A stretch of 64,000 nt of DNA from Candidatus Binatia bacterium. GTDB lineage: Bacteria > Desulfobacterota > Binatia > UBA9968 > JAJDTQ01. Positions 1-64,000 of the stretch are shown here, one piece after another. The DNA lies in contig JAJDXX010000035.1 in the NCBI GenBank assembly GCA_022823055.1, forward strand, positions 22,054-86,053. The letters run 5' to 3'. Each line of letters opens with the position of its first letter. Position 1 is the first letter of the stretch. The notes under the pieces were generated by a model. That model was not told the DNA's origin. It worked only from the letters and a program-made list of their open reading frames with translations, and did not search any database. Position numbers and translations under genes: made by a program.

Positions 1-419
1 GCATCTTCACCGAGTTGGCCCGCGTCGTCCGGGAGCACCAGCCCACCCACGTCAGCCTGGAGAAGGTCTTCCTCGCGCGCAACGTCCAGAGCGCGTTGAA
101 GCTCGGCCAGGTGCGCGGCGTGGCGCTGCTGGCCGCCGCGGAAGGCGGCGTGCCGGTGGCCGAGTACAACTCGGTGCAGGTCAAGAAGGCGGTGACGGGC
201 TACGGGCACGCGAGCAAGGCACAGATACAGCAGATGGTCACCGCGCTCCTGGAGCTCTCCGCCGAACCGCAGGAGGACGCCGCCGACGCGCTGGCGGCGG
301 CCATATGCCACGGCCATCTGTGCGCGTTCCGCACCAGTGCGGCCACCACGGGCCGGAGGGGAAGAAGCTCGCGCGGACTGCGGTGGCCGGTCGAGGCCCT
401 GCCCGGCGGCAAGGGGTGA
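1..419 (+). CDS. ruvC: Holliday junction resolvase RuvC, 5'-truncated by window edge
   Basis: C-terminal RuvC signature ...AKAQIQQMV..LLEL...DAADALAAAICH; followed immediately by ruvA and ruvB (conserved ruvCAB order). Confidence 0.8.
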   Translation, partial: IFTELARVVREHQPTHVSLEKVFLARNVQSALKLGQVRGVALLAAAEGGVPVAEYNSVQVKKAVTGYGHASKAQIQQMVTALLELSAEPQEDAADALAAAICHGHLCAFRTSAATTGRRGRSSRGLRWPVEALPGGKG

Positions 420-428
420 GGGTCGGAT

Positions 429-1016
429 GTGATCGCCAAGGTTCGCGGCACACTGGACCACAAGGCGCCGGGCGAGGTCATCGTCGACGTCGGCGGCGTC
501 GGCTATCAACTCTACACGGCGTTGAGCGTGTTCTACCGGCTGCCGGAGGTGGGAGAGCCGGTGAGCCTGCTCGTCTACACCCACGTCCGGGAAGACGCCA
601 TCCAGTTGTTCGGTTTCTTCGATCCGGCGGAGAAGCAGGCGTTCACGCTGCTCACCGGGGTGTCGGGCATCGGCCCGCGGCTGGCGCTCAACATCCTGTC
701 GGGCCTTGCCGCGGGTGAGCTGCTGGCCGCACTGCGGGACGGCGACGTCGCCCGCCTGGTGTCGATCCCCGGGATCGGCAAGCGCATGGCGGATCGCATG
801 ATCGTGGAGCTGCGTGATAAAATAGCGGGGTTGCCGGAAAGCGCTCCGCAGTCGGCGGCGGTGGACCCGGGAGTCCGCGGCGACGCGGTGTCGGCGCTCG
901 TGAACCTGGGTTACCGCCGCGCGGATGCGGACCGGGTGGTGCGGCGGTTGCTGGACCAGGGTACCGCCGATCTGGAGACCGTGCTCAAGGAAGCCCTGCG
1001 CCAGCTTAGCCTCTAG
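429..1016 (+). CDS. ruvA: Holliday junction branch migration protein RuvA
   Basis: GTG start; MIAKVRGTL...GVGYQL...[19 protein letters not shown] typical RuvA N-domain and HhH motifs. Confidence 0.9.
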
Positions 1017-1047
1017 CGTAGCGGCCGGTCGCGCGTCGAACCCGTTC

Positions 1048-2085
1048 ATGGAAAACAGGACCATCTCGCCCACGGGCACGGAAGAGGACGTCGTCTACGA
1101 CTCGAGCCTGCGGCCGCGGCGCTTCAGCGAATACGTCGGTCAGGACAAGGTCAAGGCCAACCTCGCCGTCGCCATCACCGCCGCCAAGCGGCGCGGCGAC
1201 GTCCTCGACCACCTGCTGTTCCACGGCCCTCCCGGGCTCGGCAAGACCTCCCTGGCACACCTCATATCGCACGAGATGGGGGTGGACATCCGCCCCACCT
1301 CGGGTCCCGTGATCGAGCGCCCCGGCGACCTCGCCGCGCTCCTCACCAACCTGGACGCGGGCGACATCCTGTTCATCGACGAGATCCATCGCCTCAACCA
1401 CGTGGTGGAGGAGGTGCTCTACCCGGCCATGGAAGACTTCCAGGTGGACGTGATGATCGGTCAGGGGCCGGGCGCCAAGTCCATCAAGCTCGATCTCAAG
1501 CGCTTCACCCTCGTCGGCGCCACCACCCGTTCCGGCCTCTTGACCCCGGCGTTGCGCAACCGCTTCGGCGCGGTGTTCCGTCTCGACTTCTACGAGCCGG
1601 AGGTGCTGGCCCGGTTGCTCGCCCGCTCGGCGTCGCTGCTGGGCGTGGGCGGCGACGACGCCGGCTTCATGGAGATCGCGCGCCGCTCCCGCGGCACGCC
1701 GCGCATCGCCAACCGGCTGCTGCGCCGGGTGCGGGACTACGCGGAGGTCCACGGCGAGGGCAGGGTCACCCGGCCGGTGGCGTGCCGCGCGCTGGAGATG
1801 CTGGAGGTGGATGAGCAGGGGTGCGACAAGATGGACACGCTGATCCTCACCACCATCATCGACAAGTTCGACGGCGGTCCGGTGGGTCTGGATACCCTCG
1901 CCGCCGCCATCGGCGAGGAGCGCGGCACCGTCGAGGACGCCTACGAGCCCTACCTGATCCAGGCGGGTTTCCTGGAGCGGCGACCGCAGGGCCGGGTGGC
2001 TACGCCGGTGGCCTACCGGCACCTGGGACGGTCGCAGTCGGCATCCCGCGTGGACCGGGAGAAGCGGCAGAAGCGGCTGTTGTAA
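1048..2085 (+). CDS. ruvB: Holliday junction ATP-dependent DNA helicase RuvB
   Basis: [12 protein letters not shown]...[14 protein letters not shown] (Walker A) ...[10 protein letters not shown] (Walker B) ...[16 protein letters not shown]; start chosen at internal ATG 1048 (MENRTISP...) because the upstream ORF extension overlaps ruvA. Confidence 0.9.
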
Positions 2086-2178
2086 GCGCCGTGCGGCACG
2101 CTTGCGCGCACGACTCAACCCTTGCCAGGACCGTCGTTTTCCTTTGTGCTTTGAGGATGGAAGGGTTAGTTTGATGCG

Positions 2179-4455
2179 GTGCATTCGTATTCCGCGTCCG
2201 GGGGAGCCGGTATGGCCGCTCCAATAAGCACAGCCAAGACCGACGAAGAACACGCGCACGCGCTGCAATCCGCGGAACGCAGGCGCCGCCGGCGCGAAGG
2301 GTGGCTGATCCTTATCAGCTCCCTGTTGATCCTCCTGTTCGCGTTCTTCGAGGATATCCTTCCGGACGTTTCCGCGGACTACACCCTCGTCAGCAACATC
2401 GCGTTCTTCCTGCTGGTCAACCTCAACATCATCCTGCTGGCGCTGCTGGTGTTCCTGGTGGTGCGGAATCTCCTGAAGCTGGTGCTGGACAGGCGCCGGC
2501 GCATCCTGGGCTCCCGCCTCCAGGCCCGCCTGGTGTTCGCGTTCATCGGTCTCTCGCTGGTGCCCACCGTGCTGCTGTTCCTGACCGCCGGAAGCCTGGT
2601 GACCCGGTCGGTGGACAAGTGGTTCGATGCCCAGGTGGTCAACGCGCTCAGGGGCTCCCTCGACATCAGCTCCACCTACTACCAGAACTCGGCCGACAAC
2701 GCGCTTTTCTTCGCGCGCCAGCTAAGCCACCGCATCGGCGACGTGAAGCTCTTCGAGTCGAAGAACCTCGACGGTCTGAAGCGCGTGGTGGAGGAGAAGC
2801 AGCGGGAATACAACCTCGGCACGGTGGAGGTCTACAAGCCGGACGGGACGGCCCTGGTGAAGGCGTTCAACGACCAGGTGCCCACCGGAGTGACGGTGCG
2901 GCCACGGGCGGATTTTCTCGACAGCGCGTTGCGCGGCCTCGAGGTGACGCGCAGCGAGGGGCTGGGCGACGGCGACGTGCTGCGCGGCGCGGTGCCGGTC
3001 TACGGCGAGGGACGCCGGATCATCGGCGCGGTGGTGGTGGACTACTTCGTGCCCGCGAGCGTGAGCAAGAAGGCGCAGGCGATCTCGCGGTCGTACGAAG
3101 AGTACAAGCACATGGCCATCCTTAACAAGCCGGTGAAGAACGCGTACATGCTGACGCTGCTGCTTATCACGCTGGTCATGATCTTCGCGGCCTCGTGGTT
3201 CGGCTTTGCGCTGGCCAAGGGGGTCACGGTACCGATCCAGCAGTTGGCCGAGGGTACGCACGAAGTGGCACACGGCAACCTGGACTACCGTATTGAGAGC
3301 GGCGGCGACGACGAGATCGGCACGCTGGTGGCTTCGTTCAATCAGATGACCGAGGACCTCAAGCACAGCCAGTCCGAACTGGAGCAGCGCCGGCAGTACA
3401 TGGAGACGCTGCTCGCCAACATCACCGCCGGTGTGATCTCGGTGGACCGTTCCGGAAAGGTGACCATCGTCAACAAGGCCGCGGAGCTGATGCTGGATAT
3501 CGCGGCCGAGGCCGTGCTCCGCCGGCCTTACGAGGAGGCGCTTCAGGCCCCGAACCTGTGGCCGTTGCTCGACGTCATCCAACAGGTCAAGGGCAGTGCT
3601 GGCGTGGAACGCGACATACGCATCGTGGGCCGCGACGGACCCCTGACTCTCATGACCGTGGCCGCCAGCCTCCGGGATGACGACGGCAACACGCTCGGCA
3701 TCATGGTCTTCATCGAGAACCTCACCGAGATCCAGAGCGTGCAACGGGTGGAGGCGTGGCGCGAGGTGGCGCGCCGCATTGCCCACGAGATCAAGAACCC
3801 GCTGACGCCGATCCAGCTCTCGGCGCAACGCTTGCGCAAGCGCTACGAGAACGTGCTGGACGGTGACGGCGCCGTGCTCGACAAGTGCACGTCCACCATC
3901 ATCCGGCAGGTGGAAGAGCTCAAGACCCTGGTGAACGAGTTCTCGAACTTCGCGCGGCTGCCCACGGCGAAGCTTGCCACCGATGACTTGAACGACGTGG
4001 TGCGGGAAGCGTTGTTCCTTGTCAAGGAAGGTCACCGGGAGGTCGAGTTCGATTTCTCGGAGCAGGATTCCGTTCCGCTGGTGGAGCTGGACCGCGAGCA
4101 GATCAAGCGCGCGTTGTTCAACCTGCTGGACAACGCGGTGGCCTCCCTGAACGGCGGCGGACGTATCGAGATCGCCACGCGCTACGACGAAACCTTCGGC
4201 ATGGTGCGGCTGGAGGTGGCGGACGAGGGCGAGGGCATCGCCCGGGAGGACAGGGGGCGGATCTTCGAGCCGTACTATTCGACCAAGGAGGACGGCACCG
4301 GACTGGGGCTTTCCATCGTCGGCACCATCGTGGCCGACCACCGGGGATATATTCGCGTGCGTCAGAACCAGCCCCGCGGCACGCGCTTCATCATCGAGCT
4401 GCCCGCGGCCGCGCAGGCCGAGCCGCTCGACGTCCGCACGAGCGAGGCGTCCTGA
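2179..4455 (+). CDS. NtrY-like sensor histidine kinase (multi-TM N-terminus, HAMP, PAS, HisKA, HATPase_c)
   Basis: N-terminal hydrophobic helices, a periplasmic segment and a second TM helix; HAMP (VPIQQLAEGTHEVAHGNLDYRIE); PAS (YMETLLANITAGVISVD); H-box AHEIKNPLTPIQLSAQRL; N/G boxes (LLDNAV..., GTGLGLSIV). Architecture matches NtrY. Confidence 0.75.
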   Translation: MHSYSASGGAGMAAPISTAKTDEEHAHALQSAERRRRRREGWLILISSLLILLFAFFEDILPDVSADYTLVSNIAFFLLVNLNIILLALLVFLVVRNLLKLVLDRRRRILGSRLQARLVFAFIGLSLVPTVLLFLTAGSLVTRSVDKWFDAQVVNALRGSLDISSTYYQNSADNALFFARQLSHRIGDVKLFESKNLDGLKRVVEEKQREYNLGTVEVYKPDGTALVKAFNDQVPTGVTVRPRADFLDSALRGLEVTRSEGLGDGDVLRGAVPVYGEGRRIIGAVVVDYFVPASVSKKAQAISRSYEEYKHMAILNKPVKNAYMLTLLLITLVMIFAASWFGFALAKGVTVPIQQLAEGTHEVAHGNLDYRIESGGDDEIGTLVASFNQMTEDLKHSQSELEQRRQYMETLLANITAGVISVDRSGKVTIVNKAAELMLDIAAEAVLRRPYEEALQAPNLWPLLDVIQQVKGSAGVERDIRIVGRDGPLTLMTVAASLRDDDGNTLGIMVFIENLTEIQSVQRVEAWREVARRIAHEIKNPLTPIQLSAQRLRKRYENVLDGDGAVLDKCTSTIIRQVEELKTLVNEFSNFARLPTAKLATDDLNDVVREALFLVKEGHREVEFDFSEQDSVPLVELDREQIKRALFNLLDNAVASLNGGGRIEIATRYDETFGMVRLEVADEGEGIAREDRGRIFEPYYSTKEDGTGLGLSIVGTIVADHRGYIRVRQNQPRGTRFIIELPAAAQAEPLDVRTSEAS

Positions 4456-4496
4456 CGCGGGACCGCGGGAGGCGGGGAAACCGCGCGGCGTTTCAG

Positions 4497-5849
4497 GTGG
4501 AGGATTCAGAGACGATGCAGGCAGCGCAACGAACCGTGCTGGTGGTGGACGACGAGGACGTCATCCGCGATACCGTACGCGAGATCCTCGCCGACGAGGG
4601 GTATCGTGTGATCGCGGCGACCAAGGGGTCCGAGGTTCTGCGGCTTGTGACGCAGGAGGCGCCGGACGTGATCCTGCTGGACATCTGGATGCCCGAGATG
4701 GATGGCATCGTGCTGCTCAAGCAGATCAAGAGTGCGCATCCGGACGCCCGCGTCATCATGATCTCGGGCCACGGGAGCATCCACACGGCGGTCACCGCCA
4801 CCAAGCTGGGCGCGTTCGACTTCATCGAGAAGCCGCTCTCCCTCGACGGGCTGCTGGCGACCATCAAGCGCGCCTGCGGCGACGCGCGGCGCGAGAGTAC
4901 GGCGGCGGAGCAGCAGTTGCGGCTGCATCGGGCGCCGCCGCCGTGGTCCAGCGCCGGCTCCGCGGATGGCGCGGTGCGCCAAAAAACTCTCCGGAAGAGC
5001 GTCGTGGCCAACGGCCTGGGGCTGCATTCGGGGGTCAGCACCGGCGTCATCCTGCACCCGCTGCCGGAGAACAGCGGCATTCACTTCGGCGGCATCTCCG
5101 GCGACGCCACGGTCCCGGCCCATCTGGACTTCGTGCGCTCTACGGATTTCGCCACGTCGTTGCGGCGCGGCGGCGTGGTGGTGGGCACCGTGGAGCACTT
5201 GATGGCGTCTCTGCACGCCTACGGCATCACCAACCTGCTGATCAAGATGTACGGTGAGATTCCCATCATGGACGGCTCCGCCATCGAGTTCTGCCGCCTG
5301 ATCGAGGAGGCTGGGGTGGAAGAGCAGGAGGGGACGTGCCCGGAGATCGTCATCGATCGGACCCTGAGCGTGAGTGGAGACGGGCCGGACGAGATCGTCA
5401 TCGAACCGGCCGATGTCTTCACGGTGCACTACCGCCTGCGCTATCCGAGCCCCGTGGGCAGTCAGGAATACACCTACATCCACGGGGGGGCGGAGTCGTT
5501 TCGGGACGAGATCGCGCCGGCGCGTACCTTTGGCTTCCTGCGTGATTTCGAGAAGCTCGAACGGATGGGCTTGATCAAGGGCGGCCGCCTCGGCAACTGC
5601 ATCCTCATCGACGACGAGCGCGTGATCAACACCTCCCTGCGCTTCGAGGATGAGTTCGCGCGGCACAAGATACTGGACATCGTCGGCGACTTCTCGCTCA
5701 TGGGCCGCCCCATTCGCGGCCGGGTGCGCGCGCAGATGACGGGCCACGCGGACAATATCGCACTCTTGCGGCGCGTCGCGGAGATCTACGGTGTCCCCGG
5801 ACTCGAGACCAGCGCCGACATCCATGCCGCGGCGGAGCCGGCACGCTGA
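4497..5849 (+). CDS. lpxC: Response-regulator receiver domain fused to UDP-3-O-acyl-N-acetylglucosamine deacetylase (REC-LpxC fusion)
   Basis: Residues ~10-125 are a CheY-like receiver (VLVVDDEDVIRD...ILLDIWMPEMDG...IMISGHG...FIEKP). Residues ~165-450 align along their full length to LpxC: TLRKSVVANGLGLHSGV; VEHLMASLHAYGI (E78/H79 equivalents); RTFGFLRDFEKL; RFEDEFARHKILDIVGD (H238/D242/D246 equivalents); GHADN (H265 equivalent). It starts 41 bp after the NtrY-like kinase. Confidence 0.8.
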   Translation: MEDSETMQAAQRTVLVVDDEDVIRDTVREILADEGYRVIAATKGSEVLRLVTQEAPDVILLDIWMPEMDGIVLLKQIKSAHPDARVIMISGHGSIHTAVTATKLGAFDFIEKPLSLDGLLATIKRACGDARRESTAAEQQLRLHRAPPPWSSAGSADGAVRQKTLRKSVVANGLGLHSGVSTGVILHPLPENSGIHFGGISGDATVPAHLDFVRSTDFATSLRRGGVVVGTVEHLMASLHAYGITNLLIKMYGEIPIMDGSAIEFCRLIEEAGVEEQEGTCPEIVIDRTLSVSGDGPDEIVIEPADVFTVHYRLRYPSPVGSQEYTYIHGGAESFRDEIAPARTFGFLRDFEKLERMGLIKGGRLGNCILIDDERVINTSLRFEDEFARHKILDIVGDFSLMGRPIRGRVRAQMTGHADNIALLRRVAEIYGVPGLETSADIHAAAEPAR

Positions 5850-5889
5850 TAGCCGGCACGCTGATTCTTCCCGGAACAATCGGTCACGC

Positions 5890-5911
5890 GGACGGGCACT
5901 AGTGCCCGTCC
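5890..5911. terminator. Perfect 22-bp GC-rich palindrome GGACGGGCACTAGTGCCCGTCC between convergent genes; putative bidirectional terminator hairpin
   Basis: Seen directly; spans the stop codon of the minus-strand thioesterase and lies 41 bp after the REC-LpxC stop. Confidence 0.3.
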
Positions 5912-6303
5912 AGCCCGAGTAGCCGCGCGTAGGCTTCGGGCAGGGGCGTCAGCCTGCGTTCAGGACCGAGGCACGCGTGCTTCGTCCAGCCGGACGCCAG
6001 AGCGGTTCGGTCTCCCTCCAGGCCGATGCGGTAATGGAACCGCACCGCCACGGGGCTGAGAGATTCGAGGGTGGTCTCGATCCAGAGCAGGTTGTCGTAG
6101 CGGGCCGGTTTGCGGTAACGGCACTGCACTTCGGTCACCGGGAAGAAAATTCCCTCCCGTTCCGCCTGGTCGTAGGGAATGCCCGCCTGGCGCATGAACT
6201 CGGTCCTGCCGATCTCGAACCAGCGGAGATAGTTGGCGTAATAGGCGACGCCCATCTGGTCCGTGTCGCCGTAGATGACCCGGTAGGGGGTGATGTTCTT
6301 CAC
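5899..6303 (-). CDS. Acyl-CoA thioesterase, YbgC/4HBT (hotdog) family
   Basis: YRVIYGDTDQMGVAYYANYLRWFEIGRTEFMRQAG matches the YbgC family N-terminus including the catalytic Asp. Confidence 0.7.
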   Translation of the reverse strand: MKNITPYRVIYGDTDQMGVAYYANYLRWFEIGRTEFMRQAGIPYDQAEREGIFFPVTEVQCRYRKPARYDNLLWIETTLESLSPVAVRFHYRIGLEGDRTALASGWTKHACLGPERRLTPLPEAYARLLGLDGH

Positions 6304-6354
6304 GGGGCGCGTCGTCTTGGAAGGACGCCCTGTACGCCCGACGGGAGCCGCCGG

Positions 6355-7278
6355 TCAGGCGCCGGCCTGGCCCTCCGGCGGGTTGTTGCGGTTGCGGTCC
6401 CAGCGATCGATGCTGGGCACCTGAACGTCCATGGCGCCGTCGCCCCGGATCACGCGGAAGGTGATGACGTCGCCGGCCTGCTTCTTCCACACCTCCCGGT
6501 AGAGCTGGGGCCGGGTCTGCACCTCTTGCCGCTCCACGGTGAGGATGATGTCGCCCTGTTTGAGCCCCGCTTTCTCCGCGGGTCCCGACGGGGTCACGCC
6601 CGTGACCAGCACGTGGCCGCCCATGGCCTGTGAGTAGAGGCCCAGCCAGGGGCGCGCGGGGCGGCTCCGCACCCGTCCGAAGTTGCGCAGCTCGTCCGCG
6701 TCCCGGAGGTAGTACTCCACCGGGATGGCCATGGTGAACTTTCCGATATCGTTGAGGTTCAGCGACACGACTCCCAGCAGCCGCCCGCGGGTGTCCGCCA
6801 GGGTGCCGCCGCCGAAGCCCGGATTGAAGGCGCTCACGCGGATAGACTTCTCCAGCATGTACTCCCACTGGCCGTCGTAGCCTTCCAGCGAGGTCACGTT
6901 GCCGTCGCTGACGCGCCGGTTATGCTGTCCGCTGCTGGCGATCATGAAGGCAGGCTGCCCCACGGTCACGGTTTCCGCCGGGCGCAGGAACGGCAGGTCG
7001 TTGGCGTCGATCTTGACCAGGGCGATACCGGAGTCGAAGTCCTGGGCCATGAGCTGTCCGGGGTATTGCTTCTCGTCCGCGAGCGTCACGGTGATGGAGT
7101 CGGCCCCGTTGACGACGTAGTTGACCGTGAGGATGATGCCGGCCGGATCGACGACGGTTCCCGAGCCCATGCGCTCGGTGCCGAGGTTGCGGGCCGATGG
7201 ATGGTGCGCCGGCACCGTGGTGCTGAGGTCCGCCGTGGCCAGCAGGACGGCGTGCACCAGTCCGAGACGGGCGTTCAC
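6355..7278 (-). CDS. HtrA/DegP-like trypsin-fold protein with C-terminal PDZ domain; catalytic His and Ser substituted (predicted inactive pseudo-protease)
   Basis: Aligns to the DegP protease domain: GSGTVVD...TVNYVV (Tyr where DegP has TNNHVV His); DSGIALVKI (Asp retained); NPGFGGGTL (Gly where DegP has GNSGG Ser); PDZ region GVTPSGPAEKAGLKQGDIIL. Confidence 0.7.
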   Translation of the reverse strand: MNARLGLVHAVLLATADLSTTVPAHHPSARNLGTERMGSGTVVDPAGIILTVNYVVNGADSITVTLADEKQYPGQLMAQDFDSGIALVKIDANDLPFLRPAETVTVGQPAFMIASSGQHNRRVSDGNVTSLEGYDGQWEYMLEKSIRVSAFNPGFGGGTLADTRGRLLGVVSLNLNDIGKFTMAIPVEYYLRDADELRNFGRVRSRPARPWLGLYSQAMGGHVLVTGVTPSGPAEKAGLKQGDIILTVERQEVQTRPQLYREVWKKQAGDVITFRVIRGDGAMDVQVPSIDRWDRNRNNPPEGQAGA

Positions 7279-7473
7279 GCGGCGCCTCCGATGGTGTTGC
7301 GCTGGCGGATGCGGCTTCCAGGCCGAGCGTTCCTGGGATACGGGCAGAGTGTCACGGACTCATGCGTTAACAGAAACGATTCACGTACACAAGGCGCGCC
7401 CGTGGGGCGCGGGCTCCGGAGATTGACAGGCTTGACACCCGCCAGCTATGAAGATCGTTTGACTGGAGCGGCC

Positions 7474-7995
7474 TTGAAGATCCCCCTTAGCCGAATCGAT
7501 ACCATACCCAGGGAGACCCGCTTCGCCGAAACCGTCGACATCGTTCGGGAAGAAGCTTCGGTGGCGGTCCGCTTCCCGTCGCCGGTCCAGGTCGACGTCA
7601 CCTATTACAGGTCGGGACGGGAGATATTCTTCCACGGGAGACTCAAGGGGGAGGCGGAAGCCGAGTGCAGCCGCTGCCTGGAAGACTGCGGGTTCGTTGT
7701 CGAAAAATCCTTCGACTTCGTATTGACCCCGGACCCCCTTCCGACTAATAAGAACATGGAGCTTACGGCGGACGAAATGGGCTTGAGCTTCTACACCGGG
7801 GAGGACATCGACCTCTCGCCCTTCGTCCGCGAGCAGACGTTGCTCGCCCTGCCCCTCCGGCCCCTGTGCAGCGAGAATTGCCGCGGCCTTTGCCCCGACT
7901 GCGGCGCCGAGTTGAACCGGACCACGTGTGGGTGCACGTCGCCGGGGGATCCCCGCATGGCCGTTTTCCGCAACCTCCGATTGGACCGGTCCTAG
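7474..7995 (+). CDS. yceD: YceD/DUF177 family protein (large-subunit rRNA maturation-associated)
   Basis: C-terminal Cys cluster CPDCGAELNRTTCGC typical of DUF177; conserved position directly upstream of rpmF-plsX; TTG start assumed at 7474 (long upstream ORF extension is antisense shadow of the HtrA-like gene). Confidence 0.65.
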   Translation: MKIPLSRIDTIPRETRFAETVDIVREEASVAVRFPSPVQVDVTYYRSGREIFFHGRLKGEAEAECSRCLEDCGFVVEKSFDFVLTPDPLPTNKNMELTADEMGLSFYTGEDIDLSPFVREQTLLALPLRPLCSENCRGLCPDCGAELNRTTCGCTSPGDPRMAVFRNLRLDRS

Positions 7996-8036
7996 CGCCG
8001 GCAGGTCGGCAAACACAAACCAGGCAGGATGAAGAG

Positions 8037-8219
8037 ATGCCCGTACCCAAGAGAAGAACCTCCAACAGCAAGCGCAACAAGCGACGCGCTCATGACGCCA
8101 TCGCCGCCCCGCAGTGGATTACGTGCTCGCGTTGCGGCGCGGCGACTCTGAGGCACAGGGTCTGCGCCGCCTGCGGCTACTACAAGGCGCGGCCGGTCAC
8201 GACCGGCGAAGACACCTAG
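8037..8219 (+). CDS. rpmF: 50S ribosomal protein L32
   Basis: MPVPKRRTSNSKRNKRRAHDAIAAP... C-x2-C...C-x2-C; 60 aa. Confidence 0.85.
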   Translation: MPVPKRRTSNSKRNKRRAHDAIAAPQWITCSRCGAATLRHRVCAACGYYKARPVTTGEDT

Positions 8220-8249
8220 CGTGCCCTGGATTGCGCCTGTCCCCGGTGC

Positions 8250-9245
8250 GTGATGCGGCGGATCATCGTTGACGCGATGGGCGGTGACCACGGCCCGGGC
8301 GTCGTCGTGGCCGGAGCTCTGGAGGCCGCGGAGGAGTATGGGGTGGAGGTGACCCTGGTGAGCCAGGGGGACGCCGTGGAGTCCGAGCTGTCGAGCCGCA
8401 AGCACGACCCGTCGGCCGTACGCGTGCTGTCGGCGGCCACCTTCATCGGCATGCACGACTCGCCCAGCCGCGCCCTGAAACAGAAGGACTCCTCCATGAG
8501 GGCCGCCTTCGACCGGCTGAAGGCCGGGGAAGGGGACGCCGTGGTGAGCGCTGGGAACTCCGGGGCCATGTTGGCCATCGGCATGTTCGTGCTGGGGCGG
8601 TTGCCCGGCGTGGACCGGCCGGCGATCCTGGCGGTGAGCCCGTCGCTGTCCGGGGGCACCGTGCTGGTGGACGGGGGCGCCAATACCGACTGCAAGCCCC
8701 GGCAACTCGTGCAGTTCGCGCACATGGGAGCCATTTACGCGGAGAAGATCCTCGGCATCGCCCGCCCGCGGGTCGGTGTCCTGAGCAACGGCGAGGAGGA
8801 AAGCAAGGGCAATGACCTCACGCGCGAGGCGCTTGGCGAGTTGCGGGGTTCGGATTTGAACTTCGTGGGTTACGTAGAGGGCCGGGACATTACCAACGGC
8901 CGGGTGCAGGTGGTGGTCTGCGACGGCTTCACCGGCAACGTCGCGCTGAAGACCATGGAGGGCCTGGGACAGTTCGTTTCCACGGTGCTCAAGGAGGCGT
9001 TCCGCGGCAGCCTCTCGAGCCGGTTGGGTTACCTGTTGAGCCGGGGCGCCATAAGACGCGCCTACGACCGTCTCGATTACGCGCACTACGGCGGCGCGCC
9101 CCTGATCGGCTTGAACGGCATCGCCATCGTCGCGCATGGAGGCTCGTCCGCCAAGGCCATCAAGAACGCCGTGCGGGTCGCGGCCGAGGCCGCCTCGCAG
9201 GACATCAACAACGACATCGTGAGCGCGCTGGGTGGAGAACGGTGA
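8250..9245 (+). CDS. plsX: Phosphate acyltransferase PlsX
   Basis: MMRRIIVDAMGGDHGPGVVV...VDGGANTDCKP...CDGFTGNVALK; follows rpmF. Confidence 0.9.
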   Translation: MMRRIIVDAMGGDHGPGVVVAGALEAAEEYGVEVTLVSQGDAVESELSSRKHDPSAVRVLSAATFIGMHDSPSRALKQKDSSMRAAFDRLKAGEGDAVVSAGNSGAMLAIGMFVLGRLPGVDRPAILAVSPSLSGGTVLVDGGANTDCKPRQLVQFAHMGAIYAEKILGIARPRVGVLSNGEEESKGNDLTREALGELRGSDLNFVGYVEGRDITNGRVQVVVCDGFTGNVALKTMEGLGQFVSTVLKEAFRGSLSSRLGYLLSRGAIRRAYDRLDYAHYGGAPLIGLNGIAIVAHGGSSAKAIKNAVRVAAEAASQDINNDIVSALGGER

Positions 9246-10189
9246 CGGACCGGACACGGACCGCTTTCGTCTTTCCGGGACAGGGCTCCCAGTACGTGGG
9301 GATGGGTCAGTCCTTGTGCGACAAGTTTCCCGAGGCCAGGGCCGTCTTCGAGGAGGCGGAGGATGCCTTGGGTTTCGGGTTGCGGGAGCTCTGCTTTTGC
9401 GGCCCCGAGGCCGACCTCAACCGCACGGAAAACACTCAGCCGGCGATCCTCGCGGTGTCCGTGGCCGCGTTGCGGGCACTGGAGAGCCGGTGCGGCCTCA
9501 AGCCCGCCTGGGTGGCCGGCCACAGCCTCGGCGAGTACAGCGCCCTGGTGTGTACGGGGGCGCTCGGGCTGGCGGACGCGGCGCGGGTGGTGCGGGAGCG
9601 GGGCCGTCTGATGCAGCAGGCCGTGCCCGAGGGCGAGGGCGGCATGGCGGCCATTCTCGGGCTGGAGGCCGCCGCCGTGCACGGGATCTGCGCCGAGGCG
9701 GCGGACGGCGAGGTGGTGGCCCCGGCCAACCTGAACGGCGGCGGACAGGTGGTGGTGTCCGGCGCACGAGCCGCGGTGCGGCGGGCCGCGCAGCTTGCGC
9801 GCGACCGGGGCGCGCGCAAGGTGGTGGAGCTGGCCGTGAGCGCGCCGTTCCACTGCGCGCTGATGAAGCCCGCGGCCGAGGGATTGCGGGAGGTGCTGGA
9901 GGCCGTGGAGGTGCGTCCCTTGTCGGTGGGAGTCGTCACCAACGTCGAGGCGGCGGTGAACGCGGACCCGGCGCGCGTAAAGCCTCTGCTGGTGGAGCAG
10001 GTGATGGCGCCGGTTCGCTGGGACGAGTCGGTGCGCGCGCTGGTGGATCTCGGCTGCGAGCGCGCCGTGGAGCTGGGTCCCGGCAGGGTCCTCTCGGGAC
10101 TCATCCGGCGCATCGACCGGAGCGTGCGCAACCTTCACGTGGAAGCGCCCGAGAACGTGGACAAGCTTCCGACGGAGCTGGGGGCCTGA
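9242..10189 (+). CDS. fabD: Malonyl-CoA:ACP transacylase FabD
   Basis: GTG start overlapping plsX stop (GTGA); AFVFPGQGSQYVGMG...GHSLGEYSALV... Confidence 0.9.
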   Translation: MTDRTRTAFVFPGQGSQYVGMGQSLCDKFPEARAVFEEAEDALGFGLRELCFCGPEADLNRTENTQPAILAVSVAALRALESRCGLKPAWVAGHSLGEYSALVCTGALGLADAARVVRERGRLMQQAVPEGEGGMAAILGLEAAAVHGICAEAADGEVVAPANLNGGGQVVVSGARAAVRRAAQLARDRGARKVVELAVSAPFHCALMKPAAEGLREVLEAVEVRPLSVGVVTNVEAAVNADPARVKPLLVEQVMAPVRWDESVRALVDLGCERAVELGPGRVLSGLIRRIDRSVRNLHVEAPENVDKLPTELGA

Positions 10190-10194
10190 AGCGC

Positions 10195-10947
10195 ATGGCG
10201 GCGGCACCGTTGGCGGACAGAGTGGCACTGGTCACGGGCGGGAGCAGGGGCATCGGACGAGCGGTGGTCCTGTGCCTGGCCGGGCTGGGCGCCCGCGTCA
10301 TCATCAACTACCGGGAAAACCACGCGGCGGCCCGGGAGGTGCTGGAAGAGGTCCTGAGCGGGAACGGCCGCGCCGAGCTGGCGCCCTTCGACGTCGGACG
10401 CGCCGACGAGGTGGAGGCGGCCTTCAAAGGAATCATTGACGGGCATGAAAAACTTGATATTTTAATCAACAATGCGGGCGTGACCGCCGACGGTTTGTTG
10501 CTGCGCCAATCGCCCCCGGACTGGGATCGGATTATCGACGTCAATCTGAGGGGCCTTTTCCTCTGCACCAAGGCGGCCGCGAGGAGGATGATCCGGCAGC
10601 GGTACGGCCGGATCGTGAACCTGACCTCGGTGGCCGGACAAATGGGAAACGTTGGCCAGTCGGTTTACGCCGCTTCCAAAGCGGGCATCGAGGGGTTCAC
10701 CAAGTCCATGGCCCGAGAGCTTGCGCCGCGCGGTGTGACCGTCAACGCGGTGGCGCCGGGCTTCATCGAAACGGAGATGACGGCGGGCCTGAATGAGGAA
10801 ACCCGCGGCCGTTATCTCGAGGCGATTCCCCTGGGGCGGTTCGGCGGCGGCGACGATGTCGCGCGGACCGTGGCTTTTCTGGCGGGGCCGGGCGGCGCGT
10901 ACATCACGGGACAGACCATCGCGGTCAACGGCGGCCTGTATATGTGA
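10195..10947 (+). CDS. fabG: 3-oxoacyl-ACP reductase FabG
   Basis: [13 protein letters not shown]...NNAGV...[20 protein letters not shown] (YxxxK) ...[14 protein letters not shown]; in-frame C-terminal part of a longer artefactual ORF. Confidence 0.9.
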
Positions 10948-11015
10948 CGCCACCACCCGTGGCAGGGCGGGGGCACCCGTCATCACGAGCACGGACACGA
11001 AGAGGAGGGTACAAG

Positions 11016-11252
11016 ATGGCGACAGAGGTCGAGGCGAGGGTCAAGGAGATCATCTGTGAGCAACTGGGGGTGAGCGACGGAGAAGTCAGTCCCGAAGCCT
11101 CGTTCATCGAGGACCTGGGGGCCGACTCCCTGGACATCGTCGAGCTGGTCATGGCGCTGGAGGAAGAGTACGAGATGGAGATCTCGGACGAGGACGCCGA
11201 AAAGATCAAGACCGTGCAAGACGTCATCGACTACATCGAGAGTCACCGGTAG
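11016..11252 (+). CDS. acpP: Acyl carrier protein
   Basis: [19 protein letters not shown]...[20 protein letters not shown] (phosphopantetheine Ser in DSLD). Confidence 0.9.
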
Positions 11253-11344
11253 AGTCCGGAGCGCCCCCGCGCCGCGCGGTCCTGCCCGTCGGGCGGGAAC
11301 GTGCCATGCCCATGAGAGGACATGGGTGACCTCCTGGTCGCGCC

Positions 11345-12640
11345 ATGCCGCTCGACGACGAGGAATTGAGAGTGATTTCAGCCAGCCTGGAGCAAGTCGA
11401 TCCCGAGGTGTTTCAAGCGATCGCCGACGAGAGCGAGCGCCTCGAATCCAACCTGGAGCTGATTGCCTCCGAGAACGTTGTGAGCGAGGCCGTGCTCGAA
11501 GCCCAGGGCTCGCTCATGACCAACAAGTACGCGGAGGGTTATCCCGGCCGGCGCTACTACGGCGGCTGCGAGTACGTCGACGTGGTGGAGCGTCTGGCGG
11601 TGGAGCGGGCCAGGGCGCTGTTCGGAGCGGAGCACGTCAACGTCCAGCCGCACTCGGGTTCCCAGGCCAACATGGCCGTCTACTTCGCGGTGCTGAACCC
11701 CGGCGACACCTACCTCGGCATGAACCTGTCCCACGGCGGACACCTGTCCATGGGGAGTCCCGTGAACTTCTCCGGCCGGCTGTACAACGTGGTGCCCTAC
11801 GGCGTCTCGGAGGACACCGAGACCATCGACTACGACGCGTTGGCCGACTTGGCCCGCGAGCATCGCCCGCGGCTTATCGTGGCGGGGGCGAGCGCTTATC
11901 CGCGCACCATGGATTACCCGAGGTTCCGCGAGATCGCGGACGAGGTGGGAGCGCTGCTGATGGTGGACATGGCGCACATCGCCGGCCTGGTCGCCGCCGG
12001 CTGCCACCCGAGCCCGGTGCCCTACGCGGACTTCGTCACCACCACCACGCACAAGACCCTGCGCGGAGCGCGCGGAGGCATGATCCTGTGCCGCGAGGAG
12101 CACGCCAAGACTCTCAACAGCCGGGTGTTCCCGGGCATGCAGGGAGGCCCTCTCATGCACGTCATCGCGGCCAAGGCCGTGGGCTTGAAGGAAGCCGCGA
12201 CCCCGGAGTTCGCCGACTACCAGCGGCAGATCGTCGCCAACGCCAAGGCCATGGCCGGAGCGTTGATGGAGCGCGGCTTCCGGCTGGTTTCCGGCGGCAC
12301 TGACAACCACCTGATGCTGATGGACCTGCGGGACTCCGAGTTGACGGGGAAACTTGCGCAGGAGACCCTGGAGCAGGCGGGAATCACCGCCAACCGCAAC
12401 ACCGTGCCCTTCGAGACCCGCTCGCCGTTCGTCACCAGCGGGGTCCGTATCGGCACCCCGGCCGTCACCACCCGCGGCATGAAGGAGCCGGAAATGCGGC
12501 TCGTCGCCGAGCTGATCCAGCGCGCTCTTGCCCACGTAGGGGACGACGCGGGCCTCGCGTCCGTCGCCGCCGATGTGCGGGCGCTGTGCGGCCGCTTCCC
12601 CGTGTACCGCGGGAAGGCGCGACAAGACACGGAGAAGTAA
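11345..12640 (+). CDS. glyA: Serine hydroxymethyltransferase
   Basis: [43 protein letters not shown]...[17 protein letters not shown]. Confidence 0.9.
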
Positions 12641-12687
12641 CCGAGGCCCGGTTCCGGGGCCGCCACTGCCGCCCACGCAGGCATCCC

Positions 12688-13260
12688 ATGAAATGCCCCT
12701 TCTGCCGCCAGTCCAATAGCCACGTCATCGACTCCCGGCTCGGGAAGGACGGCGAGATGATCCGGCGGCGGCGGGAGTGCATGGTGTGCTCGCGCCGTTT
12801 CACCACCTACGAGCGCGTGGAAGAGGCCATGCCCATGGTGGTGAAGAAAGACGGACGCCGGGAAGCCTTCGACCGCCTCAAGATCATCAACGGACTCAAG
12901 CGCGCCTGCCAGAAGCGTCCCGTCAGCATGGACGCCATCGAGGCCATGGCCGACCGCATCGAGCGCGGCATCCAGGAACGCGGCGAAAAGGAGGTCCCCG
13001 GCTCCATCATCGGCGAGGCCGCCATGCGCGAGCTGCACGATACCGATGCGGTGGCCTACGTCCGCTTCGCCTCGGTCTACCGTTCCTTCAAGGACCTCAA
13101 CGAGTTCATGGCCGAGTTGGAGGACCTCCTCAACCAGCGGACCAACCGCGCCGCGCCCACGCCGCCCCGCAAGACGGGAGCGCCGCGCAAGGCGCGGCGG
13201 AAGTCCGTCCGCGCGGACAGCCCCGCTACGTCCGATCCCTCTGGGGGCGGATCGGCATGA
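12688..13260 (+). CDS. nrdR: Transcriptional repressor NrdR (with ~40-aa basic Pro/Arg-rich C-terminal tail)
   Basis: [45 protein letters not shown] zinc ribbon + ATP-cone; classic nrdR-ribD adjacency. Confidence 0.85.
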
Positions 13261-13279
13261 GACGTTGTCCGCACAGGAC

Positions 13280-14377
13280 ATGCAGGTTTTCGAGCAGAAC
13301 GATCAGCGTTACATGGGCGCGGCCCTGAGGCTGGCGCGCCGGGCGGCGGGCAGGACCAGTCCGAATCCCATGGTGGGAGCGGTGGTGGTGCGCGGCGGCC
13401 GTGTCGTGGGGCGCGGCTATCACGCCCGCGCCGGCGCGGACCACGCCGAGATAGCCGCCCTCCGCGAGGCCGGGGCGGCGGCGCGCGGCGCCACGCTCTA
13501 CGTCAACCTGGAACCTTGCAGCCACTTCGGACGCACCCCTCCGTGCGCCCGCGCCGTCATCGAGTCGGGTGTCGCGCGGGTGGTGGCGGGAATGATCGAC
13601 CCCAACCCCGCGGTGGCGGGCCGCGGCGTGCAGGCCCTGCGCGACGCCGGCATCCGCGTCGAAGCGCCAGTGCGGGAAGAGGAGTGCCGCCGGCTCAACG
13701 AGGCCTTCGTCAAGCACGTCACCCGCAGGCTGCCCTTTGTCACCCTCAAGCTTGCGGCGTCCCTGGACGGCCGCATCGCCACCGCCACTGGAGACTCCCG
13801 CTGGGTCACCGGGCCGGCCGCGCGCCGCTACGTGCACCGCCTGCGCAACGAGTTGGATGCCGTCATGGTGGGCTCCGGCACCGTGCTCGCCGACGATCCC
13901 CAGCTCACCTGCCGCCTGCCGGGCGGACGCGACCCGTTGCGCGTCGTTCTGGACCGGAGGTTGCGCACACCCCTCACCGCCAAGCTGGTCACCCAGCCGC
14001 ACCCCGAGAGGACCGTGCTGATCACCGCGAACGACGCGCCCGCGGACCGCGGGAAACGCCTGCAAGACCTCGGGGTCCAGGTGTGGCGCTTCCCCGTGAG
14101 CCGCGGCCGCATCTCCTTCCGGCGCGTGCTCCGCAAGCTCGCCCGCGCGGGTGTGCTCAGCGTCCTGCTGGAAGGCGGCGCCGTGACCGCGTCCCGCGCC
14201 ATCTCGGAAAAGGCAGTGGACAAGGTGCTGTGCTTCTACGCCCCTAAATTCATCGGTGCCGAAGGCCTCCCCATGGTCGGCGACCTGGGTATCGAACGCA
14301 TGCGCCAGTGCTCGCAACTGGAAGCTCCGACGGTCCGGCGTGTGGGCGAGGATATCCTGGTTTCCGCGTATCTGTGA
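13280..14377 (+). CDS. ribD: Bifunctional riboflavin biosynthesis protein RibD (deaminase/reductase)
   Basis: PNPMVGAVVV...HAEIAAL...LYVNLEPCSHFGRTPPC (CMP/dCMP deaminase zinc motif); reductase domain LKLAASLDGRIAT...GSGTVLADDPQLTCR. Confidence 0.85.
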   Translation: MQVFEQNDQRYMGAALRLARRAAGRTSPNPMVGAVVVRGGRVVGRGYHARAGADHAEIAALREAGAAARGATLYVNLEPCSHFGRTPPCARAVIESGVARVVAGMIDPNPAVAGRGVQALRDAGIRVEAPVREEECRRLNEAFVKHVTRRLPFVTLKLAASLDGRIATATGDSRWVTGPAARRYVHRLRNELDAVMVGSGTVLADDPQLTCRLPGGRDPLRVVLDRRLRTPLTAKLVTQPHPERTVLITANDAPADRGKRLQDLGVQVWRFPVSRGRISFRRVLRKLARAGVLSVLLEGGAVTASRAISEKAVDKVLCFYAPKFIGAEGLPMVGDLGIERMRQCSQLEAPTVRRVGEDILVSAYL

Positions 14378-14709
14378 GGACGCACGGTTCTACCGCTACC
14401 GTCTGTCCCTGAGCACGGTGTCGGAAATCGAGCCGCCACTGATTCGGATGGGCGTGAATCGATTCCTCTGTTTCGTCCCAGCCGGTCGCATCATCGGGCC
14501 ACCGGGGTGATCCTCTTCCCGTTTGCGAGGGGTTTTCGGAGACCGTGCTGTCTTCGATTCCGAGTGGTGGCGATTGGAGGGCGACATGCCATGGCCTGTC
14601 AACTTGATCATGTGCTTCATATCATCCCGGTCACTCGACCGCGAGTACGGAATCTGGTAAGCGTAGCTGACGCTGGAACGCGGTCTGCTCGCCGCGGGTC
14701 TAATCAACC

Positions 14710-15303
14710 ATGTTTACCGGACTCATCGAGGATGTGGGCCGGGTGCGCCGCTGGCGCGCCGAGCCCGAGGGCGGCGAGCTCACCTTCGAGACGGCGCTGC
14801 CGGGGCGGGAGATCTCGCTGGGCGACAGCATCGCGGTGAACGGCTGCTGCCTGACGGTGGTCAGGAAGACCGGCCGGCGGCTTGCGGTGGACGTTTCTCC
14901 CGAGACGCTGAAGCGCACGAACCTGGCGGATCTGCGCGAGGGCGCCCGCGTCAACCTGGAGCGGCCGCTTCAGCTCAACGACCGGCTCGGCGGACACATG
15001 GTCACCGGCCATGTCGATGCGGTGGGACGGATCACCCGGGTGGAGCCGAGCGGCGACTTCACCTTCTTCCGCTTCCGCGCGCCTGCGGCGGTCGGCCGCC
15101 TGCTGGTGCCCAAGGGTTCCATCGCGGTGGACGGCATCAGCCTGACCGTGAACGAGTGCACGTCGCGCTCCTTTTCGGTGGCGATCATCCCCTTCACGCT
15201 GGCGCACACGAATTTGCAGGACCGGGGTGTTGGTGATAGAGTCAACCTCGAAGCCGACATCATCGGCAAGTACGTCCAGCAGTTCGTGAAGGCCTATTCG
15301 TGA
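14710..15303 (+). CDS. ribE: Riboflavin synthase
   Basis: MFTGLIEDVGRV...LGDSIAVNGCCLTVV (lumazine-binding repeat x2). Confidence 0.85.
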   Translation: MFTGLIEDVGRVRRWRAEPEGGELTFETALPGREISLGDSIAVNGCCLTVVRKTGRRLAVDVSPETLKRTNLADLREGARVNLERPLQLNDRLGGHMVTGHVDAVGRITRVEPSGDFTFFRFRAPAAVGRLLVPKGSIAVDGISLTVNECTSRSFSVAIIPFTLAHTNLQDRGVGDRVNLEADIIGKYVQQFVKAYS

Positions 15304-15367
15304 AGGCTATTCCACTCCGTCGTGCGCGCCGGAGACCCGGTGATGTGAACGGCGGCGTGAAATCTCC

Positions 15368-16582
15368 ATGTCTCTGACTCCCATCGAGAATATCTCGGAA
15401 GAACTCCGTCGGGGTCGCCCGGTTTTGCTCGTCGACGAGCCGAGCGACAACGGCGTGGGCTTCGTGTGCATGCCCGCGGAAAACGTGACGCCGGAGTCGG
15501 TCAACTTCATGCTGGGCCGCGCCCGGGGCGTCCTCTACCTGGCGCTGCACCCGTCGTACATGCTGCGGTTGGGGTTCCGGGCCGAGGAGCCCGCCAACCT
15601 GGTGCCGGGCCATGCACCGGTGGGCGCTCCCGTGGGCGCCAACTCGGCACTGGGTCTGGAGGTGTCCGCCGCCGGGAGGGCCCACACCATCCGTGCGTGC
15701 GTTCGCCCCGACGCCGGGTCTCGTGATTTCGTAATGCCGGGCAACGTGTTGCCCGTGCAAGCCAGCGAAGGGGGCGTGCTGGCCCGGGCGGGCGCCGCCG
15801 AGGCCTCGATGGATCTGGCAACGCTGTGCGGCCTGCAGCCGGCGGCGGCGTTCTGTCAGGTGCTGGGCGAGGACGGTGCCGTCGCTGTCGGGCCGCTGCT
15901 CCGTGAGTTCGCGCGTGCGCATGACCTGCGCATGGTGTCCATCGTGGATCTCATCGCGCATCGCCTGCGCAACGAAGCGACCATACGCAAGGTATGGGAA
16001 GAAGACTTCCCAAGCATCCACGGCAGGTCCTTCAAGGCGATTCTCTACCGCACGAACCTCGATCCGTTCGAGCACATGGCCCTGGTCAAGGGCGACGTGA
16101 GCGGGCGCGACAACGTCCTTGTCCGGGTGCATTCCGAGTGCCTGACCGGCGACGTGTTCTCGTCGGAGCGGTGCGACTGCGGCGACCAGTTGCGGGCGGC
16201 CCTCCGCCTCATCGACCAGGAGGAGTGCGGCGCCATCGTGTACATGCACCAGGAGGGGCGTGGCATCGGCCTGACCAACAAGATCAAGGCGTACGCGCTG
16301 CAGGACCAGGGACGCGACACCGCCGAGGCCAACCTGGAGCTGGGCTTCGACGTGGACCTGCGGGACTACGGCGTAGCGGCGGAGATCCTGCGGAATCTCG
16401 GTATCCAGCGCCTGCGCCTGTTGACCAACAACCCGCGCAAGATCGTCAGCCTGGAGGGCTACGGTTTATCGGTGAGCCAACGCGTACCGCTGGAAATACA
16501 GGCCAACGACGGCAACGCACGCTATCTGCAGACCAAGCGCGACAAGCTCGGACACCTCCTCACCCACCTCGATGGGAAATGA
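15368..16582 (+). CDS. ribA: RibBA-type protein: degenerate DHBP-synthase-like N-domain fused to GTP cyclohydrolase II
   Basis: C-domain has the GTP cyclohydrolase II zinc motif CLTGDVFSSERCDCGDQL and EGRGIGL. The N-domain aligns to RibB but the E. coli RibB catalytic positions are replaced: DEPSDNGVGFV for DDEDRENEGDM; GVLYLAL for GIVCLC; PGNV for PGHV; GAAEAS for GGHTEAT. Confidence 0.8.
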   Translation: MSLTPIENISEELRRGRPVLLVDEPSDNGVGFVCMPAENVTPESVNFMLGRARGVLYLALHPSYMLRLGFRAEEPANLVPGHAPVGAPVGANSALGLEVSAAGRAHTIRACVRPDAGSRDFVMPGNVLPVQASEGGVLARAGAAEASMDLATLCGLQPAAAFCQVLGEDGAVAVGPLLREFARAHDLRMVSIVDLIAHRLRNEATIRKVWEEDFPSIHGRSFKAILYRTNLDPFEHMALVKGDVSGRDNVLVRVHSECLTGDVFSSERCDCGDQLRAALRLIDQEECGAIVYMHQEGRGIGLTNKIKAYALQDQGRDTAEANLELGFDVDLRDYGVAAEILRNLGIQRLRLLTNNPRKIVSLEGYGLSVSQRVPLEIQANDGNARYLQTKRDKLGHLLTHLDGK

Positions 16583-16607
16583 ACACGGTGTCCCGAGGGG
16601 GCCGGCC

Positions 16608-17075
16608 ATGCGAGTGATCGAAGGGAAACTGGACGCTACGGGGATGCGCTTCGGCATCATTGCCAGCCGCTTCAACAACTTCATTACCGAGCGCCTTGTC
16701 CAAGGCGCCGTGGACGGCCTGCGGCGGCACGGCGCCGACGTGGACGAGAACGTCGACGTCGCGTGGGTCCCGGGCGCCTTCGAGATCTCCTTTTGCGCCC
16801 ACAAGATGGCTGCCAGCGGCCGGTACGACGCGCTGATCTGCGTCGGGGCGGTCATTCGCGGCGACACGCCCCACTTCGACTACATCTGCGCGGAAGCCTC
16901 CCGGGGAGCGGGCAACGCCATGAACCAGCACGGCGTCCCCGTCGCCTTCGGGCTTCTCACCACCAATACGGTGGAGCAGGCGGTGGACCGCGCCGGAGCG
17001 AAGATGGGCAACAAGGGGTTCGAGGCCGCGGTGACGGCCATCGAGATGGCGAGCCTGGGCAAGCAGCTCGCCTGA
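16608..17075 (+). CDS. ribH: 6,7-dimethyl-8-ribityllumazine synthase
   Basis: GMRFGIIASRFNNFITERLVQGAVD...WVPGAFEI...GAVIRGDTPHFDYI. Confidence 0.85.
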   Translation: MRVIEGKLDATGMRFGIIASRFNNFITERLVQGAVDGLRRHGADVDENVDVAWVPGAFEISFCAHKMAASGRYDALICVGAVIRGDTPHFDYICAEASRGAGNAMNQHGVPVAFGLLTTNTVEQAVDRAGAKMGNKGFEAAVTAIEMASLGKQLA

Positions 17076-17091
17076 CTTCGCACACCAGTAG

Positions 17092-17544
17092 ATGGCAGGC
17101 ATTCGCCGCAAGGCCAGGGAGCTGGCATTGCAGGTGCTCTACCAGATGGAGATCACCTGCGAACCGGCTCCCAGCGGTCCGGAAAGCTTCTGGGGGCACT
17201 TCCCGTCGCGCCCCGCGGCGCGGGATTTCGCCCAGCGCATGATCGCCGGCGTCACCGCGCACCGTGACGAGATCGACGGGCTCATCGAGAACGCCGTCGC
17301 GCACTGGAAGCTTGAGCGCATGTCGAAGGTGGACCTGATCATCCTGCGGCTCGCCAGCTACGAGCTGCTCTTCTGTCCGGACATCCCGCTGAACGTCAGC
17401 ATCGACGAAGCCATCGAGATCGGCAACCGCTACGGGTCGGACGACTCCCCCGCCTTCATCAACGGAGTGCTTGACCAGGTAGCCCATGCCAACGGGCTCA
17501 AGGAGACCGAGAGGACCAAGGAGAGCGAGCGGCCGGAACCATGA
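17092..17544 (+). CDS. nusB: Transcription antitermination factor NusB
   Basis: [17 protein letters not shown]...[12 protein letters not shown]...[25 protein letters not shown]. Confidence 0.85.
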
Positions 17545-20030
17545 TCGAGAAGTACGAGTTCTGGAAGATCGAAGAGAAGTGGCAGAGCGAGTGGGAGCGC
17601 GAGGAGAGCTTCGTGGTGGGCGAGGACTCGCCCCGCCCCAAGTACTACCTGCTGGAGATGTTCCCCTACCCGTCGGGGCGCATCCACATGGGGCACGTGC
17701 GCAACTACTCCATCGGCGACGTCATCGCGCGCTACAAGCGCATGCGCGGCTTCAACGTCCTTCATCCCATGGGCTGGGACGCCTTCGGCCTGCCCGCCGA
17801 GAACGCGGCCATCGCCAACAAGGTGCATCCGGCGCGCTGGACCGTGGAGAACATCGACTACATGCGCTCCCAGCTCAAGAAGATGGGCTTCAGCTACGAC
17901 TGGTGCCGGGAACTGGCCACGTGCGACGCCGACTACTACCGCTGGGAACAGTTGTTCTTCCTGGAGATGCTCAAGCGCGGACTCGCCTACAAGCGCAGCT
18001 CGGCGGTCAACTGGTGCACCGGGTGCGAGACCGTCCTGGCCAACGAGCAGGTAGTGGACGGCGTCTGCTGGCGCTGCGAGCAGGACGTGGTCATGCGCGA
18101 GCTGCCGCAGTGGTTCTTCCGCATCACGGACTACGCCGACGAGCTGCTGGCGGCGTGCGACGATCTCGCGGGCGGGTGGCCCGACAAGGTGCTCACCATG
18201 CAGCGCAATTGGATCGGCAAGTCCATCGGCGCCGAGATCCGCTTTCCGCTGGTGGACCGGGAGGGCGACCTGACGGTCTTCACCACCCGCCAGGACACGA
18301 TCTACGGCGCGACCTTCGTCTCGCTTGCGGCGGAGCATCCGCTGGCCCTGGAGCTCGCGCAGGGCACGCCGCAGCAACAGGCGGTCCGGGAGTTCGCCGG
18401 ACATGTGAAGCGCATGAGTCATTCACGGCGCGACGACGCGGACATGGAGAAGGAGGGCATCTTCACCGGGTCGTACTGCGTCAACCCGTTCACCGAGGAA
18501 AAGGTTCCCATCTACGTGGCCAACTTCGTGCTGATGGAGTACGGCACCGGAGCGGTCATGGCGGTCCCGGCCCACGACCGGCGGGACTTCGAGTTTGCCC
18601 GGAAATACGATCTCCCGGTGCGCCCGGTCATCCATCCGGCCGGCGTCACCCTGGCGGCCGAGGACATGACCGAGGCCTTCGTCGCCGACGGGGTGATGGC
18701 CGACAGCGGCCCCTTCAGCGGGCTGGGCAGCGCCGAGGGCCGCGCGCGCATCGCCGCCTACCTGGAGGAGAGGGGGTGGGGCAAGGGCACCGTGCGCTAC
18801 CGGCTGCGGGACTGGGGCATCTCGCGCCAGCGCTACTGGGGCGCGCCCATCCCCGTGGTGTATTGTGAGGCCTGCGGCATGGTGCCGGTGCCGGAGGACG
18901 AGTTGCCGGTGCGGCTCCCCACCAACGTGGAGTTCACCGGCGCCGGCGGCTCGCCGCTGGCCAACCTCCCGGAGTTCCACGAGACCGCCTGCCCCACGTG
19001 CAAGAGGATGGCCCGCCGCGAGACCGATACCATGGACACGTTCGTGGAGTCTTCATGGTACTTCGCGCGCTACGCCTGCCCCGACGAAGACCGGCAGCCG
19101 CTGGACCGGGAGCGGGCCAACTACTGGATGGCCGTGGACCAGTACGTGGGCGGCGTCGAGCACGCGGTGCTGCATCTGCTCTACGCGCGCTTCTTCACCC
19201 GCGTCCTGCGGGACATGGGCTGGCTTGCCGTGGACGAGCCCTTCAGCAACCTGCTGACCCAGGGCATGGTCATCAAGGACGGCGCCAAGATGTCCAAGTC
19301 CAAGAACAACGTGGTGGACCCGGATCAGTTGATCCAGCGCTACGGCGCGGACACCGCGCGCCTGTTCACGCTGTTCGCGGCCCCGCCCGAAAAGGATCTG
19401 GACTGGAGCGACCAAGGCGTCGAGGGCGCGCACCGCTTCCTCAACCGGGTATGGCGCTTCGCCATGCGCCACGGCGAGCGGCTCGCGGGCGTCGCGGCCG
19501 ATGCCGGCGCCGAGCCCGCGTCCGACGGTCTCAAGGAGCTGCGCCGGCGCGTCCACTGGACCATCAAGAAGGTCACCGACGACGTGGAGCGCTTCCACTT
19601 CAACACCGCCATCGCCGCCGTCATGGAGCTTCACAACGCCGTGAACGCGTTGAGCGCCGAGGAGCTCGAACAGGACGGCAACGCGGCGCTGGTGAAGGCG
19701 GTGCTGGAGACCGAGGTGGTGCTCCTGGCGCCGTTTGTGCCGCACGTGGCGAGCGAGCTGTGGCAGCGCCTGGGACACGTTGAATCCCTGGCGGACGTGG
19801 CCTGGCCCGAGCACTCCGAGGACGCTCTCGTGCAAGAGACCCGGCTCATCGTCGTCCAGGTGAACGGCAAGCTGCGCGGCAAGATCTCGGTGCCGGCCGA
19901 CGCCGCCAGGGAGGATGTCGAGTCGGCCGCGCTGGCGGACCCCAAGGTGGCGGGTTTCCTGGACGGCCGCCCCGTCAAGCGGGTCATCCAGGTGTCCGGA
20001 CGCCTGGTCAATATCGTGATCGGGGGTTGA
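17541..20030 (+). CDS. leuS: Leucyl-tRNA synthetase
   Basis: [22 protein letters not shown] (HIGH) ... KMSKSKNN (KMSKS); 829 aa; ATGA overlap with nusB stop. Confidence 0.95.
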
Positions 20031-20034
20031 GAGC

Positions 20035-20634
20035 TTGCACGGCCGGCGCGCCTTGCGGTTGGCGTTCGCGCTGGCGGCGGCGCTCCTGGCGGGCGCCTGC
20101 GGCTACCGGTTCGTGGGTCCCGGTGCGGGATTGCCGGACGATGTCCGAACCGTCTACCTCGAGCGTTTCCTCAATCAGACCCGCGTCACCGGCCTGGAAC
20201 ACGGGGTGGGGCTGGCGTTGCGACGGGAACTCGCCGGCGCGGAGCGGCCGCGGGTGGTGGACCGGTTCGAGGACGCGGACGCGGTCCTTTCGGGAGTGAT
20301 TCGCCACTATGGCAGCCGAAACCTGTCGGTGGACAGAGCGGACCGGGTGCTGCAGTCGGAAGCCCGGCTCGACGCGGAGGTCACGCTGCGGCGGCGGTCG
20401 TCGCGGGAAGTCTTGTGGCCGCGGCAGGTGGTGCGGTTGCGGGAAGTTTACGAGGGCGCCCGCGGGGCCGTGGTCCCCGGTTCCGGCGAATTTCTGCGCG
20501 ACGCCATCGATACCGGCGACGTCGGCCGTCTGAGCGACGCCGCGATTGCGGAGAGTTCTCGAATGGCCGCGAGGGAACGGTTGCTGCTGCGGCTGGCTCG
20601 TGTCATCCGGCAGCGGATGGCGGAGGGGTTCTGA
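20035..20634 (+). CDS. lptE: LPS-assembly lipoprotein LptE
   Basis: TTG start 5 nt after leuS stop; lipobox LLAGAC followed by GYRF (compare E. coli ITAGCGWHLR); conserved leuS-lptE synteny. Confidence 0.6.
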   Translation: MHGRRALRLAFALAAALLAGACGYRFVGPGAGLPDDVRTVYLERFLNQTRVTGLEHGVGLALRRELAGAERPRVVDRFEDADAVLSGVIRHYGSRNLSVDRADRVLQSEARLDAEVTLRRRSSREVLWPRQVVRLREVYEGARGAVVPGSGEFLRDAIDTGDVGRLSDAAIAESSRMAARERLLLRLARVIRQRMAEGF

Positions 20635-20654
20635 GGGGCGCCCTGGGCGGCCGT

Positions 20655-20924
20655 CTACGAGGAAGCGGCCTGATGCGCCGCCCGCGCCAACCGCGCCATC
20701 TTGCGCGAGGCCGTGTTGCGCTTGAGCACGCCCTTGAGTACGGCCTTGTCGAGCAGCCCGTTCACTTCCTTGATCTTCTCCGCGATGGCATCGCGGTCCT
20801 TGCTCTCGATCGCCACCCGGGTCTTCTTGACCAGGGTCCTGACCCGGGAGCGGAACGCCTGGTTGCGCAGTTGGCGTTGCACGCTTTGCTTGTGCCGTTT
20901 GATGGCCGACTTGTGGTTCGCCAA
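20655..20924 (-). CDS. rpsT: 30S ribosomal protein S20
   Basis: LANHKSAIKRHKQSVQR...; TTG start preceded by AGGAGG; longer upstream ORF extension rejected. Confidence 0.8.
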   Translation of the reverse strand: MANHKSAIKRHKQSVQRQLRNQAFRSRVRTLVKKTRVAIESKDRDAIAEKIKEVNGLLDKAVLKGVLKRNTASRKMARLARAAHQAASS

Positions 20925-20959
20925 GATGTACCTCCTAGAGGCTGTTTCTGTAGCACCGC

Positions 20960-22639
20960 ATGAGTGAAGAGTCAACGGCGAGGGAGCTTGGCCGGGTCGC
21001 GAAGGCCACGGGTATCGTGGGCTCCATGACCCTGTTGAGCCGCTTCACGGGCCTTGCCAGGGATGTCGTCATCGGGTACCTGCTCGGGGCGCGGAGTGCC
21101 GCCGACGCGTTTTTCGTTGCTTTCCGGATCCCCAACCTGTTGCGGCGCTTGACCGCCGAGGGCGCCCTGTCCGCCGGCTTCGTGCCGGTCCTGTCCCAGG
21201 TCCTCGCCACCCGGGGGCGCCGGGAAGCGATCGAGGCGAGCCGCGTGATCATGACCTTCGCGGTGCTTTTCCTCCTGGTGGTGACCGCCGCCGGCGTGCT
21301 CTTCCCGGCACCGTTGACCTGGCTGTTCGCGCCGGGTTTCTCCGCCGCGCCCGAGAAGTTCTCCCTCACGGTCCGGCTGGTCCGCATCATGTTCCCCAGC
21401 ATCTTCTTCATGAGTCTCGTGGCGCTGTGCATGGGGTACCTGAACACGTTCCGCCACTTCATGGCGCCGTCGCTGGCGCCGGTGTTGCAGAACCTGTCCA
21501 TCATCGCGGCGGCCTTTCTGCTGATCCCGCTGCTGTCACAACCGGTCATGAGCCTGGCCTACGGCGTCCTGCTGGGCGGCGCCGCGCAGCTCGCACTGCA
21601 GCTCCCCTTCCTGCGGCGGCACGGCTTCTCCTGGCTCCCCAACCCGAACTTCCGCAGCCCCGCGCTCTACAGGTTTCTGCGGCTCATGGGTCCGGCGGTC
21701 ATCGGCGCCGCCGTCTACCAGTTGAACGTGCTGGTGAGCACCATCCTGGCCTCGTTGCTGGAGCCTGGAAGCGTCTCCTACCTCTACTATGCCGACCGTC
21801 TGTTGCAGTTCCCCTTGGGGGTGTTCGCCGTGGCCCTGGGCACGGCCGCGCTGCCGAGCTTCTCCTCGCTGGCCGCGCGTCAGGACATCGACGGATTGCG
21901 GACGACACTCGGCTACTCGCTACGGATGGTGAACTTCATCTCGTTGCCGTCCGCCCTGGGGCTGATGGTCGTCGCCGTGCCGGCGTTCTCACTGCTGTTC
22001 CAACGGGGTGCGTTCGACGCGGCCGACGTCGCCGCCTGCGCTCATGCGTTGGTCTTCCTGGCCCTGGGCTTGTGGGGCGTCTCCGCCGCGCGCGTCCTCG
22101 TTCCCGTGTTCCACGCCATGCAGGACACGAGAACGCCGATGCGGGTGGCGTTCCTGACCTTCGTGTTGAACTTCCTTCTGAGCCTGGCGCTGATGGGACC
22201 GGTCGGAACGGCGGGGGCGGGCAACGCTTTCGTCACGGTGGTGGCGGCCCTCGGCGGGGGCATCGGGCTGCTGAGCCTCTCTTACGCCGGGCTCGCGTTG
22301 GCCAACTCGCTGTCGGCGACCTTCCAGTTCGCGGCGCTCTTGTGGCTGATGACGCGACGGCTCGGAGGATTCGCCTGGAGTGACTACGGGTCGTCGCTTT
22401 GGCGCAATCTCGCCGCCGCCGCCGTCATGGCCGGTCCGCTGGCTCTGGTGGCGGCACGTGTGCAGTGGGGATCCGCGACGCTGTTCGCGCAGGTTCCGAT
22501 TTTCGGCGCTCTGCTTGCGGGCGGAGTCGTGCTGTACGCTACGGCCGCGAAGCTTTTGCGCAGTCCGGACTGGCCGCTCGCCCGGAAGATGGGAATCTCT
22601 CTGATCGAGAGACTCCCCATCTTCCACGAGAAGAAGTGA
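20960..22639 (+). CDS. murJ: Lipid II flippase MurJ (MviN)
   Basis: TLLSRFTGLARDVVIGYLLGARSAADAFFVAFRIPNLLRRLTAEGALSAGFVPVL; ~14 TM helices; divergent from rpsT as in many bacteria. Confidence 0.85.
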   Translation: MSEESTARELGRVAKATGIVGSMTLLSRFTGLARDVVIGYLLGARSAADAFFVAFRIPNLLRRLTAEGALSAGFVPVLSQVLATRGRREAIEASRVIMTFAVLFLLVVTAAGVLFPAPLTWLFAPGFSAAPEKFSLTVRLVRIMFPSIFFMSLVALCMGYLNTFRHFMAPSLAPVLQNLSIIAAAFLLIPLLSQPVMSLAYGVLLGGAAQLALQLPFLRRHGFSWLPNPNFRSPALYRFLRLMGPAVIGAAVYQLNVLVSTILASLLEPGSVSYLYYADRLLQFPLGVFAVALGTAALPSFSSLAARQDIDGLRTTLGYSLRMVNFISLPSALGLMVVAVPAFSLLFQRGAFDAADVAACAHALVFLALGLWGVSAARVLVPVFHAMQDTRTPMRVAFLTFVLNFLLSLALMGPVGTAGAGNAFVTVVAALGGGIGLLSLSYAGLALANSLSATFQFAALLWLMTRRLGGFAWSDYGSSLWRNLAAAAVMAGPLALVAARVQWGSATLFAQVPIFGALLAGGVVLYATAAKLLRSPDWPLARKMGISLIERLPIFHEKK

Positions 22640-22667
22640 GGTGAGGTGGGGTTGTAAGCGTGTCCGC

Positions 22668-23024
22668 TTACTTCTTCATGGACTTTTCGAACGCGGCCTC
22701 CGCCTTCGCGGCAGCGCGCTCGGCGCGTTCCGCCGCGGCTTCGGCGCGAGCGGCGGCCTCGCCGGCCTTTGCGGCGGCGGCTTCAGCCTGCTTGGCAGCG
22801 GCCGAGGCCTTGTCGGCGGCAGCATTCGCGCCCGAGCCCGCGGCTTCCGCCTTCTTGGTCGCGTTCTCCACCGCCTGGACGTTCACCTTGTAGTCCGGAT
22901 GCTCGTGCTCGGGAATACAGCCGGTGCCGAGCAGCGCCACGGCAGCCAATGCGATGGCGGACCTTCCGGCCAAACTGGCGAATTTCGTTGAAAGCTTCAC
23001 AGGTGCCTCCTTCTGGGACGTCAT
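22668..23024 (-). CDS. Ala-rich coiled-coil lipoprotein (Lpp-like, low complexity)
   Basis: Signal peptide + lipobox LLGTGC, then an (A/E/K)-rich predicted helix; on the opposite strand the GC-rich repeats also read as poly-Ala (overlapping ORF artefacts). Confidence 0.5.
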   Translation of the reverse strand: MTSQKEAPVKLSTKFASLAGRSAIALAAVALLGTGCIPEHEHPDYKVNVQAVENATKKAEAAGSGANAAADKASAAAKQAEAAAAKAGEAAARAEAAAERAERAAAKAEAAFEKSMKK

Positions 23025-23235
23025 GTTTTTGACATCACGTTAAGAGTGACGTGGATTGCGCGGCATCTTAGCTTGAATCTTAAGAAAACTCAACAGTTTG
23101 TTCTCAATTCCGGCCGTCTAAAGCCGGGTGGGGGCAAATAACGCCGCTTTCGTCGCGTGCTGTCCGATGATCTGATACACACAGGTAGACCCGGGTCCGC
23201 AGCCCGCGGGCGAAGGATACCCGGCGCGCCGGCCG

Positions 23236-23982
23236 TTGGAACGCCCGTATATGACCGACGATCCGATCCTGCCCAAGTTCGTCCACCAGATGGAGCGGAT
23301 ACGCTCGTGCCTGGCATGGTCGCTGGCCGCGGTGTTCGTTCCGTTCGTCCTGGGCTTTCTGCTGGCGCCGCAACTCTTCGAAGTCCTGGTAGAGCCCCTC
23401 AAGAGCCGGCTTGAACCCGGGCAGAGCCTCATCGGCACGGGCGTGGCGGAGGTCTTCTTCGTCGAGATCAAGGTGGCGTTTCTCGCCGGAGTGCTCGCCG
23501 GGAGCCCGGTCATCTTCCTCCAGTCGTGGCGCATGGTGGCGCCGGCGTTTGGCGCCGAGGGAAAGACCCGATACATGGTGGGTTTCGTCAGCGCCACCAC
23601 CATGTTCTTCCTTTCCGGCGCGCTTTTCTGCTACCGGACCGTCCTGCCGGTGGCGTTTCTGTATTTCCTGGACCAGTACGGGTCCCTGCAGGTCGAACCG
23701 GAGATCCGCGTCTCCGAGTATTTCTCGTTCTTCTTCCGCATCGTCGTCGCCTTCGGCGTGACCTTCCAACTGCCGGTGTTCTCGTTCTTCCTGGCGCGTG
23801 CGGGCATCTGGGACCACCGCTTCCTGTGGCACCATTTCCGCTACGCCGTTCTGGTGATGTTCGTGCTCGCGGCGGTGCTGACCCCCCCGGACGTGGTCTC
23901 TCAGGTGCTCCTGGCGGGCCCCCTCATCGGCCTCTATCTCGCGAGCATCGGCGTGGCGTATCTCTTCGGGCGCAAGCCGTAA
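23236..23982 (+). CDS. tatC: Sec-independent protein translocase TatC
   Basis: LGFLLAPQLFEVLVEPL...; six predicted TM helices; family-typical length. Confidence 0.85.
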   Translation: MERPYMTDDPILPKFVHQMERIRSCLAWSLAAVFVPFVLGFLLAPQLFEVLVEPLKSRLEPGQSLIGTGVAEVFFVEIKVAFLAGVLAGSPVIFLQSWRMVAPAFGAEGKTRYMVGFVSATTMFFLSGALFCYRTVLPVAFLYFLDQYGSLQVEPEIRVSEYFSFFFRIVVAFGVTFQLPVFSFFLARAGIWDHRFLWHHFRYAVLVMFVLAAVLTPPDVVSQVLLAGPLIGLYLASIGVAYLFGRKP

Positions 23983-24002
23983 CGGCCCGCGCCGGGACCG
24001 CG

Positions 24003-24767
24003 TCAGTCGGCGTAATCGGGCTCTTCCCGGTCGAGAATGCGTTTGAGGGCGGCGAAGTGCAGTTCGGCGGCCGGGTTCTCGCCTTCACCCCGTTGGCGCC
24101 GCAACAGTTCGGCGGTCTCGTGCGTGATGCGCTGGAGCGGGTGTCCACCCATCTCCGCCAGCACCTGCACCTTGCAGGCGCGTTCCAGGAAATAGAGCCG
24201 GTCGAAGGCTTCCGCGACGGTTCTGCCGGCGGTGATGACGCCGTGATTGGCCATGAAGAGCACGTTCTTGTCGCCCATCACCCGCGCGATGCGGTTCCCT
24301 TCCGTGCGGTCGAGGACGAGTCCGTTGTAATCTTCGAGGTAGGCGACGTCGCCGTCGAACCGGCTGCTCACCTGATGCACCATCTCCAGGCGTCCGCCCT
24401 GCCGGCAGGCGATGGCGCTGGCGTAGGGCATGTGGGTGTGCAGCACGCAGCGGAACCCGCGCGGGTTGGCCTCGTGCAGCGGCGCGTGGATGTGCAGCGC
24501 GGTGGGCTCCACCTCGTGCTCGCCTTCCAGGCGGTTCCCCTCGAAATCCGCCAGCAGGAGGTTCCCGGCCGTCACTTCCGTCCAGTGCAGCGGATAGGGG
24601 TTCAACAGCATCAGCTCGTCCTGGCCGGGCAGGAGCAGGCTGAAGTGGTTGTCGATGGCCTCGTGAAAGCCGAACCGCACCGCGAGCCGGTAGGCGGCGG
24701 CGAGATCCACCCGCGCCTGCCGCGCCGCCTCCCGGTCGTACAACCGTGTTTCTTCAGGCTTCGCCAC
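24003..24767 (-). CDS. Class II aldolase/adducin family protein
   Basis: LHTHMPYASAIA...HGVITAGRTVAEAFDRLYFLERACKVQ; GTG start at 24767 preceded by AAGGAGG. Confidence 0.7.
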   Translation of the reverse strand: MAKPEETRLYDREAARQARVDLAAAYRLAVRFGFHEAIDNHFSLLLPGQDELMLLNPYPLHWTEVTAGNLLLADFEGNRLEGEHEVEPTALHIHAPLHEANPRGFRCVLHTHMPYASAIACRQGGRLEMVHQVSSRFDGDVAYLEDYNGLVLDRTEGNRIARVMGDKNVLFMANHGVITAGRTVAEAFDRLYFLERACKVQVLAEMGGHPLQRITHETAELLRRQRGEGENPAAELHFAALKRILDREEPDYAD

Positions 24768-24871
24768 TTTTGCCTCCTTGCAACCGTCCCTTGACCCATG
24801 TGTTGACGCAGGGCCGTGGAGGTGATTTGTAACAAATCGGCCGCACGGCGCAAATGCCCCGGGGTTCATTC

Positions 24872-26362
24872 ATGCACACGCTCGAACAGCTCTACACCAA
24901 TTCGCTCGCGCTTCTCACGGACCTCTACCAACTCACCATGGCGTACGCCTACTGGAAGTCCGGGACCGACACGAAGGAAGCCGTGTTCCATCTTTCGTTC
25001 CGCGAGAACCCCTACCAAGGAGGCTTTGCCGTGGGTTGCGGCCTTGGGCACGTGGTGGGGGTGCTCACCCGGTTCGGGTTCGACGCCAGCGACCTCGAAT
25101 ATCTGTCGGGGCTGCGCGGCAACGACGGCGAGCGGATGTTCGAGGACGCCTTCCTGGACTATCTGCGGGAGGCCCGCTTCGCCTGCGACGTGGACGCGGT
25201 GCCGGAGGGAACGGTGGTGTTTCCTCACGAGCCCCTGGTGCGGGTGCGCGGCCCCATCCTGCAATGCCAGATCCTGGAGACGGTGCTGCTCAACATCCTC
25301 TGCTTCCAGACTCTCATTGCCACCAAGGCGGCGCGGGTGTGCCAGTCGGCACGCGGGGAGGCCGTGCTGGAGTTCGGGCTCAGGCGCGCCCAAGGGTTCG
25401 ACGGCGCCCTGGCGGCGAGCCGTGCGGCCTACGTGGGCGGGTGCGCGGGAACCTCCAACGCCCTGGCCGGCAAGCTCTTCGACATTCCGGTCAAGGGCAC
25501 CCACGCGCACAGTTGGGTGCTGTCCTTCAACGACGAGATGGAAGCCTTCGACACGTATGCCGACGCCATGCCCAACAACTGCCTGCTGCTGGTGGACACG
25601 TTCGACAGTCTGAACGGGGTGCGCAAGGCGGTGGAGGTGGGGCGCAAGCTGCGGGAGCGCGGCCACGAGATGGTGGGCATCCGCCTGGACTCGGGCGATC
25701 TGGCGTTTCTGAGCATCGAGGCGCGCCGCATACTGGACGAAGCTGGCTTCTCCGATGCGGTGATCGTCGGCAGCAACGACCTGGACGAGCACCTGATCGC
25801 GTCCCTCAAGGAGGAGGGCGCACGCATCAACGTCTGGGGCGTCGGCACACGGCTCGCCACCGCCTTTGACCAGCCTGCTCTCGGCGGCGTCTACAAGCTG
25901 TCTTGCGTCCGTTCCGTGGACAACGGCAACGAGTGGATCAACAAGGTGAAGCTCTCGGAACAGGCCGTCAAGGTGTCGACGCCCGGCATCCTCCAGACGC
26001 GGCGTTTTCGCCAGGGCGACCGGTACGTGGCAGACGCCATCTACGACGAGAACCTGAGTATCGCCGACGGCTGCACCATCGTCGACCCCATGAACATGAC
26101 CCGCAGGAAGCACATCGCCGCCGGCACCGAGTGCCAGGACCTGCTGGTGCCGGTGTTCCGCGGCGGCGAGCTGGTGTACGACGTACCCTCGGTGCACGCG
26201 GCCAAGGAGAAGACCCAGGCCGAGCTGTCGTGTTTCCACAACAGCATCAAGCGCCGGGTCAACCCGCACGAATATCCTGTCGGACTGGAGGCGCGCCTCC
26301 ACGAGATGAAGACCAGGCTGGTGCTCCAGGCCCGCGGCGACAACGGAGTGGCGGGCCGGTGA
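24872..26362 (+). CDS. pncB: Nicotinate phosphoribosyltransferase
   Basis: LLTDLYQLTMAYAYWKSG...LEFGLRRAQG...VKGTHAHSWV...GIRLDSGDL. Confidence 0.8.
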   Translation: MHTLEQLYTNSLALLTDLYQLTMAYAYWKSGTDTKEAVFHLSFRENPYQGGFAVGCGLGHVVGVLTRFGFDASDLEYLSGLRGNDGERMFEDAFLDYLREARFACDVDAVPEGTVVFPHEPLVRVRGPILQCQILETVLLNILCFQTLIATKAARVCQSARGEAVLEFGLRRAQGFDGALAASRAAYVGGCAGTSNALAGKLFDIPVKGTHAHSWVLSFNDEMEAFDTYADAMPNNCLLLVDTFDSLNGVRKAVEVGRKLRERGHEMVGIRLDSGDLAFLSIEARRILDEAGFSDAVIVGSNDLDEHLIASLKEEGARINVWGVGTRLATAFDQPALGGVYKLSCVRSVDNGNEWINKVKLSEQAVKVSTPGILQTRRFRQGDRYVADAIYDENLSIADGCTIVDPMNMTRRKHIAAGTECQDLLVPVFRGGELVYDVPSVHAAKEKTQAELSCFHNSIKRRVNPHEYPVGLEARLHEMKTRLVLQARGDNGVAGR

Positions 26363-26393
26363 CGGCGGGCGGCACGCTGCTCCAAGGACCCTC

Positions 26394-27605
26394 ATGAAGG
26401 CGCTTGAACAGATTCGCGGCCTGGCCGCGCAAGTGGGCCGGGAACGCCTCCGCTTCCTTGGTTTCATCACCCTGGCGCACCTCGCCATCCACTGGTTCAT
26501 GCAGCTTATCACCATGCTCCTTCCCACCCTCAAGGCCGGCATGGGGCTCAACGACGTTCAGGTGGGTGGCCTGTCCTCCATGCGCATGTTCGGCCAGGCC
26601 GCCCAGGACGTTCCGTCCGGCATCATTGCCGACACCTGGGTGCGCCTGCGCGGGCTCATCGTGACCGCCTCGCTGGTGTGCATGGGACTCTGCTACTGGG
26701 TGCTGGGGGCGTTGCCCGGGTATGGCTGGGCGCTGTTCGCCGTGGCGCTCCTGGCCACCGGGACCACCCTGTTCCATCCCGCGTCGGTGGCCTCGCTGTC
26801 GAACCGGTTCCCGGAGAGCCGGGGCACGGCCGTGGCGCTCTACGGCATGGGCGCCACCCTGGGCAACACCGTCACCTACGTGACAGTCGGCTTCCTGCTG
26901 GCCAGCTTCTCGTGGCAGGCCCTGGCGGAGAGCCAGCTCCTGGTGGCGCTGGCGTGCGCCGGCCTCGTGTGGCTGTACGGCGCGCGCATGTTCGAGGGCG
27001 ACGAGGTTCCGACGAAGAAACCCAGGCCGTTCCAGGAGCTCAAGGTGCTGGCGCGGAACCCGGCGATCGTGGTGGTGACGCTGGTGCGAAGCTTCAACCA
27101 GATCGCGCGGCAGGTGGCGATTACCTTCCTGCCCATCTACATCGTCGAGCACCTGGGCCTGTCCAACCCCGAGATGGGAATTTATCTGACGCCGATGGCG
27201 GTGTCGGGCCTGATCGCCCAGCCCATAATGGGAGTGCTGTCGGACCGGCTGGGCCGCAAGGTGGTTCTGGCGCCTTCGCTGGTGGCCCTTGGGCTCACCT
27301 ATTTCCTGCTGCGATGGGCGCCCCCGGGCCTGGCGCTGGGGGCCGTCGTCTTCGCCATGGGGTTTCTCTTCTACACGGTGGCCAACGTGACCACGACGGT
27401 TGCGCTCGACGTGGCGGACAAGGAGAGTCAGGCATCCTCCTTCGGACTGGTGTCCCTGGGCACACACATTCTGGTGGTTCCGGCGCCCACGCTGGCGGGA
27501 TATCTCAGCGAGCGTTTCGGCATCATGGCCGCCTTCTTCTTCCCCGGCGTCTGCCTGCTCGTGGGGGCGTGCATGGTCATTCCTCTGCGGCTTCGCAGGG
27601 ATTGA
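26394..27605 (+). CDS. MFS transporter
   Basis: 12 predicted TM helices; MFS-type loop motifs (GVLSDRLGRK). Confidence 0.7.
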   Translation: MKALEQIRGLAAQVGRERLRFLGFITLAHLAIHWFMQLITMLLPTLKAGMGLNDVQVGGLSSMRMFGQAAQDVPSGIIADTWVRLRGLIVTASLVCMGLCYWVLGALPGYGWALFAVALLATGTTLFHPASVASLSNRFPESRGTAVALYGMGATLGNTVTYVTVGFLLASFSWQALAESQLLVALACAGLVWLYGARMFEGDEVPTKKPRPFQELKVLARNPAIVVVTLVRSFNQIARQVAITFLPIYIVEHLGLSNPEMGIYLTPMAVSGLIAQPIMGVLSDRLGRKVVLAPSLVALGLTYFLLRWAPPGLALGAVVFAMGFLFYTVANVTTTVALDVADKESQASSFGLVSLGTHILVVPAPTLAGYLSERFGIMAAFFFPGVCLLVGACMVIPLRLRRD

Positions 27606-27622
27606 AACGACAGTTCTCTCGC

Positions 27623-27792
27623 GACTTCATTCCCGGTCCCCCGGTCCGTCATTCCCGCGCAAGCGGGAATCCATGGGTGGGGGTGTGGCGGCACCATTGC
27701 CCCGGCCTCTCCCCGCCTGGATTCCCGCCCCCGATCGGGGTCGAGGGCAAGCTTGCGCGGGAATAACGGACCGGGGGACCGGGAATGAAGTC
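27623..27792. repeat. MITE-like palindromic intergenic repeat, copy 1 (core ATTCCC-N8-GGGAAT; 37-bp near-perfect terminal inverted repeats)
   Basis: GACTTCATTCCCGGTCCCCCGGTCCGTCATTCCCGCGCAAGCGGGAATCC...GGATTCCCGC...CGCGGGAATAACGGACCGGGGGACCGGGAATGAAGTC; related copies at 30750-30850 and 43160-43298. Confidence 0.85.
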
Positions 27793-27901
27793 ACAGGCGG
27801 GAACCACGTCGCACGTGACACGGGACTTGTAACCTGCTGGTTCATGTGACTAAGTTTCTCACGTCAGTGACGGGGTAACCCTAAGCCCACGGAGGTTTGC
27901 C

Positions 27902-28966
27902 ATGAGCGAGATTTCCGTTGTCGATGCCGACGGCCACCTGATCGAGTCCATACCCGAGATGGCCGAGTACATGGTGGCGGATGCCAAGGAGTACGCGCTG
28001 CATCCGCCGCGCAACCGCGCGGGAGTGTTCCCGTCCATCGACGGGATGCACTACCCCGAGACCGAGGAGATGACCGCGGAGAGCCGCGTCCATCCGGTGC
28101 GGGCCAGCGACGAGCGCGCGGGCTCGGGCGAGGACATCTTCGAGTTCGTCAAGAAGGCGGAGATCACCGACTCGGTCCTCTACGCCACCGAGGGGCTGTC
28201 CCTGGGCTTCATCCAGCAGCCGAGCTACGCGGTCAAGGTGTGCCGCGCCTACAACGACTACGTGATGGAGCGCTACCGCGGCATCAGCAAGCGGCTCCAT
28301 CCCATTGCATTGCTGCCCATGCAGGATCCCAAGGCCGCGGCCGCGGAGCTGCGCCGGTGCGTGAAGGAGCTGGGACTGCTGGGCGGCATGCTCCCGTCCA
28401 CCGGCCTGGGGCTGCATCTCGGCCACGAGTTCTACGCGCCCGTTTACGAAGAGGCGGCGGAGCTGGGCTGCGTGCTGGGCATCCACGGCGGCTCCAACCG
28501 CGGCGTGGGCCTGGACTCGTTCAGCAGCCGGCTGGGCTCCCGGCTGTTGCATCACCCGGTGCCGCTGATGATCGCGCTGGTGTCGTTCATCTACCATGGC
28601 TGGTTCGACCGCTACCCGACCCTCAAGGTGGCGTTCCTGGAGGGCGGGTGCGCCTGGCTCACCTGCATCGCCGACCGCATGGAGCGGGACGCGGAGCTGG
28701 AAGGGCTGTCGTGCAAGCCGCTGCCCGAGTACATCGCCAGCGGTCAGATCCTCATCGGCTGCGAGGGCAACGACGCGAGCCTGCCGTACCTGGCCCGGCG
28801 CGTGGGCATCGAGCCCTTCGCGTACTCCTCGGACTATCCCCACGAGGTGGACCTGCCCGCGGCGCGGAAGATGATCGAGGAGACGCGCGACCACGCGGAG
28901 CTGTCGGAAGGGGACAAGGTCGCCGTCCTTGGGGACAACGCGCGCCGCTTCTACGGCCTCCACTGA
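27902..28966 (+). CDS. Amidohydrolase_2 (PF04909; ACMSD/LigW-like metal-dependent hydrolase/decarboxylase) family protein
   Basis: VVDADGHLIES... N-terminus and ...SSDYPHEVD C-terminal metal-ligand motif typical of the amidohydrolase-2 TIM-barrel family. Confidence 0.75.
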   Translation: MSEISVVDADGHLIESIPEMAEYMVADAKEYALHPPRNRAGVFPSIDGMHYPETEEMTAESRVHPVRASDERAGSGEDIFEFVKKAEITDSVLYATEGLSLGFIQQPSYAVKVCRAYNDYVMERYRGISKRLHPIALLPMQDPKAAAAELRRCVKELGLLGGMLPSTGLGLHLGHEFYAPVYEEAAELGCVLGIHGGSNRGVGLDSFSSRLGSRLLHHPVPLMIALVSFIYHGWFDRYPTLKVAFLEGGCAWLTCIADRMERDAELEGLSCKPLPEYIASGQILIGCEGNDASLPYLARRVGIEPFAYSSDYPHEVDLPAARKMIEETRDHAELSEGDKVAVLGDNARRFYGLH

Positions 28967-28994
28967 GGCTCCGCCCTTCGGCCGCGGCCGGGGC

Positions 28995-29914
<920 letters not shown>

Positions 29915-29918
<4 letters not shown>

Positions 29919-30682
29919 ACCTCTCCTGGCGGCACGCCCTGTCGGTGTGGCGGCGCAACGCCACGATGTACCGCCGGACCTGGAGATGGAACATCCTGCC
30001 CAACTTCTTCGAGCCGGTGCTCTACCTCGTCTCCCTGGGCGTGGGCCTCGGCGCTTACATCACCACCATGGGCGGCACCTCCTACATCGAGTTCCTCGCT
30101 CCGGGGCTCGTGTGCGTGGCCGCCATGAACGGCGCGAGCTTCGAGGTGACCTACAACGTCTACGTGCGCATGAACATCGAGAAGGCCTACGACGCCATGC
30201 TCACCACCCCGATCCAGCCCGTGGACGTGGTGGCGGGCGAGTTGCTGTGGGCCATGACCCGGTCGTGCATGTACGGACTGTGCTTCGCCCTCGTGGTGGC
30301 CGCGGCCGGACTTGCGCCGCTGCCCCAGGCCCTGTGGGTGCTGGCGGTGATACCGCTCACGGGCCTGCTCTTCTCCGCCATCGGGCTGGCCTTCACCCTG
30401 CGCATCGGCACCATGGAACTCTACAGCTTCTACTTCACCCTGTTCCTGACGCCGCTGTTCCTCTTCTCGTCGGTCTTCTTCCCCCTGGAAGAACGCCTGT
30501 CCGCGTCCTGGCTCTGGGTCGCCGAGTGCCTGCCGCTGCTCCATCCCGTGCGTCTGGCGCGCGCCGCGTTCTCCGGCCAGCCGTCAACCACGCTAGTCTG
30601 GGACGTGGCCTACATCCTCGGCCTCTCCGGCGCGCTGGTGGCCTACGCCACCCGCCTGATGCAGCGCAAGCTGACGCAGTGA
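29915..30682 (+). CDS. ABC-2 family transporter permease
   Basis: GTG start overlapping ATPase stop (GTGA); 6 TM helices; ABC-2 N-terminus WRRNATMYRRTWRWNILPNFFEPVLYL. Confidence 0.7.
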
Positions 30683-30749
30683 CCCTCCTGAACCCCCGCT
30701 CTTCAGGCTGTGTCAAACCCCACTGAACAGGAAAGGGCACGCCCCCCGG

Positions 30750-30850
30750 AATCGTCATTCCCGCGGAAGCGGGAATCCAGGGGTGGTGGCGTGGCGGCTC
30801 CATTGTCCCGGCCCCACCCCGCCTGGATTCCCGCCTCCGCGGGAATGACA
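30750..30850. repeat. MITE-like palindromic repeat, copy 2 (shorter)
   Basis: GTCATTCCCGCGGAAGCGGGAATCCAGGGGTGG...CCACCCCGCCTGGATTCCCGCCTCCGCGGGAATGAC. Confidence 0.85.
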
Positions 30851-30888
30851 TATTCGTAACGACGGATGTTGTCGGCGGCGCCACCGAC

Positions 30889-31956
30889 TCATGCGCCGCC
30901 GGCGCCTCGATACAGCGAGGATTCCTTGTAGCGTCCGATGAAGAAGCGGGCGAGGACGCCGACGGCGGCGGTGGCAGGCACCGACAGCAGCATGCCGACG
31001 AAGCCGAAGAGGGCGCCGCCGGCGAGGAGGCCGAAGATCAGCCACAGGGGATGCACGGAGATGCGGCTGCCCATGACCCGCGGGGTCAGCACGTAGTCGG
31101 CCAGGAGCTGACCCGCGAGAAAGATCCCCAGGACCACGGCGATGCGGGTCCATTCCGGCCAGAACTGGAGGAAGGCGACTCCCACCGACGAAATCAGCCC
31201 GAAGAGAGTTCCCACGTAGGGGATGAACGACAGGGCGCCGGTGGCCAGTCCGATGGTGAGTCCGTAGTCGAGGCCCGCGAGCGAAAGCGCGATGCCGTAG
31301 AAGGCGGCCAGCGCGGCGCAGATGATGACGGAGCCATGGAGGAAACCCTTGAGCACCACGTCGATGTCGCGCATTATGCCGCGCACCGCGTCGGCATGAT
31401 CCCGGGGCAGCCAGTCGTCCACGGTTTGGACGATGTCGGGCCACTGCCGCAGCACGTAGAACGTGGTGAGGGGAGTGATGGTCAGGAGGGTGGCGACGTT
31501 GACGACCGCGGCGCCGCCCCCAAGAACGCCCTTGAGCAGCGCAAGCCCCAAAGCGGCCATGCGCTGGAGGTTCCCGGCCATGGTCTGGTGCAGGCCCTCG
31601 GGCTGGTCCGCGCCGATGGCGTTGAGCGCCCGGGAGAGGAGAGGGCCGACGGCCTCGATGAGGCGTGCGACGAGGCCGGGAAGCCGTTGAAGCAGGTCCG
31701 CGGCCTGCCCCGCCACCGGCGGGGTCAGCAGCAACAACAGCACCATGCCGCAGCCGAAGAAGCCGGCGCCGATGAGCACCGTGGCCGCGGTGCGGGAGCA
31801 TCCCCGTCGCTCCAGCGCGGTGGCGGCCGGGTCCAGGGCGTAGGCGAGGGCGATGCCCAACACGAAGGGGAACAGGATGGCGCTCAGGAGCCAGACCAGC
31901 AGCAGCGTCGCCGCCAGCACCAGCAGCCAGAACAGGGCTTGTGAGCGAGGGTTCAT
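30889..31956 (-). CDS. AI-2E family transporter (PerM/YhhT-like, PF01594)
   Basis: 8 TM helices; ...FIPYVGTLFGLISSVGVAFLQF... motif characteristic of AI-2E/UPF0118. Confidence 0.75.
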   Translation of the reverse strand: MNPRSQALFWLLVLAATLLLVWLLSAILFPFVLGIALAYALDPAATALERRGCSRTAATVLIGAGFFGCGMVLLLLLTPPVAGQAADLLQRLPGLVARLIEAVGPLLSRALNAIGADQPEGLHQTMAGNLQRMAALGLALLKGVLGGGAAVVNVATLLTITPLTTFYVLRQWPDIVQTVDDWLPRDHADAVRGIMRDIDVVLKGFLHGSVIICAALAAFYGIALSLAGLDYGLTIGLATGALSFIPYVGTLFGLISSVGVAFLQFWPEWTRIAVVLGIFLAGQLLADYVLTPRVMGSRISVHPLWLIFGLLAGGALFGFVGMLLSVPATAAVGVLARFFIGRYKESSLYRGAGGA

Positions 31957-32064
31957 GGACTAACGCGGCGTCCGGTACGTTCCAGCCGCCGTTTGCGGGT
32001 ACTCATGGCCTTGCCCCGCGCTGCCCTGCCGGCGGCGACGGGGGTCTCCAACCGCTCGTGACGG

Positions 32065-32640
32065 TCACTTCGCGTCCGGATCCCGAAGGCTCAGTCCCTT
32101 CGCGGCGCAAAAACGCGTCACTTCGCGTTCCAGCGTCTCGATGCTGTCGCAGGGAACGATCACCGAGGACGCGCGGTGGTCCAGCGCGCCACCGGCAAGG
32201 CGGTCGGACCACCCGCCCGATCCCCCCAGGACGTAGATGGGCCGGGCGTGAATCCAGCCGAAGCACAACTCGGAAAGGGTGCCGGCGCCGCCGCCCACGG
32301 CCACGATGAAGTCGCCGGCCAGCGCGGTCAGCACGTTGCGCGCATGGCCTAAGCCGGTGGGGATGACGACATCGCACCACGGGTTGGCAGAGCGCGCGTC
32401 CGTGCCCGGCATGATCCCCACGGTGAGGCCGCCGGCGCCGGCGGCGCCGCGCGAGGCCGCTTCCATGACGCCGCCACGGCCGCCGGTGACCAGGGTGATG
32501 CCGCGACGGGCCAGCATGTCGCCGGCCTGCTCGGCCAGCGCCAGATTGTCGTAGGATGCGTCCGAGTCCCCTACCAGCGCGGCTTGGGCGAAGCGTGCGG
32601 CATCGGGCGTCACGAATCCTCCCCGACGGCCTGTACGCAC
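32065..32640 (-). CDS. LOG/TIGR00725 family Rossmann-fold protein
   Basis: LVTGGRGGVMEAASRGA...GIMPG...VAVGGGAGTLSE motifs of the LOG (lysine-decarboxylase-like misnomer) family. Confidence 0.6.
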   Translation of the reverse strand: MRTGRRGGFVTPDAARFAQAALVGDSDASYDNLALAEQAGDMLARRGITLVTGGRGGVMEAASRGAAGAGGLTVGIMPGTDARSANPWCDVVIPTGLGHARNVLTALAGDFIVAVGGGAGTLSELCFGWIHARPIYVLGGSGGWSDRLAGGALDHRASSVIVPCDSIETLEREVTRFCAAKGLSLRDPDAK

Positions 32641-32702
32641 AAGGGCTCAGCAATCCGCCGGTGCATTTTGCCGTGCCTCCGCGGGATACAGACCGTCAGC
32701 TC

Positions 32703-34169
32703 TCAGTCCAGCAGGTAGCCGAACTTCTCATGAGCCTTGCGCACCACGTCCGGACCGGGCGCGTTCACCTTGGGGTACTTGTCGAACCACTCGTAGGGAC
32801 GGCAGGCGTCCACCACTACGCGGGAGTTGGTGAGGTCCTGGACCTTGCGCTGGTCCGGCGTCACCCGCGGGTCGGCGGGGGAGGTGCGCATCTTGCGCAG
32901 GATCTCGATGGAGGTCTCGGGGTCGGTGCGCGTGAGCATGGCCCAGATCAACTCGTCCAGGTTGGACACGTCCACGTCGTCGTCCACCACGATGACGAAC
33001 TTGCAGCCGTACACCACCGAGCCGCAGGACGACGCGAGCACCCCCGCCTGCTTGGCGTGGCCGGGGTAGCGCTGCTTGATGCCGATGCCGTGCAGCAGGC
33101 GCGAGGCGCCGACCTCGTGGCACCATACCTGGGTGACGTCGGGCACGCCGGCGTTGGCCAGTTCGTGCTTGAGCATGGCCGAGCGCATGATGGCGCGGTA
33201 GCGGGCCATCTCGTCGGAACCCGCGCCCAGCGGCGGCACGCCCAGGATGATGGGATCGTTTCGGTGGTAGATGGCGCGGATGTCCAGGGTGGGCTGAGCG
33301 CTGGCGCCGCCGGCATAGTAACCGGTCCATTCCCCGAACGGCCCCTCCACCGCGCGCTCGTCCTGGGTCAGGAACCCTTCCAGCACGATCTCCGCGTTGG
33401 CCGGGATGGGCAGTCCCGTCACCTTGCCGCGCACCACCTCCACGGGGGTGCCGCGCAGCCCGCCCACCACGTCGAACTCGCACACGCCGTAGGGGAACTC
33501 CGTGCCCCCCACGAAGAACGACATGGGGTCGCTGCCCACCACCAGCGCCACGGGCATGGGCTGTCCCTTGTCGAAGTACTTCTTGCGGTGCATGTAGGCG
33601 TGCTTGCCCGGCACGAACAGCAGGCTCACCGACTTCGGGCTCTGCACCATGGCGCGGTACGTGCCGACGTTGATCCAGCGCTCGTCCGGGTCGATGGTGA
33701 CACAGAAGCAGCCCGTGCCGATGTAGCGGCCGCCGTCGTCCCGGTGCCACTTGGGGGTGGGGAACTTCATGACGTCGACGTCGTCGCCGGTGAGGATGTT
33801 CTCGAACACCGGCCCGTCGTCCACCACCACGTGGGGCAGGCGCCGCTGCACCTTGATGTAGTGGTCGAAGAAAGCCTGGCTCAACTCCTGCTTGGTGAGG
33901 TGGTCGGGAAACCCCAGCGTCATGTTCCGGCGCTTGCCGGCGAAGGCGTTGATCAGGACGCGGAACCCCTTGGGGCAGCCGGGGACCTCGTCGAACAGCA
34001 CCGCCGGCCCGTCGTCCACGCGGATCACCGCGTCGGCGGCCAAGCCGATGTCCTCTTCCCAGCTCGCGCCGGTGACGGTGCGCAACTCGCCCAGGGCGTC
34101 GGCCCGGGCCATCCATTCGCGGAGGTCGTGGTAGGGGAGTCTGGCTTCCATGGTTTCGGTGGTGGACAT
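32703..34169 (-). CDS. UbiD-family (prFMN-dependent) decarboxylase/carboxylase
   Basis: 488 aa; full-length UbiD family similarity (...GPFGEWTGYYAG..., ...VIVVDDDVDVSNLDELIWAMLTR...). Confidence 0.85.
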   Translation of the reverse strand: MSTTETMEARLPYHDLREWMARADALGELRTVTGASWEEDIGLAADAVIRVDDGPAVLFDEVPGCPKGFRVLINAFAGKRRNMTLGFPDHLTKQELSQAFFDHYIKVQRRLPHVVVDDGPVFENILTGDDVDVMKFPTPKWHRDDGGRYIGTGCFCVTIDPDERWINVGTYRAMVQSPKSVSLLFVPGKHAYMHRKKYFDKGQPMPVALVVGSDPMSFFVGGTEFPYGVCEFDVVGGLRGTPVEVVRGKVTGLPIPANAEIVLEGFLTQDERAVEGPFGEWTGYYAGGASAQPTLDIRAIYHRNDPIILGVPPLGAGSDEMARYRAIMRSAMLKHELANAGVPDVTQVWCHEVGASRLLHGIGIKQRYPGHAKQAGVLASSCGSVVYGCKFVIVVDDDVDVSNLDELIWAMLTRTDPETSIEILRKMRTSPADPRVTPDQRKVQDLTNSRVVVDACRPYEWFDKYPKVNAPGPDVVRKAHEKFGYLLD

Positions 34170-34198
34170 GCAGTTCGTTCCTCTCGGATGGTTTCCTC

Positions 34199-35083
34199 TC
34201 AGGCGGCCATGGACTTGATGCGTTCCACGGCTTCGTTCACCAAATCGTCGGTGGTCTCGTTGGCGCCGACGATGCCGACCCGGGACATGCCGGTGAACCA
34301 GGAGCGTTCCAGGTCGTCGACCTTCTCGATGCGGTGGACGTTGTCGTTGAACGCCCGCGCCACCTCCTCCATGCGGTTGGTCATGCCCTCGGTCCAGCCG
34401 AAGATGACCACCGCCTCCACGTCGCGCGCCAGTTCCTCCACCTTGGGCAACCGTTGCAGCGAGTCAATGCACGCGGTGTTGCGGATGCGCACGTTGGCGA
34501 AGCGTTCTAGGATCCGGCTCATGATCCCGGTATAGCTCTCCATCCAGAAGGTTGTCTGGACGATGACGCCCACGGGCTCGAAGCGGGTCAGGCGGATGTC
34601 GGCCACGTCTTCTTCCTTCTCGACGATGAACACCTCCCGTTCCTTCTCCTTGGCGATGCCCATGAGGCGCGGGATGCCGTGGTGCGTGCGGCTGCTCAGG
34701 ATCACCAGGTGGCAGCCCTGGTCCAGCAGCTCCAGCTCCGCCTCCTCCTGCTGAATCACGAACGGGCAGGTGGCGTCGGCCAGAAGCTCCAGGCCCTGCT
34801 CTTTCGCCTGCCTGCGGATCTCCGGCGGCGCGCCGCGCACGCCGTAGATGAGCTTCTCGTCCTTAATGGAGTCCATGTCGTTGGTGGAGCGGATGCCTTC
34901 CTCGTCCTCCAGCGACTTGAAGGCGATGAAGTCGTTCTCGGGCCTCAAGGACCACACGGCGATGCCGTTGCCGTATTTCTCCACCATCTTCTGGTGCATG
35001 GCGCCGGCGCGGTGCACGCCCACGCACAGACCCGACGGCGGAATCCCCTTGGTACCCTTGAAGTCGACCTTGACCACTTCCAT
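34199..35083 (-). CDS. IspH/LytB-like [4Fe-4S] protein (divergent paralog of HMBPP reductase)
   Basis: Aligns with IspH: GLCVGVHRA (E. coli GFCAGVDRA), DATCPFV (DATCPLV), VQTT (TQTT), NTACIDS (ICYATT), so all three cluster Cys are kept. The IspH H41/H74/E126/S225-S226/S269 equivalents are substituted. ATG at 35083 has a strong GAGGAGG RBS. Confidence 0.7.
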   Translation of the reverse strand: MEVVKVDFKGTKGIPPSGLCVGVHRAGAMHQKMVEKYGNGIAVWSLRPENDFIAFKSLEDEEGIRSTNDMDSIKDEKLIYGVRGAPPEIRRQAKEQGLELLADATCPFVIQQEEAELELLDQGCHLVILSSRTHHGIPRLMGIAKEKEREVFIVEKEEDVADIRLTRFEPVGVIVQTTFWMESYTGIMSRILERFANVRIRNTACIDSLQRLPKVEELARDVEAVVIFGWTEGMTNRMEEVARAFNDNVHRIEKVDDLERSWFTGMSRVGIVGANETTDDLVNEAVERIKSMAA

Positions 35084-35234
35084 GAGAGCCTCCTCGCTGT
35101 TACGTGCCCGTCGCGGAATGGTTGCAAATCGGGGAGGGTTTTTCAACGGCTCACGCGGTTGCCTCGCCTATCCAGATTTCGCTTGATTTCTGGAATGAAG
35201 TGGACAAGGTCCTTAGGATGAAAGGGTCGATTCC

Positions 35235-35615
35235 ATGAAGACATTGAAGATCGGCATCGCCGGCTATGACCGGATGAAGGCGCGCACCATGGCGATTGCC
35301 CGCGGCGAGTACAAGCCCGCGAAGGGTGAGCCGAAGGTCTGGTTCACATCGGTAGAGAGTTTCGCGAAGGTGCTCTCGCAGCGCAATCGAGAACTCTTGA
35401 CGCTGATCGCACGGGAACAGCCGGGCTCGCTCACGGAACTGGCGGAGCTGTCCGGGAGACACAAGTCGAATCTGTCGCGCACCCTCAAGACGATATCGCG
35501 GTATGGCTTGGTGGAATTGAAGGAAGGGCGACGGGGCGCGTTGATCCCGCGTGTGCCATACGACCGTGTGAGCCTCGACGTCCTGTTGACCGCCACCCCG
35601 CGGCAGGTCGCGTAG
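35235..35615 (+). CDS. Small predicted winged-helix transcriptional regulator
   Basis: 126 aa; putative HTH SLTELAELSGRHKSNLSRTLKTISRYGLVE; lies in a lower-GC patch. Confidence 0.45.
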   Translation: MKTLKIGIAGYDRMKARTMAIARGEYKPAKGEPKVWFTSVESFAKVLSQRNRELLTLIAREQPGSLTELAELSGRHKSNLSRTLKTISRYGLVELKEGRRGALIPRVPYDRVSLDVLLTATPRQVA

Positions 35616-35709
35616 GCTGGCGAGAAGGCAATCGACAATAATGGATGTCGCAGACAGCGACGGACTCGAGGCTTGGCTCGAAGGCAAGCCGCTGTACGCC
35701 CATTTTGGA

Positions 35710-35747
35710 CCCTGGTCAAAATCAGCCACGGCCAATTTTGACCAGGG
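35710..35747. terminator. Perfect 13-bp inverted repeat CCCTGGTCAAAAT-N12-ATTTTGACCAGGG between convergent genes (hairpin terminator or operator)
   Basis: Seen directly; lies between the stop of the small regulator (35615) and the stop of the VOC-family gene (35761). Confidence 0.4.
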
Positions 35748-35760
35748 GTGAAAACAGCCG

Positions 35761-36801
35761 TCAGCCTTGCGCGGCGTGGGCCTTCTCGGCCTCGACGGCG
35801 ACGTCGGTGAGGTACTCTTCCTGCTCCACGATGGTGTAGAAGGCGAGCGAGCCGTCGTCCTTCACGGGCCGGCCGCCGAAGAAGTGGAAGGCGTGGCCGT
35901 CCCAGTCGTAGAACTCGTCGCCCCGCTCGAACATGGCCTTCCAGCGGTAGCCCACCGGACTGCGGTGCAGGCCGGTGCGCGCCGGCAGCGCGTCCTCCTG
36001 CTCCAGCGTGAGGGTGTCGTCCTCCTTGGCCATGGCTTCCTCGGGCAGGGTCTCCCACATGCGCCGGTAGTTGGGCATGAACTCCTCGGCCCGCACGGTC
36101 AGCGCCGTATGCATGTCCCACCACGGTCCGTGCCCGGCCACGCGCTCGTCCACCTGGTCCGTGAGCTTGTAGATGAGCCGGCCGCCGGCTTGCAGCCGCA
36201 GCACCAGGTTGCCCTCGGCCACGTTGGGGTTCACTTCCGGTTCCAGGGCGCAGTACTTGCCGAAGAAGTCGGCGGTGCGGCTCAGGTCCCGGGAGCCGTA
36301 CACGGCGTGGCTGATGCGCCCGACGCCCTCGGTGGTGCAGATCTCCATGGCGCCCTCGGGCATGTGCTCCGGCGCCCAGAACTCGAACTGGTTGCCGTCG
36401 GGGTCGGCGAAGTAGATCACCGTGCCCTCGTCGCCGCCGTCCGCCGTGCGCACCGGGTCGGTGTGGGGGATGTCGTGGCGGTCGAGCCGCTTGAGGTGCC
36501 GGTCCACGTCCTCGGGGCGGATGTAGAAGCCGCATCGCGGCAACTCGTCGCCCAAGGGCTTGGCGGTCGGGTAGACCTCGGGCTGGAGGAACGCGCCGAT
36601 GCGGCACGACTCGCCGTCCCACCACAGGAAGCACATGATCGGGACCTCCTTCTTGCGCCCCGTGGTGGTGATGCCGCGGATCGGCCGCCGGGTGATGCCG
36701 GTGGCGTTCACCGCCCAGTCGACCCACTCGACCATGTCGTTGGTGCCCACGATGAAGTGATCGATCCAATGCACGACGCCGCGCGGTTCATGTCTTGTCA
36801 T
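35761..36801 (-). CDS. VOC (glyoxalase/bleomycin-resistance/dioxygenase) family two-domain protein
   Basis: VHWIDHFIVGTNDMVEWVDW... and repeated beta-alpha-beta-beta-beta-like segments; family call tentative. Confidence 0.5.
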   Translation of the reverse strand: MTRHEPRGVVHWIDHFIVGTNDMVEWVDWAVNATGITRRPIRGITTTGRKKEVPIMCFLWWDGESCRIGAFLQPEVYPTAKPLGDELPRCGFYIRPEDVDRHLKRLDRHDIPHTDPVRTADGGDEGTVIYFADPDGNQFEFWAPEHMPEGAMEICTTEGVGRISHAVYGSRDLSRTADFFGKYCALEPEVNPNVAEGNLVLRLQAGGRLIYKLTDQVDERVAGHGPWWDMHTALTVRAEEFMPNYRRMWETLPEEAMAKEDDTLTLEQEDALPARTGLHRSPVGYRWKAMFERGDEFYDWDGHAFHFFGGRPVKDDGSLAFYTIVEQEEYLTDVAVEAEKAHAAQG

Positions 36802-36919
36802 TGCTTGCCTCCCTTCGGCTGGCAGGCCGGGTATTCCTCGGCAACCGACCCTTGCGGATCATGAGACGCCGATACCAAACCGGGTTTCCAGTGTCAACGA
36901 CGCACGGGCCTCGTCACGT

Positions 36920-37330
36920 TCATTCGTCGAGGGACTTCATGTACTCGATGACGTTGCGCCGGTCCTTTTCCCTGAAGTATTTCATCGTCATGCGCGACTT
37001 GACCTTGGGGTCCTTGAGAAAGCCACGGAGAAATTTCTTGGGGTTTCTGAGGTATTGAAACAGGGTCTCGTCGCTCCAGACCAAGCCCTCCTTGCCCGCG
37101 CGCACGTAGGCCGGCGAGTATCGGAACCCTTCGGCCTGTCCCGCGGGGCGGCCCAGGACCTTGTGGAGGGTGGGTCCAGTCTTGTGCTTGCCCTCCACGT
37201 CGGTATGGCACACAAGACAACGTTTGAAGACCTTCTTGCCGGCTGCCAGGTCATTCTCGGCGAAGGCCGCGTTGGCACCCAAAGCCGCCCATGCCATGAG
37301 CGCCGACAACAGGAGAATGCCTGGTGCCAT
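36920..37330 (-). CDS. Class I cytochrome c (mono-haem, c2/c550-like) with signal peptide
   Basis: CLVCH haem-binding motif ~25 aa after the signal peptide; Met ligand region ...SRMTMKY; gene sits in a ~55% GC stretch. Confidence 0.75.
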   Translation of the reverse strand: MAPGILLLSALMAWAALGANAAFAENDLAAGKKVFKRCLVCHTDVEGKHKTGPTLHKVLGRPAGQAEGFRYSPAYVRAGKEGLVWSDETLFQYLRNPKKFLRGFLKDPKVKSRMTMKYFREKDRRNVIEYMKSLDE

Positions 37331-37592
37331 CGTAAAACCTCCCGTGCTCACCGTGGATGGGTTACGGGCCACGAGTCCGTGTGAGCCTCTCTACAATTTA
37401 GGTACTGTTGGCGGGAATTGAAAGAGAAACGGAAGACCCACGGAATTGGCTTCTCGTTGTTTCGGTGCCGGTACCGGTGGTATATTGGGGTCACCTGTCC
37501 TGGGATGGATTCGAGGCGGCTGGCAGAGTTGACTCGAGTCGGTCGTAGAAGGTCTCATGCAAGAGGAGGCTTGGCAGGTGGTGCTTACGAGA

Positions 37593-38660
37593 ATGACCTT
37601 CGGGTTGGTCCTGGTGGCCTTGCTGTGGCTGGCTGCCCCGGCGGCGAGCGCGGGCGCCGAGGGAGGAAAGGACGTCGCGGCGGTCCGGGCCGAGTTGGGC
37701 AAGCGGCTGTTCTACGACGAGCGGCTTTCAGGCGACGTCAACTTCGCCTGTGCGACCTGCCACCAACCGGACAAGGCGTTCAGCGACGGCAAGGCTCTGT
37801 CCGCCGCCTACACCGGCGCCGCCCACTTCCGCAACACCCCCACCCTCGCCAATGTCGGCCGCCGCGCCGCGTGGATGCACGACGGCCGCCTGGGCACGAA
37901 CCTCAACGACGTCACCCGCGAGATGATCACCGAGACCTACCTCATGAACATGGACATGAGGCTCATGCAGGAACGTCTCAAGCAGGATCCGGTCTACGTC
38001 GAGATGTTCAGCGCCGCCGGGCTGGGGGAGCCGTCCAACGGCGGCGCCCGCGGGGCCCTGGCCGTATTCCTGGGCACCATCGTCTCGCGCGGCGCGCCCG
38101 TCGATACGGGGGAACTGTCCGCGGCCGCCCGGCGGGGACAGACGCTGTTCCAGGGCCGGGCGGGCTGCGCTTCATGCCACTCGGGGGCGCGATACACCGA
38201 CGACAAGCCGCACAACACCGGCGTCCCGGACAATCCGGAGATCTGGGCCGATCCGCGACGACACTCGGCCTTCGTGACCTACGCCAAGTTCATGGGCATC
38301 GAGAACTACATGGCCCTGCGCGAGGATCCCGGCGCCTACGTGCGCACCCACCGGCCGGAGACCCGCCGCAGCTTCCTCACCCCGACGCTGCGGGAGCTCA
38401 AGTGGACGGCGCCCTACATGCACAACGGCGTGCTCGGTTCGCTGGGGGAGGTCGTGGATTTCTATGACGCCGGCGGCGGGGACGATCCGTTGAAGGACCC
38501 ACGACTCAAGCCGCTCGGATTGACGCCCGGAGAGAAGGCCGATCTCGTGGCTTTTCTAGAGGCGCTGAGCGGCGAGACGTTCGATACCGACGAATTCGTC
38601 TGGCGCGCGGACGACTACGACTACAAGCCGGTCCGGAACTGGCGCAAGGCACCGAACTGA
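37593..38660 (+). CDS. Di-haem cytochrome c peroxidase family protein 1 (CCP/MauG family)
   Basis: Signal peptide; two CxxCH motifs (CATCH, CASCH); PTLRELKWTAPYMHNGVLGSLGEVV matches the CCP-family TPSLRNV..TAPYFHNG block. Confidence 0.8.
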   Translation: MTFGLVLVALLWLAAPAASAGAEGGKDVAAVRAELGKRLFYDERLSGDVNFACATCHQPDKAFSDGKALSAAYTGAAHFRNTPTLANVGRRAAWMHDGRLGTNLNDVTREMITETYLMNMDMRLMQERLKQDPVYVEMFSAAGLGEPSNGGARGALAVFLGTIVSRGAPVDTGELSAAARRGQTLFQGRAGCASCHSGARYTDDKPHNTGVPDNPEIWADPRRHSAFVTYAKFMGIENYMALREDPGAYVRTHRPETRRSFLTPTLRELKWTAPYMHNGVLGSLGEVVDFYDAGGGDDPLKDPRLKPLGLTPGEKADLVAFLEALSGETFDTDEFVWRADDYDYKPVRNWRKAPN

Positions 38661-38671
38661 GGGAGAGCACG

Positions 38672-39811
38672 GTGAACGGCGTCCGAACGATTCTCGTTGT
38701 CCTGACGGTCGCAGTGCTGGTGGCGGCCGCGGCGCCGGCGAACGCCGTGCGGCCGCCTGAGCTGGCGCCTCTGGGTCCGCCTCCCGTTCCGGCGGACAAC
38801 CCGATGTCGGCGGAGAAGGTCGAGCTCGGCAAGCTGCTGTTCTTCGATCCCATCCTCTCGGGCAACTACGCCATGCCGTGTGCCGTGTGCCACTTTCCCG
38901 AGGCGGGCTGGTCGGTGCCGGAGCCCGTCAGCACGGGCTACCCCGGCACCATCCACTGGCGCAACAGCCAGACCATCATCAACGCCGCCTACTACGGCAA
39001 GCTCTTCTGGGCCGGTTCCTCCAAGTCGCTGGAGTCCCAGGCGCGCTCCGCCGCCCGGGGCGCGGTGGCGGGCAACGGCGAGGACGACATGATGGAAGCG
39101 CGGCTCGCCTTCGTGCCCGAGTACCGGCGGCGGTTCAAGGAGGTCTTCGGCGACGACTGGCCCAACATCCGCCACGCCTACATGGCCATCGCCGCGTTCC
39201 AGCGCACCCTGGTCCAGACCGACACGCCCTTCGACCGCTACATGCGCGGCGACGACAATGCGCTGAACGCCTCGCAGAAGCGGGGCCTCGAGCTGTTCGC
39301 CGGCAAGGCCAACTGCATCGCCTGTCACAACGGGCCGCTCCTGACGGACGAGAAGTACCACAACGTGGGCGTGCCCCCCTACACGGGCTGGGAAGACGAC
39401 GCGGTGGCGCAGATCACCTTCCGCTTCGAGCTTTACGCCAAGGGCGTCACCGAGGCCATGTACCGCAAGACCAAGGACGACCCCGGGCTTTATTTCCGGG
39501 CCAAGGAAAAGAAGCACTTGGGCAAGTTCCGTACCCCGAGCCTCCGCTACACCAGGTACACGTCCCCCTACATGCACAACGGCATGCTGGCGACCCTGCC
39601 CGACGTGGTGGAATTCTACAACCGCGGCGGCGGCAAGAACGAGTTCGCCGCCACCAAGAGCCCGTTGATCCGGCCCTTGGGCCTCAGCGATGCCGAGATG
39701 GACGACCTGGTGGCGTTCCTGGAGGGCCTTTCGGGCAAGGAGATCCTGATGGAGACGCCGGATCTCCCGGTGATGGAGCCGTTGCCGCCTCCGGGCGGGA
39801 AGGGGAAGTAG
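38672..39811 (+). CDS. Di-haem cytochrome c peroxidase family protein 2 (paralog)
   Basis: Signal peptide; CAVCH and CIACH; TPSLRYTRYTSPYMHNGMLATLPDVV. Confidence 0.8.
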   Translation: MNGVRTILVVLTVAVLVAAAAPANAVRPPELAPLGPPPVPADNPMSAEKVELGKLLFFDPILSGNYAMPCAVCHFPEAGWSVPEPVSTGYPGTIHWRNSQTIINAAYYGKLFWAGSSKSLESQARSAARGAVAGNGEDDMMEARLAFVPEYRRRFKEVFGDDWPNIRHAYMAIAAFQRTLVQTDTPFDRYMRGDDNALNASQKRGLELFAGKANCIACHNGPLLTDEKYHNVGVPPYTGWEDDAVAQITFRFELYAKGVTEAMYRKTKDDPGLYFRAKEKKHLGKFRTPSLRYTRYTSPYMHNGMLATLPDVVEFYNRGGGKNEFAATKSPLIRPLGLSDAEMDDLVAFLEGLSGKEILMETPDLPVMEPLPPPGGKGK

Positions 39812-39838
39812 CGTCCGCGGACGCCGGAGGACAGTGCC

Positions 39839-40417
39839 ATGACGATATCCTGCGGAAACCTCCCTCGGCAGCCCGCGGGCGACGGGGCAAACGACGGCTC
39901 GACACCCTGCCTGGTGAGCCGGCGCAGCTTCCTCCTGTGGAGCGGCATCACCACCGCGGTGATCATGGTCGGCATCCCCGGGCGTCCCGGGGCGCAGACG
40001 CCGGCGGTGGTGTCCACCTACCCGCGCAAACTCATCGGCAAGCTGTCCTCGCTGGAGCTGAATGAGCCCGTCGACTTCGAATATCCTGACGAGGGAGACT
40101 ACGCGGAGTCGATCCTGGTGAAGCTCGGCACCCCCGCGGGCGGCGGCATCGGCCCCGGCCGCGACGTGGTGGCGTTCAACTACACGTGCACGCACCAGGG
40201 CGGCCCGCTCCAGGGCACCTACCGGCCCGAGGACAAGGCGCTGGGTCCGTGCCCGCTGCACCTGACCACCTTCGACCTCACGCGCCACGGCATCTTCATC
40301 TCGGGGCAGGCCTACCAGTCGCTGCCCCAGGTGCTGCTGGAGCTCGACGGCGACGACATCTACGCCGTCGGCATGTTCGGCCTGATCTACGGCCGGTTCG
40401 ACAATCTCCAGTCCTGA
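39839..40417 (+). CDS. Rieske [2Fe-2S] small subunit of an arsenite-oxidase-family (AioB/IdrB-like) molybdoenzyme, Tat signal
   Basis: Twin-arginine motif SRRSFLLW; Rieske boxes CTHQGG ... CPLHLT; positioned immediately upstream of the Mo large subunit as in aioBA. Confidence 0.75.
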   Translation: MTISCGNLPRQPAGDGANDGSTPCLVSRRSFLLWSGITTAVIMVGIPGRPGAQTPAVVSTYPRKLIGKLSSLELNEPVDFEYPDEGDYAESILVKLGTPAGGGIGPGRDVVAFNYTCTHQGGPLQGTYRPEDKALGPCPLHLTTFDLTRHGIFISGQAYQSLPQVLLELDGDDIYAVGMFGLIYGRFDNLQS

Positions 40418-40429
40418 GGATCCGTTGAC

Positions 40430-43111
40430 ATGGCTACTCCGTATCACGTCCCCGAACAGAGCGTTCCGCTGCCGCCTCCGGACGCGGAGGTCATCTCCAC
40501 GGCGTGCGACTACTGCGTGGTGGCCTGCGGCTACAAGGTGTACCGCTGGCCCGTGCGGCGGGGGAAGGACGGCGGTCCGGCCGCCGCCGAGAACGCCCTC
40601 GGCGCGGACTTCCCCGTGGAGCCCCTGGGTTCCTGGGTCAGCGGCGACCAGCACAACATCGTGATGCACGAGGGCCGGCCGCACCACGTGGTCATCCTCC
40701 CGGACAAGGACACCGACTTCGTCAACCACACCGGCAACTCCTCGGTCCGCGGCGGCCTGATCGCGCAGAAGGTCTACAATCCCGACAAGCCCACCCGCGA
40801 CCGGCTCCGGTCGCCGCTGGTGCGGATCTTCGGGGTGCTGATGCCGGTGACCTGGGACTTCGCCTTCGACGTCGCCGCCGAGGTGGGCAACTACGTCCTG
40901 GCGAAGCACGGCACCAACGCCTACGCCGTGAAGACCTTCTCCTACGGCTATCTCGAGAACACCTACGCCATCACCAAGTACGCCCTGCGGAACGTGCGGA
41001 CGGCGAACTTCACGTTCCACGACACGCCGTCCGACGTCACCTCCACGCCCGGTTTCCGCGACGCGGGGTTCGACAACTTCGGGCCGTCCTACGAGGACTG
41101 GCGCGACGCCGAAGTGCTGTTGATCTGCGGCACCGACCCCTACGAGACCAAGACCATCCTGTTCACCGACTGGGTCATGCCCGGGATCCAGAACGGGCAG
41201 AGGACGATCTTCATGCTGCCGCGCCGCACCGCCGGCGTCGCCTACGCGGAAAGCCAGGGCGGCCTGTACATCGACATCCAGCCGGGCACCGACCTGCCGG
41301 TGCTGATGGCCATCGCCCGGGTGATCGTCGAGAACGGCTGGGAGGACGGGGAGTGGATCCGCAAGTGGGTCAACTCCAAGTGGGAAAGCTCGTCCGGGTT
41401 CGGACAGGGGACGCGCAATACGCCGTGGCAGTGGCGTACCACCTGGGGGATGTTCCAGACCGACGGGTTCGAGGACTGGAAGAGGTGGCTGCTGGCCCAA
41501 GACTACACGGTGCCGGAGAAGGCCGCCGCCATCGCCGGAATCGACGTCAAGAAGATCCATACGGCCGCCGAGTGGATGGCGAAGCCGCGCGAGGACGGCT
41601 CCCGGCCCAAGACCTCCATCATGATCGAGAAGGGCTGTTACTGGTCCAACAACACCGGCAACACCAACGCCATCGCCTCCCTGGGCATCGTCTGCGGCGC
41701 CGGCGGACGGCCCGGCCAGGTGGTGGGGCGGGCCGGCGGACACCAGCGCGGCGGCCTGCGGGGCGGCAGCTACCCGCGCAACAAGAGCCCGGAGAAGCTG
41801 CCGGGCCGGCGCCGGCGGGCGCTGGATACCGACCGCTACCTGATGGCCGGCCATACCCGCCTGGCCCACGTCATCGGCAACACCTGGGTGCAGGGCATGT
41901 GCGGCACCCAGTCCCTGCAGGAGAAGTTCGACGAGCTGACGACGCGCAACCCGCACCAAGTACGGAGCTTCGACCGCAAGGACGTCGTAGAGACGCTGAA
42001 GCGGCGGACGGACTCGGGCGGCATGGTGGTGTGGCACCAGGACATCTACCTGGTGGACCCCATCGGCGCGCGCTACGCGGACATCGTGTTCCCGGCCGCC
42101 GGATGGGGCGAGGAGACCTTCACCCGGGCCAACGGCGAGCGGCGCATCCGCCTCTACCCCAAGTTCTACGACGCGCCCGGCGCGGCCCGGCCGGACTGGT
42201 GGATCATCGCGCAACTGGCGCGGAAGATGGGCTTCGAGGGCTTCGACTGGCAGGACTCCAACCAGGTGCTGGAGGAGGGCGCTCGCTTCTCCCGGGGCTC
42301 CCGCAAGGACTTCTTCGCGGTCAAGGTGGCCGCCCGGCGCGAGGGCAAGACCCTTCACGACAAGCTCCGGGAGTTCGGCACCAACGGCATCCAGGGCCCG
42401 GTGCTCATGCGCGCCGACGGCACCCTGGAGGAGACCAAGCGCCTCCACGACGTGAACCGGGTGCTGCCGGACGACGGCCCGGCAGGCGCCACGGTCTTCA
42501 ACAAGAAGCTGACGCACTTCAACACCCAGACCGGGAAACTGAACCTCCAGAAGGCGCCGTGGGAGCTCTTCTCCAGCTACTGGGAGTGGATGAAACCGCG
42601 GGAAGGGGAGATCTGGGTCACGTCCGGGCGCATCAACGAGCGCTGGCAGTCGGGCTACGACGACCGCCGGCGCCCCTACATCGAGCAGCGCTGGCCCGAG
42701 AACTGGATCGAGCTGCACCCCGACGACGCCCGCGCCCGCGGGTTGGAGTCGGGCGACTACGCGATGGTCTACTCCGACCGCATCCCGGTGCAGAAGGAAA
42801 CGATCCTCGGCGTCGAGCCCGACGACTTCGACTTCGCCGCGCTCCTCCGCAACGGCTACATCGAGCTGACCCGCGGCGCCATCACCGCGGTGGTGATCGT
42901 GACGCCGGCCATCAAGAAGGGCGTCGGCTTCATGGACTTCCTGCAGACCAGCCAGCCGGCCAATGCCCTCTCGGGCCGGGTGGTGGACTGGATCAGCGGC
43001 AACTACAACTACAAGATGGGCGTGGGACGGCTGAGGCGCATGGGTGAGAGCCCCTATAAGCGCCAGTTCCGCAGCATGTCGTTCGGCCGCCGCGACATCG
43101 CCATGGAATAG
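40430..43111 (+). CDS. Molybdopterin (bis-PGD) oxidoreductase large subunit, arsenite-oxidase family (AioA/IdrA-like)
   Basis: 893 aa; N-terminal [3Fe-4S]-type motif CDYCVVACGYKVYRWP (C-x2-C-x3-C, as in AioA CHFCIVGCGYHVYKWP) rather than the 4-Cys ArrA/ArxA type; no signal peptide (Tat hitch-hiker); extended similarity ENALG.DF...VVILPDKD...GNSSVRGG. Confidence 0.85.
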   Translation: MATPYHVPEQSVPLPPPDAEVISTACDYCVVACGYKVYRWPVRRGKDGGPAAAENALGADFPVEPLGSWVSGDQHNIVMHEGRPHHVVILPDKDTDFVNHTGNSSVRGGLIAQKVYNPDKPTRDRLRSPLVRIFGVLMPVTWDFAFDVAAEVGNYVLAKHGTNAYAVKTFSYGYLENTYAITKYALRNVRTANFTFHDTPSDVTSTPGFRDAGFDNFGPSYEDWRDAEVLLICGTDPYETKTILFTDWVMPGIQNGQRTIFMLPRRTAGVAYAESQGGLYIDIQPGTDLPVLMAIARVIVENGWEDGEWIRKWVNSKWESSSGFGQGTRNTPWQWRTTWGMFQTDGFEDWKRWLLAQDYTVPEKAAAIAGIDVKKIHTAAEWMAKPREDGSRPKTSIMIEKGCYWSNNTGNTNAIASLGIVCGAGGRPGQVVGRAGGHQRGGLRGGSYPRNKSPEKLPGRRRRALDTDRYLMAGHTRLAHVIGNTWVQGMCGTQSLQEKFDELTTRNPHQVRSFDRKDVVETLKRRTDSGGMVVWHQDIYLVDPIGARYADIVFPAAGWGEETFTRANGERRIRLYPKFYDAPGAARPDWWIIAQLARKMGFEGFDWQDSNQVLEEGARFSRGSRKDFFAVKVAARREGKTLHDKLREFGTNGIQGPVLMRADGTLEETKRLHDVNRVLPDDGPAGATVFNKKLTHFNTQTGKLNLQKAPWELFSSYWEWMKPREGEIWVTSGRINERWQSGYDDRRRPYIEQRWPENWIELHPDDARARGLESGDYAMVYSDRIPVQKETILGVEPDDFDFAALLRNGYIELTRGAITAVVIVTPAIKKGVGFMDFLQTSQPANALSGRVVDWISGNYNYKMGVGRLRRMGESPYKRQFRSMSFGRRDIAME

Positions 43112-43159
43112 CGCCGGCCAGCCACCCCCGATTCAAGCCCGACCCTCGTGGCTCCCGCC

Positions 43160-43298
43160 CGTCGTCATTCCCGGCCCCCCATACGTCATTCCCGCGAAAG
43201 CGGGAATCCAGGCGGGGTGGGGCCTGGGGCAATGGGCCGCCACACCACCACCTCTGGATTCCCGCTTTCGCGGGAATGACGTATGGGGGGCCGAAGTC
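43160..43298. repeat. MITE-like palindromic repeat, copy 3
   Basis: TCATTCCCGGCCCCCCATACGTCATTCCCGCGAAAGCGGGAATCCAGG...CTGGATTCCCGCTTTCGCGGGAATGACGTATGGGGGGCCGAAGTC; lies directly after the Mo-enzyme large subunit. Confidence 0.85.
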
Positions 43299-43312
43299 TT
43301 CATCGTCGAAGG

Positions 43313-45457
43313 ACCATGACCGATCCCGTTAGTTTGATCTCCCCGTATCTTCGGGCCCCGGAGGAACCGATCCGTTGCGCCGCCGCCCGCGCTCTCGGCG
43401 TGCTGGGCGACGAGGACGCGGCACCGGCTCTGGTGGACGCGTTGCTGGACCCGGACCCGGACGTGCGCGCCGATGCCATGGCGGCGCTGGTGCGTTGCGC
43501 CCGGCCGCAGGACGCGCCGGCGATCCGGCGCTCGTTGCAGGGCGATCCGGCGGGCGACGTCAAGACCGCGGCCGTGCGGGTCCTGGGCCGGCTCAAGGAC
43601 ACGGCGTCCACGGAGTTGCTGCGGGCGCTGGCGCAGGACCGATGCGAGCCGGAGGTGGCGTGGGAAGAGGGTTCGTGGGACGACTGGCTCGACGTGCAGG
43701 TGGCCGCCATCGCCGCCCTGGGGGACATGGGCGCCGAGTCCGCGGTGGACGACCTGGTCCGGGTACGGGCCGACGAGGATGGACAGGAGCTCGATCACGT
43801 GGTCTTCGCCGCCTTGGCGAAGATGCCCGGACGCGGAGTCGCGGCCCTCCTCGATTTCCTGAGGGACGGCGACGCGCGGGTCCGGCAGCGTGCTCTGACG
43901 GCGTTGTCGGGTGTCGGCGGAAGCGGGTTGACGCCGTTGCGCGACCGTCTCATCGGCGACCGGAGCGCGGGGGTTCGCCGGATCGCGGTGGATTGCCTGG
44001 ACGCGGACGACCCGGTACTGTCCGCCCTCGCCCTGAAGGACCCTGACCCCGCGGTCCGTGCCGCCGCGCTGACGCGAGTCGCGCCGGTCCGGGAGGATAT
44101 CGTCCGGTCGGCTCTGGGCGATCCCGAACCGGGAGTACGCGCCGCGGCCGTCGAGGCGCTTGCCGCGCACGTGTCCCCGGGTGACCGGCCCGCGCTCGCC
44201 GCGAAGCTGGAAGCCTGGCTTCGGGACGGGAACGCCCGCCTGGCGGCGGCGTGTGCGGAGGCCCTGCCCAAGGTATCGGGTAGGGCCGCACTGGGTCCGC
44301 TGCGGCGGATGGCGGCGGCCACGGAAGCGCTTGTCGAGGTGCGTATCGCCGCGCTCAAGGGCCTGGGAGAGGTCGGCACGCCGGAGGCCGTGGACGTGTT
44401 GCGTGCTGCAGCGGTGGATTCCGTCCGCCAAGTGCGTCTGGCGGCGTTGGCGGCCGCGGCCGCGTTGATCCGCACCGGGCTTGAGGCCGGGGCGCGGAAC
44501 CTGTTGATCGGCGCCATGTGCGGCGATCTTCGAACCGAGGCCTTCGGTGGGGAAACGGCTACGGAGGAACCTGTTTCCGGTGCGGCAGTTCCCGGGCCCG
44601 GTGAAAGGGGACGCATCGCCATTGCGCCCGAGGGCGACATAGTCCCCGCGAAGGAGACGCCAGAGGTTTCCGGTTCGTCCGACTCCGGCACGGGCGCCGA
44701 AGCACCGCCGTACCCGCGCTCCACTCTCGAAGCGATTCAGGCGACGGGGTTCGGGGCACCCGGGCGGTCCCCGCGTCCGCCGGCGTCACCGGCGACCGCC
44801 GGGCGAGTCCGGTCCCGCCGCGTGCCCGTGGGGGGCGCGGACGACGTCGACGCCGATATTCGGCTGACGGCGGTCCGGCTTGCCGCGGACTGCGGCGCCA
44901 ACGGCATGGACGAGGTGCTGGCGGAAACCGCCCTGTCGACGGAATCCGACCTGCGGGCGGCCGTCTTCGAGGCCATAGCCCAGCGCGCGGCGGCCATGCC
45001 GTTGGCGCCCGTCCTGCGGGCTGTCCTGGCGCGGTCACTGGGCTCCGACGATGCGCGCGTGCGTTGCGCCGCCGTCCGCGGCCTGACCGCGGCGGGTCTC
45101 GACCACGCGCGACAACTCATCCCGCTGCTGGACGACCCCGACCCCTCGGTCCGGGCGGCGGCGGTGACGGCGGTTGCCGCCGTCCATCCGGAGAGAGCCG
45201 CGGCGGGTTTTCACGACTCCTCGCCCCTGGTCCGCCGAGCCGCTGTGGACGCCGTCATCGCGGCAGGCGAGGATCGTTTGCTCGACGACGGCCTGCGGGT
45301 GCTGGTGGACGGCAGCCATGCCGACAGCCTCATGGATGCATGTGCGCGTCACATTGAGGTGACTCGGAAGTTGATCGGGATGCTCAGCGATCCCCAGGTC
45401 TCGAAGCCGAGGCTTCGGACGATGCTGGAAGCCTTGGGCGGTGCCGGGGGCGAATGA
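43313..45457 (+). CDS. HEAT-repeat (PBS-lyase-type) protein
   Basis: More than 10 tandem HEAT-like units (D/EP..VRA.AA.AL...); GC3 pattern supports plus frame over the overlapping 432-aa minus ORF. Confidence 0.6.
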   Translation, partial: TMTDPVSLISPYLRAPEEPIRCAAARALGVLGDEDAAPALVDALLDPDPDVRADAMAALVRCARPQDAPAIRRSLQGDPAGDVKTAAVRVLGRLKDTASTELLRALAQDRCEPEVAWEEGSWDDWLDVQVAAIAALGDMGAESAVDDLVRVRADEDGQELDHVVFAALAKMPGRGVAALLDFLRDGDARVRQRALTALSGVGGSGLTPLRDRLIGDRSAGVRRIAVDCLDADDPVLSALALKDPDPAVRAAALTRVAPVREDIVRSALGDPEPGVRAAAVEALAAHVSPGDRPALAAKLEAWLRDGNARLAAACAEALPKVSGRAALGPLRRMAAATEALVEVRIAALKGLGEVGTPEAVDVLRAAAVDSVRQVRLAALAAAAALIRTGLEAGARNLLIGAMCGDLRTEAFGGETATEEPVSGAAVPGPGERGRIAIAPEGDIVPAKETPEVSGSSDSGTGAEAPPYPRSTLEAIQATGFGAPGRSPRPPASPATAGRVRSRRVPVGGADDVDADIRLTAVRLAADCGANGMDEVLAETALSTESDLRAAVFEAIAQRAAAMPLAPVLRAVLARSLGSDDARVRCAAVRGLTAAGLDHARQLIPLLDDPDPSVRAAAVTAVAAVHPERAAAGFHDSSPLVRRAAVDAVIAAGEDRLLDDGLRVLVDGSHADSLMDACARHIEVTRKLIGMLSDPQVSKPRLRTMLEALGGAGGE

Positions 45458-45505
45458 ACCGGAAGCGACACCAGTCGAACCGTGAAGCGGCGGCGCGGGG
45501 CAGGC

Positions 45506-47104
45506 CTATTTCTCTTCAAACGCGATCCGGCCGCCCGTCATGGTGAGGACGGGCCGGATGGCCGCGATTTCGTCCGGCGGGACCGTCAAGTAGTCACGGT
45601 CGAGCACGACCAGGTCAGCCAGCTTCCCGGTCTCCAGTGACCCGAGACTGTTCTCCTTGAACAGCAATTTCGCGTTGTTGATCGTATGGGCGATGAGGGC
45701 GGCCTTGCGGGAGACGCGTTGATCTTCGCTCCAGGCCTTCTGTCCCGCGATATTACGGCCCGTCACGGCCCAGCCGAGGGTCAGGAACGGATTGATCGGC
45801 GCGACGATGGCGCCGTCCGAGCCCAGCCCCCATAGCACTCCGGAACGCTCGATGCTGCCGAGAGGCGGACGGTTGCGTGACCGCGAGTTCATCATCGCCT
45901 GGGAGTGCACGGCAACGGCCACCCCCAGCTCACGGGCCCGATTCAGGTCCGGTTCGGTGATGCCCAACGAATGCGCCAGCGTCCAGCGCAGCTCCTTGAC
46001 CTCCGGGGTGTCGAACGCGATCTCTTCGACCAGGTCGATGAACTGGGAAATGGTAGGCCCGCTCATGGTGTGTTCGTGGATCGGCCAACCATGCCTGGCG
46101 GCGGCGCGCGAAATGGTGCGTACGGGACCCCAGACGGAGTCTTCCCAGCGTTCCCGGCGGTTGGCCCGGTCGTGCATCGGCCCGTATATGTGTTCGCCCA
46201 GTCCGATCACGCCGAATTGATCCGTCGTGCTGAACGGCTTCGCGGCGCCACCCGTTATGAGTTTCAGGGCATCGTCCGTGCTTTGGGGATCGGTGGCGCG
46301 GTAGCGCAGCGTGTGGAAGACCCGCAGCGGCATCGGCCCGGCGGCGGCCAGGCTTGCAACCGGCGCCAGTTTGCCCTCGCTCGGCCGTCCGATATCGTAG
46401 ACCGTCGTCAGGCCCACCCGGTTCAGCGCGGCCATGTAGGCGAGTATCGCTTTCTTGCTGGAGCTCTTGTTGCGCCAGCCTATGAAGCGCCCGAAGGGCC
46501 GGAAGCTTTGCCGCCCGCGCATCCGGGCGCCTTCGGCGGGGTCCCGGCCCACCGCCTTCAGGGCCACGCTGTTGGCGTAAGCCGTGCGGTAGCTTTGCTG
46601 AATATAGACAGGATTGTCGGGCGCCGCCGCATCCAGCTCGGCGAGAGTGAAGCCGCCCGGCTCGTCCCGGAACTGGCCCGGCGACCAGCCGCCGACTACG
46701 GTAATCCACTGACCCTTTGGCGCCGAGGCCGTTTTCGCCGCAATCATCGCCAAGGCCTTGGACCGGCTCATGACGCCATCGAGGCGAACCTCGCGCTGAT
46801 AGTTCCAGACGCTGCGGATGAAGTGAAAGTGATTGTCGATCAAGCCGGGGATCACCGTCTTGCCCCCCAGCTCGATGATCCGGGTATTCGGACCCTTGTG
46901 GCGGGCCACCGTCCCAGCGGAACCGACCGCGACAATCCGGCCGTCATCGATGGCCAGACTGTGGGCGATGGAGAATTCCGGGTCCACCGTCAATATTCTT
47001 CCGTTGGAGACGATGATGTCCGCCGGTTGCGCCGCGGCTTCGGGCACCGGAACAAGCGCCCACGTGAGAACCGCCAACGCGGTGAGAAAATGCCGTAGCG
47101 ACAT
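45506..47104 (-). CDS. Amidohydrolase_3 (YtcJ-like metal-dependent hydrolase) with signal peptide
   Basis: PGLIDNHFHF metal-binding start, ...GSDGAIVAPINPF..., C-terminal LADLVVLDRD; ATG at 47104 with GGGAGG RBS and signal peptide MSLRHFLTALAVLTWALVPVPEAAAQ. Confidence 0.75.
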   Translation of the reverse strand: MSLRHFLTALAVLTWALVPVPEAAAQPADIIVSNGRILTVDPEFSIAHSLAIDDGRIVAVGSAGTVARHKGPNTRIIELGGKTVIPGLIDNHFHFIRSVWNYQREVRLDGVMSRSKALAMIAAKTASAPKGQWITVVGGWSPGQFRDEPGGFTLAELDAAAPDNPVYIQQSYRTAYANSVALKAVGRDPAEGARMRGRQSFRPFGRFIGWRNKSSSKKAILAYMAALNRVGLTTVYDIGRPSEGKLAPVASLAAAGPMPLRVFHTLRYRATDPQSTDDALKLITGGAAKPFSTTDQFGVIGLGEHIYGPMHDRANRRERWEDSVWGPVRTISRAAARHGWPIHEHTMSGPTISQFIDLVEEIAFDTPEVKELRWTLAHSLGITEPDLNRARELGVAVAVHSQAMMNSRSRNRPPLGSIERSGVLWGLGSDGAIVAPINPFLTLGWAVTGRNIAGQKAWSEDQRVSRKAALIAHTINNAKLLFKENSLGSLETGKLADLVVLDRDYLTVPPDEIAAIRPVLTMTGGRIAFEEK

Positions 47105-47271
47105 GGTCGTATCCTCCCGGTTGTCCTGGCAAGCATCGCCGGAACCGTACTCTCTGCCCCGGTTCCCTGGCACGAAAGCACCACTTCGTTCAGTTAGACG
47201 GTAGCGAGTTCCCGGCGGTGGAGTCAGACTTCCCTGTTCCCGCCAGATCCGGTATTCTCTCGGACGCTGAA

Positions 47272-48186
47272 ATGCGCATTGTGATCCACGGACAGCAGGG
47301 GTTCGGCAAGGGCGTGTTGGAACGGCTGGTGGCGGGTCCCGATGAGGTGATCGGGGTCTTCTGTCCGCCGGACCAGCAGGGCCGGCCCGTGGACCCGCTC
47401 AAGGAAGCAGCGCTGGAGCGCGGGTTGCCGGTGCACCAGCCCGCGACCTGGAAGACGGACGAGGCGCTGGAGCTCATGGAGTCCTGCCAAGCCGACCTGT
47501 GCGTCATGGCCTACGTGACCATGCTGGTGCCGCAACCGGTTCTCGACGCGCCCGGACTGGGCACCATCCAGTACCACCCTTCGCTGCTGCCGTTGCATCG
47601 CGGGCCCAGCTCCATCAACTGGGCGCGAATACAGGGAGACCGCAAGACGGGCCTAACCGTTTTCTGGCCGGATGACGGCCTGGACGAGGGTCCGATCCTG
47701 CTGCAGAAGGAGGTGGAGATTGCCGAGGACGACACCGTCGGCAGCCTCTACTTCGGCAAACTGTTTCCCATGGGCGTCGACGCCCTCGCCGAGGCGGTGG
47801 ACCTCGTGCGCGCCGGCAAGGCGCCGCGCATCGAGCAGGACCACAGCCGCGCCACCTATGAAGGCTGGTGCGGGGAGGACGACGCCGCCGTCGACTGGTC
47901 CACACCCGCGGAAGAGGTACACCGGCTCATCTGCGGCACCGACCCCCAGCCCGGCGCCTGGACCACCGTGGACGGCAACCGCCTCAAGCTGTTCGGCAGC
48001 CGTCTGGGTGCCGCCTCGGGCTCGCCCGGCGAGGTTCTGGACTTGTCCGATGCCGGAATGACGGTGGCGGCGGGTGAGGGTAGCGTCGTGGTGCAACGGG
48101 TGAGGGCCCACGACTCCCGGGCCAAGGTCGCCGCCGCCGAATACGCCGGCGGGGCCGGGATCCGTCCCGGCGGGCGTCTGGGCTGA
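47272..48186 (+). CDS. Formyltransferase (Fmt-like) family protein
   Basis: MRIVIHGQQGFG...HPSLLPLHRGPSSINWARIQGD (formyl_trans_N SLLP..RG motif) plus C-terminal Fmt-C-like domain. Confidence 0.7.
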   Translation: MRIVIHGQQGFGKGVLERLVAGPDEVIGVFCPPDQQGRPVDPLKEAALERGLPVHQPATWKTDEALELMESCQADLCVMAYVTMLVPQPVLDAPGLGTIQYHPSLLPLHRGPSSINWARIQGDRKTGLTVFWPDDGLDEGPILLQKEVEIAEDDTVGSLYFGKLFPMGVDALAEAVDLVRAGKAPRIEQDHSRATYEGWCGEDDAAVDWSTPAEEVHRLICGTDPQPGAWTTVDGNRLKLFGSRLGAASGSPGEVLDLSDAGMTVAAGEGSVVVQRVRAHDSRAKVAAAEYAGGAGIRPGGRLG

Positions 48187-48276
48187 CCGCCTCCGCCCGG
48201 CCTGCCGCCCCATTGGTTCGACGCCCCTGAAAGCTTGAGCCGCGTCAGCCTTCCGTGTCAAAGTTGACGGGAGACC

Positions 48277-49521
48277 ATGGAACGCGCCCGGCTGGACAGG
48301 CTCAACGACATGCTCGGCGAGGTGCTCCGGACCAACGAGTTCTATCGCCGCAAGCTCGAAGGCCGCTTCGCGCTGCCGCTGGCGGGGCCGGAGCCGTTGT
48401 CCGGGCTGCCCTTTACCACCAAGCAGGAACTGGTGGACGACCAGCTCCGGCATCCGCCGTTCGGCAGCGACCTGACCTATCCGGTGGAGCGCTACGTGCG
48501 CGTGCACCAGACCTCGGGCACCACCGGCCGGCCCATGTACTGGCTGGATACCGAGGCGTCGTGGGACTGGTGGGGCGAGTGCTGGAAGACGGTGCTGGAG
48601 GCGACCGGAGTGGGGTCCGAGGACCGGATCTTCTTCCCGTTCTCGTTCGGACCGTTCATAGGGTTCTGGAGCGGCTGGGAAGGCGCCCGCAAGGTGGGTG
48701 CGCTGGCCGTCTCCGGCGGCGGACAGTCCACGCAGCAGCGGCTCAAGAGCCTCCTTGACTACGGCGCCACCGTGCTGGTGTGCACCCCCACGTATGCGCT
48801 GCACATGGCGGCGGAGGCGCGCCGGTCGGGGATGAACCTTGCGCGCGACTCCGCGGTCCGGGTCACGGTGCACGCGGGCGAGCCCGGCGCGAGCATCGCG
48901 TCCACCAGGCAGCGCATCGAGGAGGCGTGGGGCGCCCGCTGCTTCGACCACACCGGCGCCACCGAGGTGGGCGCCTTCGGTTTCGCGTGCGAGGCCCCGG
49001 CGGAGGAGGTGCACGTCAACGAGGACGAGTTCATCGCCGAGGTGGTGGACCCGGAGAGCGGCGCGTCGCTGCCGGACGGCGCCCGGGGCGAACTGGTGCT
49101 GACCAACCTGGGCCGGGTGGGAAGCCCGGCCATCCGCTACCGCACCGGCGATCTGGTGGAGCCTCGGCGCGGCACCTGCGCGTGCGGGCGCGACTCGCTG
49201 GTGTTGCGGGGGGGTGTTCTCGGGCGTGTGGATGATATGGTGGTGGTGCGGGGAGTGAACGTGTTCCCCAGCGCGGTGGAGGGCATCGTTCGGCGGTTCC
49301 CCGAGGTGGAGGAGTTCCGCGTGGACGTGGTGCAGAGCGACGGAATGGCCGAGTTGAAGATCACGGTGGAGCCGGGTGCGGCGGGAGCGCCGGCCGGGCT
49401 TGCGGAAGGCGTGGTCGAGTCCGTCCGGGACAACCTGCACATCCGCCCGGTGGTGGAGGTTGTGGCGCCGGGGACTTTGCCCCGTTTCGAGTTGAAGGCT
49501 CGGCGGTTCTTTCGAGGTTGA
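48277..49521 (+). CDS. Phenylacetate-CoA ligase-like (PaaK/F390 synthetase family) aryl-acid-CoA ligase
   Basis: AMP-binding core HQTSGTTGRPMYW; PaaK-type length (414 aa) and C-terminal RYRTGD...VVVRGVNVFPSAVEGIV block. Confidence 0.8.
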   Translation: MERARLDRLNDMLGEVLRTNEFYRRKLEGRFALPLAGPEPLSGLPFTTKQELVDDQLRHPPFGSDLTYPVERYVRVHQTSGTTGRPMYWLDTEASWDWWGECWKTVLEATGVGSEDRIFFPFSFGPFIGFWSGWEGARKVGALAVSGGGQSTQQRLKSLLDYGATVLVCTPTYALHMAAEARRSGMNLARDSAVRVTVHAGEPGASIASTRQRIEEAWGARCFDHTGATEVGAFGFACEAPAEEVHVNEDEFIAEVVDPESGASLPDGARGELVLTNLGRVGSPAIRYRTGDLVEPRRGTCACGRDSLVLRGGVLGRVDDMVVVRGVNVFPSAVEGIVRRFPEVEEFRVDVVQSDGMAELKITVEPGAAGAPAGLAEGVVESVRDNLHIRPVVEVVAPGTLPRFELKARRFFRG

Positions 49522-49529
49522 GCAACGCG

Positions 49530-50038
<509 letters not shown>

Positions 50039-50042
<4 letters not shown>

Positions 50043-52408
50043 AGAAGAACGGGTTCTCCGTCATCGGCAAGCCGCTGCCGCGCATCGACGGTCCGGCCAA
50101 GTGCGCGGGCGACACGCGTTACGCCGACGACATGGTGCTGCCGCGCATGCTGTTCTCCCGGCTGCTGCGGAGCCCGCACCCCCACGCCTTGGTGCACGGC
50201 GTCTCGGCGAAACGCGCGTTGGAGCTGCCGGGCGTCCACGCGGTCATCACCGGCGCGGACGTGCCCACCAAGTTCGGCATCATGCCTTCCACCCAGGACG
50301 AGGAGGCACTGGCGGTGGACAAGGTGCGCTACGTCGGCGACCCGGTGGCGGCGGTGGCGGCGGTGAGTGAGGACGCGGCCGAGGAGGCGCTCGGCCTCAT
50401 CGAGGTGGACTACCAGGTGCTCGACCCCATCCTGTCCATCGAGGGCGCGCTGGCGGCCGAGGACCACCGCATCCACACCTGGAACCGGCACGCCAATATC
50501 CAGAAGGCGGTGTCCTTCGAGTTCGGCGACGTGGACGCCGGCTTTGCGGAGGCGGACGAGGTGTTCGAGGGCACCTACTTCTTCCAGGGCAACACCCACT
50601 TGCCCATGGAGCAGTACTGCGCGCTGGCCAGCTACACTCCCGACGGCAAGCTGACGCTGTGGTCCTCCACCCAGACCCCGCACTACGTGCACCGCGCCCT
50701 GTCCCGGGTCCTGGGCCTGCCCATGGGGCACATCCGGGTCGTCGCCACGCCGGTGGGCGGCGGTTTCGGCGGCAAGAGCGACCCGTTCTCCCACGAGATC
50801 GCGGTGGCCAAGCTGGCCATGATCACGGGGCGGCCGGTGAAGATCACCCTCAACCGGGAAGAGTCGTTCTATGTGCACCGGGGGCGCCATCCCGTGAAGA
50901 TGTGGATGCGCACGGGGGTCAAGCGGGACGGCACGCTCACGGGCATGTGGTTCCGCTCGTTCCTGGACGGCGGCGGCTACAGCAGCTACGGCCTGGCCAC
51001 GGTCTACTACACGGGTGCGCTGCAGACGGTGACCTACGAGTTGCCGGCCTACAAGTTCGAGGGCGTGCGCGTGTTCACCAACAAGCCGCCGTGCGGTCCC
51101 AAGCGCGGCCACGGCACCCCCCAGCCGCGTTTCGCCATGGAGGTGCAGCTCGACGAGATCGCGGAAAAGCTCGGGCTGGACCCGGTGGAAATGCGCCTCA
51201 AGCAGGTGGTGGCGCCCGACAGCGTCACGGTGAACGGACTGCGGGTGTCGACCATCGGCCTGCGGGAATGCATCGAGAAGGTGGCCGAGCGCTCGGGCTG
51301 GAAGGACAAGCACCGCGCGCTACCCGACGGCCACGGCATCGGCTTCGCCGCCAGCTCCTACATCAGCGGCGCGGGTTTGCCCATCTACTGGAACGACATG
51401 CCCCACTCGGGGGTGCAGCTCCGCGCCGACCGGGGCGGCGGCGTCACGGTCTTCTGCGGCTCCACGGACATCGGCCAGGGTTCGGACTCGATCCTCGCCT
51501 TCGCCGTGGCCGAGGAGCTGGGGCTTCAGCCGGAGGACGTGCGGGTGGTGACCGCGGATACCGACCTTACGCCCGTGGACCTGGGCAGCTACTCCAGCCG
51601 GGTCACGGTGATGACCGGCAACGCCGCCATCCAGGCCTGCGGCAACCTCAAGGAGCGCCTGTTCGAGGTGGCCTCGGAGGTGCTGGAGGTGCCCGCCGAC
51701 GACCTTGAGATGGAGGAAGGGCATGTGCGCAGCCGCAGCCTGCCGGACCTGGGCCTGGCCTTCGCCGAGTGCGTCGAGCGCGCCGAGACCCGCTTCGGCA
51801 CCCTGGGCGCCACCGGCAGCTACCGGCCGCCGCGCCATCCGGGCGACTATAAGGGCGCCGGCGTCGGCCCCACGCCGTCGTACAGCTACTCCGCCGCGGT
51901 GGTGGAGCTCCACTGCGACGCCGACACCGGCGAGATCCGCATCGACAAGGTATGGATCGCCCACGACTGCGGCCGTGCCTTCAATCCCTTGTGGGTGGAG
52001 GGGCAGGTGGAGGGCAGCGTCTACATGGCCCTGGGCGAGGTGCTGATGGAAGAGCAGATCTTCCGCAAGTCGGGTGTGCACAAGATCCCTTCCATCCTCG
52101 AGTACAAGAGCCCCACCACGCTGGAGACGCCGCCCATCGAGACCATCCTGGTGGAGACCGACGACCCCGAGGGTCCCTTCGGCGCCAAGGAAGCGGGCCA
52201 GGGGCCGCTGCTGCCGGTGATCCCGGCGGTGTCCAACGCCGTGTACGACGCGGTGGGGGTGCGCATTCACGAGATCCCCATCACCCCGGACAAGATCCTG
52301 CGGGCGCTGGACCAGCGCCTCAAGGACCCCACGGTGCCGGACTTCGCGTTTCCCGCGCCCATCCGTTGGGCGCCGGGGCAGGGGGTCGAAGTGCCCCAGA
52401 AGAGCTGA
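50039..52408 (+). CDS. Molybdopterin-binding large subunit, xanthine-dehydrogenase family (CoxL/HcrA-like)
   Basis: 789 aa; ATGA overlap with small subunit; Ald_Xan_dh_C and C2 blocks (…GGGFGGK…, …GEP/AGQG…). Confidence 0.85.
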
Positions 52409-52427
52409 GAGAGTTGAGACCGGGCTG

Positions 52428-53453
52428 ATGCTGCGACTTCCCGATTTCACCTACATCCGGCCCCGCACCCTGGCGGAAGCGGCCGGCGTGCTCCAGGAGC
52501 TGGGGGCGGAAGCCATGGCCGTGGCCGGCGGCACCGACGTCTACCCCAAGATGAAGCGCGGTCAGTTCACCCCGCGCTACTTGGTGTCGCTGAGCCGTGT
52601 CGAAGAGCACCGGGGCATCCGCCGGGAGGAGGCGCGCGGGCTGTGGATCGGCGCGGGCGAGACCTTGACCGCGGTCGCCGGACACGCCACGGTGCGCCGG
52701 GAGTTTCCCGCGCTCGCCGCCGCGGCCGGCCTGGTGTCGACCCTGCAGCTCCGCAACGCCGGCACCATCGGCGGCAACCTGTTCGTGGACACCCGCTGCA
52801 ACTACTACGACCAGTCGTTCTTCTGGCGCCAGGCCGTGGGCTTCTGCCTCAAGAAGGACGGCGACATCTGCCTAGTGGCGCCCAAGAGTCGCGTCTGCCT
52901 CGCCATCTGTTCTTCGGACACCGCGCCGGTGCTCAGCAGCCTGGGCGCCGAGGCGGTTCTGGTGAGCGCCCGGGGCAACCGGCGGGTGCCGCTGGAAACC
53001 CTGTACCGCGACGACGGCATCGACTACCTTGCCAAGCGGCCCGACGAGCTGCTGCAGGGGGTTTGGATCCCGGAGTCGTCGTTCGGCTGGCGCAACGTCT
53101 ACCTCAAGCTGCGCCGCAGGGGCTCCTTCGACTTCCCCGTGCTGGGGGTGGCCGCGGCGCTGCGGTTGGGAGCGGCGGGAGCCTGTGAGGCGGTCCGCAT
53201 CGTCCTGACCGCGGTGGCGTCGGCGCCGAAGGTGGTGGAGGATGCGCCCCGGGTGCTGTGCGGCAAGCCCGTGGACGCCGCCGCCATCGAGGAAGCGGCG
53301 GAACTGGCCATGCGTGTGTCCCATCCGCTGGACAACGCGGACATGGATTACTGGTATCGCAAGCGCATGACACGGGTGTACGTGACGCGCGCGCTGCGGC
53401 AACTCGCGGAGGTCGGCGCCACAACCGCCGGCCCGGATGCGGCCCCCGTTTGA
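52428..53453 (+). CDS. FAD-binding subunit (CoxM/HcrB-like) carrying a Cys-rich insertion predicted to bind an extra [4Fe-4S] cluster
   Basis: FAD-binding PCMH domain (AVAGGTDVYPKMK). An inserted loop CNYYDQSFFWRQAVGFCLKKDGDICLVAPKSRVC gives C-x15-C-x7-C-x8-C, the spacing I recall for the extra cluster of 4-hydroxybenzoyl-CoA reductase beta subunits. Confidence 0.8.
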   Translation: MLRLPDFTYIRPRTLAEAAGVLQELGAEAMAVAGGTDVYPKMKRGQFTPRYLVSLSRVEEHRGIRREEARGLWIGAGETLTAVAGHATVRREFPALAAAAGLVSTLQLRNAGTIGGNLFVDTRCNYYDQSFFWRQAVGFCLKKDGDICLVAPKSRVCLAICSSDTAPVLSSLGAEAVLVSARGNRRVPLETLYRDDGIDYLAKRPDELLQGVWIPESSFGWRNVYLKLRRRGSFDFPVLGVAAALRLGAAGACEAVRIVLTAVASAPKVVEDAPRVLCGKPVDAAAIEEAAELAMRVSHPLDNADMDYWYRKRMTRVYVTRALRQLAEVGATTAGPDAAPV

Positions 53454-53473
53454 CCGGGCCGGAAAGGGAAGCC

Positions 53474-54946
53474 ATGGCGGTACCCGCTGAACTGGAAGCA
53501 CGGTTGCGAAGCCTGGAGGATCACCTGCGCGCGGAGAACCCCGTCTTGCTGGGCGCGGTGCAGAGCTTTCGCAGGCTCGACGGCATCGCCCGCGGGCTGG
53601 GGTTGCTGGGCGAGGAGGAGTCCTACGCCACGCGCATCCCCTGGTGGCCGCTGGTCGCGGTGCTGGGGACCTATTCGTCCGGGAAGTCCACGTTCATCAA
53701 CGATTTCCTCGGCCGACGGGTGCAGGACACGGGCAATCAGGCGGTGGACGATCGTTTCTCGGTGCTGTGCTTCGGCACGGAACCGGACGTACGGGTGCTG
53801 CCCGGAGTGGCGCTGGACGCCGACCCGCGCTTCCCGTTCTACAAGATGAGCCGGGCCATCGAGGAGATCAGCCCGGGGGAGGGAAGCCGCATCGACGCCT
53901 ACCTCCAGCTCAAGACCTGTCCCGGCGAGGTGCTGCGCGGCAGGATCCTCATCGATTCGCCGGGCTTCGACGCGGATCAGCAGCGCACCGCCACCCTGAG
54001 GATCACGGACCGCATCATCGATCTGGCGGATCTGGTGCTGGTGTTCTTCGACGCCCGCCATCCCGAGCCCGGCGCCATGCAGGACACCTTGCAGCACCTG
54101 GTGGCGGAGACCATTCACCGGACGGATTCGAGCAAGTTCCTGTACATCCTGAACCAGATGGATCACACGGCGCGCGAGAACAATCCGGAGGACATCGTCG
54201 GGTCCTGGCAGCGTGCGCTGGCGCAGAAGGGGCTCACCGCGGGGCGTTTCTACTGCATCTACAGCCCCAACGCCGCCGTCGTCATCGAGGACGACGGCCT
54301 GCGGGGGAGTTTCGAGCAGAAGCGGGACGAGGATCTTTCGGAGATCCATGGGCGCGTCCGGCAGGTGGGAGTAGATCGCTGCTATCGTATCATGGGCGTT
54401 CTGGAGCACACCGCGCGCGACATCGAATTGCGCCTGGTGCCGCGGCTCCGGGAGATGATCACCGACTGGCGCCGCCAGGTGCGGCGGCTGGACGGCGCCG
54501 TCTTCGCCGTGCTGCTGGCCGCGGCGCTGGGGTGGGCGGTCTGGAAGGGTGCATGGAGTGATTACTGGGCGGTGCTTTCAGGGGCGTCGGCGTGGACCTA
54601 CGGCGTGCTGGCGGTCGCGGCCCTGGTGGCCGGCTATGTCCACCACACCGTCCGGCGATTGGCCGCCGGGCGGGTCCTGCGAACTCTCCGGCGCTCGCTG
54701 GGAGCCGAGCGCGACACCGAGGTGCTCGACGCCCTGACCGCGGCATTCCGCAAGAACACGAGCCTCTGGCGCAACGTGTTCTCGGCGCGTCCGGCCGGCT
54801 GGAACCCCGCCACCCGGCAGCAACTCTCCGAGGTGATCACCGAGGCCAACGGCTACGTGCAGACCCTCAACGACCAGTTCACCAACCCCGGCGGCCGGAC
54901 GGACGCGGCGCCCCCGGCGGATCCGCCCGCCGAGGCGTCCGGGTAG
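53474..54946 (+). CDS. Dynamin-family GTPase with C-terminal membrane hairpin (bacterial dynamin-like protein)
   Basis: P-loop GTYSSGKST, DSPG switch II, NQMD (G4); two predicted C-terminal TM helices. Confidence 0.7.
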   Translation: MAVPAELEARLRSLEDHLRAENPVLLGAVQSFRRLDGIARGLGLLGEEESYATRIPWWPLVAVLGTYSSGKSTFINDFLGRRVQDTGNQAVDDRFSVLCFGTEPDVRVLPGVALDADPRFPFYKMSRAIEEISPGEGSRIDAYLQLKTCPGEVLRGRILIDSPGFDADQQRTATLRITDRIIDLADLVLVFFDARHPEPGAMQDTLQHLVAETIHRTDSSKFLYILNQMDHTARENNPEDIVGSWQRALAQKGLTAGRFYCIYSPNAAVVIEDDGLRGSFEQKRDEDLSEIHGRVRQVGVDRCYRIMGVLEHTARDIELRLVPRLREMITDWRRQVRRLDGAVFAVLLAAALGWAVWKGAWSDYWAVLSGASAWTYGVLAVAALVAGYVHHTVRRLAAGRVLRTLRRSLGAERDTEVLDALTAAFRKNTSLWRNVFSARPAGWNPATRQQLSEVITEANGYVQTLNDQFTNPGGRTDAAPPADPPAEASG

Positions 54947-54955
54947 CCGACGACA

Positions 54956-55648
54956 CTACGACTTGTCCGGGGCGGCTGCCAGAGGAACCTTCCCGGGCAG
55001 GCCGGCGTGTTCCGGCGGGGAGAATTCGCGGCCGACGATGCCCGAGGAGACGATGAACTTGAATGCCTCCTCGATGTTGTAGTCGGTGTCGATGACTTCG
55101 TTCTCGGGCACCAGCACCAGGAAGCCGGACGTCGGGTTCGGGGTGGTGGGGATGAAGACCGACAGCATCGTGTCGGCGGAGGAGAGGTTGAACGTGTCGG
55201 GCCGGGGCGTGGCCACCAGCCCCATCATCCAGGCCCCCTTTCTGGGATACTCGAGCAGCACCACCCGTTGGAAGCTCCGGCGCGGGCCGTGGAGCGTCTC
55301 CACCAACTGTTTGACGGCACCATAGATGGTGCTGACCAGCGGCAGGCGCATGACCATTCGGTTGACCGCGGCCAGGACGCGGCGACCGACGATGTTGGTG
55401 CCGAACACTCCGACGAGGAAGATCAGCGACAGGACGATGAGCAGGTTGATGAACGGGACCAGCGGCGTCAGCCAGTAAAGCCCATCCAGGTTGAACACCG
55501 ACAGGACCCACCTCAGCACAGGCGTGCCCGAGTTGCTCAGCAGATTGAACAGGAACGCGATCAGCAGGTACGTCACGAAAAGGGGGATCAGGATCAGCAC
55601 CCCCGTGATCATCGCGTTTCGCAGGAAATGAGGTTTTCTCGCTTGCAT
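54956..55648 (-). CDS. DUF502 family membrane protein
   Basis: Two N-terminal TM helices and a conserved C-terminal soluble domain typical of DUF502; start taken at MQARKPHF. Confidence 0.6.
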   Translation of the reverse strand: MQARKPHFLRNAMITGVLILIPLFVTYLLIAFLFNLLSNSGTPVLRWVLSVFNLDGLYWLTPLVPFINLLIVLSLIFLVGVFGTNIVGRRVLAAVNRMVMRLPLVSTIYGAVKQLVETLHGPRRSFQRVVLLEYPRKGAWMMGLVATPRPDTFNLSSADTMLSVFIPTTPNPTSGFLVLVPENEVIDTDYNIEEAFKFIVSSGIVGREFSPPEHAGLPGKVPLAAAPDKS

Positions 55649-55809
55649 GAATACTCGTTCGGCGCGTGTGATGGCGCAAAGGATACGTGAACCCCACCAC
55701 CGTGGCAAGAGTCCCCGGAAAGTCCTCGACGCGGTATTGACAATTTTGTCTAAGTCGTTATACAGTCGGCAAAATCCCTGCCCGTTTTCGCAGCACAGGA
55801 GAACAGAAC

Positions 55810-57231
55810 TTGACCTTTCTCAACGACACCACCGATGCGTTGGAGCATTCTCCGTCCGGACCCCTCGGCGGAAATGGGCGCGACGACATTCTCGCGGGGC
55901 TTGAAGAACAGCGGCCGGAAGGCTCCTTCGACCTGTCCGATTACGTGGCGGTCATCGGCGGGGAGCGCATGGACGAGATCAAGCGGCTGGCGGAGCCGTT
56001 GACGGGACGCACGTGGGTCAACGTCAACTCCACCTCCGTGGGCGGGGGCGTCGCCGAGATGCTGCGCAGCGCGGTTCCCTTCGCGCAGGCGCTGGGGCTG
56101 ACCGCCCGCTGGTGCACCATCCGCGGCAACGACGCGTTCTTCCAGGTCACCAAGAAGTTCCACAACCTGCTGCAGGGCGCGGACGGGCCGATTACCCTGG
56201 ACGAAATATTCGGCGCCTACCTCGACACCATCGAGGAGAACGCCCGCGAGGCATTCATCGCCGCGGACCTCACCGTCCTGCACGACCCGCAGCCCGCGGC
56301 CATGATCATGAACGCGCCGATTCTGGGCAAGACGCTCTGGCGCTGCCACATCGATACCTCGATACCCAACAAGGCCGTATGGCGCTTTCTCCTGCCGTAC
56401 ATCAACCAATATGACGGTGCCATTTTCACCACGCGCGAGTTCGTGGGGCCGGGGCTCAAGGTCCCCGTGTACGAGATCATGCCGTGCATCGACCCACTGG
56501 CGCCGAAGAACCGGCAGTATACCCGGGCCGAGGCGCTGGACATCCTCCTGCCGCTGTTCACGGCCGACAGCGTGGACCCCGAAAGGCCCATCTTCGCGGC
56601 TATTTCCCGCTACGACCGTCACAAGAACCAAGGGACCATCCTCAAGGCGTTTTCGCGGCTGGTCGAGGAACGGCCGCGGGGCCCGAGGCCCTACCTGCTC
56701 TTCATCGGCAACACCGCCACCGACGACCCGGAAGGAGACGCGGTGCTGAACGAGTTGCGGCAGCAGGCCGGTGACCGCGCGGACGTCCGGTTCTGGGTCA
56801 ACGTGGAGGACAACGACCGGGTGGTGGGGGCGCTGATGAGCATCGCACGGGGCTTCGTACACGTTTCGACCCGCGAGGGCTTCGGGCTGGTGGTGGCGGA
56901 GGCCCTGTGGCAGGGGGCGCCGGTCATCGGCTCCCGCGTGGGCGGCATCAGGCGCCAGATCATCGACGGAGTCACGGGCCATCTCGTGGAGCCCGGCGAT
57001 GTCGACGCCATCGCCGGGCGCATGGCGGCGGTGCTGGACGACGCGGACGCCGCGGCGGCCCTGGGGCGCCGAGGGCGGGAGCACGTGCACGAGAACTTTC
57101 TGCTTCCGGAGTTGGTGAAGCGTTACCTGATCCTTATGAGACACTATTCGGGCATCATGGCGGATCTTCCGCCGTTTACGTATCGCGAAATTAGCAACGG
57201 TGCAGTCGCTCGTGAGTATCCGTCGGCGTAA
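55810..57231 (+). CDS. Glycosyltransferase family 4, TreT-like (trehalose glycosyltransferring synthase-like)
   Basis: VNVNSTSVGGGVAEMLRSAVPF (compare TreT HVNSTSFGGGVAEIL), SRYDRHKNQ, C-terminal GT-B domain EGFGLVVAEALWQGAPVIGS; TTG start. Confidence 0.7.
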   Translation: MTFLNDTTDALEHSPSGPLGGNGRDDILAGLEEQRPEGSFDLSDYVAVIGGERMDEIKRLAEPLTGRTWVNVNSTSVGGGVAEMLRSAVPFAQALGLTARWCTIRGNDAFFQVTKKFHNLLQGADGPITLDEIFGAYLDTIEENAREAFIAADLTVLHDPQPAAMIMNAPILGKTLWRCHIDTSIPNKAVWRFLLPYINQYDGAIFTTREFVGPGLKVPVYEIMPCIDPLAPKNRQYTRAEALDILLPLFTADSVDPERPIFAAISRYDRHKNQGTILKAFSRLVEERPRGPRPYLLFIGNTATDDPEGDAVLNELRQQAGDRADVRFWVNVEDNDRVVGALMSIARGFVHVSTREGFGLVVAEALWQGAPVIGSRVGGIRRQIIDGVTGHLVEPGDVDAIAGRMAAVLDDADAAAALGRRGREHVHENFLLPELVKRYLILMRHYSGIMADLPPFTYREISNGAVAREYPSA

Positions 57232-57257
57232 CATGACCGCGCATGCTCAACTTTTTC

Positions 57258-57286
57258 TTTACAACTTCGTTAAAGCGGCATACTAT
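57258..57286 (+). promoter_or_regulatory. Putative sigma70-type promoter TTTACA-N17-TACTAT upstream of the HU gene
   Basis: AT-rich intergenic region; hexamers with 17-nt spacing ~60 bp upstream of the HU start; RBS GGGAGGG before the ATG. Confidence 0.35.
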
Positions 57287-57346
57287 TAGTCTTACCGGTT
57301 AAAATTGGAATGACATCCCGGCCACCGGGGTGAGGAAGGGAGGGTT

Positions 57347-57703
57347 ATGGCAGCGACAAAGACACCGGCGAAGGCCGCCCGGACGACGGCGGCCAAGACA
57401 GCGACGAGAATGACCCAGGCACAGATCGTGTCCGATCTGGCGGCCAAGTGCGATCTCAGCAAGACGGTGGCCAAGGATTTCCTGGACAATCTGTCGGCGT
57501 TGGCGGTCAAGGAGGTCAAGAAAAACGGCGTCTTCATCGTTCCGGGCATCGGCCGCCTCGTGAAGGACAGCCGCAAGGCCCGCTTGGGACGCAATCCCGC
57601 CACCGGCGAGACGATCAAGATTCCCGCCAAGAGGGTGGTCAAGTTTCGTGTAGCCAAGGCTTGCAAGGACGCCATCGTACCGCCGAGAAAACCGCGGAGC
57701 TGA
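57347..57703 (+). CDS. HU-family DNA-binding protein with Ala/Lys-rich N-terminal extension
   Basis: TQAQIVSDLAAKCDLSKTVAKDFLD...GRLVKDSRKARLGRNPATGETIKIPAKRVVKFRVAKACKDAI aligns to the HU/IHF fold (RNPxTG arm). Confidence 0.85.
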   Translation: MAATKTPAKAARTTAAKTATRMTQAQIVSDLAAKCDLSKTVAKDFLDNLSALAVKEVKKNGVFIVPGIGRLVKDSRKARLGRNPATGETIKIPAKRVVKFRVAKACKDAIVPPRKPRS

Positions 57704-57781
57704 TCCGCCCCAGGCCGGAGGTCATGGGAGGATGGCCTCCACACGGCGCGGTGTCCTGATGGACTCGGTGGAAGTTGAACC

Positions 57782-58606
57782 ATGGCGGGGGAGTCCAGAC
57801 GGGGCAGGGTTCTGGCCCTCTACCATTTGAAGGGCGGGGTCGGCAAGACTACCGCCGCGGTCAATCTTGCGTATCTGAGTGCTGCTTCGGGTCTCAAGAC
57901 GCTGATCTGCGATCTCGACCCGCAAAGCTCGACGACCTATTTCTTCCGCGTCAAGCCGGCTCTCAAACACGCCCGGAGGGTACTCCTCAAGGGCGGCGCG
58001 AGCGTCGCGGACAACATCAAGGGAACCGACTACGAAGGTCTGGATCTCTTGCCGGCGGATTGGTCTCTTCGGCATCTGCCGTCCCTGCTAGGTCGCGTCA
58101 AGCGATCCAAGAGGCGGCTGAGGGAGATTCTCGATCCGTTCCGCGGTGAGTACGACCTAATCGTTCTGGACAGCCCGGCCACCGCCACTCTGCTGGCGGA
58201 GTGCATATTCGTGGCCGCCGACATGCTGCTGGTTCCGGTGGTCCCGTCTACCCTCGCGGCCCGCGCCTACGCGAACCTGCGCCTTTTCCTGAGGCGCAAG
58301 GGATACGATGAAGCAAAGGTGTGGGGTTTCTTTTCCATGGTGGAAGCCCGCAAGAAGATGCACCAGGCCACGATGCAGGCCATGCGGGAACAGTTCCCGC
58401 AATGGTTGCCGGCGACGATCCCCTACACCGTGGACGTCGAGAGCATGGGCCTCGCCCGGGCACCGCTTCCGGTCCGTTCCCCGAGAGCCGTCGCGACCCG
58501 GCGTTTCCGGGAGTTGTGGGAACAGGTCGCGGGACGCATGGATGGCCGCGACCCGGAAACGGACCCTTGGGTGCGGTCGTTTCCGGTACGCGAAGTTCTG
58601 GAATGA
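57782..58606 (+). CDS. ParA/MinD-family P-loop ATPase
   Basis: Deviant Walker A KGGVGKTT; ...DLDPQSS...; ...ILDSPAT... Confidence 0.85.
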   Translation: MAGESRRGRVLALYHLKGGVGKTTAAVNLAYLSAASGLKTLICDLDPQSSTTYFFRVKPALKHARRVLLKGGASVADNIKGTDYEGLDLLPADWSLRHLPSLLGRVKRSKRRLREILDPFRGEYDLIVLDSPATATLLAECIFVAADMLLVPVVPSTLAARAYANLRLFLRRKGYDEAKVWGFFSMVEARKKMHQATMQAMREQFPQWLPATIPYTVDVESMGLARAPLPVRSPRAVATRRFRELWEQVAGRMDGRDPETDPWVRSFPVREVLE

Positions 58607-60162
58607 AGTCGCCGGCCGCCTCCCCACTCGTCGAACAGTCTTTCCTCGTCCCGTCCGGCGAGGCGGGCCGGGGCGTGTTGTGCGACTTGCGCCGGACCTT
58701 TGCCTTGAGCGAGGACGGCCGCTCCAGGGTGGAAACGCTGTACCACGACACGTTCGACGGGCGCCTCTTTGCCCGCTCCCGCGCGCTGCGCCTCGCCCAG
58801 GGGGAGTTGACGCTCGAATGTCTCGACTCGCCCCACGAAGTGGCTTGCGTAGCCTTCGATGGCTCGCCTGAATTCGCCGACGGGCTTCCTCCGGGTGCGC
58901 TGCGGGAAGCGTTGCGCCCGCTCACCGGGAATCGCGCGTTGCTGCCGCTATTCTCGATCCGCTCCGACGTTCGTGCCTGGTGTCTGACGAATCGCGAACA
59001 GAAGACAGTGCTGCGCTTGGCGCTCCTTGACGAAGAGGCGGCGTCCGGCGGGCGCTCCGAGCGGCTGGATCACCGTGTGGTGGTCCGTCAGGTACGCGGT
59101 TACAAGAAGGCCTTTCGCGAGGTATGCGAATGGTTGGCGCGGCAGGGCGTCGAGCCCGAGGCTAATTCCCGCTTCGGTGAGGGACTCAAGGCGCTGGACC
59201 TGGACCCAGTGCGCATGACGACCCTGCCCCGGACCCCGCTCTCCGCCTCCATGTCCGCGGCCGACGCGGTCCGGGCGGTGCTGCACGCCCAATATCGGGT
59301 GGCTCGCGCCAACGAGGAGGGCATCCGCAACGACACGGACGCCGAGTTCCTGCATGACTTCCGTGTGGCCGTCCGGCGTGCGCGCTCTTTCCTGGGACAA
59401 CTCCGCGACGTCTTCGAGCCCGCTCCCGCGGCCGAGCTGAGGAAAAGCCTGTCACGGCTGGGTCGATCCACCAATGCCCTGCGCGATCTGGATGTGTACC
59501 TGGAACACCGGAAGGAATACCAGGCCCTGCTCAGCGATCCCTTGGCGGGCGATCTCACGCCGCTGTTCGATCATGGCGCGCGGGCGCGGGCCGCGGTCCA
59601 GCGGGAAGTCACGGCCGTGATGCGCTCGGCCGCTTATGGGGATGCGCTGGAGCGCTGGCGGACGTGTGTCGAGGAGGAGGCAGGACTTCCCCCGGGCCGG
59701 TACGGCTCGGAGCCCCTCGCGGAGGTGGTGGGCGCGCGTGTGGCGAGGAAGTGCCGCACCGTCCTGGAGCAGGGCTACGCCATCCCCGAAAACGCCGATC
59801 CGGACGCGCTGCATTCCCTGCGCATCGAGTGCAAGCAGCTCCGCTACCTCACCGAGATCCTCGCGGAACTGTCGCCGGAGGTCCGGGGCGTGGTGTCACG
59901 CCTCAAGAAGCTTCAGGACGCGCTCGGAAGGATACAGGACCTGACCGTTCACGAAGCCCGGACAGGGGAGTTTGCCCGCGCCCTGTCCGAGGGGGGAGGC
60001 GGCGCGGCTCTACCGGCGGCGGAGGTGCTGGTGTCGCGCATGCGCGCGGAAAGGGACCGGGAGTGCGCCAAGGTGCGCGGGCTGTTCGTCAAGTTCAGCC
60101 GCAGCCTGCGCGAAACCGAGCCGCCGTACTCCTTGCTGCTGCCCTGGCTGCTGCCGTTGTAG
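58603..60162 (+). CDS. CHAD-domain protein (with N-terminal CYTH-like region)
   Basis: CHAD His-rich helices FLHDFRVAVRRARSFL ... ALHSLRIECKQLRYLTEIL; ATGA overlap with parA stop; upstream part of the long ORF rejected. Confidence 0.7.
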   Translation: MKSPAASPLVEQSFLVPSGEAGRGVLCDLRRTFALSEDGRSRVETLYHDTFDGRLFARSRALRLAQGELTLECLDSPHEVACVAFDGSPEFADGLPPGALREALRPLTGNRALLPLFSIRSDVRAWCLTNREQKTVLRLALLDEEAASGGRSERLDHRVVVRQVRGYKKAFREVCEWLARQGVEPEANSRFGEGLKALDLDPVRMTTLPRTPLSASMSAADAVRAVLHAQYRVARANEEGIRNDTDAEFLHDFRVAVRRARSFLGQLRDVFEPAPAAELRKSLSRLGRSTNALRDLDVYLEHRKEYQALLSDPLAGDLTPLFDHGARARAAVQREVTAVMRSAAYGDALERWRTCVEEEAGLPPGRYGSEPLAEVVGARVARKCRTVLEQGYAIPENADPDALHSLRIECKQLRYLTEILAELSPEVRGVVSRLKKLQDALGRIQDLTVHEARTGEFARALSEGGGGAALPAAEVLVSRMRAERDRECAKVRGLFVKFSRSLRETEPPYSLLLPWLLPL

Positions 60163-60219
60163 GCGTCCTTTCGGATCACGGTGCGCGGGCCGAGGGCGGC
60201 CGCCGCTCGACCCCGCGGC

Positions 60220-60984
60220 CTATGGCCGCGTTGAGCGGCGCGAAGGGAACATCGCCGCACCGATGATGCCGGCCCCGTTGCCGAGGCGGGCGGCCTCCAC
60301 CCGGCAGCCCACGTCTTTGAGGTGAGGGAAGAACCGTTCGGGCCGCTTGCTGACCCCTCCACCCAGGATGAACAGATCGACTCCCAGCAGGTACTCGACG
60401 TGGACCAGGTAGTCGTTGAGCCGCTTGCCCCATTTCTTCCAGCTCAGGCGTTTGCTCGTGCGGATGCTCGCCGCCGCTCTCTTCTCCGCGGCCTTGCCGC
60501 GCATCTCGAGGTGGCCTAGTTCGGTGTCGGGCAGCAGGACGCCGTCGCGGAAGACGGCTGATCCAATGCCGGTCCCCAGGGTGACCACCAGCACGGTGCC
60601 GGCCACGCCCTTGCCCGCGCCGAACTCGAACTCTGCCAGCCCGGCGGCGTCGGCGTCGTTGCCGATGGCCACGCTCGGGGCGTTCAGCTCGGTCTCGAGC
60701 CGGCCGGCCAGGTCATAGCCGATCCATGAGGGATCGAGGTTGGGCGCGCGCTGGACCCGGCCGCTCTTGACCAGACCGGGGAAGCCGCAGCCCACGGCGC
60801 CGCGCCATTGCAGTTGCCGCCGCAACTCCTTGATGGTTTCCATGACCGCCGCCGGCGTCGCCGGCTGCGGCGTGGGCTGGCGCACGCGTTCCGTCGCCAG
60901 CTCTCCGCTCGCGGTATCCACCAGCGCCGCCTTGACCCCGGTGCCGCCGATGTCGATGCCCATGACTCTGTCTGCTTCGCTCAT
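60220..60984 (-). CDS. Polyphosphate glucokinase / ROK-family sugar kinase
   Basis: VMGIDIGGTGVKAALVD (N-terminal ATPase motif), ...VVTLGTGIGSAV..., PpgK-like length (~255 aa); start among ATG 60984 / GTG 61005 uncertain. Confidence 0.75.
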   Translation of the reverse strand: MSEADRVMGIDIGGTGVKAALVDTASGELATERVRQPTPQPATPAAVMETIKELRRQLQWRGAVGCGFPGLVKSGRVQRAPNLDPSWIGYDLAGRLETELNAPSVAIGNDADAAGLAEFEFGAGKGVAGTVLVVTLGTGIGSAVFRDGVLLPDTELGHLEMRGKAAEKRAAASIRTSKRLSWKKWGKRLNDYLVHVEYLLGVDLFILGGGVSKRPERFFPHLKDVGCRVEAARLGNGAGIIGAAMFPSRRSTRP

Positions 60985-61125
60985 CGTCTCCTCGTTGCCG
61001 CGCACGTGAAGTCTGCCGCTTCATCATCATGGAACCCCCGCCACAATTCAACACCCGGCAACAAGCTCACCTTGCCGGAGACGGGAAATCCTGCGCATAT
61101 TGGTCAACGGACTTCGTGACGCAAC

Positions 61126-63102
61126 ATGCTCCACGTTCTCACCAGCCTGGTGGCCGTTTTGGCCGTTACGGTGGCCACGGTCTCCGTGTTCCACAAGCTG
61201 AGGCTCCCCGCCGTCATCGGCTATCTCGCGGTGGGCGTGGTCATGGGTCCCCACGGCTTGAGCGTCATCGGGCACGGGGAGGAGCTCGAGCTCCTGGCCG
61301 AGATCGGCATCGTGCTGCTGCTGTTCTCCATCGGTCTGGAGTTTTCCTTCGAGCGCTTTCTCGCCGTCAAGGGGCCGATCATCACCGGCGGTCTGCTGCA
61401 GGTGGCCCTCACTGCCCTGGCCGTGACCGCGGTAGGCGTCCACCTGGGCTATCCCGTGCGCATCAGCTTCTTCTTCGGCATGTTGGCGTCCCTCAGCAGC
61501 ACCGCCATCGTGCTCAAGATCCTGAGCGACCGCGACGAGTTGTCGGCCCTCCACGGCCGGCTCGCCATCGGTACCCTCCTGCTTCAGGACATCATTGCCG
61601 TCCCCATGATGCTGTCGGTGCCGGTGCTGGGGGAGACCGACTCGTTGTCCTTCCAGGTGGTGGCCCTCACGCTGGGGAAGGCGATTCTGGCCGTTTTCCT
61701 GATCTTCACGGCGTCGCGCTTCGTGGTGCCGTGGTTCCTGCACCAGGTGGCGCGCTTGCGGAGCCAGGAGGTCTTCGTTCTGTTCGTGCTGCTCATCTGT
61801 CTCGGCACCGCGTGGGCGGCGTTTCAGACCGGGATCTCCCTGGCCCTCGGGGCGTTCATCGCCGGTCTGTTGATCTCCGACTCGGAATACAGCCACCAGG
61901 TGATCGCCGACATCCACCCGCTGCGCGACACTTTCGCCGGCATTTTCTTCATCTCCATCGGCATGCAGGTGGATTTCCACTTCGTCGGCGACAAGCTCGG
62001 GCTGACCATCGGCGCCTTGCTCTTGGTGATGCTCATCAAGGGCGGCCTCATCACCGCCATCTTCGCGGTCCTGCAGCGCTCGTTCCGTCTCGGCCTGCTT
62101 CTGGGACTGGCGCTCGCCCAAGTGGGCGAGTTCTCGCTCATCCTGGCGCGCATGGGCGGCGCTTTCGAGCTTCTCTCTCCGAGCCAGGAGCAGATGTTCC
62201 TTGCCGTCGCGATCCTCAGCATGCTCGCGACCCCGCTGCTGATCCTCGCCGGCAGCCGCTTGGGGATGGCGCTGCACGGCGGCGCCGGGGCGCGCGCGGA
62301 GCCGCCGGAAGACGCCGTGGCCGGGCACGTCCTCATCGTAGGCTACGGACTCAACGGCCGGAACCTGGCGCGGGTCTTGCGCGAGGTGGACATCCCCCAC
62401 AGAATACTGGACCTTAACCCCCAGGCGTCGCGAACGGCGCGTGCCGAGGGCGAAAGCATCGACTTCGGCGACGCCACGCGTCCGGCGGTGCTGAGCGGAA
62501 TGGGAGTGGAACGGGCGCGCGTCCTGGTGGTGGCCATCAGCGACCCCTCGGCGACGTCGCGCGTGGTCGCGAACGCGCGGCGGTTGAACCCCGACCTCTA
62601 CATCATCGTACGGACGCGCTACGTGGCGGAGATTCCGCGCCTCACGCGGTTGGGCGCCAACGAGGTCATCCCGGAGGAGTTCGAGACCTCGGTGGAGATC
62701 TTCGCCCGGGTCCTCCAGGAGTACCATGTGCCGCGCAATGTCATCACCTTGCAGGTGGAGATGGTGCGCCGGGAGGGTTATGGCATGTTGCGCGGACTGC
62801 GCTTGGAGGGCAAGGGCCTGGACCGGTTCAGCCGGTTCCTCACCGGTGCCACCGCGGACACGTTCCTGGTGCAGGAGGAGGCGCCGGGCGCGTCCATGAC
62901 CATCGGGGAGTTGAAGCAGCACTTCCAGGGGCGCACCAGCGTCCTGGCGCTGGTGCGGGAGGGCGTCTCGGTGGAGAGCCCTCCCATGGACTACCGGCTG
63001 CGCCCCGGCGACATCCTGGTGCTGCTCGGCAGCCACGCGGACCTCGACCACGCCGTGCAACTGTTGACCGCGCCGCGGGAAGACGGGGCGCCGGAACCCT
63101 GA
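61126..63102 (+). CDS. CPA2-family K+/H+ antiporter with TrkA-N and TrkA-C (RCK) domains (KefB/KefC-like)
   Basis: 12-13 TM Na_H exchanger domain, Rossmann HVLIVGYGLNGRNLARVL, C-terminal TrkA-C. Confidence 0.85.
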   Translation: MLHVLTSLVAVLAVTVATVSVFHKLRLPAVIGYLAVGVVMGPHGLSVIGHGEELELLAEIGIVLLLFSIGLEFSFERFLAVKGPIITGGLLQVALTALAVTAVGVHLGYPVRISFFFGMLASLSSTAIVLKILSDRDELSALHGRLAIGTLLLQDIIAVPMMLSVPVLGETDSLSFQVVALTLGKAILAVFLIFTASRFVVPWFLHQVARLRSQEVFVLFVLLICLGTAWAAFQTGISLALGAFIAGLLISDSEYSHQVIADIHPLRDTFAGIFFISIGMQVDFHFVGDKLGLTIGALLLVMLIKGGLITAIFAVLQRSFRLGLLLGLALAQVGEFSLILARMGGAFELLSPSQEQMFLAVAILSMLATPLLILAGSRLGMALHGGAGARAEPPEDAVAGHVLIVGYGLNGRNLARVLREVDIPHRILDLNPQASRTARAEGESIDFGDATRPAVLSGMGVERARVLVVAISDPSATSRVVANARRLNPDLYIIVRTRYVAEIPRLTRLGANEVIPEEFETSVEIFARVLQEYHVPRNVITLQVEMVRREGYGMLRGLRLEGKGLDRFSRFLTGATADTFLVQEEAPGASMTIGELKQHFQGRTSVLALVREGVSVESPPMDYRLRPGDILVLLGSHADLDHAVQLLTAPREDGAPEP

Positions 63103-63250
63103 CCGCTGCGCGCGCCCGGAGCTACCACGCACGAAGGGCGAGGACCCCATGGCCCTCGCCCCCCTTGACCGACCGGACCGAGGATGGTTGGGGCGACCCT
63201 TCGGCCGCCCCAACCCGGGTTCGTCCGTCTACATTCGGCGGTGCGGTTTC

Positions 63251-64000
63251 CTAGATGTCGTAGTACAGGGCGAACTCGTAGGGATGCGGACGCAGCCTCA
63301 TGGGGTCGACCTCATTGGTGCGCTTGTAGTCGATCCACGTCTCGACCACGTCCTTGGTGAAGACATCGCCCTTCAGCAGGAAGGTATGGTCCTCCTCCAG
63401 GGCGTCGAGCGACTCGTCGAGGCTGCCGGGCAGGGATTCGACCTTGGCGGCCTCCTCCGGTGCCAGGTCGTACAGGTTCTTGTCCAGCGGCTTGGGCGGC
63501 TCGATCTTGTTGGCCACGCCGTCGAGCCCGGCCATCAACATGGCCGGGAAGGCGTAGTAGGGGTTGCAGCTCGGGTCCGGGCTGCGGAACTCCAGGCGCC
63601 GGGCCTTCTCGCTGGTGGAGTAGGTCGGGATGCGCACGGCCGCGCTGCGGTTGCGCTGCGAGTACATGAGGTTGATGGGCGCCTCGTAGCCCGGCACCAG
63701 CCGCCGGTAGGAGTTGGTGGTGGGGGCGATGAACGCGCACAGGGCGGCGGCGTGCTTCAGCAGCCCGCCGATGTAGTAGCGCGCGGTGTCGCTCAGCAGC
63801 GCGTAGTTCTTGGCGTCGTAGAACACGTTCTTCTTGTTCTTCCACAGGCTCTGGTGGGTATGCATGCCCGAGCCGTTGTCCTGAAAGATCGGCTTCGGCA
63901 TCATGGTCACGGTCTTGCCGTTGCGCAGGCCGACGTTCTTGACGATGTACTTGTACTTCAGCACCTGGTCGGCCATGGCCGTCAGCGTGCCGAAGCGCAT
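63251..64000 (-). CDS. glnA: Glutamine synthetase type I, 3' portion (N-terminus beyond window end)
   Basis: ...[18 protein letters not shown]...[30 protein letters not shown]... (GS catalytic domain incl. adenylylation-region NLYDLAPEE). Confidence 0.9.

What the first reader, a model, noticed from the sequence alone, without database searches (positions are those of the whole stretch)
47272..53453. HcrCAB-like three-subunit molybdoenzyme (FAD subunit with extra [4Fe-4S]-binding loop) downstream of a PaaK-like aryl-CoA ligase: candidate anaerobic 4-hydroxybenzoyl-CoA-type reductive dehydroxylation module
The gene order 2Fe-2S small, Mo large, FAD subunit follows a PaaK-family CoA ligase and an Fmt-like formyltransferase. 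The FAD subunit carries a ~40-residue insertion with Cys spacing C-x15-C-x7-C-x8-C. As I recall this is exactly the spacing of the four Cys that bind the additional [4Fe-4S] cluster in 4-hydroxybenzoyl-CoA reductase beta (HcrB), which permits inverted, reductive electron flow. Ordinary CO-dehydrogenase/XDH medium subunits lack this loop. Together with the UbiD-family (de)carboxylase and the amidohydrolase_2 (aromatic decarboxylase family) gene elsewhere in the window, this suggests anaerobic phenolic-compound metabolism.
Basis: partly seen in the sequence, partly recalled or inferred. Interest (0 to 1): 0.6.

Follow-up and report, generated by a model that had tools for sequence, protein, structure and literature searches.

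The report
Variant hydroxybenzoyl-CoA reductase-like molybdenum enzyme
The flagged genes do encode a three-subunit molybdenum enzyme built like the anaerobic 4-hydroxybenzoyl-CoA reductase, extra iron-sulfur loop included, but it belongs to a large uncharacterised sister clade, common in soil bacteria including aerobes, in which the family's universal catalytic glutamate is a glutamine.

Summary
Window 47272-53453 holds five genes in a row:
- a formyltransferase-like gene
- a PaaK-family ligase
- a 2x[2Fe-2S] subunit
- a 789-aa Mo subunit
- a 341-aa FAD subunit

The FAD subunit has a 38-residue insertion with C-x15-C-x7-C-x8-C. It aligns column for column with the [4Fe-4S] loop of T. aromatica HcrB.

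- All three subunits fall below NCBIfam's HCR equivalog cut-offs.
- The Mo subunit is 43% identical to HcrA and sits in a separate clade (91/100 bootstraps).
- The catalytic Glu (HcrA E726) is Gln721 here. It is also Gln in all 120 closest database homologs and in all 81 scorable Mo ORFs from related loci across about 10 phyla.

The conserved partner is the PaaK-type ligase. Benzoyl-CoA enzymes sit beside relatives:
- BoxB/BoxC in Methylomirabilota
- a BCR-like reductase in a Firmicutes lineage
- UbiD (de)carboxylases in Binatia

The cassette also occurs in cultured Ktedonobacteria, which I know as aerobes, so "anaerobic" is not supported.

Best reading (about 0.5): a ferredoxin-driven aryl-CoA reductase that removes a para substituent to give benzoyl-CoA. 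The substrate (4-hydroxy-, possibly 4-amino-benzoyl-CoA) is unproven. It is a new variant of a known kind.

The parts
48277..49521 (+). PaaK-family adenylate-forming acyl/aryl-CoA ligase (414 aa). Presumed to make the CoA thioester substrate.
   Evidence: Pfam AMP-binding plus AMP-binding_C_2. The best NCBIfam hits are PaaK models, far below cut-off (238<700 and 201<646). PDB relatives are 2-hydroxyisobutyryl-CoA synthetase and PaaK at about 1e-50. Orthologs accompany the Mo enzyme in 27 of 39 well-flanked loci.
49530..50042 (+). [quoted passage not shown] No twin-arginine signal.
   Evidence: Pfam Fer2 plus Fer2_2. Cys49/54/57/69 and Cys108/111/143/145. It does not discriminate between families: XdhC 183, glyceraldehyde DH gamma 180, HcrC 180 bits, the last below its 257.8 cut-off.
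50039..52408 (+). Molybdopterin (Mo) large subunit (789 aa, HcrA-like). Gln721 (codon CAG, 52199-52201) replaces the catalytic Glu. Phe346 (51074-51076) replaces a family-conserved Tyr.
   Evidence: Best PDB hit is 1RM6_A at E=1.2e-188; the next hit is 8e-85. TIGR03194 scores 862 against a cut-off of 994.55. Identity to T. aromatica HcrA is 42.9%. The motif is GAKEAGQG against GAKEASEG in HcrA. Gln aligns with the catalytic Glu of NdhM, QorL, a CoxL-type protein and PaoC. Clade-specific changes are listed.
52428..53453 (+). FAD subunit (341 aa, HcrB-like) with a 38-residue insertion carrying the four Cys of an extra [4Fe-4S] cluster (loop at 52797-52898).
   Evidence: 1RM6_B at E=1.5e-54 with a gap-free loop alignment. 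Identity to HcrB is 38% with the four Cys invariant. TIGR03195 scores 260.7 against a cut-off of 404.55. The loop is conserved in 84/84 FAD ORFs of the fetched loci.
47272..48186 (+). Formyltransferase-fold gene 90 nt upstream of the ligase. Probably a 10-formyl-THF hydrolase/transferase. Its membership of the module is doubtful.
   Evidence: Pfam Formyl_trans_N/C. The best PDB hit is the N-terminal hydrolase domain of 10-formyl-THF dehydrogenase (E=1e-63), against Fmt at 4e-47. It is found next to the cluster only in Binatia subclade I.
32703..34169 (-). UbiD-family (de)carboxylase of the phenylphosphate-carboxylase-beta / VdcC type. Loosely associated with the module.
   Evidence: NCBIfam: PpcB 286, VdcC 272, UbiD family 271 (above its 245 cut-off), against ubiquinone UbiD at 157. 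In sister genomes L005, L007, L011 and L014 the ortholog lies 3-4 kb upstream of the Fmt/PaaK genes. The window carries an extra block of about 10 kb in between. It is 41% identical to a UbiD that sits downstream of the enzyme in Binatia subclade II.
53474..54946 (+). Dynamin-like GTPase gene 20 nt downstream of the FAD subunit. Syntenic, with no evidence of a functional link.
   Evidence: Pfam Dynamin_N. It is conserved downstream only in the closely related subclade I genomes, where the whole downstream region is syntenic.

Best explanation
The module is a cytoplasmic two-step funnel for an aromatic acid.

Step 1: the PaaK-family ligase makes an aryl-CoA thioester.

Step 2: a three-subunit enzyme of the 4-hydroxybenzoyl-CoA reductase lineage reduces that thioester. 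Its cofactors would be Mo-pterin, two [2Fe-2S], FAD and an extra [4Fe-4S]. It takes low-potential electrons (ferredoxin) in through the extra [4Fe-4S], then via FAD and the two [2Fe-2S] to Mo. There a para substituent is removed to give benzoyl-CoA. The substituent is most simply the hydroxyl of 4-hydroxybenzoyl-CoA.

The product then enters whichever benzoyl-CoA pathway the host has. The enzyme is not an ortholog of the characterised reductase. It belongs to a large, previously undescribed 'Gln-type' clade in which the catalytic glutamate of the xanthine oxidase family is glutamine.

Shown here: the domain and cofactor-motif anatomy, the clade and its Gln signature, and the gene neighbourhoods.

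Inferred: the direction of electron flow, benzoyl-CoA as the product, and the identity of the substrate.
For: 1. HCR is by far the closest characterised relative for the two informative subunits. The HcrB-type four-Cys loop is invariant.
2. Gln replaces the general-base Glu in the window, in all 120 closest homologs and in all 81 scorable Mo ORFs of the fetched loci (80 related loci plus earlier fetches), spanning about 10 phyla. From established knowledge, this Glu is required for hydroxylation in the family, so the change argues against an ordinary oxidative hydroxylase.
3. Benzoyl-CoA enzymes lie beside the enzyme in independent lineages:
   - BoxC (922 bits against a 712 cut-off), BoxB (867 against 499) and a benzoate-CoA ligase family protein (696 against 375), in one operon in Methylomirabilota/Rokubacteria
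   - a four-subunit BCR-like reductase and genes with the Pfam families of the lower-pathway enzymes, in a Firmicutes Gln-type lineage
4. That Firmicutes operon also carries two 2-oxoacid:ferredoxin oxidoreductases, which are plausible ferredoxin reducers.
5. The PaaK-type ligase is the most conserved neighbour.
6. PpcB/VdcC-like UbiD genes flank the cluster in Binatia. This matches the D. anilini phenol cluster, where a PaaK-like ligase is assigned as 4-hydroxybenzoyl-CoA ligase next to HCR subunits and PpcB (PMC6114531).
Against: - No activity data exist for any member of this clade.
- All three subunits score below the HCR equivalog cut-offs, and the clade excludes T. aromatica HcrA.
- The characterised reductase keeps the Glu, so Gln may signal different chemistry or a different leaving group.
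- No ferredoxin gene, box genes or bcr/bam genes are in the window.
- The cassette occurs in cultured Ktedonobacter and Thermogemmatispora. From my own knowledge these are aerobes and the Thauera enzyme is oxygen-sensitive, which would be a conflict.
- PaaK-family ligases classically act on arylacetates.
- The tree is neighbour-joining only.
Confidence: 0.5

Rival explanations
1. This is a true ortholog of the anaerobic 4-hydroxybenzoyl-CoA reductase (HcrCAB/HbaBCD), doing exactly that job in an anaerobic phenol/4-hydroxybenzoate pathway.
For: Same subunit order and the same [4Fe-4S] loop. HCR is the best NCBIfam and PDB hit for the large and FAD subunits. JGI's automatic annotation names homologs 4-hydroxybenzoyl-CoA reductase. 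A PpcB-like UbiD is nearby.
Against: Scores are below all three equivalog cut-offs, and only the canonical cluster P0140 passes (1301.7). The clade is separate, with 0/100 bootstraps grouping it exclusively with HcrA. Glu726 is Gln. The ligase is PaaK-type, not the benzoate-CoA ligase type of Thauera and Rhodopseudomonas (own knowledge). Relatives are linked to the oxygen-dependent Box pathway and the cassette occurs in cultured Ktedonobacteria. No bcr/bam genes are in the window.
Confidence: 0.1
2. It is a reductive deaminase for 4-aminobenzoyl-CoA, or a remover of another para substituent. The architecture and electron flow are those of the best explanation, but the leaving group differs, and the Gln is the adaptation to it.
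For: In D. anilini, HCR-like protein sets distinct from the phenol-cluster one, plus a PaaK-like ligase (H567DRAFT_02937), are abundant only in two of the four growth conditions in the proteome table. I read these as the aniline and 4-aminobenzoate cultures. [quoted passage not shown] No paper in the library identifies that enzyme. A RidA-family (enamine/imine deaminase) gene sits in the Methylomirabilota operon. A hemerythrin gene precedes the Firmicutes Gln-type operon.
Against: I could not check whether the D. anilini proteins carry Gln. The RidA and hemerythrin links are weak. Environmental 4-aminobenzoate or aniline seems too rare a substrate for so widespread a cassette.
Confidence: 0.12
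3. It is an arylacetyl-CoA alpha-oxidising enzyme, a soluble analogue of phenylacetyl-CoA:acceptor oxidoreductase PadBCD. It would turn the ligase product phenylacetyl-CoA into phenylglyoxylate, which is then converted to benzoyl-CoA.
For: The invariable partner is a PaaK-family ligase. In the Firmicutes lineage that ligase scores 488 bits on the PaaK model. There it sits with a PaaX regulator, IorA (669 against a 651 cut-off), a second 2-oxoacid:ferredoxin oxidoreductase and a BCR-like reductase. That set lacks only the alpha-oxidation step of the known anaerobic phenylacetate route.
Against: No xanthine-oxidase-family enzyme is known to hydroxylate an sp3 carbon (own knowledge). The closest relative is a reductase, and the low-potential-type [4Fe-4S] loop is strictly kept. 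The Methylomirabilota and Chloroflexota operons contain no enzyme to convert phenylglyoxylate to benzoyl-CoA. The window's ligase scores only 201-238 bits on PaaK models.
Confidence: 0.15
4. It runs oxidatively as a hydroxylase or aldehyde oxidoreductase. One version: it oxidises the BoxC product 3,4-dehydroadipyl-CoA semialdehyde and hands the electrons through its [4Fe-4S] to BoxB, replacing BoxD and BoxA.
For: In the Methylomirabilota loci examined, the operon carries boxC and boxB but no boxA or boxD within about 10 kb. A SAR324 study likewise reported BoxB and BoxC without BoxD (PMC4782131). From my own knowledge, PaoABC shows that an extra [4Fe-4S] can serve an oxidative enzyme.
Against: The general-base Glu needed for hydroxylation and aldehyde oxidation is missing in every member. 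The core cassette occurs without box genes in Binatia and Chloroflexota. The loop is HcrB-type, not PaoB-type.
Confidence: 0.08
5. It is an ordinary CO dehydrogenase, xanthine dehydrogenase or PaoABC-type aldehyde oxidoreductase that happens to lie next to a ligase.
For: The generic Pfam architecture is shared by all of these. NCBI names homologs 'xanthine dehydrogenase family protein'.
Against: NCBIfam scores against cut-offs: CoxL 290 against 991, XdhA 541 against 780, PaoC 291 against 1180. CoxM lacks the loop. The PaoB-type loop is not similar. The small subunit has no Tat signal. The ligase linkage is conserved across phyla.
Confidence: 0.02

Closest known systems
4-Hydroxybenzoyl-CoA reductase HcrCAB of Thauera aromatica (PDB 1RM6/1SB3; R. 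palustris HbaBCD)
   Same: Three subunits in the same gene order. It is the closest solved relative of the large subunit (E=1.2e-188) and the FAD subunit (E=1.5e-54). The FAD-subunit insertion has identical C-x15-C-x7-C-x8-C spacing and aligns without gaps.
   Different: Identity is only 43% (large subunit) and 38% (FAD subunit). Scores are below the equivalog cut-offs and the clade is separate. Gln replaces Glu726 and Phe replaces Tyr348. The partner is a PaaK-type ligase rather than a benzoate-CoA-ligase-type one (own knowledge). The taxa include cultured Ktedonobacteria, which I know as aerobes, and relatives with Box-pathway neighbours.
Desulfatiglans anilini phenol (pps-ppc) cluster, and its aniline/4-aminobenzoate-induced hcr and ani clusters
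   Same: The same combination of a PaaK-like ligase, HCR-like subunits (partly annotated as CO dehydrogenase subunits) and a PpcB-type UbiD carboxylase (PMC6114531; PMC7500099).
   Different: D. anilini is a strict anaerobe with a tungsten BamB-type ring reductase. The window has no phenylphosphate synthase or UbiX nearby. Sequence relatedness and the Glu/Gln state of the D. anilini proteins were not testable here.
Urolithin C dehydroxylase Ucdh of Enterocloster bolteae
   Same: A xanthine-oxidase-family enzyme that works reductively, removing a phenolic OH para to an electron-withdrawing carbonyl. It is described as only the second such enzyme after HCR (PMC12771579).
   Different: Its substrate is not a CoA thioester. 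It is 33% identical to HCR by the authors' count. It comes from a strictly anaerobic gut Firmicute. It was not compared directly here.
E. coli periplasmic aldehyde oxidoreductase PaoABC (PDB 5G5G/5G5H)
   Same: A heterotrimeric xanthine-oxidase-family enzyme whose FAD subunit aligns with the window's in a single stretch. From my own knowledge it also carries a [4Fe-4S].
   Different: The loop sequence is not significantly similar. PaoC scores 291 against a cut-off of 1180, and PaoA 141 against 322. From my own knowledge, PaoA is Tat-exported and the gene order is A-B-C. PaoC keeps the catalytic Glu, which aligns with the window's Gln.
Phenylacetyl-CoA:acceptor oxidoreductase PadBCD; 2-furoyl-CoA dehydrogenase HmfABC
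   Same: Both are Mo enzymes acting on aryl/heteroaryl(acetyl)-CoA thioesters made by a dedicated ligase (own knowledge). Both are functional models for the oxidative rivals.
   Different: PadBCD belongs to the DMSO reductase family and is unrelated in sequence. HmfABC is an oxidative hydroxylase and could not be compared here because no sequence or model was available in the tools.

Membership tests
4-hydroxybenzoyl-CoA reductase (HcrCAB/HbaBCD) sensu stricto | Three subunits: 2x[2Fe-2S] small, Mo large, FAD medium | tested here: met
   Pfam domains and gene order.
4-hydroxybenzoyl-CoA reductase (HcrCAB/HbaBCD) sensu stricto | FAD subunit insertion with four Cys binding an extra [4Fe-4S] | tested here: met
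   Gap-free alignment with the 1RM6_B loop. Cys124/140/148/157 are invariant. Cluster binding itself is inferred.
4-hydroxybenzoyl-CoA reductase (HcrCAB/HbaBCD) sensu stricto | Scores above the NCBIfam equivalog cut-offs (TIGR03194/03195/03193) | tested here: not met
   862.2<994.55, 260.7<404.55 and 179.9<257.8. The canonical cluster representative P0140 scores 1301.7.
4-hydroxybenzoyl-CoA reductase (HcrCAB/HbaBCD) sensu stricto | Large subunit falls inside the clade of the characterised enzyme | tested here: not met
   NJ tree with 100 bootstraps. The Gln clade has 91 support, TaHcrA+P0140 has 100, and the two as exclusive sisters has 0. No maximum-likelihood tree was possible.
4-hydroxybenzoyl-CoA reductase (HcrCAB/HbaBCD) sensu stricto | Active-site Glu (HcrA E726) retained | tested here: not met
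   Gln721, codon CAG at 52199-52201.
4-hydroxybenzoyl-CoA reductase (HcrCAB/HbaBCD) sensu stricto | Reduces 4-hydroxybenzoyl-CoA to benzoyl-CoA with reduced ferredoxin | not testable with these tools
   Needs enzymology. The only indirect support is the benzoyl-CoA-pathway genes beside relatives.
4-hydroxybenzoyl-CoA reductase (HcrCAB/HbaBCD) sensu stricto | Host has a pathway that consumes benzoyl-CoA | tested here: inconclusive
   None in the 64-kb window. BoxB/BoxC or BCR-like genes are adjacent in other lineages. A genome-wide check of Binatia was not possible.
Xanthine oxidase family molybdenum hydroxylases (generic) | Mo-binding domains plus the general-base Glu in the G-x-K-G-x-G-E motif | tested here: not met
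   The domains are present. The Glu is Gln, while about 91% of the other family representatives sampled have Glu.
Phenylacetate-CoA ligase PaaK (equivalog) | Score above the TIGR02155 / NF041878 cut-offs | tested here: not met
   200.8<646.3 and 238.2<700. It is a PaaK-superfamily member only, with the TSGTTGRP motif present.
PaoABC periplasmic aldehyde oxidoreductase | Scores above the PaoA and PaoC equivalog cut-offs | tested here: not met
   PaoC 291<1180 and PaoA 141<322. The small-subunit N-terminus MSTSETITGKRLMRL has no Tat motif. The loop search does not return PaoB.
Aerobic CO dehydrogenase CoxSML | CoxL equivalog score; medium subunit without the insertion | tested here: not met
   TIGR02416 scores 290<991. 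CoxM alignments break at the insertion.
Methionyl-tRNA formyltransferase Fmt (the upstream gene) | Score above the TIGR00460 cut-off | tested here: not met
   158.7<201.5. It is closer to the FDH N-terminal hydrolase domain, E=1e-63.

The most novel reading that the evidence does not exclude
The Gln-type clade performs chemistry not yet assigned to any enzyme. [quoted passage not shown] More broadly, it could be an aryl-CoA reductase that feeds the oxygen-dependent Box pathway. That would make a new 'reductive-then-oxygenolytic' hybrid route common in soil phyla.
Probability: 0.12. Interest if true: 0.8.

Novelty: new variant of a known kind. Interest (0 to 1): 0.6.

Why it matters
Only two reductive dehydroxylases are known in the xanthine oxidase family, HCR and Ucdh (PMC12771579). 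This window belongs to a third group related to HCR that is widespread.
- At least 573 pattern-matched stretches in species-representative genomes encode a relative of the loop-bearing FAD subunit.
- The 80 best loci all carry a Gln-type large subunit.
- They span Binatia, Methylomirabilota, Chloroflexota, Acidobacteriota, Actinomycetes, Dormibacterota, Eremiobacterota, SAR324 and others.

Automatic pipelines label these proteins either as 4-hydroxybenzoyl-CoA reductase or as generic xanthine dehydrogenase. Metagenome studies then count them as 'anaerobic benzoyl-CoA pathway' genes.

Three things would follow if the clade really reduces aryl-CoA esters in aerobes and feeds BoxB/BoxC:
- a new entry route into the aerobic benzoyl-CoA pathway
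- the question of how a low-potential, normally oxygen-sensitive reaction runs in such organisms
- a natural Glu-to-Gln experiment on the family's catalytic mechanism

Cultured carriers (Thermogemmatispora aurantia, Ktedonobacter robiniae) make this testable.

Tried and rejected
- Promoter and terminator scan of 45400-55800. Nothing exceeded shuffles, so operon boundaries remain inferred from spacing only.
- Literature searches for Binatia/Binatota plus HCR, Rokubacteria plus benzoyl-CoA, and box plus HCR. I found no description of this clade. One preprint notes many 'HCR' annotations in Binatota MAGs.
- The HCR structure paper (PMID 15576037) is not held. Active-site comparison was therefore limited to family-wide motifs.
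- PaoABC-type and CO-dehydrogenase readings were rejected on scores, loop type and the lack of a Tat signal.
- The Amidohydro_2 gene (27902-28966) lies in a housekeeping stretch and has no NCBIfam hit at E<=1e-10. It was dropped from the module.
- The Fmt-like gene and the dynamin-like gene are syntenic only among closely related Binatia. They are treated as neighbours, not parts.
- Cluster-member look-up of the sister representatives gave only automatic names.
- I looked for BoxA and BoxD near the Methylomirabilota box operons. None of the ten flanking ORFs scanned in four loci had matching domains.
- Structure prediction was not run. Only window or the search for homologous proteins sequences can be submitted, and no coordinates are returned to measure active-site distances.
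- NCBI names two Glu-type sister proteins as HcrA. They score below the current cut-off, so that naming was not used as evidence.

Full report
**What is in the window**

The window has about 67% G+C. A near-identical stretch lies on an ENA metagenome contig. The closest homologs are named Candidatus Binatia or 'Deltaproteobacteria bacterium' MAGs.

Five co-directional genes lie between 47272 and 53453:
- a formyltransferase-fold gene
- a PaaK-type adenylate-forming ligase
- a 2x[2Fe-2S] subunit
- a 789-aa molybdopterin subunit
- a 341-aa FAD subunit

They are separated by 90 nt, 8 nt, a 4-nt overlap and 19 nt. A dynamin-like GTPase gene follows after 20 nt. An Amidohydro_3 gene is divergent upstream.

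The FAD subunit's best solved relative is HcrB of T. aromatica (1RM6_B, E=1.5e-54). The Cys-rich stretch aligns without a gap, Cys for Cys. CO-dehydrogenase medium subunits align in two pieces that skip query residues 119-163, so the insertion is about 38 residues. Searched alone, the loop finds only HcrB significantly. The four Cys (124, 140, 148, 157) are invariant in an alignment with HcrB and two Binatia relatives. They are also present, with the same spacing, in all 84 FAD ORFs of the fetched loci.

**It is HCR-like but not HCR**

HcrA is far the best hit of the large subunit. The PDB E-value is 1.2e-188 against 8e-85 for the next entry. TIGR03194 scores 862 bits against 541 for the next family. 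Even so, all three subunits are below NCBIfam's equivalog cut-offs (862<994.55, 261<404.55, 180<257.8).

I searched one representative per 50%-identity cluster of about 15 billion proteins. The canonical cluster (P0140) is 61% identical to T. aromatica HcrA and 43% to the window protein. It is the only one of nine representatives and one locus protein that passes the cut-off, at 1301.7.

In a neighbour-joining tree of 154 large subunits, the window protein sits in a clade that excludes HcrA. That clade also holds Binatia, Methylomirabilota/Rokubacteria, Vicinamibacteria, Blastocatellia, Actinomycetes, Dormibacterota, Eremiobacterota, Chloroflexota and SAR324. Clade support is 91/100. The canonical pair has 100/100. 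The two as exclusive sisters has 0/100.

**The unexpected feature**

The xanthine-oxidase-family motif is G-x-K-G-x-G-E. From established knowledge, its Glu is the catalytic general base: bovine XO E1261, CODH E763, HcrA E726. The window protein reads GAKEAGQG (codon CAG at 52199-52201). The Gln aligns with the Glu of HcrA, nicotinate dehydrogenase, quinoline oxidoreductase, a CoxL-type protein and PaoC.

- All 120 closest database homologs have Gln.
- So do all 81 scorable Mo ORFs in the fetched loci, which comprise 80 related genome loci plus earlier fetches.
- About 91% of the other family representatives have Glu.
- Only one other family-conserved position is changed throughout the clade: Tyr348 of HcrA becomes Phe346.
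- A divergent Firmicutes-MAG lineage (P0127) also has Gln and the four-Cys loop, but keeps the Tyr. Of its 120 best hits, 115 are Gln-type.

**Distribution**

A scan of one genome per species, using patterns from the loop, found at least 573 stretches that encode a relative of the FAD subunit. The 80 best are 50-92% identical to the window's FAD subunit, all closer than HcrB at 38%. They include the cultured Thermogemmatispora aurantia and Ktedonobacter robiniae, which I know to be aerobes. There the four genes (small, Mo, FAD, ligase) form an isolated cassette among unrelated genes.

**Neighbourhoods**

The PaaK-type ligase is the most conserved neighbour. It is present in 27 of 39 loci with enough flank.

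- Binatia subclade I (the window's): the order is Fmt-like, ligase, three subunits, dynamin-like. In several sister genomes a PpcB/VdcC-like UbiD lies only 3-4 kb upstream. The window has an extra block of about 10 kb there.
- Binatia subclade II: one to two UbiD genes and a 49-aa ORF directly follow the FAD subunit, with a further UbiD upstream in one genome, and TctAB or binding proteins nearby.
- Methylomirabilota/Rokubacteria: the three subunits head an operon that continues with an XRE/cupin regulator, BoxC (922 against a 712 cut-off), BoxB (867 against 499), a RidA-family gene, a benzoate-CoA ligase family protein (696 against 375) and the PaaK-like ligase. Among the ten flanking ORFs I scanned in four such loci, none had BoxA- or BoxD-type domains.
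- Firmicutes lineage: the operon is hemerythrin, then three subunits, a LeuCD-like pair, PaaK (488 bits), a LeuA-like gene, IorA (669 against 651) with its partner subunit, and a second 2-oxoacid:ferredoxin oxidoreductase. Beside it lie a four-subunit BCR-like reductase, enoyl-CoA hydratase and Zn-alcohol dehydrogenase genes, PaaX and 4HBT thioesterases.

Three independent lineages therefore place the enzyme next to benzoyl-CoA-consuming enzymes, either oxygen-dependent or anaerobic.

**Mechanistic reading**

The anatomy is that of HCR: Mo site, two [2Fe-2S], FAD and a peripheral [4Fe-4S]. From established knowledge, in HCR that cluster lets reduced ferredoxin feed electrons inward.

Loss of the general base argues against ordinary hydroxylase chemistry. 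The benzoyl-CoA neighbours argue that benzoyl-CoA is the product. The ferredoxin-reducing oxidoreductases in the Firmicutes operon fit a reductive direction.

Published precedent links a PaaK-like ligase (assigned as 4-hydroxybenzoyl-CoA ligase), HCR subunits and a PpcB-type carboxylase in the D. anilini phenol cluster (PMC6114531). I therefore favour an aryl-CoA reductase that removes a para substituent, at confidence about 0.5. The substrate is not established.

**Rivals**

[quoted passage not shown] HCR-like sets and a PaaK-like ligase are induced in D. anilini on aniline or 4-aminobenzoate (PMC7500099). No paper in the library identifies the enzyme.
- A PadBCD-like alpha-oxidation of arylacetyl-CoA. 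This fits the ligase family and the Firmicutes gene set. It does not fit the self-contained Methylomirabilota and Chloroflexota operons.
- An oxidative role in the Box pathway, replacing the BoxD and BoxA genes not seen nearby. The Gln disfavours this.
- A true HCR ortholog in an anaerobic pathway. This fails four membership tests.

**Comparison with what is known, and novelty**

The literature held here describes HCR and Ucdh as the only reductive dehydroxylases of the family (PMC12771579). I found no description of a Gln-type clade, of its PaaK-ligase partner or of its Box linkage. Automatic annotation calls these proteins either HCR (JGI) or generic xanthine dehydrogenase family (NCBI). I class it as a new variant of a known kind.

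**Limits**

- There is no biochemistry for any member.
- The tree is neighbour-joining only.
- The HCR structure paper was not available.
- I could not search complete Binatia genomes for box, bcr or ferredoxin genes.
- I could not read the D. anilini sequences.

Noticed in passing
window 37557-47173: A block of about 10 kb lies between an unknown ORF (35761-36801) and the Fmt-like gene. It holds two di-haem cytochrome c peroxidase (CCP/MauG) genes, a 192-aa ORF, an arsenite-oxidase-like large subunit (TIGR02693 424 against a 359 cut-off, with a Rieske_3 domain), a HEAT-repeat protein and an Amidohydro_3 gene. It is absent in sister genomes L005, L007, L011 and L014, and at least partly present (AioA-like and HEAT genes, plus Amidohydro_3 in L008 only) in L006, L008 and L010. 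It looks like an insertion/deletion polymorphism.
   Followed up: partly
window 4497-5849: One ORF combines an N-terminal response-regulator receiver domain with a full LpxC deacetylase domain. It lies just after a HAMP/PAS histidine kinase (2179-4455). This is an unusual fusion that suggests phosphorylation-controlled lipid A synthesis.
   Followed up: no
window 47272-48186: The 'Fmt-like' protein is closer to the N-terminal 10-formyl-THF hydrolase domain of eukaryotic 10-formyltetrahydrofolate dehydrogenase (E=1e-63, HPSLLP and DDGLD motifs kept) than to bacterial Fmt (4e-47). It may be a stand-alone formyl-THF hydrolase.
   Followed up: partly
window 53474-54946: A dynamin-like GTPase gene starts 20 nt after the FAD-subunit stop. 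It keeps this position in all Binatia subclade I genomes. It has no NCBIfam hit at E<=1e-10.
   Followed up: no
L071, L073, L042, L026, L056 (Methylomirabilota/Rokubacteria loci): The box operons here have boxC and boxB fused into one operon with the Gln-type Mo enzyme. In these five gene maps no conserved neighbour family corresponds to boxA (reductase) or boxD (aldehyde dehydrogenase), and the ten flanking ORFs Pfam-scanned (in L073, L042, L026 and L062) had no such domains. A RidA-family gene sits between boxB and the benzoate-CoA ligase. A SAR324 study also reported BoxB and BoxC without BoxD.
   Followed up: partly
L085-L088 (Firmicutes-MAG lineage): A second Gln-type lineage has a conserved operon. 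A hemerythrin gene sits upstream. A LeuCD-like dehydratase pair and a LeuA-like synthase are interleaved with the ligase. IorA with its partner subunit and another 2-oxoacid:ferredoxin oxidoreductase follow. The role of the LeuA/LeuCD-like genes is unexplained.
   Followed up: partly
L065:7483-10001 (Ktedonobacter robiniae): The Mo-subunit gene is split into two overlapping ORFs (7483-9435 and 9420-10001). This could be a frameshift, a pseudogene or an assembly error in this cultured strain.
   Followed up: no
L002:14851-15000, L004:15131-15280 and other Binatia subclade II loci: A conserved 49-aa ORF follows the first UbiD gene downstream of the Mo enzyme. It recalls the small D subunits of VdcCD/BsdCD-type phenolic acid decarboxylases (own knowledge).
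   Followed up: no
representatives P0155, P0192, P0202, P0222, P0226, P0234, P0256: Other, unrelated clusters of the xanthine oxidase family also lack the catalytic Glu (R, I, L, M or A at that column). Natural loss of the general base is therefore recurrent and unexplored.
   Followed up: no
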